In this document: piece by piece, positions 1 through 64,000 of the stretch | Layout of the letters: each line of letters starts with the position of its first letter | Numbering within the stretch: position 1 is the first letter of the stretch | Source of the DNA: Klebsiella phage NU-KP11 | Strand: one strand, 5' to 3' | Sequence record: OR644643.1 | Length of the DNA: 64,000 bases | Translations under genes and position numbers: made by a program | The notes under the pieces: model-generated | What the model saw: only the letters and a program-made list of their open reading frames with translations | Database searches by the model: none | What the model was told of the DNA's origin: nothing

Positions 1-36
1 GGGCTTTGTTATATTACACACATCGAAACGAAACAG
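1..36 (+). promoter_or_regulatory. Early promoter (5'-truncated by window edge): -10 TATATT at 10-15, conserved leader CATCGAAACGAAACAG at 21-36
   Basis: Same TATATTACACACATCGAAACGAAAC module recurs at least 6 more times upstream of small + strand ORFs. Confidence 0.6.
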
Positions 37-51
37 AGAAAGGAAAACACC

Positions 52-252
52 ATGAACATGAACAAAAATATTGCCGCTGTAGTTGGTTGTGAAGTTTCTA
101 ACGCAGAACGCTATGATAACGGTTTCTCTTTCTGTGTTCCGACTGAACTCGACGCGTACAAAGCCGCTTACAAATACCGCACAATGCATAAGGTAAACGT
201 TACTTACGCGCCTAACATCGAAATGTGGTTGGTTCAGGTTTACAAAGCATGA
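52..252 (+). CDS. hypothetical early protein (66 aa)
   Basis: ORF directly downstream of promoter/leader, SD AAGGA 7 nt before ATG. Confidence 0.6.
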   Translation: MNMNKNIAAVVGCEVSNAERYDNGFSFCVPTELDAYKAAYKYRTMHKVNVTYAPNIEMWLVQVYKA

Positions 253-443
253 ATTTCCACGAACGCAAGGCCGCACGAACTGATTATTATATGCGGTTCG
301 TGTATGGCTGGAAATTAAGGAAATGTGTTGCATGTAACGGATCGGGGCGGTATGATAGCAACCGTTCCCCCAAATGCAGTAGCTGTAATGGGTCTGGTAA
401 AGAATTTTATAAAAGTGAGGTTTCTAATGAGCGTATCAAATGA
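249..443 (+). CDS. small Cys-rich protein with two DnaJ-type zinc-finger repeats (CxxCxGxG x2)
   Basis: ATGA overlap with upstream stop; motifs CVACNGSG and CSSCNGSG. Confidence 0.45.
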   Translation: MNFHERKAARTDYYMRFVYGWKLRKCVACNGSGRYDSNRSPKCSSCNGSGKEFYKSEVSNERIK

Positions 444-825
444 ACTGACTAACTATTTCAATATTCGTTATACCTCTGGTATTGATGACTGGGCTAGGGA
501 TGACGAAATGACCATTAATCATGCATGTGCAGTTCATATGAAACGCTTGCATGAGCAAGGGAAATTGAAAGACCTTAACCTTTACGGCGACATCGGATCC
601 GGTTACTGCTATTCATTCTCTATCAATGATAAAGAGCGCATGACCGTTACTCTCACCAACTTAGTTATTCATGAACCTGGTAATGTCGTTGCCTGGGGGA
701 TCCAGAACGGGCGATATACTGAAAATCACAGCATGAAATTGGCGCTGATGAATCATAAGTTGTTTGGTGGTTGCGTTCCTGATATCTTTACTAACGCACT
801 TCTGCGTATTTTGAAATCTATGTGA
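427..825 (+). CDS. hypothetical protein (~132 aa; track ORF 325..825 trimmed to ATG with SD GTGAGG)
   Basis: ORF track; SD GTGAGG upstream of internal ATG. Confidence 0.45.
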   Translation: MSVSNELTNYFNIRYTSGIDDWARDDEMTINHACAVHMKRLHEQGKLKDLNLYGDIGSGYCYSFSINDKERMTVTLTNLVIHEPGNVVAWGIQNGRYTENHSMKLALMNHKLFGGCVPDIFTNALLRILKSM

Positions 826-832
826 GGCATAT

Positions 833-1408
833 ATGAGTGATGAAATTGTATTTGATGATGCAACATTAAACAAGTTGCATAGTGTCGCCAGCGGAACCTG
901 TACAGCCATGCGGGATAAATGGGCGGCTACAATCACCGATGATAACAAGATCGGGGTTGTTGATGAAATGGGCCGCACGTTTACGGTTACGTATAATTCG
1001 TCTTGGTCTGCTGCTGACAACCAAACAAAATCCAATTGCTTGATGAAATTCATCGACATGATGGATCCACACATGATCAAAAAGCTGGTTGAAGAGATCC
1101 GCCGCCTTAATAAATTTGAAGCGGAATCGAACCACTGGAAAGCAAATCATGCTTGTGAGGTTGAACGTGCTCGCGTACTCAAAGAGCGCCCTGATATGCC
1201 CTTAGAGCGCATCAAAGCATATGACCGTATGGTTGAGTTGGAAGAAGAAAATAAACGCTTACGTGCGCGTATGGAAGTTCTCATGAGTGCGGAAATGATG
1301 CAAAATAACCTAAACATGTTCAGCGCTATGTTGCATTCTATCCAAAGCGATACTAACCAAACAAAAAAATTGTTGTGTGACCGCTTCAACGTACAAGGAT
1401 ATTATTAA
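833..1408 (+). CDS. hypothetical protein (191 aa), coiled-coil C-terminal half
   Basis: ORF track; SD GAGG before ATG. Confidence 0.55.
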   Translation: MSDEIVFDDATLNKLHSVASGTCTAMRDKWAATITDDNKIGVVDEMGRTFTVTYNSSWSAADNQTKSNCLMKFIDMMDPHMIKKLVEEIRRLNKFEAESNHWKANHACEVERARVLKERPDMPLERIKAYDRMVELEEENKRLRARMEVLMSAEMMQNNLNMFSAMLHSIQSDTNQTKKLLCDRFNVQGYY

Positions 1409-1668
1409 TGTCATGGTTCAAAAAACGAGAGTGTAGGCATGAAGCTACTGGCTATCGAGGTGCAAAACCTTACATATTCCAGAAATATAGTCAGGTAGAT
1501 GGGATCGGGCGCATCCATTTACATTTATACGCTCGATGTGACAAATGCGGAAAAGATTTTCCTTACGCTATGATGCACCTGGATCGGGCGCTTACCGAAT
1601 TGTGCCAGTATTCTACGATGCGTTCGGAAATTCAAAGGGTTATAGATAATACCCCAATCAAACGATAA
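1408..1668 (+). CDS. hypothetical Cys/His-containing small protein (86 aa)
   Basis: ATGtca start overlapping upstream stop (TAATG). Confidence 0.5.
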   Translation: MSWFKKRECRHEATGYRGAKPYIFQKYSQVDGIGRIHLHLYARCDKCGKDFPYAMMHLDRALTELCQYSTMRSEIQRVIDNTPIKR

Positions 1669-1684
1669 TTTTTGCAAAAACCCC

Positions 1685-1732
1685 TTGCCTATGGTGAGGG
1701 GTTTTGTTATATTGCATTCATCGAAACAAAAC
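1685..1732 (+). promoter_or_regulatory. Early promoter: -35 TTGCCT (inside terminator-like hairpin AACCCCTTGCC..GGGGTTTT), 17-nt spacer, -10 TATATT 1708-1713, leader CATCGAAACAAAACAG
   Basis: Consensus-like sigma70 elements with extended TGnTATATT; repeated module. Confidence 0.6.
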
Positions 1733-1747
1733 AGAGGAATCATGAAA

Positions 1748-2079
1748 TGACTATTAAAACGAGAAGTGTTGAGGTTCAGAATTTATATGCAGTTCGCACA
1801 ATCCTGGCTGTTTTGATGGGAATCTCTACCGGAAAATCTTCTTATATTGATAGTTTCATATTCTCTCTGTACAACGGGAAAACTCGTTGGGATGGTGATG
1901 TTAGTTGGACTGAACATTTTTGCGACCAGTTGAATGAGATCGCAAACGAAATCAGAAACGGGAAATACTGGAAAACTGGGATCTTCTTTACTCTGATTGC
2001 AGCGGAAGATGTTAAGTTTTGGGATGCGATAGGGGTTCCGATGAAAACATGGAAAAATATTGAACTCGAAGCAAAATAA
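1748..2079 (+). CDS. hypothetical protein (110 aa)
   Basis: First ATG after leader (preceding ATGAAATGA is a 2-codon stub); track ORF 1672..2079 trimmed. Confidence 0.5.
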
Positions 2080-2083
2080 ATGT

Positions 2084-2131
2084 TGCATTAAATCCTGGTT
2101 GTGGTATATTACACACATAGAAACGAAACAG
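2084..2131 (+). promoter_or_regulatory. Early promoter: -35 TTGCAT, -10 TATATT 2105-2110, leader CATAGAAACGAAACAG
   Basis: Repeated module. Confidence 0.55.
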
Positions 2132-2147
2132 ACAAAAGGAAATCATC

Positions 2148-2426
2148 ATGAAACTTGTTCGCGAATCAATCAAACTGGGTAACGAATACAACGGTAAATG
2201 GTACTTTGTCATTTACGACGACAACGCCGAAAAACTGGAAAAAGTTGAAGATGCATTACGTGCTATGGAAACTGGTGCTTCTGTTGGTGGTGAAGTGATG
2301 ACCTGGGAAAACTACTGCGACGGTTGCCCTTGCTATAGTGATGGTTTCGGATCTGGTTTCTGGATTGATATTGAAGATGTTCCGGCGTTCAAAGCCTCCT
2401 GGAAAATCGCTAAGAAAATGGCATAA
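2148..2426 (+). CDS. hypothetical protein (92 aa)
   Basis: ORF after leader, SD AAGGAAA. Confidence 0.6.
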   Translation: MKLVRESIKLGNEYNGKWYFVIYDDNAEKLEKVEDALRAMETGASVGGEVMTWENYCDGCPCYSDGFGSGFWIDIEDVPAFKASWKIAKKMA

Positions 2427-2461
2427 TTAGCACGAATTGCTAAAACTCGATAACCCTGTTC

Positions 2462-2495
2462 TGTTATATTACACACATCGAAACGAAGGAGGATA
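2462..2495 (+). promoter_or_regulatory. Early promoter, extended -10 (cTGtTATATT 2465-2470), leader CATCGAAACGAAGGAGG
   Basis: Repeated module; no good -35. Confidence 0.5.
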
Positions 2496-2497
2496 TC

Positions 2498-2749
2498 ATG
2501 GAAATCATCTACAAAAGCCGGAACTACAAAAAAGAAGATGTTGCAGCAGTTTACATCAAGTACCGGAACGTGAAATGTGAGTACAGCGGGATCTGGGGTT
2601 ACGAAATCGTTGTTGAAGAAGTCAACGCCGACAACAAAACCATTTGCAGTTTCACGGTAAACTCGGATAGTTCTCTGTTCACTACAGAACAGCTTGAAAA
2701 AGCGTATGATCTCCGGAACCAGGCTTTTAACGCGGTACGTATAAAATGA
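2498..2749 (+). CDS. hypothetical protein (83 aa)
   Basis: ORF track; SD GGAGG. Confidence 0.6.
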   Translation: MEIIYKSRNYKKEDVAAVYIKYRNVKCEYSGIWGYEIVVEEVNADNKTICSFTVNSDSSLFTTEQLEKAYDLRNQAFNAVRIK

Positions 2750-2895
2750 ACAAATTCGAACCCTATATGAAATGGCTACGTAATGTTAGCGCCCACTTAG
2801 GGCGCGATATTAAACCCAGCGCACTAGCTCGCGAACTGTACGAACTTGATGCGGATCCGGAAGATGCTGCAACCGACTACGGGAGATTCCTATGA
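2746..2895 (+). CDS. hypothetical small protein (49 aa, not in ORF track)
   Basis: ATGA-coupled to upstream gene; ends ...DADPEDAATDYGRFL. Confidence 0.35.
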   Translation: MNKFEPYMKWLRNVSAHLGRDIKPSALARELYELDADPEDAATDYGRFL

Positions 2896-3089
2896 ACATG
2901 TACGAAATGCTTAAATCAGAAAACAGCGAAACCCAGGGCGAAAAAGATTACAACAAATGGAAACGCTCTGTTCAACATATGCTGGGTTCTTCTGATTATG
3001 ACGAAGATCTGATGTATGCTCTTTACTCGGACGGTTGCACCCCAGAAGATGCAGTGTGTGAATACTACGCACAAGGGGACGAAGAATGA
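2892..3089 (+). CDS. hypothetical small acidic protein (65 aa) with SDGCTPEDA motif
   Basis: ATGA coupling; paralog of next ORF. Confidence 0.45.
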   Translation: MNMYEMLKSENSETQGEKDYNKWKRSVQHMLGSSDYDEDLMYALYSDGCTPEDAVCEYYAQGDEE

Positions 3090-3256
3090 GAGATCAACCA
3101 TTCAGCAAAAAATATCGTTTGTGGGCTGAACATGTTCGAAGTTTACTATCTCCTTTGAATATTTCATACAACGACCATCACTGTACTTTCTTTGGATTTT
3201 TCTCTGACGGTATGACGCCAGAAGAAGCAATAAAATTCTTCATGGAATACAAATAA
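3086..3256 (+). CDS. hypothetical small protein (56 aa, not in track) with SDGMTPEEA motif
   Basis: ATGA coupling; shares SDGxTPE(D/E)A motif with 2892..3089. Confidence 0.4.
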   Translation: MRDQPFSKKYRLWAEHVRSLLSPLNISYNDHHCTFFGFFSDGMTPEEAIKFFMEYK

Positions 3257-3257
3257 C

Positions 3258-3318
3258 TCTTGCGCTGGGTGTAGGATGATGTTATCTTACACCCATACCG
3301 AAACGAAACGGGGATAAA
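3258..3318 (+). promoter_or_regulatory. Early promoter (TGtTATCTT -10 at 3283-3288, leader CATACCGAAACGAAACGG)
   Basis: Repeated module. Confidence 0.5.
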
Positions 3319-3320
3319 AA

Positions 3321-3584
3321 ATGGACATGTTGACTTTTGAACAGTACAAAGCACAGCGCGATCAGTACCAAAAATGGATTGATGAGATCGGCGCAGAGTT
3401 AAGAGCATATCCTAAAAATGAAATGGGTATGACTATTGAATCGATCCGTATGTCTCCGGCATACAAAGAAAAGAAAAATCTTTTCAATCGTGTATTTTCA
3501 AATCTCCGTGCCTTGAACGGCGAATACATCAAGGTGTACAAAAAAGAACTGGCTGACGAACGCAAACAACGGTGGGTAAAATGA
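3321..3584 (+). CDS. hypothetical protein (87 aa)
   Basis: ORF after leader. Confidence 0.55.
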   Translation: MDMLTFEQYKAQRDQYQKWIDEIGAELRAYPKNEMGMTIESIRMSPAYKEKKNLFNRVFSNLRALNGEYIKVYKKELADERKQRWVK

Positions 3585-3787
3585 TGGAACACGTAATCAA
3601 AACAGAGATTGACAAACGCGTATTTTTGGAAAAGAATAAAACGGTAACGCTGTTGAACTACTCCACTGAAAATTGTTCTAGTGAATTTTGGCGCGTTAAC
3701 ATCGATAGCAAAGGGCAACACCAATCAATACCGTTTGATAATGAAAGTCTCGCTCGCGCTGTCTTCCAATCCCATGTTAGATTTTGA
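3581..3787 (+). CDS. hypothetical protein (68 aa)
   Basis: ATGA coupling to upstream stop. Confidence 0.4.
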   Translation: MMEHVIKTEIDKRVFLEKNKTVTLLNYSTENCSSEFWRVNIDSKGQHQSIPFDNESLARAVFQSHVRF

Positions 3788-3798
3788 GAATTATATTA

Positions 3799-4943
3799 TG
3801 AATAACGCACAAACTGTTCTGAAAGCTCCTACCCTGTTCATCTATCAAGATGGTGATATCCGTTACGCTCGCTCTAAGTGGTATAACTACAATTTCAACG
3901 TTAAAACTGGTGAGTTTGCTCGCTGGGGAACATCGTTTGAAACTGATCCTACCTATGCCCCATTCCCCGAAATTCTCGATATCGAGATCACAACTAAATG
4001 TAATGGCCCCGCTGGTAAACTTTGCGGTTTCTGCTACAAGTCTAATAACCCTAACGGCTTCAATATGGATCTTGATACATTCAAATCTATCATTGATAAA
4101 ATGCCCTGGTTAACACAATGCGCCCTCGGTGCTGATGCACAGGGACAAACAAACCCTGATATGTTTGATATGATGGCCTATGCGCGTTCTAAAGGCATTG
4201 TACCAAACCTTACCATTGCTGATGTATCAAAAGACGTTGCAGCGCGTTTAGCGGCTGTTGCTGGGGCTGTTGCGGTATCAGTATACAAACATGCTGGATT
4301 CGATGTAGCGTTTAACTCAGTGGCTAATCTGGCAGAAGCCGGACAACAGCAAATCAACCTTCATTTCATGGTTAGCTCTAAAACCTATGATGACGCGTTT
4401 AACGTGGTTGATGCTGTAAAGAATGATCCGCGCTTGAAACAAGTTAACGCGATCGTATTCCTGGGTCTGAAACAAAAAGGTCGTGGGAAGAACTGGGATA
4501 CCGTTACACGCGAGCAGTATAAAGCGCTGGTAGATTATTGCCTTGAATCCGGTGTAGGGTTCGGTTTTGATTCCTGTTCCGCTCCGGCCTTTGTAGAGGC
4601 TATGGAAGGGCATGAAAATTTTGAACAATACAAACAGTACGCGGAAGATTGCGAAGCAACTATGTTTAGCTCGTACATCAACGAGAAGGGCGAATTCTTC
4701 CCTTGTTCCTTTACTGAACGTTGGGTCGAGGGTGGATGGTCAGAAGGGCTTAACGTCCTGGAAGCCAGTGATTTTATCAAAGATATCTGGGAACATCCGA
4801 AAACTAAGAAATTCCGTCAGGAATTGATCGGTAACAAGGATCATAACGGTTGCCGTAACTGTCCGGCTTATGCGGTATGTGGTAAAGATATGCGCGTACA
4901 CAAAGCCCCTGAATTGGATGTATACTCGGTGGAATTGAAATGA
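3799..4943 (+). CDS. radical-SAM/SPASM-like protein with non-canonical Cx7CxxC cluster (ITTKCNGPAGKLCGFCY) and C-terminal CxxCx5C (CRNCPAYAVC)
   Basis: Motif layout read in translation; track ORF 3681..4943 trimmed to MNNAQTVL start. Confidence 0.4.
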
Positions 4944-5290
4944 ACCCAATTAATCCTTTAGTGGTTGACATTCCCGAAAAACCGCGTACACTGGAATCGT
5001 TGATCGAGAAGTATGAATATTCTCTGGCTACTCCGGCAACAGCAGAAATGGCAATGGCGGAAAGGCAAAGCATTATCTATGAATGTGATGCGAAGGGTTT
5101 CCATACCGATGAAGATATGGCGATGATTGATTATCTATGGAAAGTTCGCGGCGCGGTAGTCGATTTGATTCTTTCAAACCAACTGATGCAAAACGAAACA
5201 CGCCGCATACAAGACCGTATACGCTCTCAGTTGTATGGTATGAGCACAGAACAGAAGGAAAGAATGTATGAAATGCACAGCCGCCGTTGA
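4940..5290 (+). CDS. hypothetical protein (116 aa)
   Basis: ATGA coupling. Confidence 0.5.
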   Translation: MNPINPLVVDIPEKPRTLESLIEKYEYSLATPATAEMAMAERQSIIYECDAKGFHTDEDMAMIDYLWKVRGAVVDLILSNQLMQNETRRIQDRIRSQLYGMSTEQKERMYEMHSRR

Positions 5291-5621
5291 TGAATTGATG
5301 AGTCACTACTACAAACGCAAAGAAGATTCTCGTATCAAAGAATCAAAGTCAATAGAAATTATTGAACGATATGCTATGAAGTTAAGCGAGCAAGAATTCA
5401 CGCCAAAGGCGATCAATAGTCTGATGATCCTAAAACTTTTGATTGCTTCCGGTGATGATATGCCGTATGATGTAGATAGTGCAGAGGGATTCCAAAAGGC
5501 GTATCGTTCATGGGGAGTGATTTACTCCCGCTCACTTGGTTCTTATGACTCTGTTATGTGGAACCTGATGCACCTTGATAAGCTGATCTGGGAAGTGCTT
5601 GAAGAAGAGGGATTTGTATGA
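5268..5621 (+). CDS. hypothetical protein (117 aa; start uncertain)
   Basis: ORF track. Confidence 0.4.
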   Translation: MKCTAAVDELMSHYYKRKEDSRIKESKSIEIIERYAMKLSEQEFTPKAINSLMILKLLIASGDDMPYDVDSAEGFQKAYRSWGVIYSRSLGSYDSVMWNLMHLDKLIWEVLEEEGFV

Positions 5622-5793
5622 TTTTTACACATACCGGAATGGTTGAAACGATAACAGCAGGTAAGAAGCGTATACCCTTGATGAAATCGGGGAAATACTG
5701 GAAGAGTGAAGAACATAAGTTTGATCATAATGGTAACTCATTTGGTTCTTCTTATGCTAAACTATACCTGAAAACCATTAAACCAATTTAAAG
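5620..5793 (+). CDS. hypothetical small protein (57 aa, not in track)
   Basis: GTATGA coupling with upstream stop. Confidence 0.3.
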
Positions 5794-5804
5794 GAACTGA
5801 TCTC

Positions 5805-6059
5805 ATGTTTGAACAATCTTTTGATGAAATGAAAGCCTCTGTTTTTGTTGGAAATACCGAAGCTGGAATGGCGTTTAGATATGGGATCGCAACAATAAAT
5901 CCAGGTTACAATGAAATCACAAGCAACGATGCATTAGAACTTATTCGTAAAATGGATCGTTTGCAAGTAAACGTACCTAAGCGCCTCCATAAAAAGTGGC
6001 AAGCGTTGAGGGGTTCTTTTGTTATGGCATTTGGGCCTGATATGCTGGAAAGACTTTAA
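5805..6059 (+). CDS. hypothetical protein (84 aa)
   Basis: ORF track. Confidence 0.5.
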   Translation: MFEQSFDEMKASVFVGNTEAGMAFRYGIATINPGYNEITSNDALELIRKMDRLQVNVPKRLHKKWQALRGSFVMAFGPDMLERL

Positions 6060-6068
6060 GGAAACTCT

Positions 6069-6500
6069 ATGTTAACTAATGAACTTAGCGGGGCTATTCG
6101 TACCATTGAAGGGATCCTTCATGATTTGCGTATGGGTAACGAAATTTGTGTAAGCGACATTGAAGCAAATCTGGTTGAATGGCGCGGCGCTCTGTATGGG
6201 GCAACACAAGGAAAAGATCCGTTGTTTACGGAATATGATATGTATACAGTAACCATTGACAATAAAACTTATCGTTTTCAGTGGCCTGATGATGCATACG
6301 ATCATATCAAAACATTTTACAGTACTGGAGGTGCTCTTTTTGCTACCAGTATTGGTGTTAACGAATTGCCTTTTCATCCTGATGGATTGAGACCTTCCGA
6401 TCATTTAGGATGTACAACTGTGTTACTGGGTATGTGCGGTAACTATTCTGATCCCGTGTACTGGATTGAAGCCAGTAAAACCAACTTAAAAAGAGTTTAA
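6069..6500 (+). CDS. hypothetical protein (143 aa)
   Basis: ORF track. Confidence 0.55.
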   Translation: MLTNELSGAIRTIEGILHDLRMGNEICVSDIEANLVEWRGALYGATQGKDPLFTEYDMYTVTIDNKTYRFQWPDDAYDHIKTFYSTGGALFATSIGVNELPFHPDGLRPSDHLGCTTVLLGMCGNYSDPVYWIEASKTNLKRV

Positions 6501-6501
6501 C

Positions 6502-6762
6502 ATGAAATATATTATTGCTTTGGTGTTAGTCGTCATTGTCGTTTTAGCACAAGCCGGATGCACCGATGAGAAAGAAGCCGAACGTATTCTGACTGCTAAC
6601 GGGTTTACCGATATCACGTACACAGGCCACGCCTGGTTTGCATGTGATGAGAAAGACACCTACGCAACAGGGTTCGTTGCTAAAAGCCCTACAGGGGTGA
6701 AAATTGAAGGTGCTGTGTGCTCTGGACTATTTTTCAAAAATAGCACAATTCGCTTCAAATAA
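6502..6762 (+). CDS. putative lipoprotein (signal peptide + lipobox LAQAGC)
   Basis: N-terminal hydrophobic h-region followed by A-G-C. Confidence 0.55.
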   Translation: MKYIIALVLVVIVVLAQAGCTDEKEAERILTANGFTDITYTGHAWFACDEKDTYATGFVAKSPTGVKIEGAVCSGLFFKNSTIRFK

Positions 6763-6765
6763 GTG

Positions 6766-6826
6766 TTGACGTAGATACGGGGTTATGAGACTATAGCCCT
6801 GTCGAAACGAAACGCACTTTAGGAGA
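6766..6826 (+). promoter_or_regulatory. Early promoter: -35 TTGACG, -10 region ACTATAG, leader GTCGAAACGAAACGC
   Basis: Repeated module. Confidence 0.5.
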
Positions 6827-6831
6827 GAAAA

Positions 6832-7095
6832 ATGGACATCATGAACGAAATCTTAGCTCACATCGAAGCCAACAAAGAAGCAATGAAAGCTAAAGAAGGT
6901 TGGGTTGTTGTTGACGATTGCTTCAATCCTAATATCTGGACTCCGGTTTTCATCGATGAGAACGGTAACGAAGCCCACGGGTTCTATGATGCTGCAATCT
7001 TCGATACTGCCGAAGAAGCATGTGATTTCTGGGCCTACGTTAGCGGTGATGCTCCATTTACAAAATACGGTGTGTGCCGTTGCTGTGAACTTTAA
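6832..7095 (+). CDS. hypothetical acidic protein (87 aa)
   Basis: ORF track. Confidence 0.6.
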   Translation: MDIMNEILAHIEANKEAMKAKEGWVVVDDCFNPNIWTPVFIDENGNEAHGFYDAAIFDTAEEACDFWAYVSGDAPFTKYGVCRCCEL

Positions 7096-7101
7096 TTAAC
7101 T

Positions 7102-7126
7102 AGCCCCGAAAGGGGCTTTTTTGTAG
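7102..7126 (+). terminator. Rho-independent terminator AGCCCCGAAAGGGGCT + T6
   Basis: GC hairpin with GAAA loop followed by T-run. Confidence 0.75.
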
Positions 7127-7134
7127 GTAAAATT

Positions 7135-7458
7135 ATGATTACGAAAGCACAAAGGATCATTAACCATTTAGAAACAGGGTTCCCGTACCAGGGAGATTTA
7201 ACCCGCGATATTATTGATATCCTTTCTGAACACGACGGCATGAAGGCCGAAATCGAAGAACTGTTACATCCTGATGCTAACGTGTTTGCTTCATTGATGA
7301 GCGATGTAGTGAACATTGACGCCGATGAACTTGGATGCATTGAAACAACAAATGATGGTGATAAAACCATACTGAAACAGGCGTGTGAACGGATAGACAA
7401 CCTTCACGATCGTTTGTTCACTTTAACTTTTCCGTCAAAAAACGATAAACCTTGTTGA
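7135..7458 (+). CDS. hypothetical protein (107 aa)
   Basis: ORF track; start MIT... Confidence 0.55.
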   Translation: MITKAQRIINHLETGFPYQGDLTRDIIDILSEHDGMKAEIEELLHPDANVFASLMSDVVNIDADELGCIETTNDGDKTILKQACERIDNLHDRLFTLTFPSKNDKPC

Positions 7459-7512
7459 CATCCAGAAAATAAACCAGTAGTCTGTAGTTACACCAATTGA
7501 GAGGAATATATT

Positions 7513-7914
7513 ATGAAAAGTGCTTTTGAAAAACGTGCTGTTAAGAAAGATGTCAAACCAGGCGCGATCATGTATGAAGTATTTTGTGTGAATGGCGAAA
7601 AGGCGGAAATGGGTAACAAGATTATTGTTACTGGTTTCCCTTATATGAATCGCGGTATCGGGCTGTTTGCAAAATGCATCACCCTGTACAAAGACTGGGA
7701 CTGTCACACAGAATTCTCTCTTGATGACCGTAGTATGAATGGGCGCAACGGATATAACTTCCATGCATTCTTTCTAACAAAAGAGGATGCACAGGCTTAT
7801 ATTGATGAAGTCAATGAAGATCGTCTCCCTTCTGATATGAAAGAGAGAAAAGAAGAACAGATGAAACGTAAACGTGAATTTGAAGAATGCTTCGGTGATC
7901 TTTACGATTATTAA
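7513..7914 (+). CDS. hypothetical protein (133 aa)
   Basis: Leader AATTGAGAGGAATATATTATG. Confidence 0.55.
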   Translation: MKSAFEKRAVKKDVKPGAIMYEVFCVNGEKAEMGNKIIVTGFPYMNRGIGLFAKCITLYKDWDCHTEFSLDDRSMNGRNGYNFHAFFLTKEDAQAYIDEVNEDRLPSDMKERKEEQMKRKREFEECFGDLYDY

Positions 7915-7981
7915 TTATCGAACCTCTTAAACCATAAATACCCTGTGTACCCAAACAGGGTATTTTTACAAGAGGTGATTT

Positions 7982-8377
7982 ATGTTTAAATTCAGTCAAA
8001 AAAGCCTTAACAACCTTAAAGGTGTTAAACCTCAACTGGTGAAAGTTGTAGAACGCGCTCTGCAACTATCTCCTGTTGATTTTGGTGTACGTGAAGGTCT
8101 GCGTACTGTTGAACAACAGCGCGAGAACGTCCGTAAGGGTGTATCTCAAACAATGAACTCAAAACACATCACGGGTGATGCTGTGGATCTGTATCCTAGC
8201 GTATTGCCTCAAGGCTGGCAAACAAACCCTAAAGTGTGGTTGCCTGTCCTGAATGCTGTTAAACAAGCAGGTGATGAACTGGGTGTTAAACTGCGTTTTG
8301 GTATCAACTGGAAAAATGATCCGAACCTTCCGATCGAAACAAAATTCATTGATGCCCCGCATGTGGAATTAGCGTAA
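7982..8377 (+). CDS. endolysin, L-alanyl-D-glutamate peptidase (peptidase M15, T5 Lys-like)
   Basis: Strong similarity to recalled T5 endolysin sequence (SPVDFGV..EGLRTV..SKHITGDAVDL..GHVEL). Confidence 0.8.
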   Translation: MFKFSQKSLNNLKGVKPQLVKVVERALQLSPVDFGVREGLRTVEQQRENVRKGVSQTMNSKHITGDAVDLYPSVLPQGWQTNPKVWLPVLNAVKQAGDELGVKLRFGINWKNDPNLPIETKFIDAPHVELA

Positions 8378-8408
8378 CAAAGGGGCTTTGGCCCCTTAAA
8401 GGTAAAAC

Positions 8409-8867
8409 ATGAATAGTGAATTTTATGTAAAGACAATTGAAGAATGTCGTAAGATGCATCTTATGCGAGAGTTGGAAGAACCAACGCATAATTACGGCCC
8501 TAACGATTTTATGGTATTTGAAACCAGGTTGGATCTGGGTAGAAGAACACAAAAGACTAAAGGTGCGTTTGATTTTATGAAACGTTCCCATAGTTCCCTT
8601 AACATTTACGTAGCGCATACGTTAAATGCAGCACAAGAAGCCAAACGGCTACACGGTGCTACCGGATGTGATGTATTGACCAGTAAAGGGGCCATTCTTA
8701 ATCATTTCCGTGGACGTCGAATAGAGCACCAGGCAATAAACCTTATTTTTGATGAGTGTGATCTCACACACAATGAACGCATAGACATTGTATATAATAC
8801 AATCATGCATTGTGTACAAAAGAGACACCCATTAGCATATATTCACGTAATTTCGCTGGGTATGTGA
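8409..8867 (+). CDS. hypothetical protein (152 aa)
   Basis: ORF track. Confidence 0.5.
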   Translation: MNSEFYVKTIEECRKMHLMRELEEPTHNYGPNDFMVFETRLDLGRRTQKTKGAFDFMKRSHSSLNIYVAHTLNAAQEAKRLHGATGCDVLTSKGAILNHFRGRRIEHQAINLIFDECDLTHNERIDIVYNTIMHCVQKRHPLAYIHVISLGM

Positions 8868-8922
8868 TTGCAGTACGCGGGGTACGAATCCGCGTACCCC
8901 GTAATCAAATCAGGAATTTTCT

Positions 8923-10266
8923 ATGAAATATGTTTTAGACACTAACGTTTTAGTCTCGAACCCCTATTCAATCTATTCATTCACTCAACCTGGTACAGAA
9001 ATCATTATTACCTCTGCTACTATGGGTGAATTAGATCACCTGAAAACGAAAGAACGAACAGCACACGAAGCACGATTGGCGATCCGGCTTCTGTCAAAAG
9101 TTATTTTCGGTCAGTCATATGATGCGATTACGAAATCAGGTATTCCTTTAAACCTGACAAACCCAGCACTGTCTGACACTATCACCCTTAAAGTGGTTGA
9201 TTATGTCGGAAACAAAACGTTTGCTCTTGACAAGCAAGACGAACGAATCATTGAAACTTGTATGCAACAGGATGCAACCTTAGTTACTCGCGATATTATG
9301 ATGTTGCTGATCGCAATGTCCCGTGGGTGTAAGGTAGAACAGTATACTGGCGACGATACGTTAAAAGATAGCGATGTATTGTATTCCGGTTATGTAGAGA
9401 TCCCTGATTTCTGGGATACCGTAGAAGTGTTGGGATATACAGATAATGTAGCCCAAATCACTTACAGTTCGCTTCCTGACGAATATTTTTATCCTAACCA
9501 GTACATTACCTCAAATGGTGAGTTAGTCGGGCGTGTGGTGACTGCTGATGAGATTTGCTTGAATGTCTTACCTGTTAAGCACGAACAGGCTATGAAACGC
9601 AAACTCATGAAAGCTATTCAGCCCCGTGATTCTCTGCAAGCGGCTTTCGTTGAATCCATTATGAGCAATGAAATCGATGTTGCTACCATTATGGGCGGCG
9701 CTGGTTCTGGTAAAACAATGCTTGCTGTTTCCGGTGCTATGCACCTGGTTAATAGTGGACATTACGCTAACTTGATGTATGTGAAGTCAGATAGCCCGTT
9801 ATCAAGTGAAATCGGCTTCCTTCCTGGTACATTGGGCGAAAAACTCCGGCCTTCTATCGAACCTTGTATTACTAGCCTGAACATTCTGTTTAAGGATAAT
9901 CCGGAATCTGAAAAATACATTGAAGGTTTGATTGAAAAAGGGGTGGTGCAATTCCCTAGCCTGTATTACTTCCGTGGTCGCAGTATCGGACATCCGGATC
10001 CGGGCAAAGGTTCTGTGCTGATTGTTGATGAATGTCAAAACCTTAGCAACCACGAAATTAAATCTATCATTTCTCGTTGCGGAGAGAACACACTTCTGAT
10101 ACTATGCGGGAACATTAAGCAGATCGACAACCCTCGAAACACTGCCGTTAACAACGGGTTTGTATGGGCTGTTGAAAAGCTGAAAGAATACGAACACTCA
10201 AGCCATATCATTCTTGATACAGTGTATCGTTCCCGTCTCGCGGCGTTTGTCGAAGATAATTTCTAA
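8923..10266 (+). CDS. phoH: PhoH-like ATPase with N-terminal PIN domain
   Basis: Walker A GGAGSGKT; N-terminal YVLDTNVL PIN-like. Confidence 0.85.
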   Translation: MKYVLDTNVLVSNPYSIYSFTQPGTEIIITSATMGELDHLKTKERTAHEARLAIRLLSKVIFGQSYDAITKSGIPLNLTNPALSDTITLKVVDYVGNKTFALDKQDERIIETCMQQDATLVTRDIMMLLIAMSRGCKVEQYTGDDTLKDSDVLYSGYVEIPDFWDTVEVLGYTDNVAQITYSSLPDEYFYPNQYITSNGELVGRVVTADEICLNVLPVKHEQAMKRKLMKAIQPRDSLQAAFVESIMSNEIDVATIMGGAGSGKTMLAVSGAMHLVNSGHYANLMYVKSDSPLSSEIGFLPGTLGEKLRPSIEPCITSLNILFKDNPESEKYIEGLIEKGVVQFPSLYYFRGRSIGHPDPGKGSVLIVDECQNLSNHEIKSIISRCGENTLLILCGNIKQIDNPRNTAVNNGFVWAVEKLKEYEHSSHIILDTVYRSRLAAFVEDNF

Positions 10267-10270
10267 TGAT

Positions 10271-10294
10271 GGGGGCGAAAGCCCCCTTTTTGTG
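10271..10294 (+). terminator. Rho-independent terminator GGGGGCGAAAGCCCCC + T5
   Basis: hairpin + T-run. Confidence 0.75.
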
Positions 10295-10302
10295 AGGTGT
10301 AT

Positions 10303-10500
10303 ATGATTACTGTTATCCATAGTCAAAAACTAATTACCGTTTGCAGTTGCTGTAAAAGTGGGTTAGAATATGAACTATCTGATATACAGCAAAAGAGAGA
10401 ATCGATTTACAATGGATTTTTCTCTGCTGCTGATTATGTTGTGAAAAAATTTATCACATGTCCTAAATGTGGTAACTCTGTGAAATTATTTTTGAGTTGA
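10303..10500 (+). CDS. zinc-ribbon small protein (CxxC...CxxC)
   Basis: SD GAGGTG; CSCCKSG...CPKCGN. Confidence 0.45.
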   Translation: MITVIHSQKLITVCSCCKSGLEYELSDIQQKRESIYNGFFSAADYVVKKFITCPKCGNSVKLFLS

Positions 10501-10512
10501 GGTTTCCATAAA

Positions 10513-11067
10513 ATGAAACTAGAAAAACGTTATTATGTAGCAAAATTGAGCGATCTTAAAGAACTGACGCCAGAAGATTTGAAAACGTTCAACGAAATTT
10601 GCACGAAAATCGAAATCGGGCGCGGGATTAATGGTAAGAAACCATTTGATGCGATCGTGATCGAGAATGATTGGCCCGAATACGATAAAGTGTTGGAAAT
10701 GCTGACTTCTCGTATTGTTCGCGAAGAAACCGATCGCAAGTTTGAAAAGATGCTGGACAACAAAGAACGCCTCGGATACTTTTTCGTTGTGGAAACTCAC
10801 CAGGGAACTTTTCTGATCACCAGTGATGCGCACAGCACGAATCGGCTGACGAAATACAGTGGGTACAAATACCGCGCGTTATTCAGCCCTAACTGTGGAT
10901 TTGACAACAGTGAGATCCTTACTACTAGCTGGAGCGTCTACTTTAAACATGCCGTTATGGTATCGTTAGATGAAATCATTGCACTATACGATCCTAACAA
11001 GGCTATTTCAAATTATAACATTGCTGAGTTTATCGCCGATAAACTACGTGACGCGAAAACTATCTAA
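10513..11067 (+). CDS. hypothetical protein (184 aa)
   Basis: ORF track. Confidence 0.55.
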   Translation: MKLEKRYYVAKLSDLKELTPEDLKTFNEICTKIEIGRGINGKKPFDAIVIENDWPEYDKVLEMLTSRIVREETDRKFEKMLDNKERLGYFFVVETHQGTFLITSDAHSTNRLTKYSGYKYRALFSPNCGFDNSEILTTSWSVYFKHAVMVSLDEIIALYDPNKAISNYNIAEFIADKLRDAKTI

Positions 11068-11131
11068 AATAGTTGCATAAATATAAAGTGGGGTGTATTA
11101 TTGCCCCTCTTTTTGCAACATAGGTATTAAA

Positions 11132-11773
11132 ATGAAGAAAATTATTATTGCTGCCAGCATTTTCTTGTGCTCTTTTTCTGGCAACGCTGCGACGGATCCG
11201 CTAGGGGATTTCATTGCGGATTTGCCTACTCATCAATTGCCTTTACAAAAGGCTACTGTAAAGCCTCCGGCAAACAAAAATTCTCCATCCTACATCAAGG
11301 ATTTGGATAATATCACACCGAAGCAGAAAGAGGTTTTGGAGTATGCTTATCGAGTTGGACACAACTATGATTTGAAGACTGCAAAACCTGTAGAAAAAGA
11401 TAAGGCTAAACGTTTAGGCTATCATTTAGCGGCTATTGCCTGGATCGAGTCTCGCGCATGTGAGAATGTCGGTAAAGGTAAAAAAGGCCATCACGCTTAT
11501 GGATGCTGGCAAGTTACCGCAAGGAGCGCCAGCGCACGAATGGATAAGTCATATCCTAAACGCGTAGTAATCAAAAAGCTCGAAACTCTTCAAGGTGGAT
11601 CGAAGTATGCGATCTATGAACTGGAGTACTGGCTTGATTACCACAAAGGCGACTTGAAAAAGGCGCTGGCGAGCTATAACGCTGGTTTCAAGTATACAAA
11701 GAAAGAAGCCCGTGATTATGCTCGTATGGTTAATACAACCGCGAAGCTGTTAGAAGAAAAACAAATCATTTGA
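11132..11773 (+). CDS. secreted protein, possible lytic transglycosylase-like (signal peptide; IAWIESRA motif)
   Basis: Signal peptide MKKIIIAASIFLCSFSGNAA; weak SLT-like ES motif. Confidence 0.4.
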   Translation: MKKIIIAASIFLCSFSGNAATDPLGDFIADLPTHQLPLQKATVKPPANKNSPSYIKDLDNITPKQKEVLEYAYRVGHNYDLKTAKPVEKDKAKRLGYHLAAIAWIESRACENVGKGKKGHHAYGCWQVTARSASARMDKSYPKRVVIKKLETLQGGSKYAIYELEYWLDYHKGDLKKALASYNAGFKYTKKEARDYARMVNTTAKLLEEKQII

Positions 11774-11775
11774 CA

Positions 11776-11840
11776 AAAAGCCCTTGACTTCGGTCGGGGG
11801 CTTTTTTATTATGAGTGCATCTAATTGAGAGGAATACATT
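11776..11840 (+). promoter_or_regulatory. Terminator/promoter module: hairpin AAAAGCCCTTGACTTCGGTCGGGGGCTTTTTT containing -35 TTGACT, -10 TATTAT, leader AATTGAGAGGAATACATTATG
   Basis: Repeated at 18790, 28481 and (minus) 39395. Confidence 0.6.
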
Positions 11841-12236
11841 ATGAGCGTTTCACATCAAGTCATTGTTTCACAAAAATATGATTACCCTAACCTGTTGCGT
11901 TGTGTGCAAGCAATCCGCGATCATTTTAGCAAACAAGACAACATCGTTATCAAAGAGATTACTTTGAGTAAATCTCTCGATTGTTTTAACATTTATTTCA
12001 CATATGATAACGAACAGCGCCGCCTGTTCATTTGTGAACTCATGGATATGTATTATGATATGGAATACAATCCTATTCCTAAAAATGGGATTTATTTTAG
12101 TATCAATGTCTGGGGAGAATCACAGAAAATCATGGATCTTGTGAAAGAAACCGTGTACACTGTCATTACAAGTTCGGATACTGTGTATGAGCGCCCGAAC
12201 GATGCTTATGAATCACGATTCACTTTGGTTAAATGA
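11841..12236 (+). CDS. hypothetical protein (131 aa)
   Basis: ORF track. Confidence 0.55.
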   Translation: MSVSHQVIVSQKYDYPNLLRCVQAIRDHFSKQDNIVIKEITLSKSLDCFNIYFTYDNEQRRLFICELMDMYYDMEYNPIPKNGIYFSINVWGESQKIMDLVKETVYTVITSSDTVYERPNDAYESRFTLVK

Positions 12237-12246
12237 GGAATACATT

Positions 12247-12393
12247 ATGAGCGACCTGATCCTGAACGAAACTAAACGCGTACTGTTTAAAGCTGGTTCC
12301 TACATCGTAGCGACTCCGAAAGGCAATACTTCCCATTGGGCGGTTGCTGATTGGATCATGTACATTGATAAAAACGGGGAATGGGTACAATGA
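12247..12393 (+). CDS. hypothetical small protein (48 aa)
   Basis: Leader ATGAGGAATACATTATG. Confidence 0.4.
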   Translation: MSDLILNETKRVLFKAGSYIVATPKGNTSHWAVADWIMYIDKNGEWVQ

Positions 12394-12980
12394 GAAACTT
12401 AGCGTTCGAAGTGACCGTGATTGATCAACGAATCAAAGAACTTCATGCACAGATAGCCCCGCTGCAAGAAGAAATTTCTACCTTGATCAAGGAGAAAAGA
12501 GACCTGATTGAACTCATCGATCAGGATATCATTAACAACGTCAAGGACGGGGAAAAGATCCCCGTGATGTTGGAATATCGTTCTTCTAGTGTGTCTTATC
12601 ACGCGGCGACACAATTTTTCGAATCTATCGGCCTGGGTATCGATGGTATGGATCCGGACATTAACCAGTACTGTTTGCGGATCGCGATGGATGAAGACGG
12701 TTCAAACCTCAATCGAGTTTTAACCGCTTTAGAAATGGTAGAACCTTTTGTTAGACCGCAAGCAAACGGGCGTAAGCGTTTCGATCTGTTCGAACATACT
12801 CTGTCTGAATGGGATTGCTACTGGCTGACATACAATCCAGCTAACAAACGTTGGGCTGTTGAAACTGGTAGTGGGATGAGACGAAATCAGGATCCGACAT
12901 TCTCGGATATGTCTCTGAAAAAAGTTCTTGCGTATATCTGCAATGCGCATTATTATACCCCTATCGAAGAGGATGAATAA
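12390..12980 (+). CDS. hypothetical protein (~196 aa)
   Basis: ATGA coupling. Confidence 0.5.
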   Translation: MRNLAFEVTVIDQRIKELHAQIAPLQEEISTLIKEKRDLIELIDQDIINNVKDGEKIPVMLEYRSSSVSYHAATQFFESIGLGIDGMDPDINQYCLRIAMDEDGSNLNRVLTALEMVEPFVRPQANGRKRFDLFEHTLSEWDCYWLTYNPANKRWAVETGSGMRRNQDPTFSDMSLKKVLAYICNAHYYTPIEEDE

Positions 12981-12989
12981 GGAATCATC

Positions 12990-13313
12990 ATGAAAAAGTT
13001 AGCACTGCTTTTAACTCTGGTTGCTGGATTTGCTCACGCGGGTGATGCTCGCCTGGATGAGTTATGCAACAATCGTGATATCAAAGATGTCGCAGTATGT
13101 AAGCAAGTTATCGCAGAACAGTTAGATGTTGCTTATATGTGGGGAGAGGAAAATGCTCACCTGTATAAACGCGGTAAGTTGCTGAAACAAAAAGAGTTTT
13201 TGCAGTCTGAACCAATGATGAATCTATGCAAACAAGCGCCAAATAAGGAACGGTGCGAAAAGTTCCGTACTTATTTGGTTGACGAATTCAATGCTGGTAT
13301 AGGACTTTACTAA
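12990..13313 (+). CDS. secreted/periplasmic protein (signal peptide, 4 Cys)
   Basis: MKKLALLLTLVAGFAHA signal. Confidence 0.55.
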   Translation: MKKLALLLTLVAGFAHAGDARLDELCNNRDIKDVAVCKQVIAEQLDVAYMWGEENAHLYKRGKLLKQKEFLQSEPMMNLCKQAPNKERCEKFRTYLVDEFNAGIGLY

Positions 13314-13429
13314 TGGCTATCTGGATTTTTATTATTATGGCGGTGGTTGTGGTGTTCTTGGCGTACAATGCTGGTAAGCATGAGAGCACTGGGCCTTGTT
13401 ACTATTGCGGGGATGATGACTATGTGTAA
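13313..13429 (+). CDS. micro membrane protein 1 (38 aa, not in track)
   Basis: TAATG coupling; single TM + CYYCG. Confidence 0.35.
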   Translation: MAIWIFIIMAVVVVFLAYNAGKHESTGPCYYCGDDDYV

Positions 13430-13526
13430 TTTCATCTGGGTTGTTATTGGCCTTGTGGTCTTTACTGGTGTAATGTATATGTGTCATCAAGAAGACCTCC
13501 GCCGTGAACGGAAAGCGAGAAAATGA
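13416..13526 (+). CDS. micro membrane protein 2 (36 aa, not in track)
   Basis: overlapping start; TM + basic tail. Confidence 0.35.
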   Translation: MTMCNFIWVVIGLVVFTGVMYMCHQEDLRRERKARK

Positions 13527-13621
13527 GCGTAGGGGTTCAATTCACTGTATTGTGGATCCTTGTGATTTTGATGGGCCTTGTTGTGGCCCTACTATATCGG
13601 AAAAATAAAAATGATCATTAA
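13523..13621 (+). CDS. micro membrane protein 3 (32 aa, not in track)
   Basis: ATGA coupling; TM + RKNKNDH. Confidence 0.35.
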   Translation: MSVGVQFTVLWILVILMGLVVALLYRKNKNDH

Positions 13622-14084
13622 AGAAGTGAAAGGTAATGCTGTCAATATGTATCTGAACGGTGAAGGCCACCTGATCCACGGATGCAACTGTTATTGCAAT
13701 ATGGGCGCTGGCATTGCTCGCGAGATCCGCGATCGTATTCCTGGTGCATTTCAAGTTGATGCCAATACGTTAAAAGGTTCCCGTGATAAGCTCGGAACTT
13801 GTTCTGTTTACATTGGCGAAAAAGGCAACATTGTTTTCAATGCATATACTCAATATGATTTCTGGACACCTGGGCCGCGTGTCGATTATGACGCAATCGG
13901 CAATGCTTTTAAACAGGCTGTAGGGCTTGCTGACGCCGTTAAGACTGGAAAGCCTATCATCACACCTTTAATCGGTGCTGGCCTCGCTGGGGGCGACTGG
14001 GAACTCATTAAGCGCATTATTAATGAGGTGACTGGTGATTACCCGATCATTGTCGTTCATTTCGATCCTCGTAAGGCGAATTAA
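13611..14084 (+). CDS. macro-domain protein (ADP-ribose/O-acetyl-ADP-ribose processing)
   Basis: HGCNCYCNMGAGIAREI and PLIGAGLAGG resemble macro-domain glycine-rich motifs; ~158 aa. Confidence 0.55.
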   Translation: MIIKEVKGNAVNMYLNGEGHLIHGCNCYCNMGAGIAREIRDRIPGAFQVDANTLKGSRDKLGTCSVYIGEKGNIVFNAYTQYDFWTPGPRVDYDAIGNAFKQAVGLADAVKTGKPIITPLIGAGLAGGDWELIKRIINEVTGDYPIIVVHFDPRKAN

Positions 14085-14086
14085 TC

Positions 14087-14374
14087 ATGATGGATCCTAT
14101 CAAAGCAGGTCGGGAGATTAAGAAAGCGAACAAACGGATCGCCGTAATCAAAGGACAACGCTCCGCACTGGTTAAAACCTGTAATGCATTGGCGCAAGCG
14201 ATGAAAGCGAATAACATCAACATTATGCAGCGTAAAGAAACTGTTAATGTTCTATGTATCGTTGACAATTGTCTGAGTAAGGAAATGGACGAACTGAAAA
14301 GTAAAATCAATATGTGGTATCTTGATATACATCAAGCACAAGATAACGAAATGAGCGGTTATAATCATGACTGA
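14087..14374 (+). CDS. hypothetical protein (95 aa)
   Basis: ORF track. Confidence 0.5.
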   Translation: MMDPIKAGREIKKANKRIAVIKGQRSALVKTCNALAQAMKANNINIMQRKETVNVLCIVDNCLSKEMDELKSKINMWYLDIHQAQDNEMSGYNHD

Positions 14375-14582
14375 CAAAATCAAAGCTAAAGCAATGAAGG
14401 TGATTGCGACATACGGAACACTCCGTTGGTGTAACGCGCAGGTGTGTGGGTGTATGGGTTGCGCAAATCATACCATGACAAAAGAAGAGTATGACACTGC
14501 GATCCAGATGCCAGAAATCAAAGAGTATCTTGCGCGACATAATGAAAAACTCATGGGTAAAGGATGGTTTTCAATTGGCTAA
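14367..14582 (+). CDS. hypothetical Cys-rich protein (71 aa)
   Basis: ORF track. Confidence 0.45.
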   Translation: MTDKIKAKAMKVIATYGTLRWCNAQVCGCMGCANHTMTKEEYDTAIQMPEIKEYLARHNEKLMGKGWFSIG

Positions 14583-14772
14583 CGCACACATTATAGAAAA
14601 AGTTCGTTGTCGGGATTGTCATTTCCCTTTAATTTGCGTAATGAACATTACCAAACCCCCTTATGATGAGTGGGATTGGTGGATCTACTGTTCAAATAAA
14701 ACATGCAAAAACCATGAAGGGGAAGGGAAATTCCAAAATACCCCAGATTTTGTTGAGAGGATAAATGGCTAA
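14542..14772 (+). CDS. hypothetical Cys-rich protein (start uncertain)
   Basis: ORF track 14491..14772, trimmed. Confidence 0.3.
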   Translation: MKNSWVKDGFQLANAHIIEKVRCRDCHFPLICVMNITKPPYDEWDWWIYCSNKTCKNHEGEGKFQNTPDFVERING

Positions 14773-15373
14773 ACTATATTTTCATTATGCATCAATGAAT
14801 GCTGGCAAGAGTGCTCGTTTACTCACTGATGCATACAACTACCAGGAACGCGGTATGCGGATCCTGATGTACAAACCAGCAATTGATACGCGAGAAGGTA
14901 AACAGAGTATCTCTTCGCGCATTGGGTTGGAAGCAACATGCACCATGATCACGCCTGATATGGACTTGTATTATGATGTTCACAACAATCATTTTTATAG
15001 CGACAGCCCGAATCTGGTTTCTTGCGTGTTTGTGGATGAAGCGCAATTCCTTTCCAGGAAAAATGTCATGGATCTGTGTCGGGTTGTTGACGAATTAGAT
15101 ATACCCGTAATGACATATGGACTAAGAACCGATTTCCAGTTGAACTTGTTCGAAGGTTCTTATATGTTGCTGGCGCTGGCTGATGAGATCAGGGAGTTGC
15201 GAGGGGTTTGTCATTGTGGAAAGAAAGCAACTACCGTTGCCCGTATTGATGCAAATGGCAAATTTGTTGCTAATGGCGACCAGATTGAGATCGGGGCAGA
15301 AGACAAATATGTTTCACTTTGTCGAAAACACTACTTGCAACTAAAGAACAACCCTGATACAGTGGAAGCATAA
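14765..15373 (+). CDS. tk: thymidine kinase
   Basis: P-loop SMNAGKSARLL; C-terminal Zn ribbon CHCGK...C. Confidence 0.85.
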   Translation: MAKLYFHYASMNAGKSARLLTDAYNYQERGMRILMYKPAIDTREGKQSISSRIGLEATCTMITPDMDLYYDVHNNHFYSDSPNLVSCVFVDEAQFLSRKNVMDLCRVVDELDIPVMTYGLRTDFQLNLFEGSYMLLALADEIRELRGVCHCGKKATTVARIDANGKFVANGDQIEIGAEDKYVSLCRKHYLQLKNNPDTVEA

Positions 15374-15389
15374 ACAAAAGGAGATCATT

Positions 15390-15782
15390 ATGAGTCGCAC
15401 TTACCGTAAGAAATACAATCCTCTTCGTGACCGTTCATCTAACGAAAAGATCGAAGAAGTAAAAGAGTATTCTCGTTATTATGCTCAACATGGTATTGAT
15501 CCGGATGGGTTACGTTGGTACTCAACCAACTGGAAACACAAATCAGGATGTGCATACATTCGATTTGATAATAATTTGTGTCGCGACGGTAACAAAGCTC
15601 ATGGCGATCTGAACGCAATGCTTTCTATTGCAGTAAAGAAAATTGATTCAAAAGTACGTACCCGTTTACGTCAGGAACTGAAACGTATGAAAGCTGGTGT
15701 GATCGGTTGGGATGAAAACGTAGAAAACGCGAACAAAATACGCGCTTTCGAAAGAAGTTTGTGTTGGTATGACATTACTTGA
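15390..15782 (+). CDS. hypothetical basic protein (130 aa)
   Basis: ORF track. Confidence 0.55.
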   Translation: MSRTYRKKYNPLRDRSSNEKIEEVKEYSRYYAQHGIDPDGLRWYSTNWKHKSGCAYIRFDNNLCRDGNKAHGDLNAMLSIAVKKIDSKVRTRLRQELKRMKAGVIGWDENVENANKIRAFERSLCWYDIT

Positions 15783-15800
15783 TTGACTTTACAGCAAAAA

Positions 15801-15826
15801 TATTATAACGAGGCTTCGGCCTCGTT
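15801..15826 (+). terminator. Rho-independent terminator ACGAGGCTTCGGCCTCGT + T5
   Basis: hairpin + T-run. Confidence 0.7.
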
Positions 15827-15831
15827 TTTGC

Positions 15832-15839
15832 TATAAATA
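15832..15839 (+). promoter_or_regulatory. T4 late-promoter-like box TATAAATA
   Basis: Exact gp55 consensus octamer 29 nt upstream of ATG 15868; only clear instance found. Confidence 0.35.
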
Positions 15840-15867
15840 TATACAGGAGTAGACCTATAGTGGGTCT

Positions 15868-16170
15868 ATGAGTAAAAGAGTAATTGTTATGAACATTAAA
15901 CGCATATCAATGGCTGTGCTGTTCGGATTGTTGATGATGACACCCACAACACACGCCGCCGACCGTCCGGTTCAGAAAGAATTTGACGATTATATCAATG
16001 CGGCCCTTCAAGTATACATCACAACGATCCCTCCCAGCGTAAATACAAGCGAACTATTCTACAACTACATGGAACGAAAATGGCACCAAAAACAATGCCG
16101 ATCTGAATCCGAATGCGCAAAGCTAGGGATTAGGGTCGCGTATGAGTTTGCAAGTATCCATCGTTCATAA
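15868..16170 (+). CDS. secreted protein (signal peptide ...TPTTHAA)
   Basis: ORF track; alternative start 15889. Confidence 0.5.
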   Translation: MSKRVIVMNIKRISMAVLFGLLMMTPTTHAADRPVQKEFDDYINAALQVYITTIPPSVNTSELFYNYMERKWHQKQCRSESECAKLGIRVAYEFASIHRS

Positions 16171-16180
16171 AGGGATCATC

Positions 16181-16564
16181 ATGCAATCATTTAAACAAAT
16201 TACAGAATCTGAGAACTCAAGCAAGATAGATGCCTTTATTGGCATGTGCCTTATGTCCGTTACCTATATGCATAGCGCACATTTTGCAACAGGTTCATAC
16301 TCACAACATAAAGCATATGAGGGTTTTTACGAAGATATGCAGGATTTGGTTGATAAATTCACCGAAATCCACATAGGAATCACGGGAAGATACAAACCTG
16401 TGCTAAAAACCGAAAATGTGCTTGACACGGTGGCGTATCTCCGTAAAATAGCCAATGAAGCAAACGAGATCTACGAATCAGTAGATAGTTCTTTGAAGAA
16501 CATCCTGGACGAGATTAAGGGCTTGTGCTATCAAACAATCTACAAGCTGACAAAACTTTCTTAA
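16181..16564 (+). CDS. hypothetical protein (~127 aa)
   Basis: track ORF 16142..16564 trimmed to ATG. Confidence 0.45.
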   Translation: MQSFKQITESENSSKIDAFIGMCLMSVTYMHSAHFATGSYSQHKAYEGFYEDMQDLVDKFTEIHIGITGRYKPVLKTENVLDTVAYLRKIANEANEIYESVDSSLKNILDEIKGLCYQTIYKLTKLS

Positions 16565-16570
16565 AAATAG

Positions 16571-16623
16571 TTTGACAGCGTGAAATGTGATGATAGAATA
16601 ACTATCGAATTGAACAACAACTT
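16571..16623 (+). promoter_or_regulatory. sigma70-like promoter -35 TTGACA, 16 nt, -10 TAGAAT
   Basis: near-consensus hexamers. Confidence 0.55.
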
Positions 16624-17550
16624 ATGGAAATTATGATGAACTTAAACACTATCGTGAACAACCCGAAGAAAACCTCTCTGATCGCTCTGGGCGTAGTCGC
16701 AGCACTGTGGTTAGTGCCTAACATGTATACCATTGTGCAAGACGGTACGGTTAAAACTGAAACCTTCATGGGTAAAGTATCACCGAAACCCGTACTACCT
16801 GGTTTCCACATTGTAAACCCGCTGGCAACGTTTGATACGTTCAGCACCAAAGACATCGCGATGAAGTTCGACAAATTACAGGTTCCGTCCCAGGATAAAT
16901 TTAAATCCACTGTGGATATGACCGTAATGCTGCAATTCGACGGTAGCAAAGCACCGATCAACCGTATCAACGCGGGTAATCAGGATCAGGCACTGGATAA
17001 GTATGTAACTGAAAAACTGCTTTCCACTGTTCGCGAATTTGGTAAATCCGTACCAAAAGCGCAAGACCTGTTTGATGCGAAGATCCAAAACCAACTGCAA
17101 ATCGCAATTCAGCAGGAAGTAGAAGATTATGCACGGCCTTACGGTTACACTGTGAAACAGGTATTCTTGCAGGATATCACCCTACCGGAAGTTATCATGG
17201 AACAGGTAACTAACACGAAGATCCGCGAAGAACAGGTTAACGCTGCTAAAGCTGAACTGCAAAAAGTAGAACAGACTTCATTACAAGCAGTAAAACAAGC
17301 GGAAGCCGATCGTCAGGCGCGTGAAAATGCTGCAATCGCTAACGAACGTGATGCTGATGCCCGTCTGTATGCAGCGAAGAAAGAAGCAGAAGCCAACGCC
17401 GCCCTGCAACGCACCATTACGCCGGAAATGATCCGCTGGAAAGAACTGGATGTACAGATGAACTACTCTACCCGCTATAAAGGTGGCGTACCTCAAACTG
17501 TAATGGGTTCGGATTATGCTGGTAAAGTGATTTTCGATTCTCGTAAATAA
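16624..17550 (+). CDS. SPFH/band-7 (prohibitin/HflK-like) membrane protein
   Basis: N-terminal TM, band-7-like core, long Ala/Glu-rich coiled-coil tail. Confidence 0.55.
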   Translation: MEIMMNLNTIVNNPKKTSLIALGVVAALWLVPNMYTIVQDGTVKTETFMGKVSPKPVLPGFHIVNPLATFDTFSTKDIAMKFDKLQVPSQDKFKSTVDMTVMLQFDGSKAPINRINAGNQDQALDKYVTEKLLSTVREFGKSVPKAQDLFDAKIQNQLQIAIQQEVEDYARPYGYTVKQVFLQDITLPEVIMEQVTNTKIREEQVNAAKAELQKVEQTSLQAVKQAEADRQARENAAIANERDADARLYAAKKEAEANAALQRTITPEMIRWKELDVQMNYSTRYKGGVPQTVMGSDYAGKVIFDSRK

Positions 17551-17600
17551 TGTTTTAAAGCCCCCTCTTTGGGGGCTTGACATCTAAAACGAGAATACTA
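17551..17600 (+). promoter_or_regulatory. Terminator-like hairpin AAGCCCCCTCTTTGGGGGCTT followed by consensus promoter TTGACA-N16-TATAAT
   Basis: perfect -35/-10 hexamers. Confidence 0.6.
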
Positions 17601-17726
17601 TAATGAACATAAAACAGATCGTATTGACAATACTCATTTCACTATTCTTTGGTTTTATTGGTGGATTGTTTGGTGTTTTAATAATTGCGTCTGTTTTATG
17701 ATTAACCTTTAAACGTGGAGCACGTT

Positions 17727-18785
17727 ATGAAACACAAATATGATAAAGCTGTAGTAATTGGACGTTTTCAACCTTTTCACTATGGTCATGAGAAAATGGT
17801 AAGGGAAGCCCTTGCTGTTGCTGATACGGTTTACATTCTGATCGGTTCTGCTTATGCATATCCGAACACATTAAACCCATTGACCGCTAAACAGCGTCAA
17901 GCAATGATCACTCGCTGGTCTATCTGCAAACTTGATGTTGAAGATGCAGCCAGAATCAAATTCGCGCACATTCCTGATTACCTCTATAACGAGGAAAAAT
18001 GGAAATCCCGTGTTCGTATGGCAATCGATGAAACTCGAAATGATCGAATTGCGATCGTTGGGTACGAAAAAGACAAAGATTCTTACTGGCTTAAAGCATT
18101 CGGATGGAATCATATTCCGGTTGAACCTGTGAAGGTTGGAGATCAGGATCTATCCTCGACCAATTTACGCAAAATTATCTGGGAACACCATGAAGGCTGG
18201 GACGAAGATTTGTTAAAATATGCGCCTAGCACTACGGTTTCCTTTATCGATGAATGGACACAAACAAAAGAATTCCAGCGTTTGTCCCATGAAGATGCAC
18301 ACTGGCAACGAGAGATTGACAAGTTCAAAAAATATCCGTATCCGGATTCTCTGAACTGTTGCACGGCTGATTCAGTGGTCGTATGTAATAACCACGTGTT
18401 AGTAATCCGTCGTAAGTTTGCGCCTGGTAAAGATGCGTTAGCGCTTCCGGGTGGACACAAAAACGGTAACGAAACGTTCCTTGATTGTGCGATCCGTGAA
18501 TTGCTGGAAGAAGTACGAATTAAAGTACCTGAAAAGGTTATTCGTGGTTCTATCCGTAATTCGATGCTGTTCGATCATCCGAAACGTTCGGTGTACTTCT
18601 CAAAACCCACTGTAGCACAGTATATCAAGCTCGAACCTAATAACGATGGTTCATTGCCTCGTATTATGGGCGGCTCTGATGATGCAGCAGACGCGTTCTG
18701 GCTACCGATGCACGAAGTGATCGCGATGCGGGATCTATTCTTCGATGATCATTATCAAATCATCGTAGCATTTACCGGAATTTAA
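17727..18785 (+). CDS. bifunctional NMN adenylyltransferase / Nudix hydrolase (NadM-Nudix, KVP40 NatV-like)
   Basis: VVIGRFQPFHYGHEKM (HxGH nucleotidyltransferase) N-term; Nudix box GGHKNGNETFLDCAIRELLEEV C-term. Confidence 0.7.
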   Translation: MKHKYDKAVVIGRFQPFHYGHEKMVREALAVADTVYILIGSAYAYPNTLNPLTAKQRQAMITRWSICKLDVEDAARIKFAHIPDYLYNEEKWKSRVRMAIDETRNDRIAIVGYEKDKDSYWLKAFGWNHIPVEPVKVGDQDLSSTNLRKIIWEHHEGWDEDLLKYAPSTTVSFIDEWTQTKEFQRLSHEDAHWQREIDKFKKYPYPDSLNCCTADSVVVCNNHVLVIRRKFAPGKDALALPGGHKNGNETFLDCAIRELLEEVRIKVPEKVIRGSIRNSMLFDHPKRSVYFSKPTVAQYIKLEPNNDGSLPRIMGGSDDAADAFWLPMHEVIAMRDLFFDDHYQIIVAFTGI

Positions 18786-18789
18786 AACA

Positions 18790-18853
18790 AAGCCCTTGAC
18801 TTAGGTCAGGGGCTTTTGCTATATTGGGCCTACAGAAACAAAAGAGGCTTATT
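18790..18853 (+). promoter_or_regulatory. Terminator/promoter module AAAGCCCTTGACTTAGGTCAGGGGCTTTTGCTATATT + leader CAGAAACAAAAGAGG
   Basis: repeat of 11776 module. Confidence 0.6.
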
Positions 18854-19123
18854 ATGAAACATCCCTATTGTCTTGTTACCCGTCCGATTTGTCCAGGTGG
18901 GTTGCCTGTTGCCTGTTGGCAGTTGATTGAAAAGGGTGATGCGTTTTTAAACAAACGCGGTGAGAATGTTTTCGTTTACGGTGTTAACTCAATCGATAAT
19001 GAAACTATGGTTATCACCGATGAGAAAACAAATGAAAAATATACGTTGACATCCGAACACGATTGTCGTAATTTTAACGTATATTGGAAATCTGATGAAG
19101 AATTTGAAACTGTGAGGAAATGA
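18854..19123 (+). CDS. hypothetical protein (89 aa)
   Basis: trimmed to ATG after leader. Confidence 0.5.
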   Translation: MKHPYCLVTRPICPGGLPVACWQLIEKGDAFLNKRGENVFVYGVNSIDNETMVITDEKTNEKYTLTSEHDCRNFNVYWKSDEEFETVRK

Positions 19124-19731
19124 TTATGATCCCTGTTATTAGTGCTCGTGAACAAGTAGCAAAACCCCGTGGTGTTAAAGTTGGTGATTTTCTGGACGTG
19201 AGTTTTACCTGTGGAGAAACTCAGAAGCAACACAAAGAATCTTTCAGCGTGATCCTTGTATCTAAAGATTCTGATGGTTCAATGGTTTACATTCTGCATA
19301 AAGTAGGAACCGCCCGTGTTCAGGGTCATGTAATGATTATCTCAGTATATCCTGGCGGAGATAAAGTATCTTCTCAGTGTTTAGATAAAGTGACTGCTCG
19401 ATATCTGAGAGATAGTGTTTTCATGGCGGAGATTAGCAAAATTTATGTTAATTCTCGTTCTGCTGTTGATGGTATTGTTACCCATGTAGGCGATGAATTA
19501 ATGTTTACCGAAAAATCTCATGAATCGGTTAGACGTGCTGTTAAAGTTGGTGATAAACTCGGAAGCCCTCGCCGTGATTATGTGGTTGAATACATTACCT
19601 CTTCTGGTGATATCATCGTGAAGGCAGAAAAAGGTTCTACCGTTGTTATTTCCCGCCGCGATAAAAAACTGATTGAATCACTCAATCAGAATCTGGAATG
19701 GATCGATGAATCAGAGGTGTACGCTGCATGA
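19120..19731 (+). CDS. hypothetical protein with internal duplicated VKVGD... repeat (203 aa)
   Basis: ATGA coupling; first gene of a 7-gene overlapping operon. Confidence 0.5.
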   Translation: MIMIPVISAREQVAKPRGVKVGDFLDVSFTCGETQKQHKESFSVILVSKDSDGSMVYILHKVGTARVQGHVMIISVYPGGDKVSSQCLDKVTARYLRDSVFMAEISKIYVNSRSAVDGIVTHVGDELMFTEKSHESVRRAVKVGDKLGSPRRDYVVEYITSSGDIIVKAEKGSTVVISRRDKKLIESLNQNLEWIDESEVYAA

Positions 19732-19955
19732 AACCTCGCTTGATTATGTCGGATATAGTGATTGTCAACAACGAAGAATACTATGTTGCAGACATTAACA
19801 CGAAGGGAACCCGCGAGATTTTGGATCTGGAGTGTGTTAGGGGTGGCGAAAACCGATTCGTTGTGATAACATACAACAGAAGCAGTAAAGAAACGTTGGG
19901 TGTGCCTGTTCCCGTTCACTACTGTGAAAAAACTAATTGCTGGAGACGTAAATGA
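19728..19955 (+). CDS. hypothetical protein (75 aa)
   Basis: ATGA coupling. Confidence 0.5.
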   Translation: MKPRLIMSDIVIVNNEEYYVADINTKGTREILDLECVRGGENRFVVITYNRSSKETLGVPVPVHYCEKTNCWRRK

Positions 19956-20329
19956 TTGATTTAAGTGATGTGAAAGTTGGTGATACGTTGTATGATGCTG
20001 GGATCCGTAGTGACCAGCGACAAAATCGCAACCCCAAAACCCTTTACGTACAAAAAGTTGCGCGTCAGTACCTGTATGCATCTTTCCGACCGGAAGATGG
20101 GTCTGATTGTTGTACTAATATTAAAATCAAGCGCAATTCCGGATGGGCTGAGGGGTGGATGGGGTATCAACTGTATCGTAGCGAAGAAGAATATAAAGAA
20201 ATGGTGTACCGCCGCGATTTGTGTGATAAGATTAAAAAAGTATTTGGGAACAGCTACGGAACAAACATCCCTGATATTACTACCGCTGAATTGCGCGGGA
20301 TTGCAAAAACATTAAAGGTTGAATTCTGA
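19952..20329 (+). CDS. hypothetical protein (125 aa)
   Basis: ATGA coupling. Confidence 0.5.
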   Translation: MIDLSDVKVGDTLYDAGIRSDQRQNRNPKTLYVQKVARQYLYASFRPEDGSDCCTNIKIKRNSGWAEGWMGYQLYRSEEEYKEMVYRRDLCDKIKKVFGNSYGTNIPDITTAELRGIAKTLKVEF

Positions 20330-21336
20330 TGAAAATGATTATGGAAACCGTATTTGGTTCTCACCTGTACGGACTGGAAACACCAACAAGCGATAAAGAC
20401 TACAAAGGGATCTATCTCCCTCATCCTCGCGAAATCCTGTTAGGTACTGCGAAGAAGTCTATTGATACATCAACTGGCGATAAAAACTCAAAGAACGGTG
20501 TTAATGACGTAGACCGTCAGATTTACAGTCTGCAAAAGTTTATCAGCCTCGCATGTGATGGTGACACCGTGGCGATTGATATGCTTCATGCAGATGATAG
20601 CAAACTGATCGCTAACTCTGATATCTGGCAATATCTCCGCGCTAACCGTTCACGCTTCTACACTACGGAACTAACTGGTCTGTTTGGTTATGTTCGTAAG
20701 CAAGCGGCGAAGTATGGCGTTAAAGGTTCTCGCCTGGCTGCACTGCGTGAAGTTGTTGATGTGTTACAGATGATTCCTGATTACTGGTATGGCACATCAT
20801 TGCTGGGTAACGTGGATGAATCTAATTACGGCAAGCGCATCAAAGTTGGTGAGATTTCTAACCGATTCCCGACCAACGAGTTTTGTCGATTCGTTACAGA
20901 CAAAACACTGAAATCAGGTTGTCAGGATTTTTACGAAGTTCTGGGGCGTAAATTCCAGTCTACAATCACCGTAGCAGAAATGAAGAAATCCGTGTATAAA
21001 CTCTGGGATGAATACGGGGAACGCGCACGGCAAGCAGAAGCCAACAACGGGATCGACTGGAAAGCTCTTTCTCATGCATTGCGCGGTGGTATGCAGTTAA
21101 TCCAGATTTTCAAAGAAGGTGATATTGTGTATCCTCTTCCGGATAGCGCATTTTTGAAAATGGTTAAAGCTGGCGGTGTTCCTTTCGCAACCGTACAAGA
21201 GGCGCTAGAATCAACGATGTGTGAAGTTGAAAAGCTGGCGGCTGTATCTGGTTATCCGAAAGAAGTTGATCGAGATTTCTGGAATGATTTCATTGAACGT
21301 GTGTATTCTGAACATGTTGTGAGGTACTACAAATGA
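20329..21336 (+). CDS. Pol-beta-superfamily nucleotidyltransferase (GS-x10-DxD: FGSHLYGLETPTSDKDYKGIY)
   Basis: motif in translation; ATGA coupling. Confidence 0.5.
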   Translation: MKMIMETVFGSHLYGLETPTSDKDYKGIYLPHPREILLGTAKKSIDTSTGDKNSKNGVNDVDRQIYSLQKFISLACDGDTVAIDMLHADDSKLIANSDIWQYLRANRSRFYTTELTGLFGYVRKQAAKYGVKGSRLAALREVVDVLQMIPDYWYGTSLLGNVDESNYGKRIKVGEISNRFPTNEFCRFVTDKTLKSGCQDFYEVLGRKFQSTITVAEMKKSVYKLWDEYGERARQAEANNGIDWKALSHALRGGMQLIQIFKEGDIVYPLPDSAFLKMVKAGGVPFATVQEALESTMCEVEKLAAVSGYPKEVDRDFWNDFIERVYSEHVVRYYK

Positions 21337-21578
21337 CATACCCGAAATTATCCGGCGCTGAAATTGATGTTCTGTGTAAACTTTACGGATACTCATCAAA
21401 AATGTTAGATTTGGATTTCAACGATGTACCCAGTAAATCAGGGCGTGATGCCCTGATTCAAAAAGGTTATGCATCTATGGCGTTTAGTTCACCAACGAAA
21501 AATACTGATATGTGTTTAGTGATCACCCCTTTGGGCGTTGACGCTTATAAACACGGAATTGAAACGGAGTGGCGCTAA
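21333..21578 (+). CDS. hypothetical protein (81 aa)
   Basis: ATGA coupling. Confidence 0.5.
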   Translation: MTYPKLSGAEIDVLCKLYGYSSKMLDLDFNDVPSKSGRDALIQKGYASMAFSSPTKNTDMCLVITPLGVDAYKHGIETEWR

Positions 21579-21841
21579 TGACTGATGTTATTTTGAACGT
21601 TAAAGATATTGTACTGGGCGATAAAGTCAAAAACCCAGACGCGGTTACACTGGAACAGGCTGTTGTTAATATTATGCGCGATAGCCTCCGCCTGGAAGTT
21701 AACGAGATTACAGAAACTTGTTATACAGGTGGACTTTGTGGTCAATCTCTTTATCGTGATGCAAAAAGCGTGAATATTCAGCTATGGGCTGATATTGGCG
21801 AAGAATCATACAAAATCGATGAGGTTGATTTCGACGTATGA
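21569..21841 (+). CDS. hypothetical protein (90 aa)
   Basis: overlap coupling. Confidence 0.5.
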   Translation: MALMTDVILNVKDIVLGDKVKNPDAVTLEQAVVNIMRDSLRLEVNEITETCYTGGLCGQSLYRDAKSVNIQLWADIGEESYKIDEVDFDV

Positions 21842-22749
21842 AAATAATTGACCTTTGCGCTGGTGTTGGTGGCGTGAGGCTCGGTTTCGATAAGGCATTC
21901 GGCGGGGTCGAATGCCTTTTAACGTCTGAAATCGATAAACATGCACAACAAACATATGCTGATAACTGGGGTGATGAAAATATTCAGGGTGATATATTCG
22001 CCATTGATGAAAACGATGTACCCGATCACGATATCCTGTTGGCGGGATTTCCTTGTCAGGCGTTCAGTAAAGCAGGGTTAAAACAGGGCATGTTAGATCC
22101 TCGCGGTACTATCATCTTTGAAATACTCCGCATTATACGGGCTAAAAAGCCCTCTGTGCTGTTCTTTGAGAATGTTCCCCAGCTATTAACCCATGACAAG
22201 GGAAACACGTTTAAAACCATCTACAGGCTGTTACAGGACGAAGGATACGATATCCATTATCAGGTAATGAATACAAAAGACTTTGGATTGCCTCAACGAA
22301 GAGAGCGCGTGTTTATTGTCTGCTTTCGCGATCCGGTGTTCTTTAGTTTTCCTGTTCCTCCACGTACCCCAACAAGGGTCGGTGACATTCTCGAACCGGA
22401 TAATGATCAATACACCATATCAGATCGTGCCTGGAAGGGCTTTAGAGAGCGTAAAAAACGAAACAAGGCAAACGGTAAGGGGTTTGGCTATCAGGCCGTT
22501 ACAGTTGATTCTGTGTGTACTGGGACGATAACAGCCCAATACTATAAGGATGGTGTTCAATGTCTGGTATTGCAGGAAGGTAAGAACCCTCGAATGTTAT
22601 CACCTCGCGAGTGTTTCCGGTTGCAAGGATTTCCGGATTCATTCAAGATGCATAAGAGCAAAACACAGGCGTACAAACAAGCGGGTAACTCTGTATCTGT
22701 TCCGGTGATCGAAGCAATTGCAAAACAAATCAAAAAAGCGCTTGCATAG
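21838..22749 (+). CDS. DNA (cytosine-5)-methyltransferase
   Basis: Motif I DLCAGVGG, motif IV GFPCQAFS, ENVP motif. Confidence 0.85.
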   Translation: MKIIDLCAGVGGVRLGFDKAFGGVECLLTSEIDKHAQQTYADNWGDENIQGDIFAIDENDVPDHDILLAGFPCQAFSKAGLKQGMLDPRGTIIFEILRIIRAKKPSVLFFENVPQLLTHDKGNTFKTIYRLLQDEGYDIHYQVMNTKDFGLPQRRERVFIVCFRDPVFFSFPVPPRTPTRVGDILEPDNDQYTISDRAWKGFRERKKRNKANGKGFGYQAVTVDSVCTGTITAQYYKDGVQCLVLQEGKNPRMLSPRECFRLQGFPDSFKMHKSKTQAYKQAGNSVSVPVIEAIAKQIKKALA

Positions 22750-22756
22750 GATAACA

Positions 22757-22807
22757 AAGAATAGTATAGTGACCTTGTTGAAACGAAACTGACAAAAGGA
22801 ACATACC
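22757..22807 (+). promoter_or_regulatory. Early promoter -35 TTGCAT, -10 TATAGT, leader TTGAAACGAAACTGAC
   Basis: repeated module. Confidence 0.5.
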
Positions 22808-23086
22808 ATGACTTTTAATGACCTGTTTAACGGATGTACTGGTGCTGGCGCGAAATTCAATCTTCTGAAAGATTACCCGCTGGGTTCTAATCCTGGTTAT
22901 GTGATGGTTGAAGTTCGCAACGGTGAATACTATAACGTGTTCATGTGGGATCGCTCTTTCTCTTACTGCTGGTTCGGTGCGAAATATAAACCAGATTACA
23001 TTCTGGAGCAAATCGAAACAGTGAAAGCTAAAAATCCTGAACTGTATGCATTCGCAGAGTCTATTCGTGGTGTGTTCGGGCATTAA
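22808..23086 (+). CDS. hypothetical protein (92 aa)
   Basis: ORF track. Confidence 0.55.
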   Translation: MTFNDLFNGCTGAGAKFNLLKDYPLGSNPGYVMVEVRNGEYYNVFMWDRSFSYCWFGAKYKPDYILEQIETVKAKNPELYAFAESIRGVFGH

Positions 23087-23089
23087 TTA

Positions 23090-23114
23090 AACAAGCCCCG
23101 AAAGGGGCTTTTTC
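23090..23114 (+). terminator. Rho-independent terminator AGCCCCGAAAGGGGCT + T5
   Basis: hairpin + T-run. Confidence 0.75.
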
Positions 23115-23125
23115 GTGAGGTTTAT

Positions 23126-23293
23126 ATGATTACCGAAGTTATTGAAATGGTTTTATACGCGTTAACTTTTGTCCTCTTGTTCCTTAGTGCGGAGTGGACT
23201 AGTCGCGGAAATGTAGTAATGGCCCGTATTTGTGCGGTTGCTGTGTTCTGGATCCTGGGTTTACTGCTGGTTAGCATCGTTAGGGGGTGGTGA
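23126..23293 (+). CDS. small two-TM membrane protein (55 aa, not in track)
   Basis: SD GTGAGG; hydrophobic. Confidence 0.4.
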   Translation: MITEVIEMVLYALTFVLLFLSAEWTSRGNVVMARICAVAVFWILGLLLVSIVRGW

Positions 23294-23580
23294 TGATTTA
23301 CGTAGCTTCTTATAGTGCTGATTATGAATTCACTGAAATTGCCCATGTTTCTGAATCATTGCAAAACTGCGTTGATGCGCTGAACAAAGTTCCTAATTTC
23401 CCTTATCTTGGTGATCATGTTACTATTGATGTATGGGAAAATGAAAAAATCATTGCAAAAAGTTCAACATTCGGGCATCGCGATGTATGGGATGATGAAT
23501 CACTACAGTACAACGAAATCCCCGTAACTTTTGAAGAGGTTATGAAAAACATGAAGGAAGTGAAAGATGAACATCTATAG
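23293..23580 (+). CDS. hypothetical protein (95 aa)
   Basis: ATGA coupling. Confidence 0.5.
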   Translation: MIYVASYSADYEFTEIAHVSESLQNCVDALNKVPNFPYLGDHVTIDVWENEKIIAKSSTFGHRDVWDDESLQYNEIPVTFEEVMKNMKEVKDEHL

Positions 23581-23806
23581 CATTGAGTTGATTTTTGATG
23601 ACCGTTTTGAGCAAACGTCTGATTGTGTATGTTCTACTGTTGACCTGAACGTCGCGATCAAATACATTAAACATACACCGCTTCCGTCGTTGCATTACTA
23701 TTGTGTAACCGTGTTTGATGGATTCACAGGAAAGCCAACACATCGTTGTACTGTTGGTTATAACGAAAGAAAACATTTCACTGCGTTTGAGTGGGAGAAA
23801 TTATAA
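23567..23806 (+). CDS. hypothetical protein (79 aa)
   Basis: ORF track. Confidence 0.45.
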   Translation: MNIYSIELIFDDRFEQTSDCVCSTVDLNVAIKYIKHTPLPSLHYYCVTVFDGFTGKPTHRCTVGYNERKHFTAFEWEKL

Positions 23807-24321
23807 TGAAGATCCGTTCTGGTTTTGTGAGCAATAGTTCATCAAGTAGTTTCATCGTCCGGTTCCCGAAGGATCCGACTGATATCAACAATCTCCGCGA
23901 AATGATGGGTGATTGTGTTCCTAACTGTGGTTATAGCTGGATGACTTGCCCGACAGCGGAAGAAGTTGTACAGCAAGTACACCGCGACCTGGGAGGTCAT
24001 ATGGGGAATGGCTTTGAATCATACTATGATGATAAGCGTTATGAATGGGAAACCGAAGATAGCGCCGAAACTCGATATCGGTCTAATCCTCAAATTGCGC
24101 TTGCTTATGATGGGCGTGACTGGTATGATCTGGAAACAGAAGAGAAAGACGCTCTGATCAAGATGTGGTTGTATGAAGAGTACAACTCTAAATTTGGCAA
24201 TCAGGACGGTGTATTCATTTATGAATTTACTTACTCTGATGAATGCGGAGAATTCCAATCCCAGCTTGAACACGGGCAAATTTTCCGTAATCTGGAACAC
24301 ACTATGAAGAGTCATCACTGA
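23806..24321 (+). CDS. paralog A of MKIRSGFVSNSSSSSF-leader family (171 aa)
   Basis: N-terminal 16 aa identical to ORF 27706..28176 with synonymous DNA differences. Confidence 0.55.
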   Translation: MKIRSGFVSNSSSSSFIVRFPKDPTDINNLREMMGDCVPNCGYSWMTCPTAEEVVQQVHRDLGGHMGNGFESYYDDKRYEWETEDSAETRYRSNPQIALAYDGRDWYDLETEEKDALIKMWLYEEYNSKFGNQDGVFIYEFTYSDECGEFQSQLEHGQIFRNLEHTMKSHH

Positions 24322-24641
24322 TGGAATACGAAATCTGTGTAAAAATGCCCCCCTATCAACTGGGGGAAGAAATAACGTTTAGTCAAACTCTACCAGTACC
24401 GATTGATTTATTTTCTTTGCGAAAATATCTTGAACGGTTTGATCTGAATGAGTATACTATTCAAATCGTAAGGATTAAAAATCCTGTTGCCTACGCTCTG
24501 TCTTTTGACGTTGGCGAGTCTCAAACAACAACGATGGATGATTTTGTTTCATTGTTGAGTAGTAAGTTTGGATGCGATGATGCATTAGATACTATTAGCA
24601 AAAAAGTAAACGAAATTTTAATCAAATTTACCTATAAATGA
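24321..24641 (+). CDS. hypothetical protein (106 aa)
   Basis: ATGA coupling. Confidence 0.5.
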   Translation: MEYEICVKMPPYQLGEEITFSQTLPVPIDLFSLRKYLERFDLNEYTIQIVRIKNPVAYALSFDVGESQTTTMDDFVSLLSSKFGCDDALDTISKKVNEILIKFTYK

Positions 24642-24648
24642 GAAAATT

Positions 24649-26865
24649 ATGATCACTAACATTGAATTCAAAAACGCCGTAGCCAAACCAACCCCGACTA
24701 ACCACGTTTTTGTTTGTGACGTATCCGGATCGATGTATAACGAACTCCCGCGCATTCGTCAGCACCTGAAAAACAACCTGGCAACGCTGGTTAAGCAGGA
24801 TGATACCGTATCTATTCTGTATTTCTCCAGCCGTGGTCAGTTCGGTTCTGTATTCGTGGGCGAAAAGGTTAGCTCTGTATCCGACCTGAGCAAAATCAAT
24901 GATGCTATCGATCGTTATCTGCGTCCGACCGGATGTACTGGCTTCGTTGAACCTCTGCAACTGGCGGTTGAAGTCGCTACCGATCTGCAAGCGGATAATG
25001 GCAATCTGAACAGTCTGATCTTCCTGACTGATGGTTATGATAACTGCTGGCGTACTGATGACATCCTGAAAGCGTGTTCTACTCTGCCGTTGACGTTTAA
25101 CAACATTGCTTTCCTGGAATATGGTTATTATGTAAACCGTCCTCTGCTGGAAAAAATGGCGGAAGCAACCAACGCATTACACAAATTCGTTGAAGGGTTT
25201 GATGCGTATGTACCTGCATTTGATGAAATCATTACCGCGCAAACCTCCGCACGTGTTGAAGTCAAAGTTGGCGATGCAACCCATGCGATCTACCTGGATG
25301 AAGGCCGTGTGTATGTCCTGAATGCTGCAAATGGTGTTGTTCTGGTTCCGGAACATATCAAAAACATTTGGGCGCTGGGTGAAAACGCGATCAATGACGT
25401 TGACGGCTTCGATCCGGCAACAGCAGAAGGTGAACAGGTTCTGTATGTGGTTCTGTATCATGCGCTTCATACCATGAATCCAGATCTGGCATGGAAAGTT
25501 CTGAAAAAGCTGGGTGATGTGCGTCTGATTAAAGCATACGATAACTGCTTTACCAAACAGGATTATTCCAACGCTAAAGATATGATCTCCGAAGCGGTTG
25601 TTGATCCGGCTAAACGTCTGATGGATGGTGTTGATTACAACATGGTTCCTGATGAAAATGCGTTTACTCTGGTTGATGCTCTCGAACTGCTGGCAGAAAC
25701 CGACACCGTGATCGACCTGTCTTCTGAACACTGGGCGTACAATCGTACAGGCCGTCAGACTGTCCAGAAAGATGATGATACGCTGGATAAACTGTCAGAA
25801 CAGATTGCAAACGCTTCTACTCCGGAAGAACGTAAAGCACTGGCGGCGCAACTGGTAGCGCATGAAGTATGGAAACCGGAATTTACCCAAACCACAACGA
25901 AAGTTGCAGTGAAACACCTGGTGGGTAACAGTTCCCGTCCGAACATTTCCATCAATACGGATCTACAAGGTTATGTAACCATTCCGGAAAGCAAACAAAA
26001 AGAGTTTGGATTACCGGAAAAAGTAGAAACCAAACAAGTGCGTAACTTTACCATTGTTAAAGATGGTATCGTGAACGTTAAAGTACTGCCGCTGGAAACT
26101 GATATTCCGACTCTGAAAAACTTACGTGCTTCTGGTCTGACTATCAAACCGCTGGCGAAAATTGGTGAAGACCGTATGTCTGTACTGGTTGACTTTACCT
26201 CTCTGCCTCTGGTTAACCGTTCGATGACTCGCGGTATTTCTGGTAAGGAATTTGTTGCTGATAACGTCCGTCTGGAAATCCTGAAAGGCCGTCAGAAGGT
26301 AATGAAGTTCTTCCGTGATAACGCGATTGGTTTACGCAACGCAGAAGGGCTTAAACAGCGCTTTGGTGAGGCGGCTGGTGAATGGTTGTCTGAGCAAGGG
26401 ATCCGTGATTACGGCTTCTCTCCGAAGGTTGAGCGCACAGAATCGACTGATGTTTACATGTCGAAAGAACTGAACGTGAAAATCAAAGGCGTTTCATCAC
26501 TTCCGGCTGTTGCGGCTACCGTTGCAAAACGCGCCGAAGGTAAGAAGAAACTCAACAATGGTGACCTGATCATTCTGTGGGCTTACGATACCGTATCTAA
26601 AGAGATCGAAGCGCTTGACAAGAATGACCTGATCGAGTATCTTGATAAGCAGACAAAGGAAACTATTAAAGAGGTTCGCGCCCTTAATAATCGCCTGAGT
26701 CGTGTAATGTACGGTATTGTCGTCGGACACGCATGGTTTGCGGATCTGGATTTCGAAGAAACCAGCGTAAGCGTTACCGCAACAGATATCGTTGCAGCGG
26801 AATTCTGGAAAGATGTGAAATTTGATTGCACAATCGTTCTGGAAGAAAAAGAAGTCAAACTCTAA
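24649..26865 (+). CDS. large von Willebrand factor A (vWA) domain protein (738 aa)
   Basis: MIDAS motif VFVCDVSGSMYN near N-terminus. Confidence 0.7.
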   Translation: MITNIEFKNAVAKPTPTNHVFVCDVSGSMYNELPRIRQHLKNNLATLVKQDDTVSILYFSSRGQFGSVFVGEKVSSVSDLSKINDAIDRYLRPTGCTGFVEPLQLAVEVATDLQADNGNLNSLIFLTDGYDNCWRTDDILKACSTLPLTFNNIAFLEYGYYVNRPLLEKMAEATNALHKFVEGFDAYVPAFDEIITAQTSARVEVKVGDATHAIYLDEGRVYVLNAANGVVLVPEHIKNIWALGENAINDVDGFDPATAEGEQVLYVVLYHALHTMNPDLAWKVLKKLGDVRLIKAYDNCFTKQDYSNAKDMISEAVVDPAKRLMDGVDYNMVPDENAFTLVDALELLAETDTVIDLSSEHWAYNRTGRQTVQKDDDTLDKLSEQIANASTPEERKALAAQLVAHEVWKPEFTQTTTKVAVKHLVGNSSRPNISINTDLQGYVTIPESKQKEFGLPEKVETKQVRNFTIVKDGIVNVKVLPLETDIPTLKNLRASGLTIKPLAKIGEDRMSVLVDFTSLPLVNRSMTRGISGKEFVADNVRLEILKGRQKVMKFFRDNAIGLRNAEGLKQRFGEAAGEWLSEQGIRDYGFSPKVERTESTDVYMSKELNVKIKGVSSLPAVAATVAKRAEGKKKLNNGDLIILWAYDTVSKEIEALDKNDLIEYLDKQTKETIKEVRALNNRLSRVMYGIVVGHAWFADLDFEETSVSVTATDIVAAEFWKDVKFDCTIVLEEKEVKL

Positions 26866-26903
26866 TGAGATCTCGCCCCCGAAAGGGGGCTTTGAGGTGA
26901 CTT

Positions 26904-27554
26904 GTGGAATTACTTGAATTGGACTTTAAAAATCTTATGAATATATGTGAACTGAATCAAGGTGACATCCTTTATTTCTCCAATCGTGATGGGTTTCGTA
27001 ATTCCCGTCCTGAAAACATCGGCTTTCATTCACAGCTACCTGATTTCATCGTCGTTGATGATGTCCGGTTAACAGATAACGGCTGGCAGGTTGATGTAGT
27101 CGGATTCAAAAATAACAATGGTGCTATCGTATGGCGTCCTGGTTCTATTGATGAGTCGGTGTATTTTAACAACATTCGTGTAAACATCGATGAAATCGGA
27201 ACCGATCTGAGCGAAGTTCGGGAATCTCCGTATGTGTTCAGCAACTGGTTTAAAGTTGGTGGCGCGTATCGTTCTGATAACACAACCGTTGTGTATGTTG
27301 ATAGTTTGATGTCTGGTATGGTTAACTTCAACCCGTCATTACCTGGCAACAACGGCACGATGATGGACATTTTCAGAGATTATAATCGTTCTGGAACAAT
27401 GTTACCTTCTGAAAAAGCATATGTTATCAATCGTTGTTTGAAAGGGCTGTACCAGGATATGCTTACCTATAACGAAGGTAACGTAAAAGATGCGCTTCAC
27501 GATCTGAATAAGATCCTGAAAGAAGTTTCTATGAGAATGGATACCCGCAAATGA
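26904..27554 (+). CDS. hypothetical protein (216 aa, GTG start with SD GAGGTGA)
   Basis: ORF track. Confidence 0.5.
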   Translation: MELLELDFKNLMNICELNQGDILYFSNRDGFRNSRPENIGFHSQLPDFIVVDDVRLTDNGWQVDVVGFKNNNGAIVWRPGSIDESVYFNNIRVNIDEIGTDLSEVRESPYVFSNWFKVGGAYRSDNTTVVYVDSLMSGMVNFNPSLPGNNGTMMDIFRDYNRSGTMLPSEKAYVINRCLKGLYQDMLTYNEGNVKDALHDLNKILKEVSMRMDTRK

Positions 27555-27709
27555 TTTCTTTATTCGCGTTCGTTTCAGTTGTTGTATTGATTTTCGCTGG
27601 AGGTGTTATCTATCATGGGTGTGACCGTCGTGAAGATAAGGTCATTCTATGGGGTATCGTCTTTGCGCTAATCCCTCTATTCATGATTGGTAATATGGTG
27701 ATGCGATGA
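27551..27709 (+). CDS. small two-TM membrane protein (52 aa, not in track)
   Basis: ATGA coupling both sides. Confidence 0.4.
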   Translation: MISLFAFVSVVVLIFAGGVIYHGCDRREDKVILWGIVFALIPLFMIGNMVMR

Positions 27710-28176
27710 AAATTCGTTCTGGGTTTGTGAGCAATAGCTCAAGCAGTAGCTTTATTATCGGGATCGGACTTGTTCGCCCTGGTAAAGAAAAGGAAGTTGC
27801 TGATATCTACGGTGAGAATAATATTGAGTCATTAATAGATATGATCACCGATGATACTCGTTCGAAGTGGGGTATTCCTCAAGTCGATAGCAACGGTACG
27901 ATCTCACTGGAAGCGTTCGGTTCCCATAGCGTTGAGATTTCGTATATCTGGGATAAGTTGAAAGAACTGGGGATGGACGATATCAAAATTGTTCACTTCA
28001 ATGAACGCGGCGATGAACCAGAATATGATGATGAATGCGGAAGATACAATTATAGCTGGTATGAAGACGCCGACGCGTTCGGGCCTGAACTCGAAAGAAA
28101 GTATAATTTATTACGTGATAACCGCGAACTGTTCATTGAAGGCGATGTGAATTGTGGCGGGGATTACGACGGTTAA
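27706..28176 (+). CDS. paralog B of MKIRSGFVSNSSSSSF-leader family (156 aa)
   Basis: see 23806..24321. Confidence 0.55.
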   Translation: MKIRSGFVSNSSSSSFIIGIGLVRPGKEKEVADIYGENNIESLIDMITDDTRSKWGIPQVDSNGTISLEAFGSHSVEISYIWDKLKELGMDDIKIVHFNERGDEPEYDDECGRYNYSWYEDADAFGPELERKYNLLRDNRELFIEGDVNCGGDYDG

Positions 28177-28191
28177 CCACTGGGGTAATGC

Positions 28192-28476
28192 ATGATAACG
28201 ATAGTATACTGGGAAGAAGTCGAAAGCGAAATGATCGATGGGGAACTGGCGGAGGTTGACGGGGAATCCGAAATGCTTACTGCTACTGAAACAATCGAAA
28301 ACGCTTTCGATCGAATCAAAGCGCATCAAAAAGAAATGGAAGGTCGTGATATTCAGTACATGATGAGTTTCTGGGTCGGAGGCGAGGCGTTATGTCATGC
28401 CGTAATTGCGGAAAGCACCTCAGTTGATACATGTCGTGAAAAGATCGAACAGTACGTGAAATCTTTCTTGCATTGA
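28192..28476 (+). CDS. hypothetical acidic protein (94 aa)
   Basis: ORF track. Confidence 0.5.
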   Translation: MITIVYWEEVESEMIDGELAEVDGESEMLTATETIENAFDRIKAHQKEMEGRDIQYMMSFWVGGEALCHAVIAESTSVDTCREKIEQYVKSFLH

Positions 28477-28480
28477 TGAA

Positions 28481-28548
28481 AAAGCCCTTGACTTTGGTCG
28501 GGGCTTTTTGCTATATTGGTTCTATCGAAAACAATGAGGAATACATTA
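28481..28548 (+). promoter_or_regulatory. Terminator/promoter module AAAAGCCCTTGACTTTGGTCGGGGCTTTTTGCTATATT + leader TCTATCGAAAACAATGAGGAATACATTATG
   Basis: repeat. Confidence 0.6.
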
Positions 28549-28844
28549 TGAAATATCTACTACTTGCACTTAGTCTTCTCGCAACTCCCGCTCTCGCGTT
28601 CGAGGAACCGCCTCCGATGGACAAAGCAACGTATGATGCGATGTCAGACGATGAGAAGTGCGAACACCTCCCCACGTATCAAATGATGTCTGATTGGCTC
28701 AAAGATTCCAAAGTAGATGAGAAGTTTAAAACCAAAGTCATCACCCAGTACCTTTACAGTCAGAACCAGGTATGTTTAATGACTTTACGAATCAAAATTC
28801 GTGAGTTAGAATATGAACTCAATACTGGAAAGAAACTGAAATAA
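28549..28844 (+). CDS. secreted protein (signal peptide ...ATPALAFEE)
   Basis: track ORF 28473.. trimmed to ATG after leader. Confidence 0.5.
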
Positions 28845-28853
28845 GGAAACGAT

Positions 28854-29078
28854 ATGAACTGCGTATATGTTATCATTGAAAAATTTACTTCTCCTGCTGG
28901 TAACGTTGAACAAACAACAGTATGTGCTGCTCTGAATGAAGAAGAAGCAAAGCACAAAGTCAAATATCTCAATGAAAATGCAATTATTCCTTTCGGTTTC
29001 AAAGGTTATACTGTAAAATACGAATATACTGCGATTTCTCTTGAAACTAGCCCTTCATGGCTACTTGATATGAAATGA
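28854..29078 (+). CDS. hypothetical protein (74 aa)
   Basis: ORF track. Confidence 0.5.
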   Translation: MNCVYVIIEKFTSPAGNVEQTTVCAALNEEEAKHKVKYLNENAIIPFGFKGYTVKYEYTAISLETSPSWLLDMK

Positions 29079-29085
29079 GGTTAAA

Positions 29086-29541
29086 ATGAATCCTTATACA
29101 AAATGCGGGGTCATGTCCCTGTTATTAAAAGAAGTTGTGCGGTTCTATAGCCCTATTGGTAAAGTGTGGTGTGTATCTATCGGTGGTAGACAAATCGGAT
29201 GGATCCGCCGTGGAGATACAATCAAAGGCTGGCACCAATACACCGCAATTTCTATTATGGGTTGTGAATATGGTGAGTTTGATAACTTCATGCAAGCATT
29301 GTCACTGTTCATAGATAACGCTATTCACGAGATCAGTTCACAGGGTTCCAAAGTTACAAAGTACATGGATACTCTTTATGTGAACGTGGAAACCGATCGA
29401 TATTGCATCATCAAAGAAGCGCTATATGATGATAATGATGAGGTGTATTATTACATCATATCCGATCAAAACCAGATGCAAAGTTATATCTCCCCGTTTG
29501 AATTGCGATATCAAACACTAATGGGATTCATTGAATTCTAA
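29086..29541 (+). CDS. hypothetical protein (151 aa)
   Basis: ORF track. Confidence 0.5.
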   Translation: MNPYTKCGVMSLLLKEVVRFYSPIGKVWCVSIGGRQIGWIRRGDTIKGWHQYTAISIMGCEYGEFDNFMQALSLFIDNAIHEISSQGSKVTKYMDTLYVNVETDRYCIIKEALYDDNDEVYYYIISDQNQMQSYISPFELRYQTLMGFIEF

Positions 29542-29548
29542 AAGAAAG

Positions 29549-29577
29549 CCCCAACCGAAAGGAAGGGGCTTTTTGTT
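29549..29577. terminator. Bidirectional terminator AGCCCC..GGGGCT + T-runs on both strands, between convergent + and - blocks
   Basis: hairpin flanked by AAAG.../...TTTTT. Confidence 0.65.
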
Positions 29578-29968
29578 ATGATGCGGAAAGCTGTAGTTTG
29601 ATTTGCTCTACGTCATCCGGGTCATCAATGATACTGTAATAGATGGTTACTGTTACTGAGTTATCATCATACTGTGGAATAACTTCAACAGAAAGATTAT
29701 ATACTCTAGGCTCATATGTCCGGATCGCAGATACGATAGAAGTTCTAATTGATTCCGCTGTCAGAGGGTTCATGTTCTCAAACAGCATATCACTAATAGC
29801 ACAACCAAAGTTACTATCAAATGGACGTGTACCCTTGATCGTGGTTACGATACCAATCAAACTATTTCTTACTGCTGCGGCCCCTTTTGAAGCCGCTACG
29901 TCATTATTCCAATCTCGTTGCATGTTAGGTTCTATATCGCTATATAGCAACCTCAGATTTACACCCAT
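29576..29968 (-). CDS. 25: baseplate wedge protein gp25-like
   Basis: Close match to recalled T4 gp25 (LYSDI.P.M..DWN.DV; GTRPFD..FGC..SD.LFENM.PLTA; DDPDDVEQIKLQL). Confidence 0.8.
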   Translation of the reverse strand: MGVNLRLLYSDIEPNMQRDWNNDVAASKGAAAVRNSLIGIVTTIKGTRPFDSNFGCAISDMLFENMNPLTAESIRTSIVSAIRTYEPRVYNLSVEVIPQYDDNSVTVTIYYSIIDDPDDVEQIKLQLSAS

Positions 29969-30523
29969 TTAGACCACCTTTAAAAATTGCTGTAAGCCTC
30001 TCAGAGAGACGATATGGCTATGTCCACACGAACACCTTACCGGAATGTTTGCGACCACTGCTGGCTTATCCAGGGCGGTAGAAATCGATTTATAGGTTGC
30101 ATAGTCGATTGCATCCAACACCATTTCTTTATCTTTGTCGCTGCAATCACTCCACATGATCTGTTCGCCGTCTATCATTACGTAATCGATAAGATCGGGG
30201 ATCTCTTCATCACCAGTCTTACGAGGGTGAACAGATAGCGCGATCCCGTCATTGCCGTATAGCTTATCGTCGAAATCTTCAACCATGATTTGATTGCGTT
30301 TAAGCTGAAATTCTATTCTTTCCTGACATTCTTCACAGTTGATGAACAGTTGACGGGTATCTATATTTTTACTTTCCAGAAGTGCCAGAATGAAAAGATA
30401 TTCTCTTTGATACAGGTAAACATCCCCTTTGATAAAATCTGCATTGGGGGTAAACTCTGTATGTGTCAGAGGACGATAATCAACATTATATTTCTCAACG
30501 TGTTTATATTCATGCTTTCTCAT
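29969..30523 (-). CDS. baseplate hub component, gp26-like by position/size
   Basis: synteny only. Confidence 0.3.
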   Translation of the reverse strand: MRKHEYKHVEKYNVDYRPLTHTEFTPNADFIKGDVYLYQREYLFILALLESKNIDTRQLFINCEECQERIEFQLKRNQIMVEDFDDKLYGNDGIALSVHPRKTGDEEIPDLIDYVMIDGEQIMWSDCSDKDKEMVLDAIDYATYKSISTALDKPAVVANIPVRCSCGHSHIVSLRGLQQFLKVV

Positions 30524-31323
30524 TTAACAGCACCTTGTTTTTTCAAGTCTTCTGCAAGCAATGCAGTATAAATTTGCCTTTCCATCGGGCTACTATTCAT
30601 GATAGGTTCCAGGTTCAGGCCATTTTTATTTAGCAGATAGTTGGTCTTCACAAATTCATCCAGATCCCCACGACTAAACAGGATCTTGAACAGGGTTAAC
30701 ATACCACTAAATGATTTACCGCGCATAGACACGTCAACCGATTTCGTTAGCATAGTAACTATTTTTTCTACATCATCAAGTTCGACGATATCAAGAATAT
30801 TCTCTTTCGTTTCTTCGGTTAGTGATGTCCATTCATAGCGCTGTTCGTTGTATATCACATAACTGATACATTCAAGAAACAACTCTTCGCTTGTATTGCG
30901 TGTACGGGGGAAGTTAAACCCTAATGTGATTTCATCATTCAGCTTGTATTCGTTTTCCAGTTGAATATCATTAATCACCATGAAGGCTTCGGAGTGGCCC
31001 CCGCCTTTACCGCCTATCACAACCTTGATAACGTTTTTACCGAACGAACCACAATACACCCGGCTGAAAATATATTCCTGTTCTGTTTTGGAATACCCAG
31101 GGTAAAGCAGATCCAACACTTCATCCAGTATTTCCTGTTGCTCTTTAAGGGGCCGACCTTCCATATCAATACGGGTCAGCATTAGTTTAAACTGGTCTTT
31201 AACTGTAAACATAGGGAATCGTTTGATCCCTGATGGTAATGTTACTCGAATAATATCAAACATAAGATCCTCAAAAGGGGCCGTAGCCCCTTTATTGTCC
31301 TGTAATTGCGGTACGTGCTGCAA
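30520..31323 (-). CDS. baseplate hub assembly protein, gp51-like by position/size
   Basis: synteny only. Confidence 0.3.
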   Translation of the reverse strand: MQHVPQLQDNKGATAPFEDLMFDIIRVTLPSGIKRFPMFTVKDQFKLMLTRIDMEGRPLKEQQEILDEVLDLLYPGYSKTEQEYIFSRVYCGSFGKNVIKVVIGGKGGGHSEAFMVINDIQLENEYKLNDEITLGFNFPRTRNTSEELFLECISYVIYNEQRYEWTSLTEETKENILDIVELDDVEKIVTMLTKSVDVSMRGKSFSGMLTLFKILFSRGDLDEFVKTNYLLNKNGLNLEPIMNSSPMERQIYTALLAEDLKKQGAVK

Positions 31324-32158
31324 TGGCTAAACCTTCCTCTACGGATTGTTTGAACCCTTCCCAGCCTTCTTTATCAGCCTCGACAACCCATGATGTTTTA
31401 TAGGCAAAATCAACAGTAAATGTCCAGATTTCGTTGTTGTTCTCATAGCTCAATTCACTGTTACTGATTTTGACGGGCAAGCACTTCTGAAATACGTATG
31501 TTGTATGCGGTGAACCATCACGATCGTGTAAGTTAACCTGAATAGTACTTGTCACTTCATCAATGAAGGCGTATTGTCCTGTTACATCATCGCGAATAGC
31601 GGAAATCCATTCGTTAAAGATTTTCAGGTTACGGGCTTCTGAATCGGTGCGGAACGTCAATGACAATTCCCCATTCTCAGGGCGAGTGAATCTGATTTGA
31701 GGTACGCCACCATTATAAACGTATTCGTACCCAATGGATTTACCAGGGAGGTTAACTCCCATAATGCTTAAACCCATATTATACATCATTTCATCACGGA
31801 ATTCAGATAGCAGTTGTCCATACATGCTATCACCAAACAGGGAAGTAATCAAACGGGGGCTAATTGCCCCGATGATTTTGCTAAATCCTGTTTTGTTCAG
31901 CGACATAATCGCCTTATCGACGGTGTAACTAAACAATTTACTCACACCGCCAGTGATAGCATTAATGAATTCGTTCGGGTTGTTCGCGTTGATAGAACTA
32001 ATAGATCCATCAATCAAAGTATCTCGAATACTACCGATCGTGTTGTCAAGGATACGTGATGCAGGGCTGGTTGCAAATACAACGCTAAACAGGTTGCTAC
32101 GCTGAAAATCGCGATTAGCCATACCTGATAAAAATTCATCTACGTTGTAAAACATCAT
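31292..32158 (-). CDS. 54: baseplate tail-tube initiator gp54-like
   Basis: DFQRSNLFSVVFATSPAS, FRTDSEARN, IQVNLHDRDGSPHTT match recalled T4 gp54. Confidence 0.65.
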   Translation of the reverse strand: MMFYNVDEFLSGMANRDFQRSNLFSVVFATSPASRILDNTIGSIRDTLIDGSISSINANNPNEFINAITGGVSKLFSYTVDKAIMSLNKTGFSKIIGAISPRLITSLFGDSMYGQLLSEFRDEMMYNMGLSIMGVNLPGKSIGYEYVYNGGVPQIRFTRPENGELSLTFRTDSEARNLKIFNEWISAIRDDVTGQYAFIDEVTSTIQVNLHDRDGSPHTTYVFQKCLPVKISNSELSYENNNEIWTFTVDFAYKTSWVVEADKEGWEGFKQSVEEGLAIAARTAITGQ

Positions 32159-32164
32159 ATCTCC

Positions 32165-33238
32165 TTAGTAATTTGTATCAAAAATAGAATCCTGACGCAT
32201 ATCGATCAGTTCCATAAATTGAATTTCGACCTCAAGTGAGATCGGGGTATTTGGTGATTCTCTTAATGTATTTACAATATTATCAATAGAACGACCAAAG
32301 CGAACACTGGTAATACCTGCTGGCCCAAAGGTTGAATGAGGTAAACGCAAGGAATCCCCAGACTGGAAATCACGAATAAACCAGACAGGAGGCGATTTAA
32401 TAACCTCTACGTTTGAAATGAAGTCAACCACATCATTACCCAGACTATTATCAAAATCTGACGCTGTTACTGGGTTACTGGAAGGGCTAATTGCGTTCGC
32501 GGTTTTAGCACCCAGAACACCGTAATATTGTTTAACCAATGCAGCAACCTCTTTAGCAGTACCGCCAGAAGTTGTACCATAACCCAGAACAGTAAACAGA
32601 TAGTAGATTTTAATCAGTTCCAGCAAATCATTACGGCTTTCGATCACGAATGTATTGTAATACATCTTTGTTCGCTTGTCAGAACCCTGGAAAGCGGCTT
32701 TAGTACCAACATCAAGGGCTTCTCTTCGGTCTGCCATAATACCGCCTGAAACGGATTCTACAGCGCCCCATACCATGTTTGAAACAACACGGCTCAACCC
32801 TTTGGTTAAGAAACTATCGTTTGCATCTTGATAGCGGTGGCTGTTTACTTCGTTATCGTTCAGGCTTCGCGGTAGCAGGATCTGGCAAACAGGTTCCATA
32901 GTACCAATAGAACTATTCAACACTTGTTTGTACTTAACATTACCCGTCGCAGATGATAGTATTTGTTTTGGGTTCTGTGCTGCCTGACGTAATGAACGAT
33001 AGTTGTCTTTACTACCAACACCATTAAAATCATATGCAGTGAACAGAAGGCCGTTATTATACAGACTCGAAGCATTATAAGCATTATCGATACCTGCTGC
33101 ACGTTGGGCCGGAAATTCGGCGGTAACGATAGTTTGCTTTAATACTGATTCTGTGATTGCGGCACCCCCAGAGGGGATACCGCGATTTTTAATATTTTTG
33201 AGAGTGTTTATACTGTCATCAATAATAGAAAACTTCAT
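32165..33238 (-). CDS. baseplate tail-tube cap gp48-like (by synteny)
   Basis: adjacent to gp54-like, 357 aa vs 364 in T4. Confidence 0.4.
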   Translation of the reverse strand: MKFSIIDDSINTLKNIKNRGIPSGGAAITESVLKQTIVTAEFPAQRAAGIDNAYNASSLYNNGLLFTAYDFNGVGSKDNYRSLRQAAQNPKQILSSATGNVKYKQVLNSSIGTMEPVCQILLPRSLNDNEVNSHRYQDANDSFLTKGLSRVVSNMVWGAVESVSGGIMADRREALDVGTKAAFQGSDKRTKMYYNTFVIESRNDLLELIKIYYLFTVLGYGTTSGGTAKEVAALVKQYYGVLGAKTANAISPSSNPVTASDFDNSLGNDVVDFISNVEVIKSPPVWFIRDFQSGDSLRLPHSTFGPAGITSVRFGRSIDNIVNTLRESPNTPISLEVEIQFMELIDMRQDSIFDTNY

Positions 33239-33248
33239 TATATGTTCC

Positions 33249-35042
33249 TTATGCCAGCGCTACGAGCGGTTTATGCTCTGTGCGTTGTACTGAATGAGTT
33301 ACGTTGTTGTTAACAGTTTTGTTGTTAACCTGAATGTTGCTTGCTTTATCAGCATCCGGTTTATTTGCTGCTAACGGTGGCTGTGCGTCGATCGGGGCGC
33401 TGGATTCTGTACGGGCTGCAATCTTGTTTTGCAATTGCTCGATAAGGTCAGAGATTCTATCCTTCTGTACATCGTCCAGATTGCCTTCATTACGACGTTT
33501 TTCAAGCTGATCCAACAGTTCATCGTTAATGTATTTGATATCGGCTGCATCCAGATTTTCAGAGTTAGCATAGTTGGTTGCTTTACCCAACAGATCATCA
33601 CCTTTTTTCTCGGATCCTTCTGGCGGTTGTTTGCCTTCCTTACGCGCTTGTTTCAGGCGATCCGCTTCGATTTGTGCCTGACGAACACGCTCTCTGTTGC
33701 GTTTGTTTTCCTCATCGGCTAACTTCTGTGCTTCTTCTGCACTGCCTTCAATCAATTTCACCTGACTTTTTAATTCGTCGGTGTGTTTTTTCATAGTATC
33801 CAGACGTTCTTTGTCAGCATCGACAATCTTCTGATTTCTTTCCTGATAATCAGTAGGAGCTACTTTGTAGATCGAACCGTTAGGGATCTGGCTAGGAGTA
33901 ATCGTCAACGCCTGACGTGCTGCAATGGCTTTATCTTCTTTTTCCAATGCTTCCTGTTGTTCTGCCAGTTCTTGTTTCTTAATCATGATAATATCGTCTT
34001 TGGTCAACTCAAGACCAAATTTCTGTTTATCACGTAAAGCGGTGATCTGCATTCCGCGTCCGGCATTGGTAATGCTGTCTATGCCAGTTGATTCACCCAA
34101 TGATTGAATAAGACGACCGATACCCTCAGTGATTGCCGTTTGTACAGTTTGTCCCAACAACTTCATAGGCTCAACGAACAAATCACGGAGTGATTCTCCT
34201 AAGTTATTCATATTGAAGTTGTTCAAACCTTCTTCGATCTTTGTTACGATAGCCTTTACGTTACCCAGATATGTACCAAATAGTTTCTTTGAGGATTCCC
34301 CTTCTTTCAGGATATCTTCGAACCATTTGCGTATTGTGACGCGCAACACATCGAATGTAAAGATTAACGAACCAATAAGGAGCGTCCATTTAGCAAACTT
34401 TGCCATTGCTTCCAGAGAGTAACCAATGAAACGGCTAAGGATCTGCGATGTAAACCCTTTAATAGAAACCAGGCTTTTAGCAATGCTATCCAGAGTTTTG
34501 CTTCTTTTGTCTTCATCATCAATGATGCGTTTTTTCTTAGTGTCTACATACGGATCAGGTTCTTCCACTGGTTCAGGAAGCGGTTTATGCTTATCAGTAT
34601 TTTCATATAAATCAACAAGTTTGTTAATAGCATGAAAAATAGATTCGGTGTTTTCTTCCAGCTTACCGAACTGACCATTTTGGTTAACGTTTACTGTATT
34701 GTCAACAGTTTTTGAGTTATCATCGGTTAAGGATATAGGACGGATCGGGCCGACGAAATCAGGTAGCTGTTCGGCTAATGATTCCTTTTTATCCTCTTCG
34801 TATTGTTCTTTGAACCCCGCGAATTTGTCACGGAATTTTTCTTCGAACGATTTCAACCCTTCTTTGATATCAAGAGTATTGATTGCACTTTCAAGGGTGT
34901 TATCGTTGATTTCCTTTAGGTCACGGGCGCTTTCAGCATCAAGGGAGGCTGTTACTTTGGTGACCGCTGGTTGTTTGTTGCTGTTTCTGTTCAGAAACTT
35001 TTTCTTTTGTTCTTCGTTGAAATAAGAGTTAGCCATTATCAT
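33249..35042 (-). CDS. tail tape-measure / baseplate hub protein gp29-like
   Basis: 597 aa, long charged coiled-coil middle, position next to gp48/gp28-like. Confidence 0.5.
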   Translation of the reverse strand: MIMANSYFNEEQKKKFLNRNSNKQPAVTKVTASLDAESARDLKEINDNTLESAINTLDIKEGLKSFEEKFRDKFAGFKEQYEEDKKESLAEQLPDFVGPIRPISLTDDNSKTVDNTVNVNQNGQFGKLEENTESIFHAINKLVDLYENTDKHKPLPEPVEEPDPYVDTKKKRIIDDEDKRSKTLDSIAKSLVSIKGFTSQILSRFIGYSLEAMAKFAKWTLLIGSLIFTFDVLRVTIRKWFEDILKEGESSKKLFGTYLGNVKAIVTKIEEGLNNFNMNNLGESLRDLFVEPMKLLGQTVQTAITEGIGRLIQSLGESTGIDSITNAGRGMQITALRDKQKFGLELTKDDIIMIKKQELAEQQEALEKEDKAIAARQALTITPSQIPNGSIYKVAPTDYQERNQKIVDADKERLDTMKKHTDELKSQVKLIEGSAEEAQKLADEENKRNRERVRQAQIEADRLKQARKEGKQPPEGSEKKGDDLLGKATNYANSENLDAADIKYINDELLDQLEKRRNEGNLDDVQKDRISDLIEQLQNKIAARTESSAPIDAQPPLAANKPDADKASNIQVNNKTVNNNVTHSVQRTEHKPLVALA

Positions 35043-35641
35043 TCACCAATGATGTTAAGCCCTTTGATGGTTTTCCCCTCATGAATAATGTATACTTCCT
35101 GGAGGACACCACGCGATACCTGATCATATTCGAATCGGTACAGGCAATTAATTAATTCGTCTCGTTTATCCTCAGTTAATTCTACTGGCTTACCGTCAAC
35201 ATATGCCTCTTTGATGAGGAACGGAAGGTGAGCATTTAACAGGCTGGGTTTGTCAAAGACTAACCGCACATTGTCAAACGTAAAATCATAGCAAGGTTCG
35301 GAGATTTTGAGGTCATCAAGATTTAGCCCAATTTCTTTAAGCGTATTGGCATAATCAGCGTTATTGTGTGCATACATATGGATCAACACAAATTCAATTT
35401 CCGCTGCTGTTAGTTCACGCGGTTTGATGTCATCAATGATGAATCGCATGATCGCAACTGGGTCATCTTTCAGAGTCTTAATCTTTACAAAATGACGATA
35501 CGACATCTTAGGGATCTCAATGGCTGTTCCATCCGGAAGATGAACGGTTTTAACGTTAGTCTTCTTGATTTCAAGCCGTGTAGTCATAAATTTATCAAGA
35601 GTTTTATTTTTCATTATTGCCTCAAATTGAACCTGGGTCAT
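35039..35641 (-). CDS. baseplate hub distal subunit gp28-like (by synteny)
   Basis: 200 aa, upstream of gp29-like. Confidence 0.35.
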   Translation of the reverse strand: MTQVQFEAIMKNKTLDKFMTTRLEIKKTNVKTVHLPDGTAIEIPKMSYRHFVKIKTLKDDPVAIMRFIIDDIKPRELTAAEIEFVLIHMYAHNNADYANTLKEIGLNLDDLKISEPCYDFTFDNVRLVFDKPSLLNAHLPFLIKEAYVDGKPVELTEDKRDELINCLYRFEYDQVSRGVLQEVYIIHEGKTIKGLNIIGE

Positions 35642-35683
35642 TATTTACTATTTAGTAAATAGGATATATTAGGAGGGATTTTT

Positions 35684-36793
35684 ATGGCTGAAAAAATCGT
35701 CAATCGAGTCACATCGATTAAATTATATACATCATACGAAAAATACATTGATAACGCATATACTGAATTGCTACCCGCTCTTGTCTCGTTTAGTGAAAAG
35801 ACGATGATTAACGGCTCATCGGAAACGCTGATGCAGATATACGACGCACAGTTAATCTATCAGCAACTTATCCAGCCGATCATACAGGTATCTTTCCAGT
35901 ACAACGGTACACAGGAACAACATTATTACGGATTGCTTTACTCTAACGTAGATACCGACGATAAAAACCGCTCTGTGCTGCGTATGAACCTCTCTCCGCT
36001 GCATAAAACGTTCAGACGTAAGTTTGCCCGTTCATTTAGTAACAACGCCGTACAGACGATTACAGAGTGTATGACGGCACTGTATAGCAAAATGAAACTA
36101 CTTACCCCCGAAGTTGACGGCGGTAACATACGTATCCCTCCTGGATGTCTAAATGGCACATATCAGGATATATTTGATTATATCAGGGACAACGGGCAAA
36201 GTGTAGTTTCTTCTGACTTCTGTTATCTGTGGGAAGATGGTTCCGGTATTTTCCTTAAAAGTTCAACTGACATTCTGGCCCAGACACCGATCCCAGCATA
36301 CAAATTTAACGTTGATAACGTGTTTGTTGGTGATACTGTCATATTCACAGAAGCCCAGTATATTACCCATAAGGATAACACAACGCTGTTTAAAGATGCC
36401 AGTTTCTTTAGTCTGTCATTGACTGATAAAAAGATGTACGGTGATATACTGGCTGATACAGACACAGAAAATACATGGATCTTCACAAACCGTAATGCAA
36501 TCTATGATACCAACTTTCAGAACCCCGATTCAGAAGGTAAACCGTTCCAGGCGTCTAAAATGCAATTGCTATCCAGCTATGAACGCCGGATCAGATTCGA
36601 TATAAAGCAGGGTCGTTTAGATGTTAAGGTAGGGGCAATCATTGAGGTATTTGGGGAAGAGTATGCAGGAAAATATCTGATCGTTGAATGTGTTCGAGAC
36701 GTATCAAAAGATTTCCACCTGCAAACACTTGAATGTATACAGGTGGGGGAACCTACCAGCGCCGCTACTACGAACACAACTAGCAGTACTTAA
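35684..36793 (+). CDS. putative baseplate hub protein (gp27-like by size/position), divergently transcribed
   Basis: 369 aa; no motif confirmation. Confidence 0.3.
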   Translation: MAEKIVNRVTSIKLYTSYEKYIDNAYTELLPALVSFSEKTMINGSSETLMQIYDAQLIYQQLIQPIIQVSFQYNGTQEQHYYGLLYSNVDTDDKNRSVLRMNLSPLHKTFRRKFARSFSNNAVQTITECMTALYSKMKLLTPEVDGGNIRIPPGCLNGTYQDIFDYIRDNGQSVVSSDFCYLWEDGSGIFLKSSTDILAQTPIPAYKFNVDNVFVGDTVIFTEAQYITHKDNTTLFKDASFFSLSLTDKKMYGDILADTDTENTWIFTNRNAIYDTNFQNPDSEGKPFQASKMQLLSSYERRIRFDIKQGRLDVKVGAIIEVFGEEYAGKYLIVECVRDVSKDFHLQTLECIQVGEPTSAATTNTTSST

Positions 36794-37167
36794 TCCTCAA
36801 ACAATCCGAGGTGGAGATCGAAAACATTGTTATTGACCTTTTTACGGGCCTTTATGATGTTTTCGTAATGTTCGCGTGGTAACTCAACCAAAAAACACTG
36901 TCTGTCTTCTGGAGCATTCTCAACTTGTGCTTCCAGAAGCGGATAGTTCTTAGGATCATCATAATCAATGTTGTTATCGAGATCCAGAATAACACAACGC
37001 CAAATTTCCGGCTCTGCTGATGTTTTAACAGTTTGAACCAATGACGCGTTTTTCAATCCCAGTCGATGCGAAAGAATTTCATGGGCGAATTCGGGGTCAT
37101 CATAACGGATCTCTTCACCATTCCAACGAATAAGGCGAACGGTTGCACTCAGTTTAAATTTGCTCAT
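36790..37167 (-). CDS. hypothetical protein (125 aa)
   Basis: ORF track; stop overlaps convergent + gene stop. Confidence 0.5.
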   Translation of the reverse strand: MSKFKLSATVRLIRWNGEEIRYDDPEFAHEILSHRLGLKNASLVQTVKTSAEPEIWRCVILDLDNNIDYDDPKNYPLLEAQVENAPEDRQCFLVELPREHYENIIKARKKVNNNVFDLHLGLFED

Positions 37168-37463
37168 TTCATTTTCCTTGTCATCAATTCACGTAATTTT
37201 TTAGTTGGCGCTGGAGGATTTTTAATGATTTCCTGGATCTGATCCCATGTTTCGGGGGATACTTGTTCCTTTTCCATCACAACTATATTTGGATTATCGC
37301 AACACTTACCAACAAGAACAGAACGCCCACAATTAAGGCAAATCGTATCAGGGCATTTTCCAAGTTTATCAGGGTCGATAGATTCAAGGAATCTTCTTGC
37401 TACCGATAACCGCTCTTTAACTTCTTCTTCGCTAACTTCCATTTGTAATTTTCCGCCATTCAT
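37164..37463 (-). CDS. zinc-ribbon protein (CPDTICLNCG...CC)
   Basis: ORF track. Confidence 0.5.
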   Translation of the reverse strand: MNGGKLQMEVSEEEVKERLSVARRFLESIDPDKLGKCPDTICLNCGRSVLVGKCCDNPNIVVMEKEQVSPETWDQIQEIIKNPPAPTKKLRELMTRKMK

Positions 37464-37473
37464 AATAATACCC

Positions 37474-37764
37474 TTATGCGATTTCGTAGCACTTCATGAC
37501 TTCTTCGAATACCAACGGCATTTCCAGATCCCATGAATCCGCAACTGGGTCATATGTTGCTTGATCTACCAGGGAAACCGGAATTGCAGAAACCCAACCA
37601 GAACCACCCTGAACATCAACGCGCTTGACCGTCATCAACGATAAATTGTTATAGAATTCTTCACTGAATTTTTCGCCACCATTACCAAGACTCTCTAACA
37701 TTTCACGGTTAACGAGTTTGATGTTTTTACCTTCCAAATCTTTGTTGATATCGATGAAGTTCAT
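37474..37764 (-). CDS. hypothetical acidic protein (96 aa)
   Basis: ORF track. Confidence 0.5.
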   Translation of the reverse strand: MNFIDINKDLEGKNIKLVNREMLESLGNGGEKFSEEFYNNLSLMTVKRVDVQGGSGWVSAIPVSLVDQATYDPVADSWDLEMPLVFEEVMKCYEIA

Positions 37765-37777
37765 GTGATGTTCCTTT

Positions 37778-37805
37778 TGTTGGGGTTAAAAGCCCCCGAA
37801 GGGGC
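37778..37805 (-). terminator. terminator GCCCCTTCGGGGGC + T-run (minus strand)
   Basis: hairpin + TTTTAA. Confidence 0.55.
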
Positions 37806-37811
37806 AACTTT

Positions 37812-38075
37812 TTAGTAAGATCTGATTCTTAACTTAGTGATAGTTACCAGGTTTTTAGCGTGGGCTTTACATGCCGCTGGGAGACTGCTTTTCTCCGCGC
37901 TATGCTGGCGCATCAACCAGTTAAACATCCCTTCCAGACTACGGTTACTGTAGTGAACTACGTTTTCAACAACCAGTACGATATCACCGTCACTGTCCAT
38001 CAACAGGATCATGCGTCCACCCATTGCATTAGAAATAATCTGGTCATCGTGGAAATCTTTGATTGTTCTAGCCAT
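37812..38075 (-). CDS. hypothetical protein (87 aa; MARTIKDF...)
   Basis: trimmed to ATG following minus-strand early promoter/leader. Confidence 0.5.
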   Translation of the reverse strand: MARTIKDFHDDQIISNAMGGRMILLMDSDGDIVLVVENVVHYSNRSLEGMFNWLMRQHSAEKSSLPAACKAHAKNLVTITKLRIRSY

Positions 38076-38088
38076 TTTCGTAGTTCCT

Positions 38089-38140
38089 TTTGTCTGTTTC
38101 GTTTCGATGAACACACTATACCAAACAAGAACAAGATAAT
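38089..38140 (-). promoter_or_regulatory. Early-class promoter on minus strand (TATAGTGTGTTCATCGAAACGAAACAG)
   Basis: reverse complement of + 38092-38128 matches module. Confidence 0.55.
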
Positions 38141-38318
38141 TTTAGCAAAAAGTGCTATTAATGGAGAATTTCAGCAGTCATCACGATCCATATAGAAAGA
38201 GGAAACCCGTGAATGAATACCCACAACCCAAAATCATCACGTTTATTGTAAATCAAAGCAGTTATGAATATCGAAGCCGCCCAAAGAGCAGTAAACAGAA
38301 GATAATCACTGAGTGTGA

Positions 38319-38510
38319 TCATTTCTTCACCTCAAACAAAATACCGTCTTTTGTTGCCAGATCGATTTCGGTTTCCAACACTGCCGCAAGTGTCCACTCA
38401 TCGGAACCAGGTAAGCGCCTTTCCACTTGTCCGTTATCCAGCTTCCGCCACTGTGCGCCATTAACGCGAGATTCATAAGAAACGTTAACTTTCATAATCA
38501 GCCCATCCAT
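38319..38510 (-). CDS. hypothetical protein (63 aa)
   Basis: ORF track. Confidence 0.4.
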   Translation of the reverse strand: MDGLIMKVNVSYESRVNGAQWRKLDNGQVERRLPGSDEWTLAAVLETEIDLATKDGILFEVKK

Positions 38511-38701
38511 TTACGGTATTTGATTGATTGGTTCATTGCAGAGATAATGCCAGATTCTTGCATGTTAGAAGCGCAATAGACTTCGGCAACCTGGATTTCG
38601 CGGTCATAGAGGTAAACACTACCACGAAAAGTTTTCAAGTGAGCGAATCCGCAATCTTTAACCAGGTTAAGGAATTCTGCTTTCTTCATCATGTGAGCCA
38701 T
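38498..38701 (-). CDS. hypothetical protein (67 aa; MAHMMKKAEF...)
   Basis: trimmed to ATG after minus-strand promoter/leader. Confidence 0.45.
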   Translation of the reverse strand: MAHMMKKAEFLNLVKDCGFAHLKTFRGSVYLYDREIQVAEVYCASNMQESGIISAMNQSIKYRKWMG

Positions 38702-38745
38702 TTTGTTTATCTCCGTGTTTCGTTTCAATGAACACACTATACAAA
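38702..38745 (-). promoter_or_regulatory. Early-class promoter on minus strand (TATAGTGTGTTCATTGAAACGAAACACGG)
   Basis: module. Confidence 0.55.
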
Positions 38746-38789
38746 AAAGCCCCCTGCATTGCAAGAGGCTTCTTTAACAAAAAGTGCTA

Positions 38790-39359
38790 TTAAACGGCTT
38801 CTGTTTTCACTTCTAAACCAAGTTTAGCAAGCGCTTCAACTGCCATGAAATGATTTTCAAACGGAACTTCAACAGAAATTCGAATTGTTGTCGGTGTTGG
38901 ATCAGTCAGATATTTTGTCATTTGACGATCTTTCTGGTTTTTGCAAAGGATATCCGCCAGCGCTTCTACCGCGTCAGAATTGAAATCGTATGCATAATCA
39001 AGTCGGGATTGCACATAACGCATGTTGCGTTGAACATAATCCGGATATTCTTCAACGATCGGGGTTGCAACAGCCGCTTCGCTCATGCATTCAAAGTTAG
39101 GTTTTCGGAAAATACCAACACACTTATCATCGGATTCGTTATATACGAAAATAAATGCGTTGCTGTTCATGATATGGACGCACTGATACACTGGATGTCG
39201 GTAAATCACTTTCAGTACTTTCTTCACAGAAGGTTTGATAATGTGATTGGTTTCGAAGCGGGAACCTTCGGTTACTGTCAGCAGAGATTTTACTTCGTCG
39301 ATATGTTTACCGGACAGGTTTGCCATAAGGGTTTTGTGTTTCTGATAACTACTAGTCAT
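38790..39359 (-). CDS. hypothetical protein (189 aa)
   Basis: trimmed to ATG after module leader. Confidence 0.5.
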   Translation of the reverse strand: MTSSYQKHKTLMANLSGKHIDEVKSLLTVTEGSRFETNHIIKPSVKKVLKVIYRHPVYQCVHIMNSNAFIFVYNESDDKCVGIFRKPNFECMSEAAVATPIVEEYPDYVQRNMRYVQSRLDYAYDFNSDAVEALADILCKNQKDRQMTKYLTDPTPTTIRISVEVPFENHFMAVEALAKLGLEVKTEAV

Positions 39360-39440
39360 AATATATTCTCTCAGTGATTTACGTTTCGATATGCAATATA
39401 ACAAAGCCCCCGACCGGAGTCAAGGGCTTTTTATTAAAAT
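39360..39440 (-). promoter_or_regulatory. Terminator/promoter module on minus strand (AAAGCCCTTGACTCCGGTCGGGGGCTTTGTTATATTGCATATCGAAACG); terminates ligase gene
   Basis: reverse complement matches + strand modules. Confidence 0.6.
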
Positions 39441-40963
39441 AGATCTGCAAAGACAACATGAATATCGTCGGGTTCGGTCTTATCGCGTCTTATCTTCTTG
39501 ATAATAGGAAGGAAGAAACTGTATTCCGGTTCCCCTTTCTTACGCGTTTTCGACTTCTGGAGGCCGTCAACTTCCATTTCTACAATGGCCCCAATGTATT
39601 CATCTTTATGCGCCATGATGTATTCGCGATCCAGTTCACCACGTTCATCTAATGGAATGTATACACGGGTAATACCATCATCATCGTAACGATAATCGGT
39701 ATCAGTTAACCCAGATCCGGTATTCGTTCGAGCCATTCCGGATAAATCTTCCACCACAAACCCGCCGACCTTATGGTCTTCTTTAGTGTGCGCGTAGATA
39801 TCAATGATCCGTAGTTCAATCGGGGTTTTGTTTTTCAGCTTAACCTGATCGGCTACTCGCGAATCTTTCCATTTGAAGTTTCTGTTTTTGAGAATAGAAC
39901 CTTCTTTACCGTCATTGCGGTAATTGTTATAGTCCTGCTTCGCTTCTGCAATGTTATTAACCAGCTTAGACTGAATCAAACGAACAGAAGGCAGAGAAAG
40001 ATCCAAGAGGATATCACGCAACAGGCTAAACCGCTCATCATAAGTCTGAACACTTTCAGCTTCGCCGTAATACACCTCATATGGAATAATATCCCAAACA
40101 ACATAAACAATGTTTCGCTGTTCTTCTTCGGTGATCGTCCCTTTCAGAGATTTGTTTACGATCCCATTCCCTTCTTCGCGTTTTGCTTCGGCCTGTTCTT
40201 CTTCTGGGGTCGATACTTTGCGAACTTCTTCCGCAAATAACGCAATGTCGTTATCATCATCGTCCATGAAAGCAGATAAAGAAAAAGGCATGTCTGTTTC
40301 AGGTTCAGGTAATGTTGGTACGGTTCCGGAAGGAACATAAATCAATTCTCCATCCAGAACTACATCATATCCCAGATAATCGCGAATCTTTTTCAGATCG
40401 ATATCAAGCTGAGTTAACCCTTCGTACTCGTTACCCGCTCTCGATACCTTACGGTTTAATGCTTCCAGCAAATCAGCCATGCAACGCGCACCATCGGCTT
40501 TAAGCTGCGAGTAAGCAGGGAAAATGATGCGACGTAAAGCCTTTTCACTAAACGGCGTAGCGAGGCATTGAGGCTGTTCAGGAATGAGTTTCTTCCATAC
40601 CCGGTTTGGTAAGGTTGTGCCAGCACCACATTCCAGATCGCGGTTAATGATACGGCGTAGCACTTCACGATCGTTAATGTTCACTGACGATACGATATCC
40701 AGCAAACGATCACGCGCTGCATTACCTGTATATTTCCGGCTTGCTAAATCTTCCAGTAATGCTTTGATTGCATCGGAAAGCGGTGTTGTGCCTGGTTTCC
40801 CTTCTACCAGAGGAAATTGACGCACATAAAACATAATCTGTTTTGTATACGTAATGCGGAAAACTTCTTTCAACAATTCATTATCGGCATTACGTTTTAA
40901 AATTGCTTCTTTCTCTTTAGTTTTCAGAGTAGACGCAAGTTCATTAAGGATTGACAAGATCAT
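39434..40963 (-). CDS. 30: ATP-dependent DNA ligase (T4 gp30-like)
   Basis: motif I KADGARC identical to T4 DNA ligase; 509 aa. Confidence 0.8.
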   Translation of the reverse strand: MILSILNELASTLKTKEKEAILKRNADNELLKEVFRITYTKQIMFYVRQFPLVEGKPGTTPLSDAIKALLEDLASRKYTGNAARDRLLDIVSSVNINDREVLRRIINRDLECGAGTTLPNRVWKKLIPEQPQCLATPFSEKALRRIIFPAYSQLKADGARCMADLLEALNRKVSRAGNEYEGLTQLDIDLKKIRDYLGYDVVLDGELIYVPSGTVPTLPEPETDMPFSLSAFMDDDDNDIALFAEEVRKVSTPEEEQAEAKREEGNGIVNKSLKGTITEEEQRNIVYVVWDIIPYEVYYGEAESVQTYDERFSLLRDILLDLSLPSVRLIQSKLVNNIAEAKQDYNNYRNDGKEGSILKNRNFKWKDSRVADQVKLKNKTPIELRIIDIYAHTKEDHKVGGFVVEDLSGMARTNTGSGLTDTDYRYDDDGITRVYIPLDERGELDREYIMAHKDEYIGAIVEMEVDGLQKSKTRKKGEPEYSFFLPIIKKIRRDKTEPDDIHVVFADLF

Positions 40964-41558
40964 TTAGTTTCTCTTCAATTTCAAACCATGATTTTACTAA
41001 CTGGTGAGGTGCATTTGTTTCTTCACGTTCACCACGTAACATATGGAATAACGGCAACTGACTAATGACGTTATGACATTCGTTTAAGTTTATCGCGAGA
41101 TCATCAACAAAGCAAACCAGACGATTACCATACTTTGCTTTCGCTTCCAGGTAACGATGAGTTTTTGTTTCACCGTGGCCCACGACCATCACCTCTTTAA
41201 ACGCAGACGGGAAAAGAGTATTCAGGTTAGCAATTCGGTTAAGGCTTGCCGTTGGTGTTGTTCCCAGAGCGGTAACGGCAACGAAATCATACTGCGTTTT
41301 CAGACGGTTGATCACAATCAATGCATCATCATACGCATTCAGATAACGAATGAAAGAACTGTTATTGTATTCTTCCATAAGGATTTTAGCCAACTGCTGA
41401 TCACATCCGAAGATTTCGGTCATATCACGAAATTTTTCATCTGTAACCATTTCTAATGCAATATCAGTAGGCATGTTGTGCTTAGACAAAAAGAACGGGA
41501 GGCCGCTTTGCCATTTTACGGCGATCCCGTCAATATCGGTAAGAATAACAGGTTTCAA
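40944..41558 (-). CDS. HAD-superfamily phosphatase (possible 5'-nucleotidase)
   Basis: motif I LTDIDGI. Confidence 0.45.
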   Translation of the reverse strand: MKPVILTDIDGIAVKWQSGLPFFLSKHNMPTDIALEMVTDEKFRDMTEIFGCDQQLAKILMEEYNNSSFIRYLNAYDDALIVINRLKTQYDFVAVTALGTTPTASLNRIANLNTLFPSAFKEVMVVGHGETKTHRYLEAKAKYGNRLVCFVDDLAINLNECHNVISQLPLFHMLRGEREETNAPHQLVKSWFEIEEKLNDLVNP

Positions 41559-41803
41559 GATATAACCTCATAACGATCAAAGAAAAGGGTACTTTTGAAT
41601 GCATTCAATTCACCCAGGAAATAATCACGCTCAAATGTCCGATAATATTCAAATTCGATGCACAACATATCATCATTTGTTACACCAATGCCAACGACAT
41701 CTTGATGATATTTCTTTGCCTGTTGAAGCACGAACGGATCGAGATCCGAACAATCGAAATAAACTACGTAACTCATATCAACCCTTATACATATAAACAG
41801 CAT
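41555..41803 (-). CDS. hypothetical protein (82 aa)
   Basis: ORF track. Confidence 0.45.
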   Translation of the reverse strand: MLFICIRVDMSYVVYFDCSDLDPFVLQQAKKYHQDVVGIGVTNDDMLCIEFEYYRTFERDYFLGELNAFKSTLFFDRYEVIS

Positions 41804-42041
41804 CTACCCCAGCATCAAAATCGACTTTATCAAAGACAACGCCGTTTGATGCACATTCCTTAACATAGGATTCAATAACAACCATGTTATTTGCGCCGAT
41901 GGTAACATAATACACACCTGCTTTATAGATAACACTCTGAATCAGCGTTGAACGTAGTGCATGTTGCGCATACAGTAACGCTAATGGATTAATCGCGCCT
42001 TTGAACAGGAACACGCATTCTACTCTTTCTTTTTCACTCAT
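41778..42041 (-). CDS. hypothetical protein (87 aa)
   Basis: ORF track. Confidence 0.45.
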   Translation of the reverse strand: MSEKERVECVFLFKGAINPLALLYAQHALRSTLIQSVIYKAGVYYVTIGANNMVVIESYVKECASNGVVFDKVDFDAGVDAVYMYKG

Positions 42042-42478
42042 AACAGATCTCTCAATCGGGTTAAGTTGCGTACAAACTCTCTTTCAGTCAGTACAGTTTC
42101 ATTTATTTTATTCTTTCCCATTGAATGTGTCAAGGTACTTTTTCCGGTTGCTGCCAGCGCACGGCGAAACCCTTCATTAAGGAATAACGCATTATATGCG
42201 TTTTCAATCAGGATTTGATACGCCTCAGAGGAACGATGAATAGGGATACCTTTCCAGTATAGGGTCTGGTTAGTCCACCATTTTTTCTTTTTGCCTTTGA
42301 ACTTTGCAGCCTTACCTACCAGAGTACATACATGGGCTTGCATATCGGGATTACTGAATTTAAGGCTTTGTAAAAAGCCCTCCATTGATGCACATTCTAC
42401 CCCGTCAAACGTGAATGGATGAGGGGCGAAGTTGCTCAACGCGCATGATGGGTATTGGCTACCCGAACCAATGTCCAT
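42038..42478 (-). CDS. NADAR-domain (YbiA-like) protein
   Basis: ALSNFAPHPFTFDGVECASMEGFLQSLKF matches NADAR signature (SNF..F..DG...S.E...Q..KF). Confidence 0.6.
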   Translation of the reverse strand: MDIGSGSQYPSCALSNFAPHPFTFDGVECASMEGFLQSLKFSNPDMQAHVCTLVGKAAKFKGKKKKWWTNQTLYWKGIPIHRSSEAYQILIENAYNALFLNEGFRRALAATGKSTLTHSMGKNKINETVLTEREFVRNLTRLRDLL

Positions 42479-42558
42479 AATGAACCCCCGCCGAAAAGAT
42501 TAAATCATACAAACCGCGACCGATGATAACACCAACAATAATTGATATCCACGTTTTC

Positions 42559-42711
42559 CAATTATCCACGATCTTCACCTTCTTTCTTCCCTTCCTGGCG
42601 AGCGCGTTTGCGTCCCGCTCGTACTAAAGAATCATAGTAAGGACGTTTGCGGTCGATGTTTTCTGTACGATACGCTTTACCAAAATGACTCGTTTTGAAT
42701 CCGTAGTATTT
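42559..42711 (-). CDS. small basic protein (50 aa, not in track)
   Basis: MKYYGFKTSHFGKAYRTENIDRKRPYY... Confidence 0.3.
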
Positions 42712-42780
42712 CATGATGCGGCCCAGTATCCCAACATAAAAGATACTATGACAAGAATCACGTTATTTGTTTCGATATCA

Positions 42781-42951
42781 ATCACACTTCCACCTCATGG
42801 GGGTTATTGTGCAAACCACGGGCCGGATCATAACGATCATAAGTTGTTTCGTACTCTGATTTAATGGATACATCACAGCGAGTGTTCCATTGTTCCAGAG
42901 CGCTTTTAATTTCTTTCACTGAGTCGGTGAAAAATTTTACAATACTCGCCA
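42781..42951 (-). CDS. hypothetical small protein (56 aa, not in track)
   Basis: SD GAAGGTGG before ATG. Confidence 0.35.
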
Positions 42952-43194
42952 TACACTACCACCTTCATAAAATGCATTTAGTTTATGTAACATTTCTACA
43001 CGGGCTGATTCTTTTGCGGGGCTGCAAGATAATGTCAGAACCAACCCAACAGGACAATCAAAAGCAGTATCAATCGTTACTCTTTCCAGACGTTGCCCGT
43101 GATCACGAATCATCTTCAAAAAGGTATCAGATAACTCGGTATTTTCATATTCCACTTTATATATGAATCGTGCCATAGTTAACCCCTTGCACAT
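42937..43194 (-). CDS. hypothetical protein (85 aa)
   Basis: ORF track. Confidence 0.5.
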   Translation of the reverse strand: MCKGLTMARFIYKVEYENTELSDTFLKMIRDHGQRLERVTIDTAFDCPVGLVLTLSCSPAKESARVEMLHKLNAFYEGGSVWRVL

Positions 43195-43472
43195 GAAAGA
43201 TAAGAACGCTTCTTGAACACTTTAACTTCGTGGCCCCTACCGCTTGCAGCAGTGTTAAGAGTTTCGGCGTGACGCGCACCAAGTACCAGAGTTTTAACCG
43301 GAGTAACCGGAGCAGCGATAACGATAACAGCGGCCCAACGAGCACCAACAGCTTTATCAGTACCCATATCGATAGCAGCAGAAGTATTTTTACCAGCCGC
43401 CAGAACGTAAGCACGTGCTTCACGACGAGTTTTGAAGAAAACCAGTTCATTCATGTTGTAAGAGCGTTTCAT
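43179..43472 (-). CDS. hypothetical protein (97 aa)
   Basis: ORF track. Confidence 0.5.
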   Translation of the reverse strand: MKRSYNMNELVFFKTRREARAYVLAAGKNTSAAIDMGTDKAVGARWAAVIVIAAPVTPVKTLVLGARHAETLNTAASGRGHEVKVFKKRSYLSCARG

Positions 43473-43548
43473 AATGTCATCCTCATAAAAGTGTTTTCTT
43501 GTCTACGGGATTAACTATAATGAAATGTGCGAAGGGAGTCAACAACTT
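43473..43548 (-). promoter_or_regulatory. sigma70-like promoter (minus): -35 TTGACT, 17 nt, -10 TATAGT
   Basis: rc of 43520-43548. Confidence 0.5.
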
Positions 43549-43564
43549 TTTATGTAAAAAACGA

Positions 43565-43600
43565 AAAAAGCCGCTACCTTTCGGCAACGGCTTGATTTTT
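43565..43600. terminator. Bidirectional terminator AAGCCGCTACCTTTCGGCAACGGCTT with T-runs both sides
   Basis: hairpin + T-runs. Confidence 0.55.
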
Positions 43601-43868
43601 AATATTTTTCGTCAGGCTGAAACACCGCACGACACGCCCACATAGAGGCTTCTTTCAGTCGGTCTTTCGCTAGTTGAATTTGATGGATACGTTCAAGCAC
43701 CTCATCTAATTCTTCCTCTATCAGTGAATCAATATCTGAATTTGATAGTCGCTGTTCGATATCTTCCAGGATTGCACCTAATGCATTTTCAGCATCTTTG
43801 ATACGGTTTACTGTTTCTACTTTTTTATCAGTATGGGGTTTATAACCCGTAATATCAGAAATTGCCAT
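43599..43868 (-). CDS. hypothetical protein (89 aa)
   Basis: ORF track. Confidence 0.5.
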   Translation of the reverse strand: MAISDITGYKPHTDKKVETVNRIKDAENALGAILEDIEQRLSNSDIDSLIEEELDEVLERIHQIQLAKDRLKEASMWACRAVFQPDEKY

Positions 43869-44230
43869 TATAGACTCTCTGTAAAAGTACGGGCAATAAC
43901 ATCGCGTTGCTGTTCCGGCGTCAGGGAGTTAAAACGCACTGCATAACCAGATACACGGATCGTCAACTGCGGATATTTTTCAGGATGTTCAACCGCATCC
44001 AGGAGAGTTTCGCGGCGCAACACGTTAACGTTTAGATGTTGTCCACCTTCCACTTTAACAGTTGGCTGATATTCGATCTCGATCTCTCGCTTTGCAAACG
44101 GAGTAACGCGAGCTTTACCGATTACAGAATCCATAGTTAATGTTTTTGATACTACGATCCGAACGTCGTTACCTTCTTCCAGATAGATTGTGCCCGTATG
44201 CAAACCTTCTAAAATTTGAAATGCTTTCAT
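43868..44230 (-). CDS. grcA: autonomous glycyl-radical cofactor GrcA/YfiD homolog
   Basis: C-terminal ~60 aa nearly identical to recalled E. coli GrcA ([58 protein letters not shown]). Confidence 0.85.
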
Positions 44231-44240
44231 TGTATTACCT

Positions 44241-44813
44241 TTACTTGATTACATAATACCTGAATGGATTGAAATGAAACGCCAGCATTGCGCGATCCAG
44301 GTTAACAGGGTCGCTAACTTCTTGTTTCAGCTTCCATCCAGCATAAACGCGCAAACAGAATTGCACCTTGTGGATCCGTAGCCACGGTTTATAGACATAC
44401 AACCCCCATGCTGATTCATTCCACATGAGCAGATATCCATGATTTACGGGGTTTGGCCCACCTTCTGTTTTTGGGTTGCCTTTCCAGTTGAATTTGCTTG
44501 TCGCTTCACGTCCTAAAACGTGATATGCGAAGTTATAAGCCTTGTTTCTCCACAACCAGCCAACACGCTGCATGTATACCCCAAAATCCCCCAGATGATA
44601 GCGTATAGACGCCCAACGGCGGATATGTCCACCATCACCATCAATAGGGTTATCGAAGGTTTCCATCCACCGGAAGCCTTTAGGAAGATGCCCTGTTTTC
44701 TCGTTGTAGAACGGTACAACAAACGGGGCAAACAGAATTGCTAATACTCCAGTAATAATGTCAAGAGGGACGAGTACGATCCAACTTGCATACTTTAAAA
44801 AGCGCATAGACAC
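44241..44813 (-). CDS. membrane protein (190 aa)
   Basis: N-terminal TM segments. Confidence 0.5.
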
Positions 44814-44816
44814 CCC

Positions 44817-44845
44817 AAAAATAAGGCTATCCGAAGATAGCCATT
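44817..44845 (-). terminator. terminator GGCTATCTTCGGATAGCC + T-run (minus)
   Basis: hairpin + TTATTTTT. Confidence 0.55.
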
Positions 44846-44848
44846 TGA

Positions 44849-45271
44849 TTATTTGTTTGTGTTGATGTATACAAATGATTCATCAAATTCACTGCTAACC
44901 GCTTCATTTGTAAACGGAATTTCAGGATTTTTGAAACCACCACTGATAAGATACTGGATAAAGAATACCGAAGTATCAAGAGAAATCAATTGGTGATTGC
45001 TCGGAGATATATTTGTTCTACGAACGAGATTGACAATCTCCCAATCAAAGAATCGTTCGCTATACTCTTTCTTGCTATTTACTTGCGGCGATGCAAAGAA
45101 CCCTTGTTTGGAATATGCCTCAAGCGCTTTATGAAGTTCAGAATCAAAATCATCGAACTCTTTTACAAAAAGTTCCATCAATTTTTTATTGCGATTCGTT
45201 GGGTTGCTATTTTCTCCGATGATTTTTCTAATTGCCGGAGACATTTCAAACAGTTTTTGTAAATTTTTCAT
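44849..45271 (-). CDS. hypothetical protein (140 aa)
   Basis: ORF track. Confidence 0.5.
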   Translation of the reverse strand: MKNLQKLFEMSPAIRKIIGENSNPTNRNKKLMELFVKEFDDFDSELHKALEAYSKQGFFASPQVNSKKEYSERFFDWEIVNLVRRTNISPSNHQLISLDTSVFFIQYLISGGFKNPEIPFTNEAVSSEFDESFVYINTNK

Positions 45272-45280
45272 GATATCTCT

Positions 45281-45562
45281 TTAAATTTCGTATGCGGAAT
45301 CAATACAAGATTCGTAAAGCTGTTCTGGCGAATTCTCAATGAGAGGTGTTGTTTTACCGAAAATATCCTGATCGTAAGGATCGTCATCTACATAACATTC
45401 ACTGAATTTGAAGTTTTTTCGATAATCCCCATCGGGTAATCCATTTTTCCATTCATTAAATGTCATACCATAGCGTTCTTTGAATTTTGCAGGAGACATA
45501 TCAACAAAAATCTGCGTATGTTCGACCGCATTATGGTATTTCACAGTTTCACGAAATTTCAT
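45281..45562 (-). CDS. hypothetical protein (93 aa)
   Basis: ORF track. Confidence 0.5.
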   Translation of the reverse strand: MKFRETVKYHNAVEHTQIFVDMSPAKFKERYGMTFNEWKNGLPDGDYRKNFKFSECYVDDDPYDQDIFGKTTPLIENSPEQLYESCIDSAYEI

Positions 45563-45709
45563 ATAAACCTCATTAAATTAGTGGGCTGGAAGTTTCTTTA
45601 CTTCACCCCGCATTCCGGGGAACCTATTACCGGATACCAACAGAGCCTTTCCCGTGGATAAGGTTGCATATTCCGAACCATTTAACGGCATTGCGCTCGC
45701 ACCCAAATT

Positions 45710-45786
45710 TGGTGGCAAGGGTAGGATTTGCACCTACAACCAACAGAATCAGATTCTGTTCCTCCCGCTTCTCTAAGTGCCTTGCC
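45710..45786 (-). tRNA. tRNA-Gln (anticodon CUG), 77 nt with encoded CCA
   Basis: Manual cloverleaf: acceptor GGCAAGG/CCTTGCC, anticodon stem ACAGA/TCTGT loop ATCTGAT, T-arm GTAGG-TGCAAAT-CCTAC; C at position 8 atypical. Confidence 0.6.
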
Positions 45787-45791
45787 TTGTT

Positions 45792-45868
45792 TGGTGGCCC
45801 CTCCCGTGACTTGAACCGGGAACCTAACCATTATGAGTGATTAGCTCTACCTATTGAGCTAAGGGGCC
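45792..45868 (-). tRNA. tRNA-Met/Ile2 (anticodon CAU), 77 nt with encoded CCA
   Basis: Acceptor GGCCCCT/AGGGGCC, D-arm GCTC-AATAGGTA-GAGC, anticodon loop CTCATAA, T-loop TTCAAGT; T-stem needs a 1-nt A bulge. Confidence 0.6.
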
Positions 45869-45875
45869 GATATTT

Positions 45876-46127
45876 TTAGAACTGTTTGCGGTAGATTTCG
45901 CGAACAGCCGGATCAACAGCTTTGGCGTATTTGCATACATCCTCGAACTGTACGATGTATTCCATTACTTCCGAAGCACGGGAATTCAGTTTTCCCTGGT
46001 GAGCATCAATGATCATTGAAGTCATTACATCGATGCGGGTCGGTGCTTCGAGGATGTCGCCTTTGTCGAAAAGTTTTTTGGATTTTGCGACGGTATCGGC
46101 GATGATTGCTTGAATTTGTTTAGCCAT
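45876..46127 (-). CDS. hypothetical protein (83 aa)
   Basis: ORF track. Confidence 0.5.
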   Translation of the reverse strand: MAKQIQAIIADTVAKSKKLFDKGDILEAPTRIDVMTSMIIDAHQGKLNSRASEVMEYIVQFEDVCKYAKAVDPAVREIYRKQF

Positions 46128-46137
46128 GTTGGATCTC

Positions 46138-46491
46138 TTATTCGTAAATTGCTTGAATCGCTTTATAGTGTGCGGTTACATATTTAACCGGATACTTGCG
46201 AGCTTCTTCTTTTGTTGCCTTTCCTGCAATCAGTTCAGGATCCGGCACGTTTGCCATTTGTGCATGAGGAAGCGGTACACGCTTACCCATAAGCAGGGTT
46301 TTATATTCTTCCGGTACATCCGGCCCACATGATAACACTGTGCCGTAGATCGGTTCCTCGCCGTGTTGACGAACACCAGTCACAATACCAGAAGGTGATA
46401 CAATTTCAGTTCCAGCCGCTTTAGCGTTGGTTTCAATCAGAACATATTCAAAGGATGCTTTTACACTCAGTTCAGACATACATTTACTCAT
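46138..46491 (-). CDS. GroES-like co-chaperonin (T4 gp31 position)
   Basis: size, Gly-rich mobile-loop-like stretch, position between cd and tRNAs as in T4. Confidence 0.35.
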   Translation of the reverse strand: MSKCMSELSVKASFEYVLIETNAKAAGTEIVSPSGIVTGVRQHGEEPIYGTVLSCGPDVPEEYKTLLMGKRVPLPHAQMANVPDPELIAGKATKEEARKYPVKYVTAHYKAIQAIYE

Positions 46492-46494
46492 TGG

Positions 46495-47052
46495 TTATTT
46501 GATCCGGAAATGTTTATTCATTTCTTCGGGGTCAAGTTGTACTACTTCGGCACCGTATTGCTGTAGACGCCATATCCACTCGATGCCACCACGATCGTAT
46601 TTATGTAGATATACTACACGCTTAATCATACCTGTTGCAACACAAAATTCGATATTTTTCGCACATTGTGAGCAAGGGGAATGAGTTGTATACAAAGTTG
46701 CGTCTTTGATTTGTTCATGAGACGCCGCCAGCATAATAACGCGCATTTCTGCGTGTACTTCGTTGCGATCTGACCATTGTGAATGTTCAGGGCGCTTTTC
46801 TTCACTCAGTTTCCCATTATCATCTAATAAGTGATTGCACTGATCTGTACAACGATGACTAGGATCAACCGTATTATTTGCGCCTACAAACACACGCCCG
46901 TTACCATTTCTCAATGCAGCACCAACATTAACAGAGACACATTGAGAGAACTTAGAAGCACTTATTGCTCTAAGCATAAACATAATATCATCAATCTTCA
47001 TGATACACCACGTGATAAAGAACTTTCCAGTAAACTTGAATCTTTCCATCAT
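46495..47052 (-). CDS. cd: dCMP deaminase
   Basis: HAEMRVI ... CSQCAKNI zinc-binding motifs. Confidence 0.8.
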   Translation of the reverse strand: MMERFKFTGKFFITWCIMKIDDIMFMLRAISASKFSQCVSVNVGAALRNGNGRVFVGANNTVDPSHRCTDQCNHLLDDNGKLSEEKRPEHSQWSDRNEVHAEMRVIMLAASHEQIKDATLYTTHSPCSQCAKNIEFCVATGMIKRVVYLHKYDRGGIEWIWRLQQYGAEVVQLDPEEMNKHFRIK

Positions 47053-47275
47053 CTAACACTCGATGATGTGCAGAAACAGAACTGATTACTACTTTTTCTG
47101 GACTCGGTCGAAAACAACTTGTGAATTTTCGAACAAGACAAGCAATGAAAGTATTTGGGTTGTCGATTTCGTCAATGATAGTATTAACAGTTACTTCACC
47201 GAAATGACAAGGGATATCATATGCTTTTAATGCTTCCAGGAGCGCCATACTCATAGAGCCAGGATGATCAAGCAT
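46991..47275 (-). CDS. hypothetical protein (94 aa)
   Basis: ORF track. Confidence 0.45.
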   Translation of the reverse strand: MLDHPGSMSMALLEALKAYDIPCHFGEVTVNTIIDEIDNPNTFIACLVRKFTSCFRPSPEKVVISSVSAHHRVLDDGKIQVYWKVLYHVVYHED

Positions 47276-47534
47276 CTTTCATCACCTTTAGTAGCTGTTT
47301 GATAAAATCAGGAGTCGCTTCAACGATATATTCTGAACCGTTGATTGTAGTAACGCGAACTTCTGTCTGATTTTTGTTGATATCATATTCTGCAATCGGA
47401 CTTGTTACTACATCAATATCAGTTCCTTTGATGTATCCGAAAACACCGCCATAATAACGAGGATCCGGGTATACAGATTCGTCCGTAATTACCGCTCTAT
47501 CAATAATTTTTACGTTCATAATACAGCCGCCCAT
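47268..47534 (-). CDS. hypothetical protein (88 aa)
   Basis: ORF track. Confidence 0.45.
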   Translation of the reverse strand: MGGCIMNVKIIDRAVITDESVYPDPRYYGGVFGYIKGTDIDVVTSPIAEYDINKNQTEVRVTTINGSEYIVEATPDFIKQLLKVMKDA

Positions 47535-47803
47535 GTAACGTAGCCAGTAATAGGATTTAACACCAGCCCGAAAGATTGGGTGCTGTTAGTATCCACGTCA
47601 TGAATATACACAATATAGGAGTACTGAGAAACCGGAGTGGCGCTAACTTCAAACCCGCCCGGAGCTTTACCCTGTTCCTGAATTTTGTTAGCAATTTTTT
47701 GGCACAACAAACGAACTTTTTGGTTAAAATCGCCCAGATTTTCTACGCGAATGCGATCGCCAAGTTCAACCATGATGTGTTTATCTTCACGAATAACGTT
47801 CAT
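47516..47803 (-). CDS. hypothetical protein (95 aa)
   Basis: ORF track. Confidence 0.45.
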   Translation of the reverse strand: MNVIREDKHIMVELGDRIRVENLGDFNQKVRLLCQKIANKIQEQGKAPGGFEVSATPVSQYSYIVYIHDVDTNSTQSFGLVLNPITGYVTWAAVL

Positions 47804-47855
47804 AATATAATCCTCTTTTGTGTGGGTACTTTAACATACCCACATTATATGTCAA

Positions 47856-48740
47856 TCAGAAATCACCATAATCGACTTGTAAGCACGGAATCCCGTTTGC
47901 TCGCCACATTCCGACCGGAGTGTCTCTATCGTCCACTGCAATAACAGGATAATACTTATCTAAAATCTTGTCAAACAAAATTTCTTCTTTTACTTCAAAA
48001 TCTGTCCTGGTATCACCTTCTTGACGCATAAAAATTTCATCCGGTTCAACGCCATAACTCAACAGGCTAACCCATGTATCATGTGCGCATTGCGGATTAC
48101 CTTCACGCCCAGACACAACAACACATTTATACCCTGCATTTTTGTACAGGTGAAACAGTTGCTGGATCGGGATGTTTGGCGGATCATTGATCACTTTGGT
48201 AAAGTCATACGGGCTACGTTGTCCCACTTTGGTTAGAGTACCATCGACATCAAAGATCACACACTTCTGATTGTGGGGATTAACAATTTCCATTGCTGGT
48301 ACGAACCCACGGATCTTACGATACTGGTTAAACATTTCCCAAAGACGAGAAACGGGTAATGCATCACGACCGCGTTTGTGGTTACGGCGAAGCAGTTCAA
48401 CAATAGACACATCAAAATATTCAATATGAAAATCAGCTTTGTGTTCCAACGCAATTTCACGCCAGTGATTTTTATCACTTTCTTTCAGATGTGTGTTGTG
48501 TATGATCACGTTTTTACCATCTTTCAGAGTGGAGATAACAACGTGATCCTGCATTTCTGCAATCATGTCTTCTTTCGCTTTGGTGTATTTGTATCCGCCA
48601 GCACCTTTACCCGCATTATACAAAGAGCTACGCAGATCATCGCGAGAGATCGTAACAGTATTACCCAATTCACGGGCTTTCTCATGCGCCCAGGTAGTTT
48701 TTCCACTACCCGGAACGCCAATAGTCATAAACAGATTCAT
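47856..48740 (-). CDS. pseT: polynucleotide 5'-kinase/3'-phosphatase
   Basis: GVPGSGKTTWA kinase P-loop; VIFDVDGTLT HAD phosphatase motif; near-colinear with T4 PseT. Confidence 0.85.
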   Translation of the reverse strand: MNLFMTIGVPGSGKTTWAHEKARELGNTVTISRDDLRSSLYNAGKGAGGYKYTKAKEDMIAEMQDHVVISTLKDGKNVIIHNTHLKESDKNHWREIALEHKADFHIEYFDVSIVELLRRNHKRGRDALPVSRLWEMFNQYRKIRGFVPAMEIVNPHNQKCVIFDVDGTLTKVGQRSPYDFTKVINDPPNIPIQQLFHLYKNAGYKCVVVSGREGNPQCAHDTWVSLLSYGVEPDEIFMRQEGDTRTDFEVKEEILFDKILDKYYPVIAVDDRDTPVGMWRANGIPCLQVDYGDF

Positions 48741-48894
48741 TTCACTATCTCATATTCAATTAGTTCTTTGTTATACTCATTCGTCAGATTGAGCCATATA
48801 TCACGATTCCAATCGTTTTCTATCCATAGACCTTCTTTATCCTTTTTCGCAGTATAAACTTTTCCTTCTGTTATGTCACGAAAAAACGTTTTGG

Positions 48895-49212
48895 TTATTT
48901 TGATTTGCATTTCTCAGGGTATCCCAACGTACACAGAACATTATCGGTTTGATCCTTTTGTCTTTTAACGTCATTCATCCAGCTACGAAAAATCAATGAA
49001 TCTGGATATGATAATGCAACATAAGGATTTCCGTCATAGGGCATTACAAGGTATTTTTTACCGTCAATCTCTCGGACTTCTGCAACCACTTTCCATTTCA
49101 CATTCACCGGATTCACCTTAGCGGGGAGCGTAGGCAAAATCTTTTCTGGGGGCTTCTCAGCACACCCGACCAACAGAACTCCCAGAACAAGGGCTAACGT
49201 TGCAATTTTCAT
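48895..49212 (-). CDS. o-spanin (outer-membrane lipoprotein, lipobox LVGC)
   Basis: signal + Cys, Pro-rich; follows i-spanin with 4-nt overlap. Confidence 0.5.
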   Translation of the reverse strand: MKIATLALVLGVLLVGCAEKPPEKILPTLPAKVNPVNVKWKVVAEVREIDGKKYLVMPYDGNPYVALSYPDSLIFRSWMNDVKRQKDQTDNVLCTLGYPEKCKSK

Positions 49213-49532
49213 TTGTCGTATTCCGCCATATACTCTTCGAAGGACTTGTTGATCTTGATTTCGATCAGTCCTGGTTTTTTAAACAGCAGATCTTTACGTC
49301 CGGCATCCTTGACCAACTGCTGATCCTTACCTTTTTGTTCGACATAGATCACAGTATTGCTTGTATTTGTCTCTTTTACTTTCTTCACATCGTCTTGCAA
49401 AGATTTTATATCCTTGCGTAATGATGCATTTTCAATTTTGGTATCGACTGCAATGTAAAAAAGGGCTATCAAAGATAGCCCCACGATCACAGGCCATACC
49501 CAAGATGATATCTTAGGCATTATGAACCTCAT
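49209..49532 (-). CDS. i-spanin (N-terminal TM + periplasmic coiled coil)
   Basis: architecture; adjacent to pnk as T4 pseT.2/pseT.3. Confidence 0.5.
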   Translation of the reverse strand: MRFIMPKISSWVWPVIVGLSLIALFYIAVDTKIENASLRKDIKSLQDDVKKVKETNTSNTVIYVEQKGKDQQLVKDAGRKDLLFKKPGLIEIKINKSFEEYMAEYDK

Positions 49533-50686
49533 TTATATTGTTCAGGAATGAACTGGTCGTAATTTTTAACCATCATTTCAATGATGCGGTCGACCAGTTT
49601 TTGCGGATCGGTTTCTTCGAAATACTTCATAAGAGGCCCGAAGATGATCCGACCGTCGTTTGACAAATCCGCGCTTAGACTGATAGCAAAATCTTTACGC
49701 GATTTCCCTTTGTTATCTTCAATAGCTTTGAATGCTTTTGCACTCAAACGATTGAGACTATCAAGGAAAAGTTTTTCGAAATCGTCAATCTTTTTCAGAG
49801 AGACCAGATCCGAACTGAATAGCTGTTTCAGGTCATCGACCGTATTCTCAACAATATTTAGGAAAAGATCCTTATTGTTGGTGATGCTATCTTTTGTGCG
49901 ATGCAGGTTGACATACCAGTTTGTTTTGATTTTTACAAACCCTTTCGTTGTCAGAACAACATAGCCTTCGAATCCTTCATTCTGATATGCTTCTTTTGCG
50001 AATGCATCCAGATCCAGTACTTCGATATTCTCACGCTTAACCAGATACGCACGTAACAGCGCGTCAGCAAAGAGTTCATCATAAGGGATGTATTCACCCG
50101 TGATGTTGTGACGAACGTTCAGGATACGCAGATCAGGAGAATCATAACCAACGACAATACGGTTTTTCGGGGAAACGTATTCCATGTTCACCGTATAGTT
50201 TTCTTTAGCGATCTCAGTTAAGCGGGTCAGCAATTCACGATTTGCCATTAACACGCTGTGCGCATCCATAGCTTGTTCTGATTTAACCGAACCTTTAGAC
50301 TTGACCGCCAGAAATCCACCGTCAAGGAAAGTTGAGATCAAGGAACCATCTTCTTTAATCATCACGTCTAAAACTTCGCCTAATTCAATAGGAGACTCGT
50401 TAAGCGCTTCCCATGCCTTTACCTCGGCATAGTTAAAAAACTTCTCCATAGGGCGGCTGATGATTGATACGGGGGTATCTCCATCCATTTCAAACATGAT
50501 ACCGCGACATTCCAGAGCACCAGGCTTTAGCCAGTCTGTATATGAGGCCATGCGATAGTTAAAGATTCTAACAGGTGTACCCATCACGGTTACTTGATCA
50601 ACGAAGAAAAATGTTTCGGATTCACCACACAACTGCATGAGTTGTTTGTAAAGGGTATTGATAATTTTAGTTTGTGCCTTTGTCAT
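49529..50686 (-). CDS. rnlA: RNA ligase 1
   Basis: motif I IKEDGSL and long colinear similarity to recalled T4 Rnl1. Confidence 0.85.
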   Translation of the reverse strand: MTKAQTKIINTLYKQLMQLCGESETFFFVDQVTVMGTPVRIFNYRMASYTDWLKPGALECRGIMFEMDGDTPVSIISRPMEKFFNYAEVKAWEALNESPIELGEVLDVMIKEDGSLISTFLDGGFLAVKSKGSVKSEQAMDAHSVLMANRELLTRLTEIAKENYTVNMEYVSPKNRIVVGYDSPDLRILNVRHNITGEYIPYDELFADALLRAYLVKRENIEVLDLDAFAKEAYQNEGFEGYVVLTTKGFVKIKTNWYVNLHRTKDSITNNKDLFLNIVENTVDDLKQLFSSDLVSLKKIDDFEKLFLDSLNRLSAKAFKAIEDNKGKSRKDFAISLSADLSNDGRIIFGPLMKYFEETDPQKLVDRIIEMMVKNYDQFIPEQYK

Positions 50687-51032
50687 AGTGCTGTTTATTC
50701 CATTCAGGGTTGTATTTTCGTATCATGTTGATTTCATAATCATGATATGTATTTTCATCGTGAGTAGTCACGATAAGTTTCACAGTTTTTCGTTTTTTGA
50801 TAGCCATTTCCAATCGACACGTTTTTAAGATGTTACTGGGGTTGGCTTCTCTCCAATACTTTGCATTGCGATATGTGTCTAAACGCTTCCACATATCCCT
50901 ACACTTACCAACATATACTATTTCATCGTTAATTGCAATAAAATAAACACAATGCCTAAGTTCACCACACTTAACAAAACTTCGATCGATGCGACCACAT
51001 TTATCAAGGGTTAAGTTGAATTCAGATTTCAT
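50667..51032 (-). CDS. stand-alone GIY-YIG nuclease domain protein (homing-endonuclease catalytic domain only)
   Basis: CVYF-x9-VYVGK..WKRL..R..E resembles I-TevI N-terminal domain. Confidence 0.5.
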   Translation of the reverse strand: MKSEFNLTLDKCGRIDRSFVKCGELRHCVYFIAINDEIVYVGKCRDMWKRLDTYRNAKYWREANPSNILKTCRLEMAIKKRKTVKLIVTTHDENTYHDYEINMIRKYNPEWNKQHYDKGTN

Positions 51033-51035
51033 ACA

Positions 51036-51368
51036 TTATATATCCAAAAAGTCAAGTGATCTTTTCTTACCACACAAAACATTAACCACATGCGCGATGT
51101 AATCACCGTGACAGGGAAGAGGCGCACAGGTACAACCAAGCCTCTTTCCATCAAGTTCTTTCAATTCTTCAATCGTGATCGCCCCAGTACGAACCTGATT
51201 CTGGAACCAGGGGATAAACGCTAAAATGTTTTCTCCCCTGGTTCCTGTGTGATAAGGGTTGCCGAACTTCGTACCTCTTTGAATATCGACATCCCAATCA
51301 GTTTTGTACTTGTTTACTACCCGACAATCACGCGTATTTGCTGGCCCATTTTGCATACGCTTCATCAC
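51036..51368 (-). CDS. conserved phage protein with FGNPY and CxCxPLPCHGD motifs (DUF4326-like)
   Basis: motifs only. Confidence 0.4.
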   Translation of the reverse strand: MMKRMQNGPANTRDCRVVNKYKTDWDVDIQRGTKFGNPYHTGTRGENILAFIPWFQNQVRTGAITIEELKELDGKRLGCTCAPLPCHGDYIAHVVNVLCGKKRSLDFLDI

Positions 51369-52505
51369 TGATTTCAGTATTCAGGTTTCCGACGAGGTAA
51401 GAACTTACTTCAACCTCTTGCGGGGCAACCTGTACGTTATCACTTTTGAGCCATTTATTCATCCACGGATACGGGTTAGGGATCGGGGTGAATGGCGAAT
51501 CAAGCCCTACCGCTCGCATACGCTGATCTGTAAGGTGTTCAATATAAGCGATAGTGCTTTTCAGCGATACACCTTCTACATCACCAACAGAGAATAAATG
51601 TTCAGCCCATTCTTTTTCCTGTTCATATACTTCCAGGAAGATAGCCGTTGCTTCTTTTTTCAGCCTACGGGAGATTTCAACCATTTCTGGATCATCTTTA
51701 CCCATTTGCCACAAACGGATTTTACTCTGAGTACCTTTCTGATGCAATGCTTCATCACGCGCAATCAGGCGCATAATTTTCGCGTTGCCTTCCATCTTGC
51801 CTTGTTCAGCAAAGTTAAAGGTGAAACTAAACGACACATAGAAACGGATCGCTTCCAGAGCGTTCACAGCGTGCATACACAGGTACAGAGCTTCTTTGCA
51901 CTTAGTGGCCTGTTTAGTGTATTGCTCGTTATAATACACGACAGCCGGATCATTTGGTTTATAGCCGCTAACCTGTTCCTGTAGCATCATGATGGTTTTC
52001 AGCTTATGACATTCATCAATCAGAGTATCATAATACCGTGTCATTGATGCGGAACGTTTCATAATCGCTTCATTGCGAAGGATTTGGTCGAACTGTACAG
52101 AAGGATCAATGTGCAAGTTACGTTGAATATGCGTGTAACTACGGCTGTGGATGGTTTCACTAAACGCCCACGTTTCGATCCAGGTTTCCATACTCACATC
52201 GGATGCAATTGGCAAAAATGCGAGGTTAGGCCCACGTCCCTGAATGGTATCTAACAGGGTTTGATACTGTAGGTTAGAATCGAAAATGATTTTTTCATGT
52301 TCAGGAAGTTTTGCATACTGCATACGGTCAGTAGACAGATCGACTTCTTCCGGACGCCAGAAGAAAGAAAGCTGTTTTTGCGTCAGGCTTTCGAAAACTT
52401 TGTGTTTCTGCGATTCATAACGTGCAACACCAGTATCTTCACCAAAAAACATAGGTTGTTCTAAGTGGTTATGATCTGGGTTTGTATTCATTACTGTTAA
52501 CATGT
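51328..52505 (-). CDS. nrdB: ribonucleotide reductase small subunit
   Basis: Colinear with E. coli NrdB (EQPMFFG, LSFFWRPEEVD, EALHQ...); start set at ATG after hairpin and SD AAAGG. Confidence 0.9.
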
Positions 52506-52535
52506 CTTTACCTTTAAAAAGCCCCCGAAGGGGCA
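52506..52535 (-). terminator. intercistronic hairpin GCCCCTTCGGGGGC + T5 between nrdA and nrdB
   Basis: hairpin + T-run then SD. Confidence 0.5.
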
Positions 52536-52539
52536 TTAA

Positions 52540-54792
52540 TCAAATCTTACAACCCGCGCAATCTTCGGCGGCTTCTTCTTCATCACCAGCACCATCACGC
52601 GTATTATGATAGTACAGAGTTTTAACACCGTAGTAGTTAGCATACAGCAGATCATCAATGATGTCTTCTGTTTTAACTTTCCCGTCTTCATAGTTTGCCG
52701 GGTCATAATTGGTGTTTGCAGAAATAGACTGATCGACAAACTTCTGCATAACTGCTACATGAGACAGATACCCTTTGTTACCGCGTTTAGCCATATCCCA
52801 GAGCAGATCATAGAAATCAATCTGGTTATTCTGGTTAGGCACAACCTGGTTATAGTGTCCTTCTTTCGAAGATTTGATACTCACTAAACCGCGCGGAGGT
52901 TCGATCCCGTTGGTAGAGTTACTAACCTGTGAACTACTTTCACAAGGCATTAAAGCAGAAAGAGTAGAGTTGCGCAAGCCGTATTTCTTAATCTGACTAC
53001 GTAACCATTCCCAATCGCAATTATAAACAGGTGCTACCAGTTCATCAACGGTTTTGCAATACCAATCGATAGGCAGTAACCCGCGAGCGTATTTGGTATC
53101 GTTGTACAATCCACATGCACCACGTTCTTTCGCCAGTTCCATAGAAGCAACGAGAAGGTTAAACTGAAACGCTTCCATTAGCTCATGAACTTTGTCTGTA
53201 TACGCTTCTGAGTAGTCGCAATAGTTGCTCGCTAACCATGATGCATAGTTGGTGATACCAACACCCAGAGAACGGCGCTGTTTAGCTTTCAGAGCGGCTT
53301 TTACAGGGTAGTTCTGGTAATCCAGCAGGTTATCAAGCGCACGTACTGCAATACGCGTGAGTTTCGGGAATTCGCTGATATCAGCGTTATCCAGAACGAT
53401 AGCCATTAGCGTACACAATCCGATTTCACCAGCCATTTTATCATCGTCATCCAGCGGCGACGTTGGGATCGCAATCTCACAACACAGGTTAGACATACGA
53501 ACAGGAACCGTAAAACTACCCTGTTGGTTGACGTGATGAGTGTTGAAAATGTATTTGCGTCCTGTCTGTGCGCGTTCCTGTGCTAACAGTTGGAACAGGT
53601 CAACCGCTTTGATGCGTTTCTTACGAACAGTTGGATCTTTTTCCAGGCTTTCATACAGTTCTTCAAATGCAGTCTGATCAGCTTCATAGAACAGATCATA
53701 CAGACGATCGTTAGCAACATCCGGACTAAACAGCGTAATGTAATCACGATTCATTAAGCGTTTATACATCAACTGGTTAAGCTGTACACCATAATCAATA
53801 TGACGAACGCGGTTTTCTTCTACACCTTTGTTGTTCTTCAACACCAGAAGGTTTTCAACTTCCAGATGCCAGAAAGGATAATACAATGTTGCAGCACCAC
53901 CACGAACGCCACCCTGTGAACAGGATTTAACAGCGGTTTGGATATGTTTCCAGAAAGGAATCACACCAGTATGAACAGCTTCACCACCACGGATTTTAGA
54001 ACCCATTGCGCGAATATGTCCCGCGTTAACCCCAATACCAGCACGTTGTGAAATATACTTCACGATCGCAGAGGTTACAGCGTTAAGAGAACCAAGAGAA
54101 TCACCCGATTCAATTACTACACAACTGGAGAACTGGCGCGTAGGAGTACGTACACCCGCCATAATTGGAGTTGGTAGAGACAGTTTGCGATCGGAAATTG
54201 CGTTATAAAAATCAACGATATGCGTAACCTGTGCTAATCCAGTTTCTTCCTGATGCAGACACATCGCAATAAGCATAAACGCATACTGAGGGGTTTCAAA
54301 GATTTCGCCAGTATCGCGATCCTGAACCAGATATTTCCCGATTAACTGTTGGGAACCAGCATACGAAAATTCAAAATCCTTATCATGATCAATTGCACGT
54401 TCGAAAACTTGAATATCTTGCTTGCTGTATTTTTCCAGGATCTCTTTATCGTATTTCCCCGCTTCAACCATTTTAACGATGTGATCGTAGAACGGGATAG
54501 GATCGAACTGACCGTAAACGTCTTTACGCAATGCAAACATTTCAAGATTCGATGCTACGTATTGCCAATCCGGTTCTTTAACAGAAATATGATCTGCTGC
54601 ATACTTGATAGCGATACGTTGAATTTGTTTGGTAGTCATACCATCGCGTATCAGTTCTAATACATTTTCAAGGAATGCACGAACATCGATATTATGACCA
54701 TCACAGGCCCACTTGAGCACTTTGTATATTTTTTCTTTGTCAAACGGCTGGCGTACACCAGAGGATTTTACTACTACTTTAATGTCATTCAT
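52540..54792 (-). CDS. nrdA: ribonucleotide reductase large subunit
   Basis: Colinear with E. coli NrdA incl. C-terminal ...GCESGACKI-like tail. Confidence 0.9.
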   Translation of the reverse strand: MNDIKVVVKSSGVRQPFDKEKIYKVLKWACDGHNIDVRAFLENVLELIRDGMTTKQIQRIAIKYAADHISVKEPDWQYVASNLEMFALRKDVYGQFDPIPFYDHIVKMVEAGKYDKEILEKYSKQDIQVFERAIDHDKDFEFSYAGSQQLIGKYLVQDRDTGEIFETPQYAFMLIAMCLHQEETGLAQVTHIVDFYNAISDRKLSLPTPIMAGVRTPTRQFSSCVVIESGDSLGSLNAVTSAIVKYISQRAGIGVNAGHIRAMGSKIRGGEAVHTGVIPFWKHIQTAVKSCSQGGVRGGAATLYYPFWHLEVENLLVLKNNKGVEENRVRHIDYGVQLNQLMYKRLMNRDYITLFSPDVANDRLYDLFYEADQTAFEELYESLEKDPTVRKKRIKAVDLFQLLAQERAQTGRKYIFNTHHVNQQGSFTVPVRMSNLCCEIAIPTSPLDDDDKMAGEIGLCTLMAIVLDNADISEFPKLTRIAVRALDNLLDYQNYPVKAALKAKQRRSLGVGITNYASWLASNYCDYSEAYTDKVHELMEAFQFNLLVASMELAKERGACGLYNDTKYARGLLPIDWYCKTVDELVAPVYNCDWEWLRSQIKKYGLRNSTLSALMPCESSSQVSNSTNGIEPPRGLVSIKSSKEGHYNQVVPNQNNQIDFYDLLWDMAKRGNKGYLSHVAVMQKFVDQSISANTNYDPANYEDGKVKTEDIIDDLLYANYYGVKTLYYHNTRDGAGDEEEAAEDCAGCKI

Positions 54793-54799
54793 TCTCTTA

Positions 54800-54828
54800 C
54801 CTTGTTAAGAAAGGGGCCGAAGCCCCAT
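54800..54828 (-). terminator. intercistronic hairpin GGGGCTTCGGCCCC + T-run between td and nrdA
   Basis: hairpin then SD AAGGTAAGAGA. Confidence 0.5.
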
Positions 54829-54831
54829 TTT

Positions 54832-55707
54832 TCATACTGCCATTTCAGCTTTTAGAGAGCCGTGATTATGATACCCTTCTAAGGTTATCGAGTCAAAGAA
54901 TTCTTGATCTAAATCAAGTAAGCTATTTACCTTCGGCATTTTTAGAATCGGTAATGGCATTGGTGAACGGTTAGGCTGTAAAAGTTCTTTTGCCTGTTCA
55001 ACCGCATTTTTATAGATATGGACATCACCACCAGTCCAAACCAGATCGCCCACTTCGTACCCGCAAATATCAGCGATAATATGCGTCAGGAGAGCATAGG
55101 AGGCGATATTGAACGGCAACCCTAAGAAGACATCAACTGAACGCTGATACCACTGTAGAGACAGTTTACCGTTGATTACAACGAACTGGAAGAAACAGTG
55201 ACACGGACGCAACGCCATATCATCAAGATCAACAGGGTTCCAGGCAGAAACGATGATCCCGCGATCGTCTGGGGTTGATTTCAGTTGTTCAATGACTTTT
55301 GCGATCTGATCAACACCACTACCGCCATAATAACTATCATCATCCCCATAAAGAGAACCAAATGAACGCCATTGATGACCATAGATTGGCCCCAGATAAC
55401 CATCTTCATAGCCTAAATCAATAGCTTGTTTCTCATAGTTATCGTCCCAGATCGTGCGCTTATCGCTATTTTCACCCCAGGTCATCCGGCGAAGTTCTTC
55501 GACATTAGTCGAACCGGACAGGAACCATTGCAATTCATGCTTGCACGGCTTGAAGAACAGTTTTTTACAGGTAGTTGCGGGGAAACCTCTGTTTAGATCC
55601 CATCGGGCTTGTGCGCCGAAAATACGAATAGTACCTACACCAGTGCGATCGGTTGATTCAACACCGTTATCAAGTACAAGTTTAATAATATCCAGATACT
55701 GTTTCAT
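54832..55707 (-). CDS. td: thymidylate synthase
   Basis: ThyA motifs (RPCHCFFQF, 291 aa), no intron. Confidence 0.85.
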   Translation of the reverse strand: MKQYLDIIKLVLDNGVESTDRTGVGTIRIFGAQARWDLNRGFPATTCKKLFFKPCKHELQWFLSGSTNVEELRRMTWGENSDKRTIWDDNYEKQAIDLGYEDGYLGPIYGHQWRSFGSLYGDDDSYYGGSGVDQIAKVIEQLKSTPDDRGIIVSAWNPVDLDDMALRPCHCFFQFVVINGKLSLQWYQRSVDVFLGLPFNIASYALLTHIIADICGYEVGDLVWTGGDVHIYKNAVEQAKELLQPNRSPMPLPILKMPKVNSLLDLDQEFFDSITLEGYHNHGSLKAEMAV

Positions 55708-55708
55708 T

Positions 55709-56299
55709 TTATACCTTTTTATATCGATCGACTACGATTTTTTCAATGCGTTCATGTTCTTTGATGTACTGAGTTTTGAAATCAGTAAATTCATATTTTA
55801 ACAATGCATCACCCAATTCAGAAGCAGTAAACGAAACATCGCGTTTAAATGCTGGGGCATTATATACATGATGTCCGTAAATGTGCGTCAAAACTACTTC
55901 ATCAACCATTTTATTATTGATTGAATCTAAAAGCAACCCCTTACCACCGATGACACATACATTTTTATCTGGGTGTGTTGCTTGCATTGTACCAATAGCA
56001 GCAGACAACCCGCCACCGTGGATCACATAATCAGCAACCTCTCCTTTTTTGGTTTTCAAAAAACTACCGGAACCAGACAGAACACAATGGATCCTACCAG
56101 GTAGTTTACCCGGAAGAGAGATAAACGTATTTGCACCCATGATCAAAACGCTATCGGCGGTTTCTTCTTTGAAGTTCTGTAAATCTTCTTTACAGTGGCC
56201 CCACGGCAAGCCTTGCTGATATCCAAAAGCGAAATCATCGTGGTAGATATCATGCCCCAGCGCAAACACCGCTTTTACTATGCTCATATTGCGATCCAC
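55709..56299 (-). CDS. frd: dihydrofolate reductase
   Basis: GLPWG...DLQNFK...IMGANTF; upstream of td as in T4. Confidence 0.75.
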   Translation of the reverse strand: MDRNMSIVKAVFALGHDIYHDDFAFGYQQGLPWGHCKEDLQNFKEETADSVLIMGANTFISLPGKLPGRIHCVLSGSGSFLKTKKGEVADYVIHGGGLSAAIGTMQATHPDKNVCVIGGKGLLLDSINNKMVDEVVLTHIYGHHVYNAPAFKRDVSFTASELGDALLKYEFTDFKTQYIKEHERIEKIVVDRYKKV

Positions 56300-56541
56300 A
56301 TTTTGTTGTCTTCAACAGTTACAATATAGCCTAATGCTTCAATCATAACTTTCAGTTTTTCTTTGTACTTCTCATCATACCCGCGAATCTTCTCGAATTC
56401 AACAGAGAAAATACTACACCCCTGATATTTTGCATTGATCACGCGAGATTCAATATCAAAAATCATGATATCCAGAGGACACCAATCAACAGAGTGAAGT
56501 TTTTCGCGGGTTAGTAGTGTTGTGTTCTTAGGGAGTTTCAT
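56284..56541 (-). CDS. hypothetical protein (85 aa)
   Basis: ORF track. Confidence 0.45.
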   Translation of the reverse strand: MKLPKNTTLLTREKLHSVDWCPLDIMIFDIESRVINAKYQGCSIFSVEFEKIRGYDEKYKEKLKVMIEALGYIVTVEDNKMWIAI

Positions 56542-56768
56542 TCCGTTTCCTGTTCATTCAGCCATGATTCGATACGAGATAGTTCTTCATCTCGCGGGGT
56601 AAATCCATATGATGCGTCGATCATCCCAATCTGATCCCAAACATCAATTTCCAGGATCTCAGTCACTGGAGGATTTTGTGAGATATGGTCGCGACATACA
56701 GCAAGAGCGGTATTGATGGATTGTGTGACAGTCAGAGTGTCACCCTGTACAGATACTTGAATAATCAT
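56538..56768 (-). CDS. hypothetical protein (76 aa)
   Basis: ORF track. Confidence 0.45.
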   Translation of the reverse strand: MIIQVSVQGDTLTVTQSINTALAVCRDHISQNPPVTEILEIDVWDQIGMIDASYGFTPRDEELSRIESWLNEQETE

Positions 56769-57055
56769 TCAGAACTCCATGCATTTTTCAAAGTAAATCT
56801 TTGTTGGGAATTAATAATCGTAGCGCGAATAACAGCAAGTTTCATTTCTTCAAATTTATTTCGCGTCATATACAAACCAATCAAAGGAAAATAGAGCCTT
56901 TCCCATTTGTAAGTGTCGCTTACTTCTTTAACAGCATTGATTAAAATCTCAGCCATTTGAAAATCGGTAGGAGGAACCCAACCAAGATTAATATAAATCC
57001 GTTTTTGTGTACCTTCTTTCAGATTTTCCAAACGTAACCATGTTGGACAACTCAT
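56765..57055 (-). CDS. hypothetical protein (~96 aa; MSCPTWLRL...)
   Basis: track ORF 56765..57100 trimmed: its first 15 codons are a terminator hairpin. Confidence 0.45.
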   Translation of the reverse strand: MSCPTWLRLENLKEGTQKRIYINLGWVPPTDFQMAEILINAVKEVSDTYKWERLYFPLIGLYMTRNKFEEMKLAVIRATIINSQQRFTLKNAWSSE

Positions 57056-57065
57056 AATATTTTCC

Positions 57066-57100
57066 TCAAATAAAAAGGGAACTGCGTTAACAGTTCCCAT
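57066..57100 (-). terminator. terminator GGGAACTGTTAACGCAGTTCCC + T5 (after J-domain gene)
   Basis: hairpin + T-run, followed by SD GAGGAAAATATT ATG. Confidence 0.6.
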
Positions 57101-57114
57101 TATAGTTCATTTGA

Positions 57115-58824
57115 TTAGTAAGTCAAGCGCCACAATTGAATTGCTGCATCAACTTCCTTCTTGATATCTTCCGGAGTGTCTTTGCGCTGTGCTTTGACTA
57201 ACATAGTCATCATTTTACGAATAGTGTTGTTCATATTCGCTTTCTCACGTGCTGCATGAACAGCCTGTGATTTTTCCACTTCCGGTGTATCTTTCTTAGC
57301 CGCCTGTGGTTTGGTAGGCTGTGCGCCGATTTCGTCTTTCTGTTTAGGTGCTTTTTGCTCTGCTTCCTTCTTCACATGAGGCGCGGAGAATTTACCCGCT
57401 TTGAAGTTAGAATTCATTTGATCTAAAGCGCTCTTAACAGTGTTCCAGTCAGAGATCCCGCGTAAAGATTTCAGAGTATCAGTGAGCAGGCTAATGCTTG
57501 CGCCTTTGGTATCTTCTGCGATATCGATTCCTTTCAACCACTCAATGTGTTTCTGACCAGAGTACGTGAAATTAAAGCTACTGAATGAGTAGTATGCTTT
57601 ACGGTTTACAACAATACGCTTGAAGTTGATAGTAACACCAGCGCCGTTATCAAATTCAACATAACCGCTGGTAGGCATTACACGAGCACCAATATCTTTT
57701 AGTGCTGCGAAGTATTCCTCTTTACCGATACGATTAACAGTGCGTTTTGGCTTCTCTTCTGGTTTTGGTGCGGCTTCCTGAGCAGCTACACGTTTAACAA
57801 AAGATGCTGAACGATGTCCCGCCGCAAACTCTGCGTTCATCTTATCGATCGCGTTCACAACTCCTTGAACACTCGGTTTCAGTTTCTGCAACTCTTTGAA
57901 CGTATCAACGATCATATCCAGGCAAGCGCCGTCCTCATCTTCGAACATTGTTCCGCGAAGTTGTGCAGCCGGACGATACTTAGATACAGCAGGATCATAC
58001 ACCGCGCTAAACACATAAGCACCTTTGCGCATGAATACGTGACGATAGAAACGAACTTTCAGTGTACCAACTTCAACAAAGATATCGTTTCCGCTAATGT
58101 CAGCGCCTAACAGCTTACGGAATGATGCCAGGTAATCAGCACGTTTGTACTTGATATTTTTCTGTACAGGGCTGAAAATGCTTTCCAGTTTTTTAGACGG
58201 GAACAGGCTTTCCGGAGTGATCTTATCTGGGTTTTTGCCCCATTGATAATCACGGCTTGCCATTTTATGTTTTTTAGTTCCAACCAGTACAAAGGTACTA
58301 ACAGAAACGCTACCCAGTGCAGATGAATCCGGAGCGGCTAACCCTTGTCCATTCGGAGGGGTGCAGTTGAAACCGAAATCAAAGTAAGCATCACCAGAAG
58401 TGAAACGGAACGAAGCATAAACACCGTGACTACCTTTTGTTACTTCCTGTTTGAAAGTGGTAGGCAATCCAGTGTATTTGGTGAAGTATTCCGCAAATTC
58501 CTGTGCGTTAAATTTGGTGCTGAAATAGTTTTTCGCCACTACAAAGTAAGCATCAACTTTTTCTTCCCATTCTTTCTTTTGACGTGCATAACGTGCGCGA
58601 ACGTCACCAGCAGTCTCAGAACGTGCGCCACTAGGCCCAGTTTTTGTAACGACGTCGTAAGCCTGGTTAATTTTCTGCATTAATTCATTGCTACCACCAC
58701 GGTCGGGGTGATTGCGTAAGGATGCACGTTTGAAGAGTCTGGACATTTCGGCGCTGGTTTCGCTACCAGTTGCGCCCAAAACTTTCAGTGCTTCCTGATA
58801 AGTCATTTTGGATTCGGTGATCAT
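57115..58824 (-). CDS. J-domain (DnaJ N-terminal, HPD motif) protein with two internally duplicated ~120-aa domains (569 aa)
   Basis: YQEALKVLG...LFKRASLRNHPDRGG; two ~120-aa segments each ending in a shared Q/MN..F.AG..SA..VK motif. Confidence 0.6.
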   Translation of the reverse strand: MITESKMTYQEALKVLGATGSETSAEMSRLFKRASLRNHPDRGGSNELMQKINQAYDVVTKTGPSGARSETAGDVRARYARQKKEWEEKVDAYFVVAKNYFSTKFNAQEFAEYFTKYTGLPTTFKQEVTKGSHGVYASFRFTSGDAYFDFGFNCTPPNGQGLAAPDSSALGSVSVSTFVLVGTKKHKMASRDYQWGKNPDKITPESLFPSKKLESIFSPVQKNIKYKRADYLASFRKLLGADISGNDIFVEVGTLKVRFYRHVFMRKGAYVFSAVYDPAVSKYRPAAQLRGTMFEDEDGACLDMIVDTFKELQKLKPSVQGVVNAIDKMNAEFAAGHRSASFVKRVAAQEAAPKPEEKPKRTVNRIGKEEYFAALKDIGARVMPTSGYVEFDNGAGVTINFKRIVVNRKAYYSFSSFNFTYSGQKHIEWLKGIDIAEDTKGASISLLTDTLKSLRGISDWNTVKSALDQMNSNFKAGKFSAPHVKKEAEQKAPKQKDEIGAQPTKPQAAKKDTPEVEKSQAVHAAREKANMNNTIRKMMTMLVKAQRKDTPEDIKKEVDAAIQLWRLTY

Positions 58825-58835
58825 TTATTGTTCCT

Positions 58836-58875
58836 CAAATAAAAACAAAGCCCACGTTTCGTTACATGGGCTACT
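58836..58875 (-). terminator. terminator AGCCCATGTAACGAAACGTGGGCT + T-run upstream of J-domain gene
   Basis: hairpin + TTGTTTTT. Confidence 0.55.
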
Positions 58876-58897
58876 TTACTGTATTTATGGATTTCGG

Positions 58898-59089
58898 TCA
58901 ATAGATTTTTTCGAGGAACCAAACAGAACTTTTGTTGTTCTTGATTCGCGTCAACTCTATAGGATTATTTTTGAATGCTTCCTCAACATCTTTCATAGTA
59001 ACTATATGTTTTTCTTCAAGAAAATTGTTGTGGAGATAAAACCGCTCTATTTCCGGAGCGGTTTCTAATTCAAATTCTCTTTCTAACAT
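58898..59089 (-). CDS. hypothetical protein (63 aa)
   Basis: ORF track. Confidence 0.45.
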   Translation of the reverse strand: MLEREFELETAPEIERFYLHNNFLEEKHIVTMKDVEEAFKNNPIELTRIKNNKSSVWFLEKIY

Positions 59090-60789
59090 TATGCACCTCG
59101 ATCATTGATAGTACACTTTGTGAACCGTCCAACTTTCTGCATGGTGATATGTCGGTCGAAATCTTGCGGATCCAGATCCTGATGACTGATAATGATAGTG
59201 TTTCCTTCAATGCTGTCAAGTAAAGTTTTGATTGCATATGAACCTTCTCGGTCAAGTGGCCCGTCAAAAACTTCATCCAGGATCAGAAGGGATAAATCAA
59301 CACCAGAAATTTTACTGGTTACATCGCGCCAGGTGAACAATAAAGCAAGGTTAATACGTGCTCTTTCGCCTTGACTGAACGATGCGTAACTAAAATCATT
59401 ACGACCCAGCGATTTAATAGATTCGTTAAATTCGTCATCCAGAGTGAACTGATAATCAGCACCCAACAGATCCAGATAGTACGCAATCTGTTTATTGAAG
59501 TAAGGAATATAACGTTTAACGATGCTCGCTTTAACGCCGGAATCTTTCAGCAGATCCGTAACAATACCTCTGAAATATTTTTCCTTGACAAATCCGGAAC
59601 GTTTAGAATCAAGTTCCTTTTCATCTTCACGGAGTTTTTCAACTGGGGATTCATCGATCACCACGTCTTCCTGTGCTTTATCCATGACAGCCCGAACACG
59701 TTTAGCCGCTGCAACTTCATTTTGAAGTGTACCGCGTAGTGATTCGTATTTGGATTTCAGCCCATTTAGTGTACGTTGTTGTGTTAGTAAATCATCCATG
59801 ATTTTCTGTAGCTGATCTTGTTTGTTCTTAATCAGCGTAAGTTTCTGAGTACCGTTTTTAATATTCTCGGCAATCTCTTCCATGCGTTCAGGAGTGGGGC
59901 TAATTGGCTGTTTACAGGCCGGACATTCACCACCCTTGCGATACATCACCTCAAGACGCTGCAACTGTTCTACGTTCATTGAGAGGCGTGTATAGCCATC
60001 ACGCAGTTTTTGAATATTTGCTGTTTGGTCTTCACCATTGATCACACATTCTGCGATCTGGGTTTGAAGTTCAACTAATTGCGCTTTAATCTGTTTTGCT
60101 GTTTCTACGTGGGAATCGTAGATATCCTGGTAACGCGCCGTATTCTGATTTGCTTTTGCCCGTTGTTCGTCAATGAACTTTTGATGTGTTGCGATCTGCT
60201 GTTGTACGTGTCCAATCTGCATTGAAAGCGTATCCAGTTCACGGTTAACACCACGGATGTATGATTTGTTCAGTTTGTCCATTTCACTGATGATAGACAA
60301 AGACAACAAATCTTCAACCAGTTTACGGCGATCTGGTGTTTTCAGTTCCATGAAAGGTACATAACCAGCAGTACCCAGAACGATAACCTGTTTAAAGCCC
60401 ACCAGGTTAATATTCAACATTGATTCAAGCTGTGACTGATAATCACCAGCGGCTGAATCTTCCGGCAGTTTTTCGCCATTCTTCCAGATCTCAAATACTT
60501 TCGGCTTTTGTCCACGGATGATTTTATATTCATCATTGCCGTATTCGATCAACAGTTCAACCAGACATTTTTTCTTGTTGATACTGTTCACCAGTTGCCC
60601 GACTTTCAGATCGCGAAATGACTTACCAAAGAGAGCATATGTAAGCGCTTCGATCATGGTGGATTTACCACCGCCGTTTTTACCCGTAATGAGGGTTTTC
60701 TTTGCTGAATCAAAATCAATGACGATCGGTACGTTACCAACCGACAAGATATTTTGATAAGTCAATGTTTTAAATTTGAGTTTCATCAA
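59089..60789 (-). CDS. 46: recombination endonuclease ATPase subunit (SbcC/Rad50-like, T4 gp46)
   Basis: Walker A GKNGGGKST, long coiled coil, CxxC zinc hook, C-terminal D-loop/LILDE. Confidence 0.85.
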   Translation of the reverse strand: MMKLKFKTLTYQNILSVGNVPIVIDFDSAKKTLITGKNGGGKSTMIEALTYALFGKSFRDLKVGQLVNSINKKKCLVELLIEYGNDEYKIIRGQKPKVFEIWKNGEKLPEDSAAGDYQSQLESMLNINLVGFKQVIVLGTAGYVPFMELKTPDRRKLVEDLLSLSIISEMDKLNKSYIRGVNRELDTLSMQIGHVQQQIATHQKFIDEQRAKANQNTARYQDIYDSHVETAKQIKAQLVELQTQIAECVINGEDQTANIQKLRDGYTRLSMNVEQLQRLEVMYRKGGECPACKQPISPTPERMEEIAENIKNGTQKLTLIKNKQDQLQKIMDDLLTQQRTLNGLKSKYESLRGTLQNEVAAAKRVRAVMDKAQEDVVIDESPVEKLREDEKELDSKRSGFVKEKYFRGIVTDLLKDSGVKASIVKRYIPYFNKQIAYYLDLLGADYQFTLDDEFNESIKSLGRNDFSYASFSQGERARINLALLFTWRDVTSKISGVDLSLLILDEVFDGPLDREGSYAIKTLLDSIEGNTIIISHQDLDPQDFDRHITMQKVGRFTKCTINDRGA

Positions 60790-61084
60790 TTATCCTTTGG
60801 GATATATCACTAATCATGTTTGTAATCGTGCTATCAAAGCAGTATATCACGGAATCTTCATCCATGCTATTCAGGACAGTAAATGTCCAAACCTTTGTTT
60901 CGTGATAGTTGTCTTTAATCAAAGTGAACCCCAATGACACATACTCATTATGGGAATCCTGCTGTACTGCAACAATCACATCAAATCCAAACATTTTATA
61001 AAGGGCTTTATATCGCCCTTCTTCGTTTAAAATATTAACGTAATCAACTATTTCCATTGCTCGTAACCTCTGCATACAATGCAC
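60770..61084 (-). CDS. hypothetical protein (104 aa) between gp46 and gp47
   Basis: ORF track. Confidence 0.45.
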   Translation of the reverse strand: MHCMQRLRAMEIVDYVNILNEEGRYKALYKMFGFDVIVAVQQDSHNEYVSLGFTLIKDNYHETKVWTFTVLNSMDEDSVIYCFDSTITNMISDISQRIIDETQI

Positions 61085-62090
61085 TCATTATTGCAGATAC
61101 TTCGGTCTTTTCTTCTGGAGTGATCTGCATGTTGTTGATGTACTCACTAATCAATCCAGATACACTTTTGATTTCAAAATCAGTATCGACTTCTGAATCA
61201 GTGATCACGCGATCGACAATGTTCAATTCATAAACTGTTTCTTCCAGTTTTGTTTGAAACTTAGGCAAATCGTTATCAACTTCGCGTACAATCAAGCGAA
61301 CAGAGCAATTTTTGTAATCTGCAACATCAACATCTTTTTGATCCGGATAGGTGATCCGGCGATGGTGGCATACTGGGTTAGCAATGAAAGTTAATTCACG
61401 TTTACCGTCGCCATAAGATAGCTCATAGAAGCCCCTGGTTTCGTCCTCATCGTTCGCGCTCATGGTCAGAGGTGTACCGATATAGAAAACGTTAGCGCCT
61501 TCGTTAGCGTGATGATAGTGGCCTGAATACACGATATCATATTTCTTTAAGAAATCAGGTTCAAGCCCATGATCCGCTTTACTGTTCTTATAGAAATAGT
61601 ATCCGGACAGTTCAAAGTGTCCTAAGCAGTATTGAGATTTTGACTTTTTGATGAAATCAAAAATCTGTTGTGTGTTTTCTTGACAAATCCACGGGATCAA
61701 ATCGATTGATTGCAGCGGAGAAGTATCAAGATTTACTGTCATCGGTTCATCAACAACCGTGAAGCAATCATACTGATCAAGAATCTCTCGCGGTGAGTTA
61801 GGGCGGATCTTGTCTTTAAACTGGCAATCGTGGTTCCCAACCAGAACATAGATATGTAATCCGGCTTCTTCCAGTAGTGGCACAATACGTTCACGAATGA
61901 ATTTCATCGTGGTTTGTGTGGTGGCCTTGCGCACATCAAAGAAATCACCAGCATGGAAAGCCTCGGTAATGCCGTTTGCTTTGCAGTGTTCTACGATTTG
62001 TACGAATACATTGTATAGGTTTTCTTCATTCCAGGGGTTGTCCTGACGCAAGCCAGCGTGAGTATCCCCGATCATTAAGTACTTTCTCAT
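61044..62090 (-). CDS. 47: recombination endonuclease nuclease subunit (SbcD/Mre11-like, T4 gp47)
   Basis: phosphoesterase motifs MIGDTHAG, GNHD, GHYHH. Confidence 0.85.
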   Translation of the reverse strand: MRKYLMIGDTHAGLRQDNPWNEENLYNVFVQIVEHCKANGITEAFHAGDFFDVRKATTQTTMKFIRERIVPLLEEAGLHIYVLVGNHDCQFKDKIRPNSPREILDQYDCFTVVDEPMTVNLDTSPLQSIDLIPWICQENTQQIFDFIKKSKSQYCLGHFELSGYYFYKNSKADHGLEPDFLKKYDIVYSGHYHHANEGANVFYIGTPLTMSANDEDETRGFYELSYGDGKRELTFIANPVCHHRRITYPDQKDVDVADYKNCSVRLIVREVDNDLPKFQTKLEETVYELNIVDRVITDSEVDTDFEIKSVSGLISEYINNMQITPEEKTEVSAIMSALYAEVTSNGNS

Positions 62091-62126
62091 AAGACCCTCA
62101 TAGCCCCTTTCGGGGCTACTTGTTTG

Positions 62127-62453
62127 TTATTGCTTCTGTTGTGAAGCTACGATATTTCGAATTGATGCTAGTGAAGTGTTCCACATCGTATCAATGAAAT
62201 CCTCTGTATACGGCTGTTTGAGCATATCACGAAGTTTCTTAACCGCATACACATACTGAACTTTATTACCCCTGAATAGGGCTTCCTCTGCGTGTCTACG
62301 GAGGCGTTTGATCTCAGTCCGGTTCTTCTTAATGAATTTTTGTGCTCGCTTCAATGCATCGGCTTCTACACGTGCCTGGATCTTTTGTCGAATTTCCTCT
62401 TCTGGATCCACTTCTTCCACACTGGTTAGTACTTCTTTCTCTTCATCAATCAT
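62127..62453 (-). CDS. hypothetical protein (108 aa)
   Basis: ORF track. Confidence 0.45.
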   Translation of the reverse strand: MIDEEKEVLTSVEEVDPEEEIRQKIQARVEADALKRAQKFIKKNRTEIKRLRRHAEEALFRGNKVQYVYAVKKLRDMLKQPYTEDFIDTMWNTSLASIRNIVASQQKQ

Positions 62454-62661
62454 AAGTGATCTCCATGATCATAGTTTCGGCGTTTATCATATAAGACAAA
62501 ACCCCTTCTTCTACTTCGAAATCGGGGTTTCTTACGTCAGTTGGATCGATGATAACCGGGATTCCCACGTTTTGCAACTCTAATTTTACGAAGTAGGGTA
62601 GCAAGTCAATTTCGTAATCGATATCAGTTAATATTTTGTTTAAGTCAATTATTGCTTTCAT
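62446..62661 (-). CDS. hypothetical protein (71 aa)
   Basis: ORF track. Confidence 0.45.
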   Translation of the reverse strand: MKAIIDLNKILTDIDYEIDLLPYFVKLELQNVGIPVIIDPTDVRNPDFEVEEGVLSYMINAETMIMEITYD

Positions 62662-63185
62662 AGAAAATCTTCCAATGTTGGGAATACTTCCGCTTCCTTG
62701 TCTTTGGTTTTGGTGGCGGAAGCCTCGTACTGAGATAGTTTGTCATGTAGATCTTGAATGAAACCTTCGTCTGCAATACTAACCATATCTGAATCTTCGC
62801 AGTCGTAAACGTGCTCAAGGAAGAATTTATATTTCTTCGCGTTCTCTTTTTTCTCGTACAGAATACGTGTTACGAATGCTTGCCAACATGCTTTGTTAAT
62901 GTAACCGTAAACGTTGGTATAACGAGTTTCATCGAAGTTATGCAGTCCTGAGATTGCAGCGGAAATTCCGTCATCGATCATATCCATTTTCCAATCTTCG
63001 GAATAACGGTTGAAGTTGTAACGACGTGATAGCCCGTTTGCAATATCCATAATAGCAGCACCTAACTCATTAGGCATTTTGCGATCACCTGTTTCGGCGA
63101 TTTGCTTTTTCCATGCACAGAGGATAGGGTATAATTTTTCATTGTCTGCGTAGATATTGGTTGTTTCTTTAGTCATAGTATTCAT
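62658..63185 (-). CDS. 55: late-transcription sigma factor gp55
   Basis: Colinear with recalled T4 gp55 (GLSRRYNF..Y...WK..MI.DGI.A.I.GLHNFDET.Y.N...YI..AC..AFV.RI). Confidence 0.85.
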   Translation of the reverse strand: MNTMTKETTNIYADNEKLYPILCAWKKQIAETGDRKMPNELGAAIMDIANGLSRRYNFNRYSEDWKMDMIDDGISAAISGLHNFDETRYTNVYGYINKACWQAFVTRILYEKKENAKKYKFFLEHVYDCEDSDMVSIADEGFIQDLHDKLSQYEASATKTKDKEAEVFPTLEDFL

Positions 63186-63229
63186 ATTTCCTCTTTGAAG
63201 TTAAGAATATTATATAATAACTGTAGACA

Positions 63230-63420
63230 AAATCAAATTTCATTCTATATTATTTAAGGTTAAAGTAGATCTAATGATCTATAGATCAGATCTAAATTAT
63301 ATAAAATTTATTGATTTTAGTACTTGACCTACAATGATCATTGTAGTAAAATAATTATTAATTAATAAATTATAGATCATAAATTTGATCAGATCAAGTA
63401 TTATTGATCAAAATTTTTAT
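63230..63420. repeat. AT-rich intergenic region with ~9 GATC sites in palindromic arrangements (TAGATCTA, TACAATGATCATTGTA etc.)
   Basis: direct reading. Confidence 0.6.
63326..63360 (+). promoter_or_regulatory. sigma70-like promoter -35 TTGACC, 17 nt (containing palindrome TACAATGATCATTGTA), -10 TAAAAT
   Basis: hexamers. Confidence 0.45.
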
Positions 63421-63431
63421 GGTCTTTTGTA

Positions 63432-63465
63432 TTGACTTCATTTCGTAAGTTACTACAATAACCCC
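63432..63465 (+). promoter_or_regulatory. sigma70-like promoter -35 TTGACT, 16 nt, -10 TACAAT upstream of rnh
   Basis: hexamers. Confidence 0.5.
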
Positions 63466-63489
63466 GTTCTTTGAAAAATTGAGGTATGT

Positions 63490-64000
63490 ATGAGCAGTTT
63501 TGCAAGCATGTTTAACTTGAACAAGCTGATGCAAGATGAAGGGGAACCCGATGATACTATGGTCATCGATATCTCTAACATTTCCATCGCTACACTGATG
63601 AACAACTTCAAACCAAAGGAACAAGCATCCATCACGATCGAAATGATTCGTCATCTGGTGCTTGACACTTTACGGTTTAACGTTGTAAAATTTAAAGGTG
63701 AGTATCCAGAAATCGTGATTGCCTTCGATGACAGAAATTACTGGCGTAGGCAAAAAGCCTGGTACTACAAAAAACGTCGTCAGATCGAACACGAAGAATC
63801 AGAATGGGATTGGGATCGTCTGAACAACTTCCTGAATCCTGTGTTCGAAGAAATCCGTCAGAATATGCCTTATCTCGGATTAAAGGTTGAATTCGCGGAA
63901 GCTGATGATATAATTGCTGTTGTTACGAAAAAAGCTGTTGGTGAAGGTAGACGAGTATTAGTGGTTTCTGCTGATAGCGACTTTACACAACTACAGAAAT
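63490..64000 (+). CDS. rnh: RNase H / 5'-3' flap exonuclease (T4 rnh), 3'-truncated by window end
   Basis: Colinear with recalled T4 RNase H (D.S.I..ST..NF..KE.....M.RHL.L......VKK; YWRR..A.YYKK.R; EADD.IAV..KK; SSD.DFTQL). Confidence 0.8.
   Translation, partial: MSSFASMFNLNKLMQDEGEPDDTMVIDISNISIATLMNNFKPKEQASITIEMIRHLVLDTLRFNVVKFKGEYPEIVIAFDDRNYWRRQKAWYYKKRRQIEHEESEWDWDRLNNFLNPVFEEIRQNMPYLGLKVEFAEADDIIAVVTKKAVGEGRRVLVVSADSDFTQLQK

What the first reader, a model, noticed from the sequence alone, without database searches (positions are those of the whole stretch)
43868..44230. Phage-encoded GrcA (YfiD) glycyl-radical spare-part protein
The C-terminal 60 residues are almost identical to E. 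coli GrcA, including the radical glycine motif RVSGYAV. The N-terminal half has diverged. GrcA rescues oxygen-damaged pyruvate formate-lyase, so the phage appears to support host anaerobic or microaerobic energy metabolism during infection. This is a horizontally acquired host gene.
Basis: partly seen in the sequence, partly recalled or inferred. Interest (0 to 1): 0.55.

Follow-up and report, generated by a model that had tools for sequence, protein, structure and literature searches.

The report
Phage copy of GrcA spare-part protein
This is an intact phage gene for the small "spare-part" protein GrcA, which repairs oxygen-damaged pyruvate formate-lyase; it is the ordinary counterpart of phage T4 gene vs.6 (Y06I), studied since 2001, and is already annotated in near-identical Klebsiella phages.

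Summary
Window 43868..44230 (minus strand) is an intact 120-aa ORF. Its last 60 residues are 58/60 identical to E. coli GrcA/YfiD, with RVSGYAV at residues 92-98 and the radical glycine at G95.

The window is a Klebsiella Slopekvirus (T4-like, Straboviridae). The same protein is already annotated as "autonomous glycyl radical cofactor GrcA" in near-identical phages. It is the full-length ortholog (76% identity) of T4 vs.6/Y06I, which was shown in vitro to restore oxygen-cleaved pyruvate formate-lyase. About 1,586 phage records carry a homolog.

The "diverged" N-terminal half is a phage-type version shared with T4-like and T5-like phages. It is collinear with the bacterial N-terminus and predicted to keep the same five-strand fold.

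This is not a recent host capture:
- No bacterial grcA exceeds about 82% nucleotide identity.
- Synonymous sites are saturated.
- GC3 matches the phage.
- Phage sequences form their own clade.

Purifying selection is strong (dN/dS about 0.03-0.06). NrdD and NrdG lie outside the window in a 99%-identical relative. Verdict: real, functional, already known, low interest. The in-vivo benefit to the phage remains untested.

The parts
43868..44230 (-). grcA (T4 vs.6/Y06I ortholog) CDS, 120 aa plus TAA stop
   Evidence: ORF list; PF01228 at 4e-18; phrog_1209 at 4e-59 over the full length 1-120; 76% identity to T4 vs.6; 100% identical protein annotated grcA in phiKp_17.
43871..44062 (-). C-terminal glycyl-radical domain, residues 57-120
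   Evidence: 60/64 identical to E. coli GrcA and 50/64 to the E. coli PflB C-terminus. Foldseek matches 6owr (YfiD) at 3.7e-6 and 2pfl (PFL) at 4.5e-4. dN/dS is about 0.03-0.06 against T4 and RB69.
43937..43957 (-). RVSGYAV glycyl-radical loop (residues 92-98); the G95 codon is at 43946-43948
   Evidence: Motif position. R92-V98 are invariant in the 50-sequence alignment. G95 aligns with GrcA G102 and PflB G734 (residue roles from PMC12338860).
44063..44230 (-). Phage-type N-terminal domain, residues 1-56
   Evidence: 31/56 identical to T4 and RB69, 14/47 to E. coli GrcA. It is collinear with the bacterial N-terminus, keeping Q5, I6, R24, K29, D34, R48, E49 and P56. AF2 predicts five beta strands at pLDDT 91-93, and the same topology for a bacterial GrcA.
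44238..44241 (-). Shine-Dalgarno-like AAGG, 7 nt upstream of the ATG, overlapping the stop codon of the upstream gene
   Evidence: Minus-strand sequence ...AAGTAAAGGTAATACA-ATG. An RBS is annotated at the equivalent position in KLB25.
44241..44813 (-). Upstream gene in the same unit: DUF7338 protein, 190 aa, annotated in KLB25 as containing a transmembrane domain
   Evidence: Pfam PF24027 at 5e-65; phrog_2143; no T4 vs.7/vs.8 similarity.
43599..43868 (-). Downstream gene, acb2 (T4 vs.4 homolog); its ATG overlaps the grcA stop (TAATG)
   Evidence: Pfam Acb2_Tad1_hairpin at 3.4e-17; 50% identity to T4 Vs.4 at E=8e-28; junction sequence.
44825..44842 (-). Terminator-like hairpin just upstream of the three-gene unit
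   Evidence: Consensus scan. This is a pattern match only.
43568..43593 (-). Strong terminator-like hairpin (11 pairs followed by a T-run) just after acb2
   Evidence: Consensus scan. This is a pattern match only.

Best explanation
[quoted passage not shown] The proposed mechanism has four steps. (1) The protein is made during infection from a small DUF7338-grcA-acb2 unit. (2) Under low oxygen, the host PFL-activating enzyme PflA (radical SAM) abstracts a hydrogen from G95 in the RVSGYAV loop. (3) The C-terminal domain, which copies PflB residues ~696-759, docks into host PflB whose own radical domain was cut at G734 by oxygen, or is otherwise inactive. (4) The G95 radical is passed to PflB C419, restoring pyruvate + CoA -> acetyl-CoA + formate. 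The phage-type N-terminal domain probably mediates binding to damaged PflB and efficient activation, as the N-terminal half of E. coli YfiD does. I infer the benefit to the phage: T4-like infection stops host gene expression, so the phage supplies its own spare part to keep the existing PflB pool, and therefore fermentative ATP and acetyl-CoA supply, running in microaerobic habitats such as the gut. Shown here: gene identity, orthology, residue conservation, purifying selection and predicted fold. Taken from the literature on homologs: steps 2-4. Inferred and untested for any phage in vivo: the fitness benefit.
For: Identity and orthology: PF01228 at 4e-18; 6owr YfiD at 3e-40; phrog_1209 over the full length at 4e-59; 76% identity to T4 vs.6 with retained vs.6-vs.4 linkage. 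The window protein scores 149.6 bits on the NCBIfam GrcA model, essentially the same as the biochemically validated T4 Y06I at 151.1. All 43 invariant family columns are present, including R92-V98. The C-terminal domain is 50/64 identical to E. coli PflB. Selection: dN/dS is 0.03-0.06 against T4 and RB69, and all 11 substitutions against phage phiKp_17 are synonymous. AF2 gives the same N-terminal five-strand topology for the phage and a bacterial GrcA. Literature: Y06I and YfiD restore activity to O2-cleaved PFL after activation by PFL-AE, and the YfiD N-terminal half is needed for cPFL binding and efficient activation (PMC8683613). The GrcA G102 radical transfers to PflB C419, and GrcA rescues PflB-G734A in vivo (PMC12338860).
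Against: This protein has not been tested experimentally, and I found no in-vivo phenotype for any phage grcA in the searchable literature. The score is below the curated NCBIfam equivalog cut-off (149.6 versus 170). The N-terminal half is only about 30% identical to the bacterial one, so partner recognition could differ. The AF2 confidence for the C-terminal domain is modest (pLDDT about 60-78; residues 57-70 below 50). Promoter timing was not established: the sigma-70 scan found fewer promoter-like sites than the shuffled controls (4 versus a mean of 7.4).
Confidence: 0.85

Rival explanations
1. Recent capture of the host's grcA: a fresh horizontal transfer from Klebsiella or E. coli whose N-terminus then diverged quickly.
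For: The C-terminal 60 residues are 58/60 identical to E. coli GrcA. Up to 62/64 are identical to some enterobacterial GrcAs, including a Klebsiella sp. replicon.
Against: Nucleotide identity to E. coli and to 80 bacterial species' grcA is at most 82% over the 192-nt domain. Synonymous differences are saturated (pS 0.54-0.76) while dN is about 0.035-0.08. No bacterial genome in a scan of one genome per species (185,579 species) encodes anything above 71% identical across most of the protein, residues ~18-120 (one shorter match over residues 34-120 reaches 76%), whereas phage homologs are 75-100% identical. The phage-type N-terminus (MKAYQ...) is shared with T4-like and T5-like phages, and these form a clade without bacterial sequences. 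Gene GC3 of 0.37 fits the phage genes (0.28-0.47). The position is syntenic with T4 and RB69 vs.6.
Confidence: 0.03
2. Decaying remnant or pseudogene: a PflB/GrcA fragment no longer under selection for function.
For: The N-terminal half is strongly diverged from bacterial GrcA, and the score is below the NCBIfam cut-off.
Against: The ORF is intact and the same length (120 aa) as in T4 and RB69. All invariant residues are kept. dN/dS is about 0.03-0.06, and there are 0 nonsynonymous changes among 11 within Slopekvirus. The protein is at least 99% identical in 104 phage records and present in 1,586. The N-terminal fold prediction is confident and matches the bacterial one.
Confidence: 0.02
3. 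Spare part or partner for the phage's own glycyl-radical enzyme NrdD (anaerobic ribonucleotide reductase), possibly activated by phage NrdG rather than by the host PFL system.
For: Slopekviruses encode NrdD (with a Gly_radical domain) and NrdG (PMC11845039). NrdD is also oxygen-sensitive at its glycyl radical (general knowledge; T4 NrdD G580 is cited in PMC13450708 ref 69).
Against: BLASTP finds no alignment between the GrcA radical domain and the NrdD of a closely related phage (best E=0.05, over an unrelated 15-residue stretch). By contrast, the domain is 78% identical to PflB's C-terminus and 94% to GrcA's. T4 Y06I works with PFL and PFL-AE in vitro (PMC8683613).
Confidence: 0.03
4. Metabolic manipulator rather than repair part. 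The phage protein would act as a decoy that soaks up PflA activity or blocks PflB, or it would serve other PFL-like host enzymes such as TdcE, to redirect pyruvate, SAM or formate flux.
For: The distinct phage-type N-terminal domain, conserved among phages (55% with T4) but only 30% identical to the host's, could change partner binding. GrcA can also act on uncleaved inactive PflB in vivo (PMC12338860), so its role is broader than oxygen repair.
Against: The T4 ortholog restores rather than inhibits PFL activity in vitro (PMC8683613). The radical glycine and every invariant residue are retained under strong purifying selection. A pure blocker would not need those, although a substrate decoy might.
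Confidence: 0.07

Closest known systems
Bacteriophage T4 Vs.6 (Y06I), autonomous glycyl radical cofactor (Wagner et al. 2001, BBRC 285:456; cited in PMC8683613 and PMC13450708)
   Same: Same length (120 aa) and 76% identity over the full length, including the phage-type N-terminus. The C-terminal domain is 60/64 identical. The NCBIfam GrcA score is the same (149.6 versus 151.1). Linkage to vs.4 (Acb2) is retained.
   Different: The host genus is Klebsiella rather than Escherichia. The N-terminal half is 55% identical. vs.5, vs.7 and vs.8 are absent from the neighbourhood: a DUF7338 gene lies upstream and acb2 is directly fused downstream. This protein has not been tested biochemically.
E. coli GrcA/YfiD (PDB 6owr; TIGR04365)
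   Same: A standalone small protein. Its C-terminal radical domain is 94% identical with an identical RVSGYAV loop. The N-terminal region is collinear, with the same predicted five-strand topology.
   Different: The window protein is 7 residues shorter. Its N-terminal half is about 30% identical. It scores below the equivalog cut-off (149.6 versus 170; E. coli scores 234). It is encoded by a lytic phage and falls in a phage-only clade.
C-terminal radical domain of pyruvate formate-lyase PflB (PDB 2pfl, 1h16), residues ~696-759
   Same: 50/64 identical, with fold matches. The loop sequence around the radical glycine is the same.
   Different: It lacks the ~690-residue catalytic barrel (TIGR01255 score 91.8 versus cut-off 994), so it cannot be an enzyme on its own.
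T5-like phage (Demerecviridae) GrcA homologs
   Same: The same phage-type start (MKAYQ...) and the same clade in the NJ tree.
   Different: Only about 52% identical overall. The N-terminal region carries indels. The genomic context is different (a tRNA cluster).

Membership tests
Phage Vs.6/Y06I-type GrcA (PHROG 1209) | Full-length match to the phage family profile and to T4 Vs.6 | tested here: met
   phrog_1209 at E=4e-59, residues 1-120 against profile 1-121/121. 76% identity to T4 vs.6 over 120/120 residues.
Phage Vs.6/Y06I-type GrcA (PHROG 1209) | Conserved genomic linkage in the vs region of T4-like phages | tested here: met
   The vs.4 (Acb2) homolog lies immediately downstream. T4 and RB69 have vs.6-vs.5-vs.4. 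The linkage is partial: vs.5, vs.7 and vs.8 are not found here.
Autonomous glycyl radical cofactor GrcA/YfiD (TIGR04365, IPR011140) | Small standalone protein (~120-130 aa) ending in a glycyl-radical domain with RVSGYAV and the radical glycine | tested here: met
   A 120-aa ORF. PF01228 matches residues 60-101. RVSGYAV at 92-98 with G95. All 43 invariant columns are present.
Autonomous glycyl radical cofactor GrcA/YfiD (TIGR04365, IPR011140) | C-terminal domain mimics the PflB segment lost on O2 cleavage | tested here: met
   50/64 identity to E. coli PflB 696-759. Foldseek matches to 2pfl, 1mzo and 1cm5.
Autonomous glycyl radical cofactor GrcA/YfiD (TIGR04365, IPR011140) | Reaches the curated NCBIfam equivalog cut-off (170 bits) | tested here: not met
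   149.6 bits. This threshold is tuned to bacterial GrcA (E. coli scores 234). The biochemically validated T4 Y06I also fails it at 151.1, as does RB69 at 157.1. I therefore file the protein under the phage Vs.6 subtype, not as a bacterial-type equivalog.
Autonomous glycyl radical cofactor GrcA/YfiD (TIGR04365, IPR011140) | N-terminal region homologous to that of YfiD (needed for cPFL binding and activation) | tested here: met
   The HMM alignment spans residues 18-120 against profile 23-126. Q5, I6, R24, K29, D34, R48, E49 and P56 are conserved. The AF2 strand topology is the same in the phage and bacterial proteins. Sequence identity is only about 30%.
Autonomous glycyl radical cofactor GrcA/YfiD (TIGR04365, IPR011140) | Radical installed by PFL-activating enzyme; restores activity to O2-cleaved PFL | not testable with these tools
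   Shown for E. coli YfiD and T4 Y06I only (PMC8683613).
Short GrcA2/GrcA3 forms (NF008341, NF038360; 78-80 aa) | Reaches the curated cut-off; no long N-terminal extension | tested here: not met
   92.6 bits against a cut-off of 145, and 109.2 against 158. The protein has a 56-residue N-terminal domain.
Formate C-acetyltransferase PflB/TdcE (TIGR01255) | Full-length ~760-aa glycyl radical enzyme with the catalytic Cys pair | tested here: not met
   Only profile positions 678-744 match; 91.8 bits against a cut-off of 994. The annotations 'pyruvate formate lyase' in some phage records are misnomers.

The most novel reading that the evidence does not exclude
The phage-type N-terminal domain is shared by T4-like and T5-like phages, is only ~30% identical to the host's, and is predicted to fold as a five-strand beta domain. 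It may retune the spare part, for example by out-competing host GrcA for damaged PflB, by serving additional host PFL-family enzymes such as TdcE, or by accepting its radical from phage NrdG. The phage would then actively reprogram fermentative flux rather than merely duplicating a host repair function.
Probability: 0.1. Interest if true: 0.45.

Novelty: already known. Interest (0 to 1): 0.12.

Why it matters
The gene adds little that is new. Phage-encoded GrcA has been known biochemically since 2001 (T4 Y06I), and it is already annotated in near-identical Klebsiella phages. The value of this check is corrective in two ways. First, the gene is an ancient, vertically inherited and strongly constrained member of the T4-like and T5-like gene pool, not a fresh host capture. 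Second, its extreme C-terminal conservation reflects the need to fit host PflB and PflA. The real open question is whether phage GrcA gives a measurable fitness benefit during microaerobic infection, for example in the gut. No searchable paper has tested this. It could be tested directly with a G95A or deletion phage.

Tried and rejected
1. Recent host-to-phage transfer. I tested this by blastn against 5,426 E. coli genomes, where the best match was 84% identity over the 3' half only. I also scanned one genome per bacterial species and ran codon-level comparisons. Rejected.

2. Pseudogene. Rejected on the basis of invariant residues and dN/dS.

3. Spare part for phage NrdD. Rejected because there is no detectable similarity to the NrdD radical domain.

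4. A phage-encoded PFL activase in the window. The only radical-SAM-like ORF (3681..4943) carries a SPASM domain and gives only weak maturase-type hits, so it is not PflA- or NrdG-like. NrdG itself lies outside the window.

5. nrdD/nrdG inside the window. Not found among the ten ORFs scanned with Pfam, nor in the annotation of relatives across this region. The window carries the aerobic nrdA/nrdB instead.

6. Gene conversion with host grcA as the source of the divergent patch against phiKp_17. Unlikely, because the patch (43812-43973) extends into acb2, which hosts lack.

7. A fold match for the N-terminal domain. Only non-significant KOW/SH3-like hits (E about 0.3), so no assignment was made.

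8. Sigma-70 promoter scan. Fewer hits than in shuffled controls, so it was uninformative.

9. Literature searches for an in-vivo phage grcA phenotype. Nothing found. Two relevant papers (PMC9112899 and PMC6754787) are not held.

I repeated it with permitted rows.

Full report
**Observation**

The stated coordinates hold an intact minus-strand ORF, 43868..44230, running ATG to TAA and encoding 120 aa. It matches Pfam Gly_radical (PF01228) at 4e-18. Its best NCBIfam match is the GrcA model TIGR04365 at 5e-44. It matches the solved E. coli YfiD/GrcA structure 6owr at 3e-40 over residues 19-120, and E. coli pyruvate formate-lyase at 1e-27 over residues 57-120.

A direct alignment gives these identities:
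- Residues 57-120: 60/64 with E. coli GrcA. The last 60 residues are 58/60, differing only at L78 and E82.
- Residues 57-120: 50/64 with the PflB C-terminus.
- Residues 1-56: 14/47 with E. coli GrcA.

RVSGYAV sits at residues 92-98, and the radical glycine is G95. Only the strand was left unstated.

**What the window is, and whether this is new**

A 2.3-kb stretch around the gene is 99.8% identical to Klebsiella phage vB_KM5a1-KLB25. It is 98-99% identical to Matisse, vB_KpnM_M1, phiKp_17 and more than 100 other records. All are Slopekvirus, a genus of T4-like Straboviridae.

Several of these records already annotate this exact gene as "autonomous glycyl radical cofactor (GrcA)". Some call it, loosely, "pyruvate formate lyase". 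A tblastn search finds a homolog in 1,586 of 50,697 phage records:
- At least 99% identical in 104 records.
- About 75-77% identical over the full length in T4, T2, RB69 and many Tequatrovirus and Mosigvirus phages, where the gene is named vs.6.
- About 52% identical in T5-like phages.

T4 Vs.6 is Y06I. Together with E. coli YfiD, it is one of only two spare-part proteins validated biochemically. After radical installation by the PFL-activating enzyme, it restores activity to oxygen-cleaved PFL (PMC8683613, citing Wagner et al. 2001; full reference in PMC13450708).

**Orthology with T4 vs.6**

The window protein and T4 Vs.6 are both 120 aa and align without gaps at 76% identity. PHROG 1209 matches over the full length at 4e-59.

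On the NCBIfam GrcA model the scores are:

| Protein | Bits |
|---|---|
| Window protein | 149.6 |
| T4 Vs.6 | 151.1 |
| RB69 Vs.6 | 157.1 |
| T5 homolog | 123 |
| E. coli GrcA | 234 |
| Curated cut-off | 170 |

The shortfall against the cut-off is a property of the whole phage subtype, including the validated T4 member. It is not a defect of this gene.

The local gene order is partly conserved. T4 and RB69 have vs.8-vs.7-vs.6-vs.5-vs.4. Here a DUF7338 gene lies upstream, at 44241..44813. A vs.4 homolog lies immediately downstream at 43599..43868, is 50% identical to T4 Vs.4, and its ATG overlaps the grcA stop as TAATG. Vs.4 is the anti-CBASS nucleotide sponge Acb2; papers linking the two names were found. 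Terminator-like hairpins at 44825-44842 and 43568-43593 bracket the three genes. An AAGG sequence sits 7 nt upstream of the grcA start.

**The "diverged" N-terminal half**

The N-terminal half is not random divergence. It is collinear with the bacterial N-terminus: the HMM alignment spans residues 18-120 against profile positions 23-126, and Q5, I6, R24, K29, D34, R48, E49 and P56 are conserved. It is 55% identical to T4 and RB69, and T5-like phages share the MKAYQ start.

AlphaFold2 with a 50-sequence alignment predicts a five-strand beta domain for residues 1-50 at pLDDT 91-93. A low-confidence linker (residues 57-70) follows, then the radical domain. The same topology is predicted for a bacterial GrcA, P0114, at pLDDT 85-91.

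NMR found residues 1-60 of E. coli YfiD disordered in solution, yet necessary for binding cleaved PFL and for efficient activation (PMC8683613). The prediction may therefore describe a bound or conditionally folded state. I record this as a prediction, not a finding. Foldseek confirms the C-terminal domain (6owr at 3.7e-6; PFL at 4.5e-4). It gives nothing significant for the N-terminal domain.

**Age of the acquisition**

Four lines of evidence argue against a recent capture.
- All 5,426 complete E. coli genomes match only the 3' half, at no more than 84% identity.
- A scan of one genome per bacterial species returned ordinary 127-aa GrcAs. None exceeded 71% identity across most of the protein (residues ~18-120); a single shorter match over residues 34-120 reached 76%. 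None had the phage-type N-terminus.
- Over the 192-nt radical domain, the best bacterial nucleotide identity is about 82%. Synonymous differences are saturated (pS 0.54-0.76) while dN is 0.035-0.08. T4 and RB69 are equally distant at synonymous sites.
- Gene GC is 0.44 and GC3 is 0.37, similar to the window average (0.416) and to neighbouring phage genes.

In a neighbour-joining tree of 117 sequences, the window protein, the T4-likes and T5 form a 23-member clade with no bacterial-type sequences. This tree is unbootstrapped and midpoint-rooted. The gene is ultimately of cellular origin, but it is an old resident of the phage gene pool.

The near-identity of the C-terminus is purifying selection. 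dN/dS is about 0.03-0.06 against T4 and RB69. Against phiKp_17, all 11 differences within the gene are synonymous.

**Other glycyl-radical components**

The window itself holds the aerobic nrdA/nrdB genes plus thyA and frd. No nrdD or nrdG turned up in it, either among the ten ORFs scanned with Pfam or in the annotation of relatives across this region.

In the close relative vB_KpnM_M1, NrdD (707 aa, with ATP-cone, NRDD and Gly_radical domains) and NrdG (Fer4_12 and Radical_SAM domains) lie about 100 kb away. A published survey also notes the anaerobic reductase in Slopekvirus (PMC11845039).

The GrcA radical domain shows no BLAST-detectable similarity to that NrdD, whereas it is 78% identical to PflB. 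It is therefore matched to host PFL, not to the phage reductase. No PflA-like activase is encoded in the window. The one radical-SAM-like ORF (3681..4943) carries a SPASM domain and belongs to an uncharacterised PHROG.

**Mechanism**

The best-supported reading follows the literature on homologs (PMC8683613, PMC12338860).
1. Host PflA installs a radical on G95.
2. The domain replaces the oxygen-severed C-terminus of host PflB.
3. The radical passes to PflB C419.
4. Pyruvate cleavage resumes.

My inference concerns why a phage should carry the gene. A lytic T4-like phage halts host gene expression, so it must supply its own spare part to keep the existing PflB pool working in fluctuating low-oxygen habitats. 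No in-vivo test of this exists in the searchable literature.

**Verdict**

The finding is real, functional and correctly identified. It is already known and already annotated. The "horizontal acquisition" framing should be replaced by ancient, vertically maintained carriage. Interest is low. The only real open point is the untested fitness role, with the function of the phage-type N-terminal domain as a minor second question.

Noticed in passing
window 43599..43868 (-): The 89-aa gene directly downstream of grcA is an Acb2/Tad1-hairpin protein (Pfam 3.4e-17), 50% identical to T4 Vs.4, the anti-CBASS cyclic-nucleotide sponge. Its ATG overlaps the grcA stop (TAATG), which suggests translational coupling.
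   Followed up: partly
window 3681..4943 (+): A 420-aa ORF has a SPASM iron-sulfur domain (Pfam 3e-6) and weak radical-SAM maturase hits. It belongs to the uncharacterised phrog_7293 (E=1e-266). It is a phage radical-SAM/SPASM enzyme of unknown substrate, not PflA- or NrdG-like.
   Followed up: partly
window 45713..45781 (-) and 45792..45868 (-): One clear tRNA with a CAT anticodon is called Met by ARAGORN and Ile2 in the KLB25 annotation. Next to it is a degenerate tRNA-like sequence (Rfam tRNA 23.3 bits, below the gathering score of 29) that KLB25 annotates as tRNA-Gln and ARAGORN does not call.
   Followed up: partly
window 43812..43973 compared with phiKp_17 (L002): Divergence between two Slopekviruses is patchy and mosaic. 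There are 16 differences in about 160 bp spanning the grcA 3' end and the acb2 5' end, and none in the next 290 bp. The 11 differences inside grcA are all synonymous. This looks like phage-phage recombination patches, not exchange with the host.
   Followed up: partly
window 43868..44230 (-) and protein P0114: AlphaFold2 confidently predicts (pLDDT 85-93) a five-strand beta N-terminal domain for both phage and bacterial GrcA. NMR reports residues 1-60 of E. coli YfiD as disordered in solution (PMC8683613). This may be a fold-on-binding state.
   Followed up: partly
window 8923..10266 (+); 24649..26865 (+); 57115..58824 (-): Three other notable ORFs: a PIN-PhoH fusion protein (447 aa); a 738-aa protein with an N-terminal von Willebrand A domain (phrog_2426, unknown function); and a 569-aa protein with a weak DnaJ-like N-terminus (below the Pfam cut-off).
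   Followed up: no
window 44241..44813 (-): The upstream gene in the same unit is a DUF7338 protein (Pfam 5e-65; phrog_2143), annotated in KLB25 as containing a transmembrane domain. It has no detectable similarity to T4 vs.7 or vs.8, which occupy that position in T4.
   Followed up: partly
window 51328..56299 (-) and 59089..62090 (-): The aerobic nucleotide-metabolism cluster (frd, thyA, nrdA, nrdB) lies about 7-12 kb from grcA, next to the gp46/gp47-like recombination nuclease genes. This gene order differs from that of T4.
   Followed up: no

Follow-up and report, generated by a model that had tools for sequence, protein, structure and literature searches.

The intergenic gap between the genes for gp55 and rnh in the T4-like Klebsiella phage NU-KP11 is one of three paralogous GATC islands found per genome in Slopekvirus, the KP15/KP27-like group to which the source phage belongs. 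We refer to this copy as S1; the other two lie upstream of gene 3 (S2) and upstream of uvsY (S3). Judged from sequence, the islands may well be replication origins built from a promoter and an unwinding element, with Dam-methylatable GATC sites as a mark of replication state, a reading put forward tentatively; at the least they would be hubs of methylation-sensitive promoters. The three islands appear to be undescribed in the literature that was searched (on Slopekvirus, RB43 and RB16), where we found no description of them.

The window, that is the whole 64,000-nucleotide stretch analysed, contains S1 as a divergent gap of 304 bp at 63186-63489 (78% A+T). The left flank is the late sigma factor gene gp55 (62658-63185, minus strand), and the right flank is rnh, encoding an RNase H/5'-3' exonuclease (63490-64000, plus strand), which continues past the window end. 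Both genes had been named in an earlier note on this DNA, and the assignments are borne out by the open reading frames, by the annotation of KP27 and Matisse, and by the exonuclease domain of the rnh product (Pfam 5_3_exonuc_N, E = 1e-12). The gap has a G+C content of 22%, which falls to 18% in its 161-bp core, where 9 of the 16 G and 9 of the 13 C are located within GATC. Known RNA families and small ORFs were sought in the gap and none was found; where a record annotates a short ORF in this gap, the call appears spurious.

GATC sites in S1 start at 63268, 63276, 63284, 63289, 63336, 63375, 63387, 63392, and 63406. The earlier note had described about 9 sites in 190 bp; the count holds, and the span is tighter than stated, at 142 bp (63268-63409). 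The expectation from shuffled sequences is 0.6-1.1 sites (a mean of 0.57 for mononucleotide and of 1.04 for dinucleotide-preserving shuffles), which places the observed 9 at 8-15 times enrichment. The highest count in any shuffle was 6, and 0 of 20,000 shuffles reached 9, so that the AT-matched comparison proposed in the earlier note reveals a strong local enrichment. Its claim that the density stands far above the rest of the window also holds, the next densest 200-bp stretch having 5 sites. Across the window as a whole, the GATC frequency is ordinary (410 observed versus 426 expected under a Markov model).

Many of these sites lie in palindromes. The 18 bp of CTACAATGATCATTGTAG (63329-63346) form a perfect palindrome centred on GATC, and this palindrome occupies the spacer of a TTGACC-17-TAAAAT promoter-like site; the 16-bp perfect palindrome recognized there before is confirmed and grows by one base per side. 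A second perfect palindrome, of 14 bp, is TGATCTATAGATCA (63275-63288). The nested arrangement reported earlier therefore stands for two perfect palindromes, and the first and third strings listed in it are imperfect. The left GATC array (63266-63295) contains 4 GATC, carried by TAGATCTA, TGATCTATAGATCA, and AGATCTAA, and has a homologous block, GATCAGATCTAAA, in S2. The right imperfect palindrome (63374-63425) has arms at 63376-63391 and 63405-63420 that are 81% complementary, with GATC at 63375, 63387, 63392, and 63406. The segment 63284-63395 as a whole forms a dyad with 73% self-complementarity. Folding of 63255-63425 as single-stranded DNA gave z = -4.1 relative to shuffles, and the values for the islands range from -3.1 to -4.1.

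Where two promoters had been noted, S1 contains at least four sigma70-like sites, a face-to-face pair among them. These sites were called by consensus, and AT-rich DNA commonly yields matches of this kind; each island nevertheless holds 8-11 promoter-like sites versus 3-4 in shuffles. The proximal gp55 site (63209-63236, minus strand, TTGATT-16-TATAAT) is an annotated promoter in KP27, and the Pseudotevenvirus-like phage ENT3 has a promoter at the equivalent position. The block TCTATATTATTTAA (63241-63254), located at the UP-element position of this promoter, is the same in the orthologous Pseudotevenvirus gap. On the other side, the proximal rnh site (63432-63459, plus strand) reads TTGACT-16-TACAAT, and its ENT3 equivalent reads TTGACT-16-TATAAT.

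The two distal sites face each other. The rightward one (63324-63352, plus strand, TTGACC-17-TAAAAT) is conserved in all four copies of the core described below, and the leftward one (63369-63397, minus strand, TTGATC-17-TATAAT) contains the 11-mer ATTATAGATCA, also kept in all four. From core comparison, the two -10 hexamers are separated by an A/T-only centre, AATTATTAATTAATAA (63353-63368), and the hexamer positions predict both transcription starts inside this centre, at about 63360 rightward and about 63362 leftward. Three GATC belong to the leftward site: the first falls in its -35 hexamer, the second in its spacer, and the third directly adjoins its -10 hexamer. The last of these (TGATCTATAAT) and the convergent pair are conserved in all four cores. 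GATC is thus placed as in Dam-sensitive promoters, in the -35, spacer, and -10-proximal positions, at the predicted sites 63369-63397 and 63324-63352 (spacer). Each distal promoter is followed by about 70 bp of very A+T-rich DNA, like a T4-type unwinding element.

The three islands stand out from the remainder of the genome. In the complete relative mtp7 (177.7 kb), they are the AT-richest 200-bp segments, with 90% A+T for S3, 86% for S2, and 82% for S1; the fourth reaches 73.5%, and other AT-rich segments hold 0-1 GATC. The three islands contain 9, 10, and 5 GATC, counts that none of 5,000 shuffles reached in any case, and they are similar to one another (z = 8-15 versus shuffles). The remaining intergenic DNA has 20 GATC versus 16.7 expected, and because it is not enriched, we rejected GATC as a general promoter component. 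The common core of 72-74 bp, which in S1 spans 63324-63397, consists of two convergent sigma70-like promoter sites around an A/T-only centre of 14-16 bp. A profile search of mtp7 with this core returned four copies only, one in S1, one in S3, and two in S2, where the core is tandemly duplicated. S1 and S2 match the two minima of cumulative GC skew, although gene orientation confounds this signal. The gene immediately downstream of S3 is uvsY (UvsY, Pfam E = 2e-37). In S3, the TGATCTATAAT promoter faces away from uvsY into the 3' end of a gp24-like gene, with no ORF downstream; a transcript from it would run antisense to the gp24-like gene. ENT3 retains an 11-of-12 promoter at the position of this orphan promoter.

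The positions of the islands can be compared with the origins of T4. T4 oriF and oriG each combine a promoter with an unwinding element rich in A+T, an early promoter is required at oriE, and all three lie at points of transcription divergence and skew shift (PMC3016281). In the T4 record, oriF is at the 5' end of uvsY, and its primer is the uvsY transcript; S3 takes up the same uvsY-promoter position, and the match is exact for S3 only. T4 oriG is inside gene 34, 2.2 kb from the start of rnh and on the far side of rnh from the position of S1, which makes the positional match of S1 approximate. T4 oriE is 3.4 kb from gene 3. Both oriG and oriE use RNA antisense to the adjacent late gene according to the T4 record.

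The earlier note proposed three candidate functions, namely a promoter switch sensitive to Dam or SeqA, an element resembling a replication origin, and an array bound by a phage regulator; these features prove none of them. The origin-like and promoter-switch readings gain weight because there are three paralogues, S3 occupies the oriF position, and GATC lies in conserved promoter-like cores. The binding array loses weight because we found no genus-specific trans-acting regulator.

If the islands act as origins, Slopekvirus genomes would contain a family of three cis-acting origin-promoter islands, with S1 as one copy, and these islands, with their strong dyad symmetry, would be the most easily melted DNA of the genome. 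The convergent pair would serve as sigma70-type early promoters, with -10 hexamers flanking the 14-16 bp A/T-only centre. Starting at the island promoters, host RNA polymerase would transcribe A+T-rich DNA over more than 100 bp, and the transcript would remain annealed as an R-loop and prime the leading strand, like those of T4 oriF, oriG, and oriE. The dense GATC sites would be methylated by host Dam and by a phage-encoded Dam, a Dam-class methyltransferase gene being present in the genome (also PMC5219037). Full methylation would then mark unreplicated parental DNA. The first passage of a fork would leave hemimethylated sites, and SeqA or the promoters themselves may read this state and limit refiring, as at oriC and P1 oriR. 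The same promoters could also supply early transcription, leftward of gp55 and rightward of rnh, dsbA, 33, and 59.

The T4 origins are not sequence homologues of the islands, as they have neither GATC clusters nor similarity to them. T4 origins share no common motif (PMC3016281) and contain 0-1 GATC each, whereas the islands of Slopekvirus are paralogues of one another, built on a shared core. The gap upstream of uvsY measures 76 bp in T4 versus about 300 bp in Slopekvirus. Moreover, T4 oriF and oriG use MotA-dependent middle promoters, and a search of 63186-63489 for the TGCTT box (MotA, -30) returned none, so the T4 middle-promoter type of origin is not reproduced here. Among T4-type origins, only a variant like oriE, which depends on an early promoter (PMC3016281), would fit S1.

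The islands also resemble bacterial and plasmid origins in part. Several island repeats start with GATCT followed by A/T, as the 13-mers of oriC do according to their consensus. As in oriC and P1 oriR, the A+T-rich unwinding region holds GATC at many times its expected frequency, and S1 shares with this type of origin a GATC cluster far above expectation in A+T-rich surroundings; oriC itself contains 11 GATC within about 250 bp, against an expectation of about one (PMC11447400). The initiator sites differ. In the islands, no match to the DnaA box TTWTNCACA was found at up to 1 mismatch except one weak site, the IHF consensus is absent, and apart from the repeats that carry GATC, no iterons are present. 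The absence of DnaA boxes and of the IHF consensus rules out an origin of the oriC type that depends on DnaA. T4-type phages replicate with their own replisome. A further resemblance is found in seven unrelated viral IMG/VR contigs, which carry the 8-bp-phased array AGATC-N4-GATC-N4-GATCA beside an A/T tract in what looks like a lambdoid-type origin. The phased GATC array is the same as in the islands. In these contigs, it follows 3-4 iterons (TAGTCAAAATGAC) within the gene of a replication-initiation protein, just upstream of that of a DnaB-like helicase, whereas the Slopekvirus islands have no iterons or initiator gene alongside.

In Pseudotevenvirus, the same three positions (between gp55 and rnh, upstream of uvsY, and upstream of gene 3) hold a different, 115-bp palindromic repeat with GCGAAGC motifs. 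We observed this repeat in ENT3, RB43, RB16, GAP161, and CfP1, and a related block, GAGCGAAGCGAA, in POP12; no published description of it was found. Its layout is that of the islands, an A+T-rich dyad between outward promoters. However, it contains only 1-4 GATC, with GCGNAGC mini-hairpin motifs in their place, and no homology to the Slopekvirus core is detectable. Mini-hairpins of the GCGNAGC type have been reported at sites where phage replication initiates (PMC13037366). In one relative, matching changes are present on both arms (GCGTAGC/GCTACGC). Both genera encode the same 283-aa Dam-like enzyme, which rules out the presence of Dam as a discriminator between them. It is possible, though less than probable, that the two genera possess an unrecognised class of origin, with three paralogous origin-promoter islands at uvsY, rnh, and gene 3, in which a convergent early pair melts the A/T centre and primes in both directions, and of which the accessory motifs have been swapped between sister genera. 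In such a class, the GATC arrays of Slopekvirus would tie origin firing to the methylation state of the DNA.

Much of the same sequence could be explained by transcription control. It is possible, though again less than probable, that S1 is only a control hub, a bidirectional early-promoter cluster that would answer the Dam methylation state or SeqA and have no role as an origin. Its face-to-face promoters, being mutually exclusive, would turn down early transcription of the flanking operons after replication. A hub of this kind accounts for most of the anatomy used for the origin reading, including the four sigma70-like sites annotated or predicted in S1, the convergent pair with its conserved -10-abutting GATC (TGATCTATAAT) kept in all four cores, the three GATC of the leftward distal site, and the supply of Dam by both host and phage. 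Dam-sensitive promoters with GATC in the core are established in IS10 (pIN/pOUT), Tn5, and P1 cre. Of these, IS10 pIN and pOUT face each other and have a GATC within or next to the -10 element, as the predicted island promoters do. The IS10 transcripts overlap by 36 nt, whereas the predicted island transcripts overlap by only 2-4 nt, and the convergent pair here lies within a 300-bp island that has extra GATC arrays and occurs three times per genome. Several observations do not fit a pure control function. The S3 promoter has no gene to express and is retained in ENT3 too, and GATC is not enriched in other intergenic promoter regions. Control of transcription also leaves unexplained why the islands are the three AT-richest sites of the genome, and why GCGAAGC hairpin palindromes replace them at the same positions in the sister genus.

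That S1 is a binding array for a sequence-specific or AT-tract-preferring protein (a phage regulator, or host H-NS, Fis, or SeqA) is unlikely. The GATC palindromes would then be operator half-sites, and the bound protein would organise or silence the three islands. Consistent with this, the short GATC palindromes TGATCTATAGATCA, AGATCT, and ATTATAGATCA (four times) recur over the three dispersed loci, and a motif set that is swapped while positions are kept in the sister genus is the pattern expected of sites co-evolving with a trans-acting factor. However, an orientation-optimised alignment of 24 sites gave nothing informative beyond W-GATC-W. Among the 32 Slopekvirus ORFs that have no ENT3 counterpart, we found no candidate GATC-binding or GATC-cutting protein, only homing endonucleases, small ORFs, and one DksA/TraR-type zinc finger.

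It is improbable that the islands serve as cassettes for recombination or shuffling, or that they are no more than neutral spacers rich in A+T. They would then be dispersed repeats that gene conversion homogenised and that acquired GATC by slippage, and they would have no dedicated function. The copies are indeed closer to each other than to their orthologues, the core is tandemly duplicated in S2, a 5-bp indel and the gain and loss of GATC occur between isolates, and assemblies break at the islands, with contigs of the split phiKp_9, phiKp_15, and phiKp_23 assemblies ending at S2 and S3. Repeated elements are also known in T4-type phages, in which PeSLs are partly palindromic intergenic elements bearing sigma70 promoters (PMC2839356; PMC4122927). 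PeSLs, by contrast, are short terminator-plus-promoter units, numerous and concentrated in hyperplastic regions, whereas the islands are long AT-rich loci with convergent pairs and GATC arrays. We found only 4 core copies at three loci between conserved core genes, and a search of S1 for terminator-like sites returned none. At least two genera use the same positions, as do more distant relatives, and slippage cannot account for one tetramer at 8-15 times expectation at three loci.

A Dam-regulated pac site of the P1 kind, in which a cluster of TGATCA/G hexamers governs cleavage by terminase, is very improbable even though S1 contains two groups of TGATCA and TGATCT hexamers with about 90 bp between them: the deposited Slopekvirus sequences begin at many places in the genome, which is what circular permutation would produce, and thus indicate no fixed end at S1, T4-type terminases package by the headful from concatemers with no unique pac site, and three copies per genome would be unexpected.

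To return to the origin reading, the lack of a shared sequence motif has made the origins of T4 hard to define, and those of other Straboviridae seem not to have been mapped, as far as the literature searched shows. Slopekvirus offers three short, delimited, and mutually similar candidate elements with a common 74-bp core. Since the candidates are similar and delimited and their sequence is swapped in a sister genus, the origin question becomes directly testable, and its methylation side is tractable because phT4A grows on E. coli. If the reading is true, clustered Dam sites would gain their first role in a T4-like phage, and the finding would be relevant to therapeutic Klebsiella phages grown on hosts that differ in methylation status.

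S1 is 100% identical in more than 100 Slopekvirus records, and with more than 100 records at 99-100% identity, conservation within the genus has no power as a test of selection. In KMI7, a G>A change at 63422 makes the right dyad perfect and adds a GATC. The CPRSB record departs from S1 at 5 of its 9 GATC sites, with GATC-to-GATT differences that may be base-calling errors at modified sites; if the changes are instead real mutations, the left GATC array is dispensable. In one error-rich record, the differences are concentrated at GATC, which is only a hint of modification. The islands also seem to break genome assemblies.

Among Slopekvirus genomes (KP15, KP27, Matisse and others; Klebsiella phages, Straboviridae), more than 100 match the 1.4 kb surrounding the GATC-dense island at 99.4-99.9% identity, and most of them show no difference at all (100% identity) across the 304-bp gap that holds it (S1, 63186-63489). 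In the KP27 and Matisse annotation, S1 separates gp55, the late sigma factor gene (62658-63185, minus strand), from the RNase H gene rnh (plus strand, starting at 63490), which is followed by dsbA, 33 and 59. This annotation, together with the 5'-3' exonuclease domain detected in the rnh ORF, bears out the flanking gene names assigned in the earlier note. No Rfam family and no plausible ORF were found in the gap. The KP27 record lists four consensus promoters in S1 and nothing further; its annotation places the proximal gp55 promoter at 63209-63236 and the proximal rnh promoter at 63432-63459. Some records (e.g. Squirrel_ER27) carry a 34-aa hypothetical protein on the minus strand (63401-63505), spanning the rnh promoter and start codon, which looks like a spurious call in AT-rich DNA.

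Nine GATC sites start within 142 bp (63268, 63276, 63284, 63289, 63336, 63375, 63387, 63392 and 63406). The G+C content of the gap is 22%, and GATC accounts for 9 of the 16 G and 9 of the 13 C in a 161-bp core. Mononucleotide shuffles of the gap averaged 0.57 sites and dinucleotide shuffles 1.04; the highest count was 6, and none of 20,000 shuffles reached nine, confirming the GATC density noticed from the sequence alone. Other 200-bp stretches of the window hold at most 5 sites each, and the whole window holds 410 against a Markov expectation of 426. Two palindromes are perfect, CTACAATGATCATTGTAG (63329-63346, 18 bp) and TGATCTATAGATCA (63275-63288, 14 bp); the others quoted earlier proved imperfect. 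Overall, 63284-63395 forms a dyad that is 73% self-complementary, and 63255-63425 folded as single-stranded DNA gave z = -4.1. A left GATC array (63266-63295) and a right dyad (63374-63425) lie around the module of S1 (63324-63397) described below.

We assembled a complete unannotated relative, mtp7 (OX335407.1; 177,726 bp), in which the window end corresponds to position 58395. Its three most AT-rich 200-bp windows genome-wide lie at 128.3 kb (90% A+T), 163.4 kb (86%) and 57.6 kb (82%, S1), the fourth reaching 73.5%; they contain 4, 6 and 8 GATC, respectively, versus 0-1 in each of the following nine AT-rich windows. The two further islands fall outside the window. S2 (mtp7 163266-163635, equal to L006:13266-13635; 86% A+T) has a conserved 262-aa ORF on one side (minus strand) and, on the other, a gp3-like tail protein gene followed by a gp1-like (dNMP kinase) ORF (plus strand). 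S3 (mtp7 128227-128522, equal to L005:28227-28522; 90% A+T) is located upstream of uvsY, where a gp24-like capsid gene ends; the two genes share the minus strand. Over the full gaps, S1, S2 and S3 hold 9, 10 and 5 GATC against 0.4-1.3 expected, counts that none of 5,000 shuffles reached. The remaining intergenic DNA of mtp7 has 20 sites versus 16.7 expected, so GATC is not a component of promoters in general. Pairwise local alignments of the islands score 8-15 standard deviations over dinucleotide shuffles, and by sequence comparison the three are paralogous. Several Slopekvirus and Pseudotevenvirus assemblies are split into pieces of ~141-144 kb and ~35 kb (LC768470/77/93, ~140.9 kb; LC768478, 35,069 bp; IMG/VR contigs L022 and L025), with ends that fall in the islands at uvsY and gene 3, which 35.1 kb separates in mtp7, so the islands seem to break assemblies. 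The first 38 nt of the 142-kb contig L022 (L022:1-38) match neither mtp7 nor the Pseudotevenvirus-like genome ENT3 and join the uvsY island abruptly at ATCAATTTAAATTTGACT, suggesting that this end of the contig is chimeric.

The islands share a module of 72-74 bp (63324-63397 in the window). Its left part consists of a -35 hexamer, 17 bp and TAAAAT; its middle is an A/T-only centre of 14-16 bp (TTAATTAAT-like); its right part has ATTATA directly abutting GATCA, then what remains of a 17-bp spacer, and finally a -35 hexamer in reverse complement. The module thus amounts to two predicted sigma70-like promoters placed face to face. In mtp7, a profile derived from it matched just four times: once in S1, twice in S2 (a tandem pair) and once, inverted, in S3; in ENT3 it matched nowhere. 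The placement of the hexamers would put the two transcription starts 2-4 nt apart within the A/T centre; if so, the two polymerases would be mutually exclusive, and each transcript would extend across the facing promoter into A+T-rich DNA that bears GATC. The predicted TAAAAT promoter is oriented toward rnh (S1), gene 3 (S2) and uvsY (S3), and the predicted TGATCTATAAT promoter toward gp55 (S1) and ORF262 (S2). In S3 the latter has no gene ahead and would yield RNA antisense to the gp24-like gene at its 3' end. Promoter-like matches number 8-11 per island versus 3-4 in shuffles.

Dam and Dcm methylase genes are reported for all Kp15-type phages (PMC5219037), and mtp7 carries a D12-class adenine methyltransferase (283 aa, DPPY motif) with a near-identical counterpart in ENT3. 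The GATC sites of the islands are probably methylated. In CPRSB (OM971649.1, L054), an error-rich record with many frameshifted genes, all 6 differences from the window in S1 fall within GATC, changing 5 of the 9 sites, mostly to GATT. Across 9.9 kb (54061-64000), 17 of its 158 substitutions lie in GATC versus 5.2 expected (P = 2e-5); these could be base-calling errors at modified sites or real changes. In KMI7 (L052), G>A at 63392 removes one GATC, and G>A at 63422 makes a tenth (63421-63424) and perfects the right dyad (AGATCA/TGATCT).

In Pseudotevenvirus, the sister genus, and related phages, the gp55-rnh synteny is preserved, as seen in RB43, RB16, GAP161, CfP1 (gaps of ~320 bp) and POP12 (258 bp). 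Only the edges of these gaps align with S1, e.g. at TCTATATTATTTAA, a block that precedes the gp55 promoter, and the gaps contain just 1-3 GATC. Where Slopekvirus has GATC arrays, the first four carry inverted repeats GAGCGAAGCGAA and TTCGCTTCGCTC flanking an A+T-rich centre; POP12 has one GAGCGAAGCGAA block and no inverted pair. In the complete genome ENT3 (PV358066.1) this element is a dispersed 115-bp palindromic repeat with exactly three near-identical copies, one at each of the orthologous sites next to uvsY, gene 3 and rnh (L012:21960-22230, L013:5990-6260, L014:26470-26740); the element is also carried by L007-L011 and L023-L028, from Pseudotevenvirus and related phages. The repeat has a GCGAAGC mini-hairpin motif on each arm and nested inverted repeats around TCTCTATATATAAAATATAAA, and folds strongly (z = -5.1). 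GCGNAGC, an extraordinarily stable mini-hairpin motif of DNA, is reported to occur often where phage replication initiates (PMC13037366). The element is also kept upstream of uvsY in two more distant relatives (UvsY 71-74% identical), and in L027, one of the two, the arms carry matching changes, GCGTAGC/GCTACGC. Predicted outward promoters (11-of-12 matches) border the ENT3 repeat, and one at the uvsY island is again an orphan aimed into the end of the gp24-like gene. Between the genera, positions and overall layout are conserved and the sequence is replaced, with copies alike within each genome, a pattern in keeping with a class of cis-elements that share a mechanism.

[quoted passage not shown] According to the T4 record, oriF is at the 5' end of uvsY, with the uvsY transcript as primer RNA. 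Antisense primer RNAs serve the other two, oriG within gene 34, at 2.2 kb from where rnh starts, and oriE within gene 5, at 3.4 kb from gene 3. Cumulative GC-skew of mtp7 has two minima at or near S1 and S2, confounded with gene direction. T4 origins carry 0-1 GATC, so the GATC feature is specific to Slopekvirus. We tentatively read S1-S3 as possible origin-promoter islands, a reading drawn entirely from anatomy and analogy. It would account for the extreme A+T content, dyads and GATC clustering; for promoters that fire into A+T-rich DNA and an orphan antisense promoter kept in two genera; for three positions that are conserved, one being the T4 oriF site; and for the mini-hairpin motifs in the sister genus. 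A Dam/SeqA switch that acts on transcription only, which we consider rather unlikely, explains the GATC embedded in promoters and the convergent pair but leaves the orphan promoter and the replacement element unexplained. Binding of the islands by a dedicated protein is doubtful because no candidate was found. Still more improbable is a PeSL-like (promoter-early stem-loop) cassette or neutral spacer, since PeSLs are short elements that occur in large numbers and cluster in hyperplastic regions (PMC4122927), and a P1-like pac site is very improbable indeed. An oriC-type mechanism was rejected because DnaA and IHF sites are absent. The searchable literature yielded no description of the GATC islands, the shared core or the Pseudotevenvirus repeat; we rate a promoter plus unwinding-element origin, or a Dam-sensitive promoter, as the nearest known kind.

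The classical GATC-rich origin is E. coli oriC, with 11 sites in ~250 bp (PMC11447400). Scanning IMG/VR for AGATC-N4-GATC-N4-GATCA, with N restricted to A or T, returned 20 loci, two of them Slopekvirus. Seven others form one family (L032, L033, L035, L038, L044, L046, L050) in which the array is preceded by 3-4 iterons (TAGTCAAAATGAC) and followed by an A/T tract, inside a replication-initiation gene and with a DnaB-like helicase gene directly downstream. This is the layout of a lambdoid-type origin (for example L032:5892-6231, an origin-like region from an unrelated phage), so phage origins can indeed carry phased arrays of GATC. Tandem GATC-bearing repeats of 8-9 bp were also seen in two other viral contigs (L049:5830-6033 and L048:4139-4212), one with five copies of GATCCTTA and a repeated GATCACGTATAATC, the other with about seven tandem GATCAATA-type units at the contig end.
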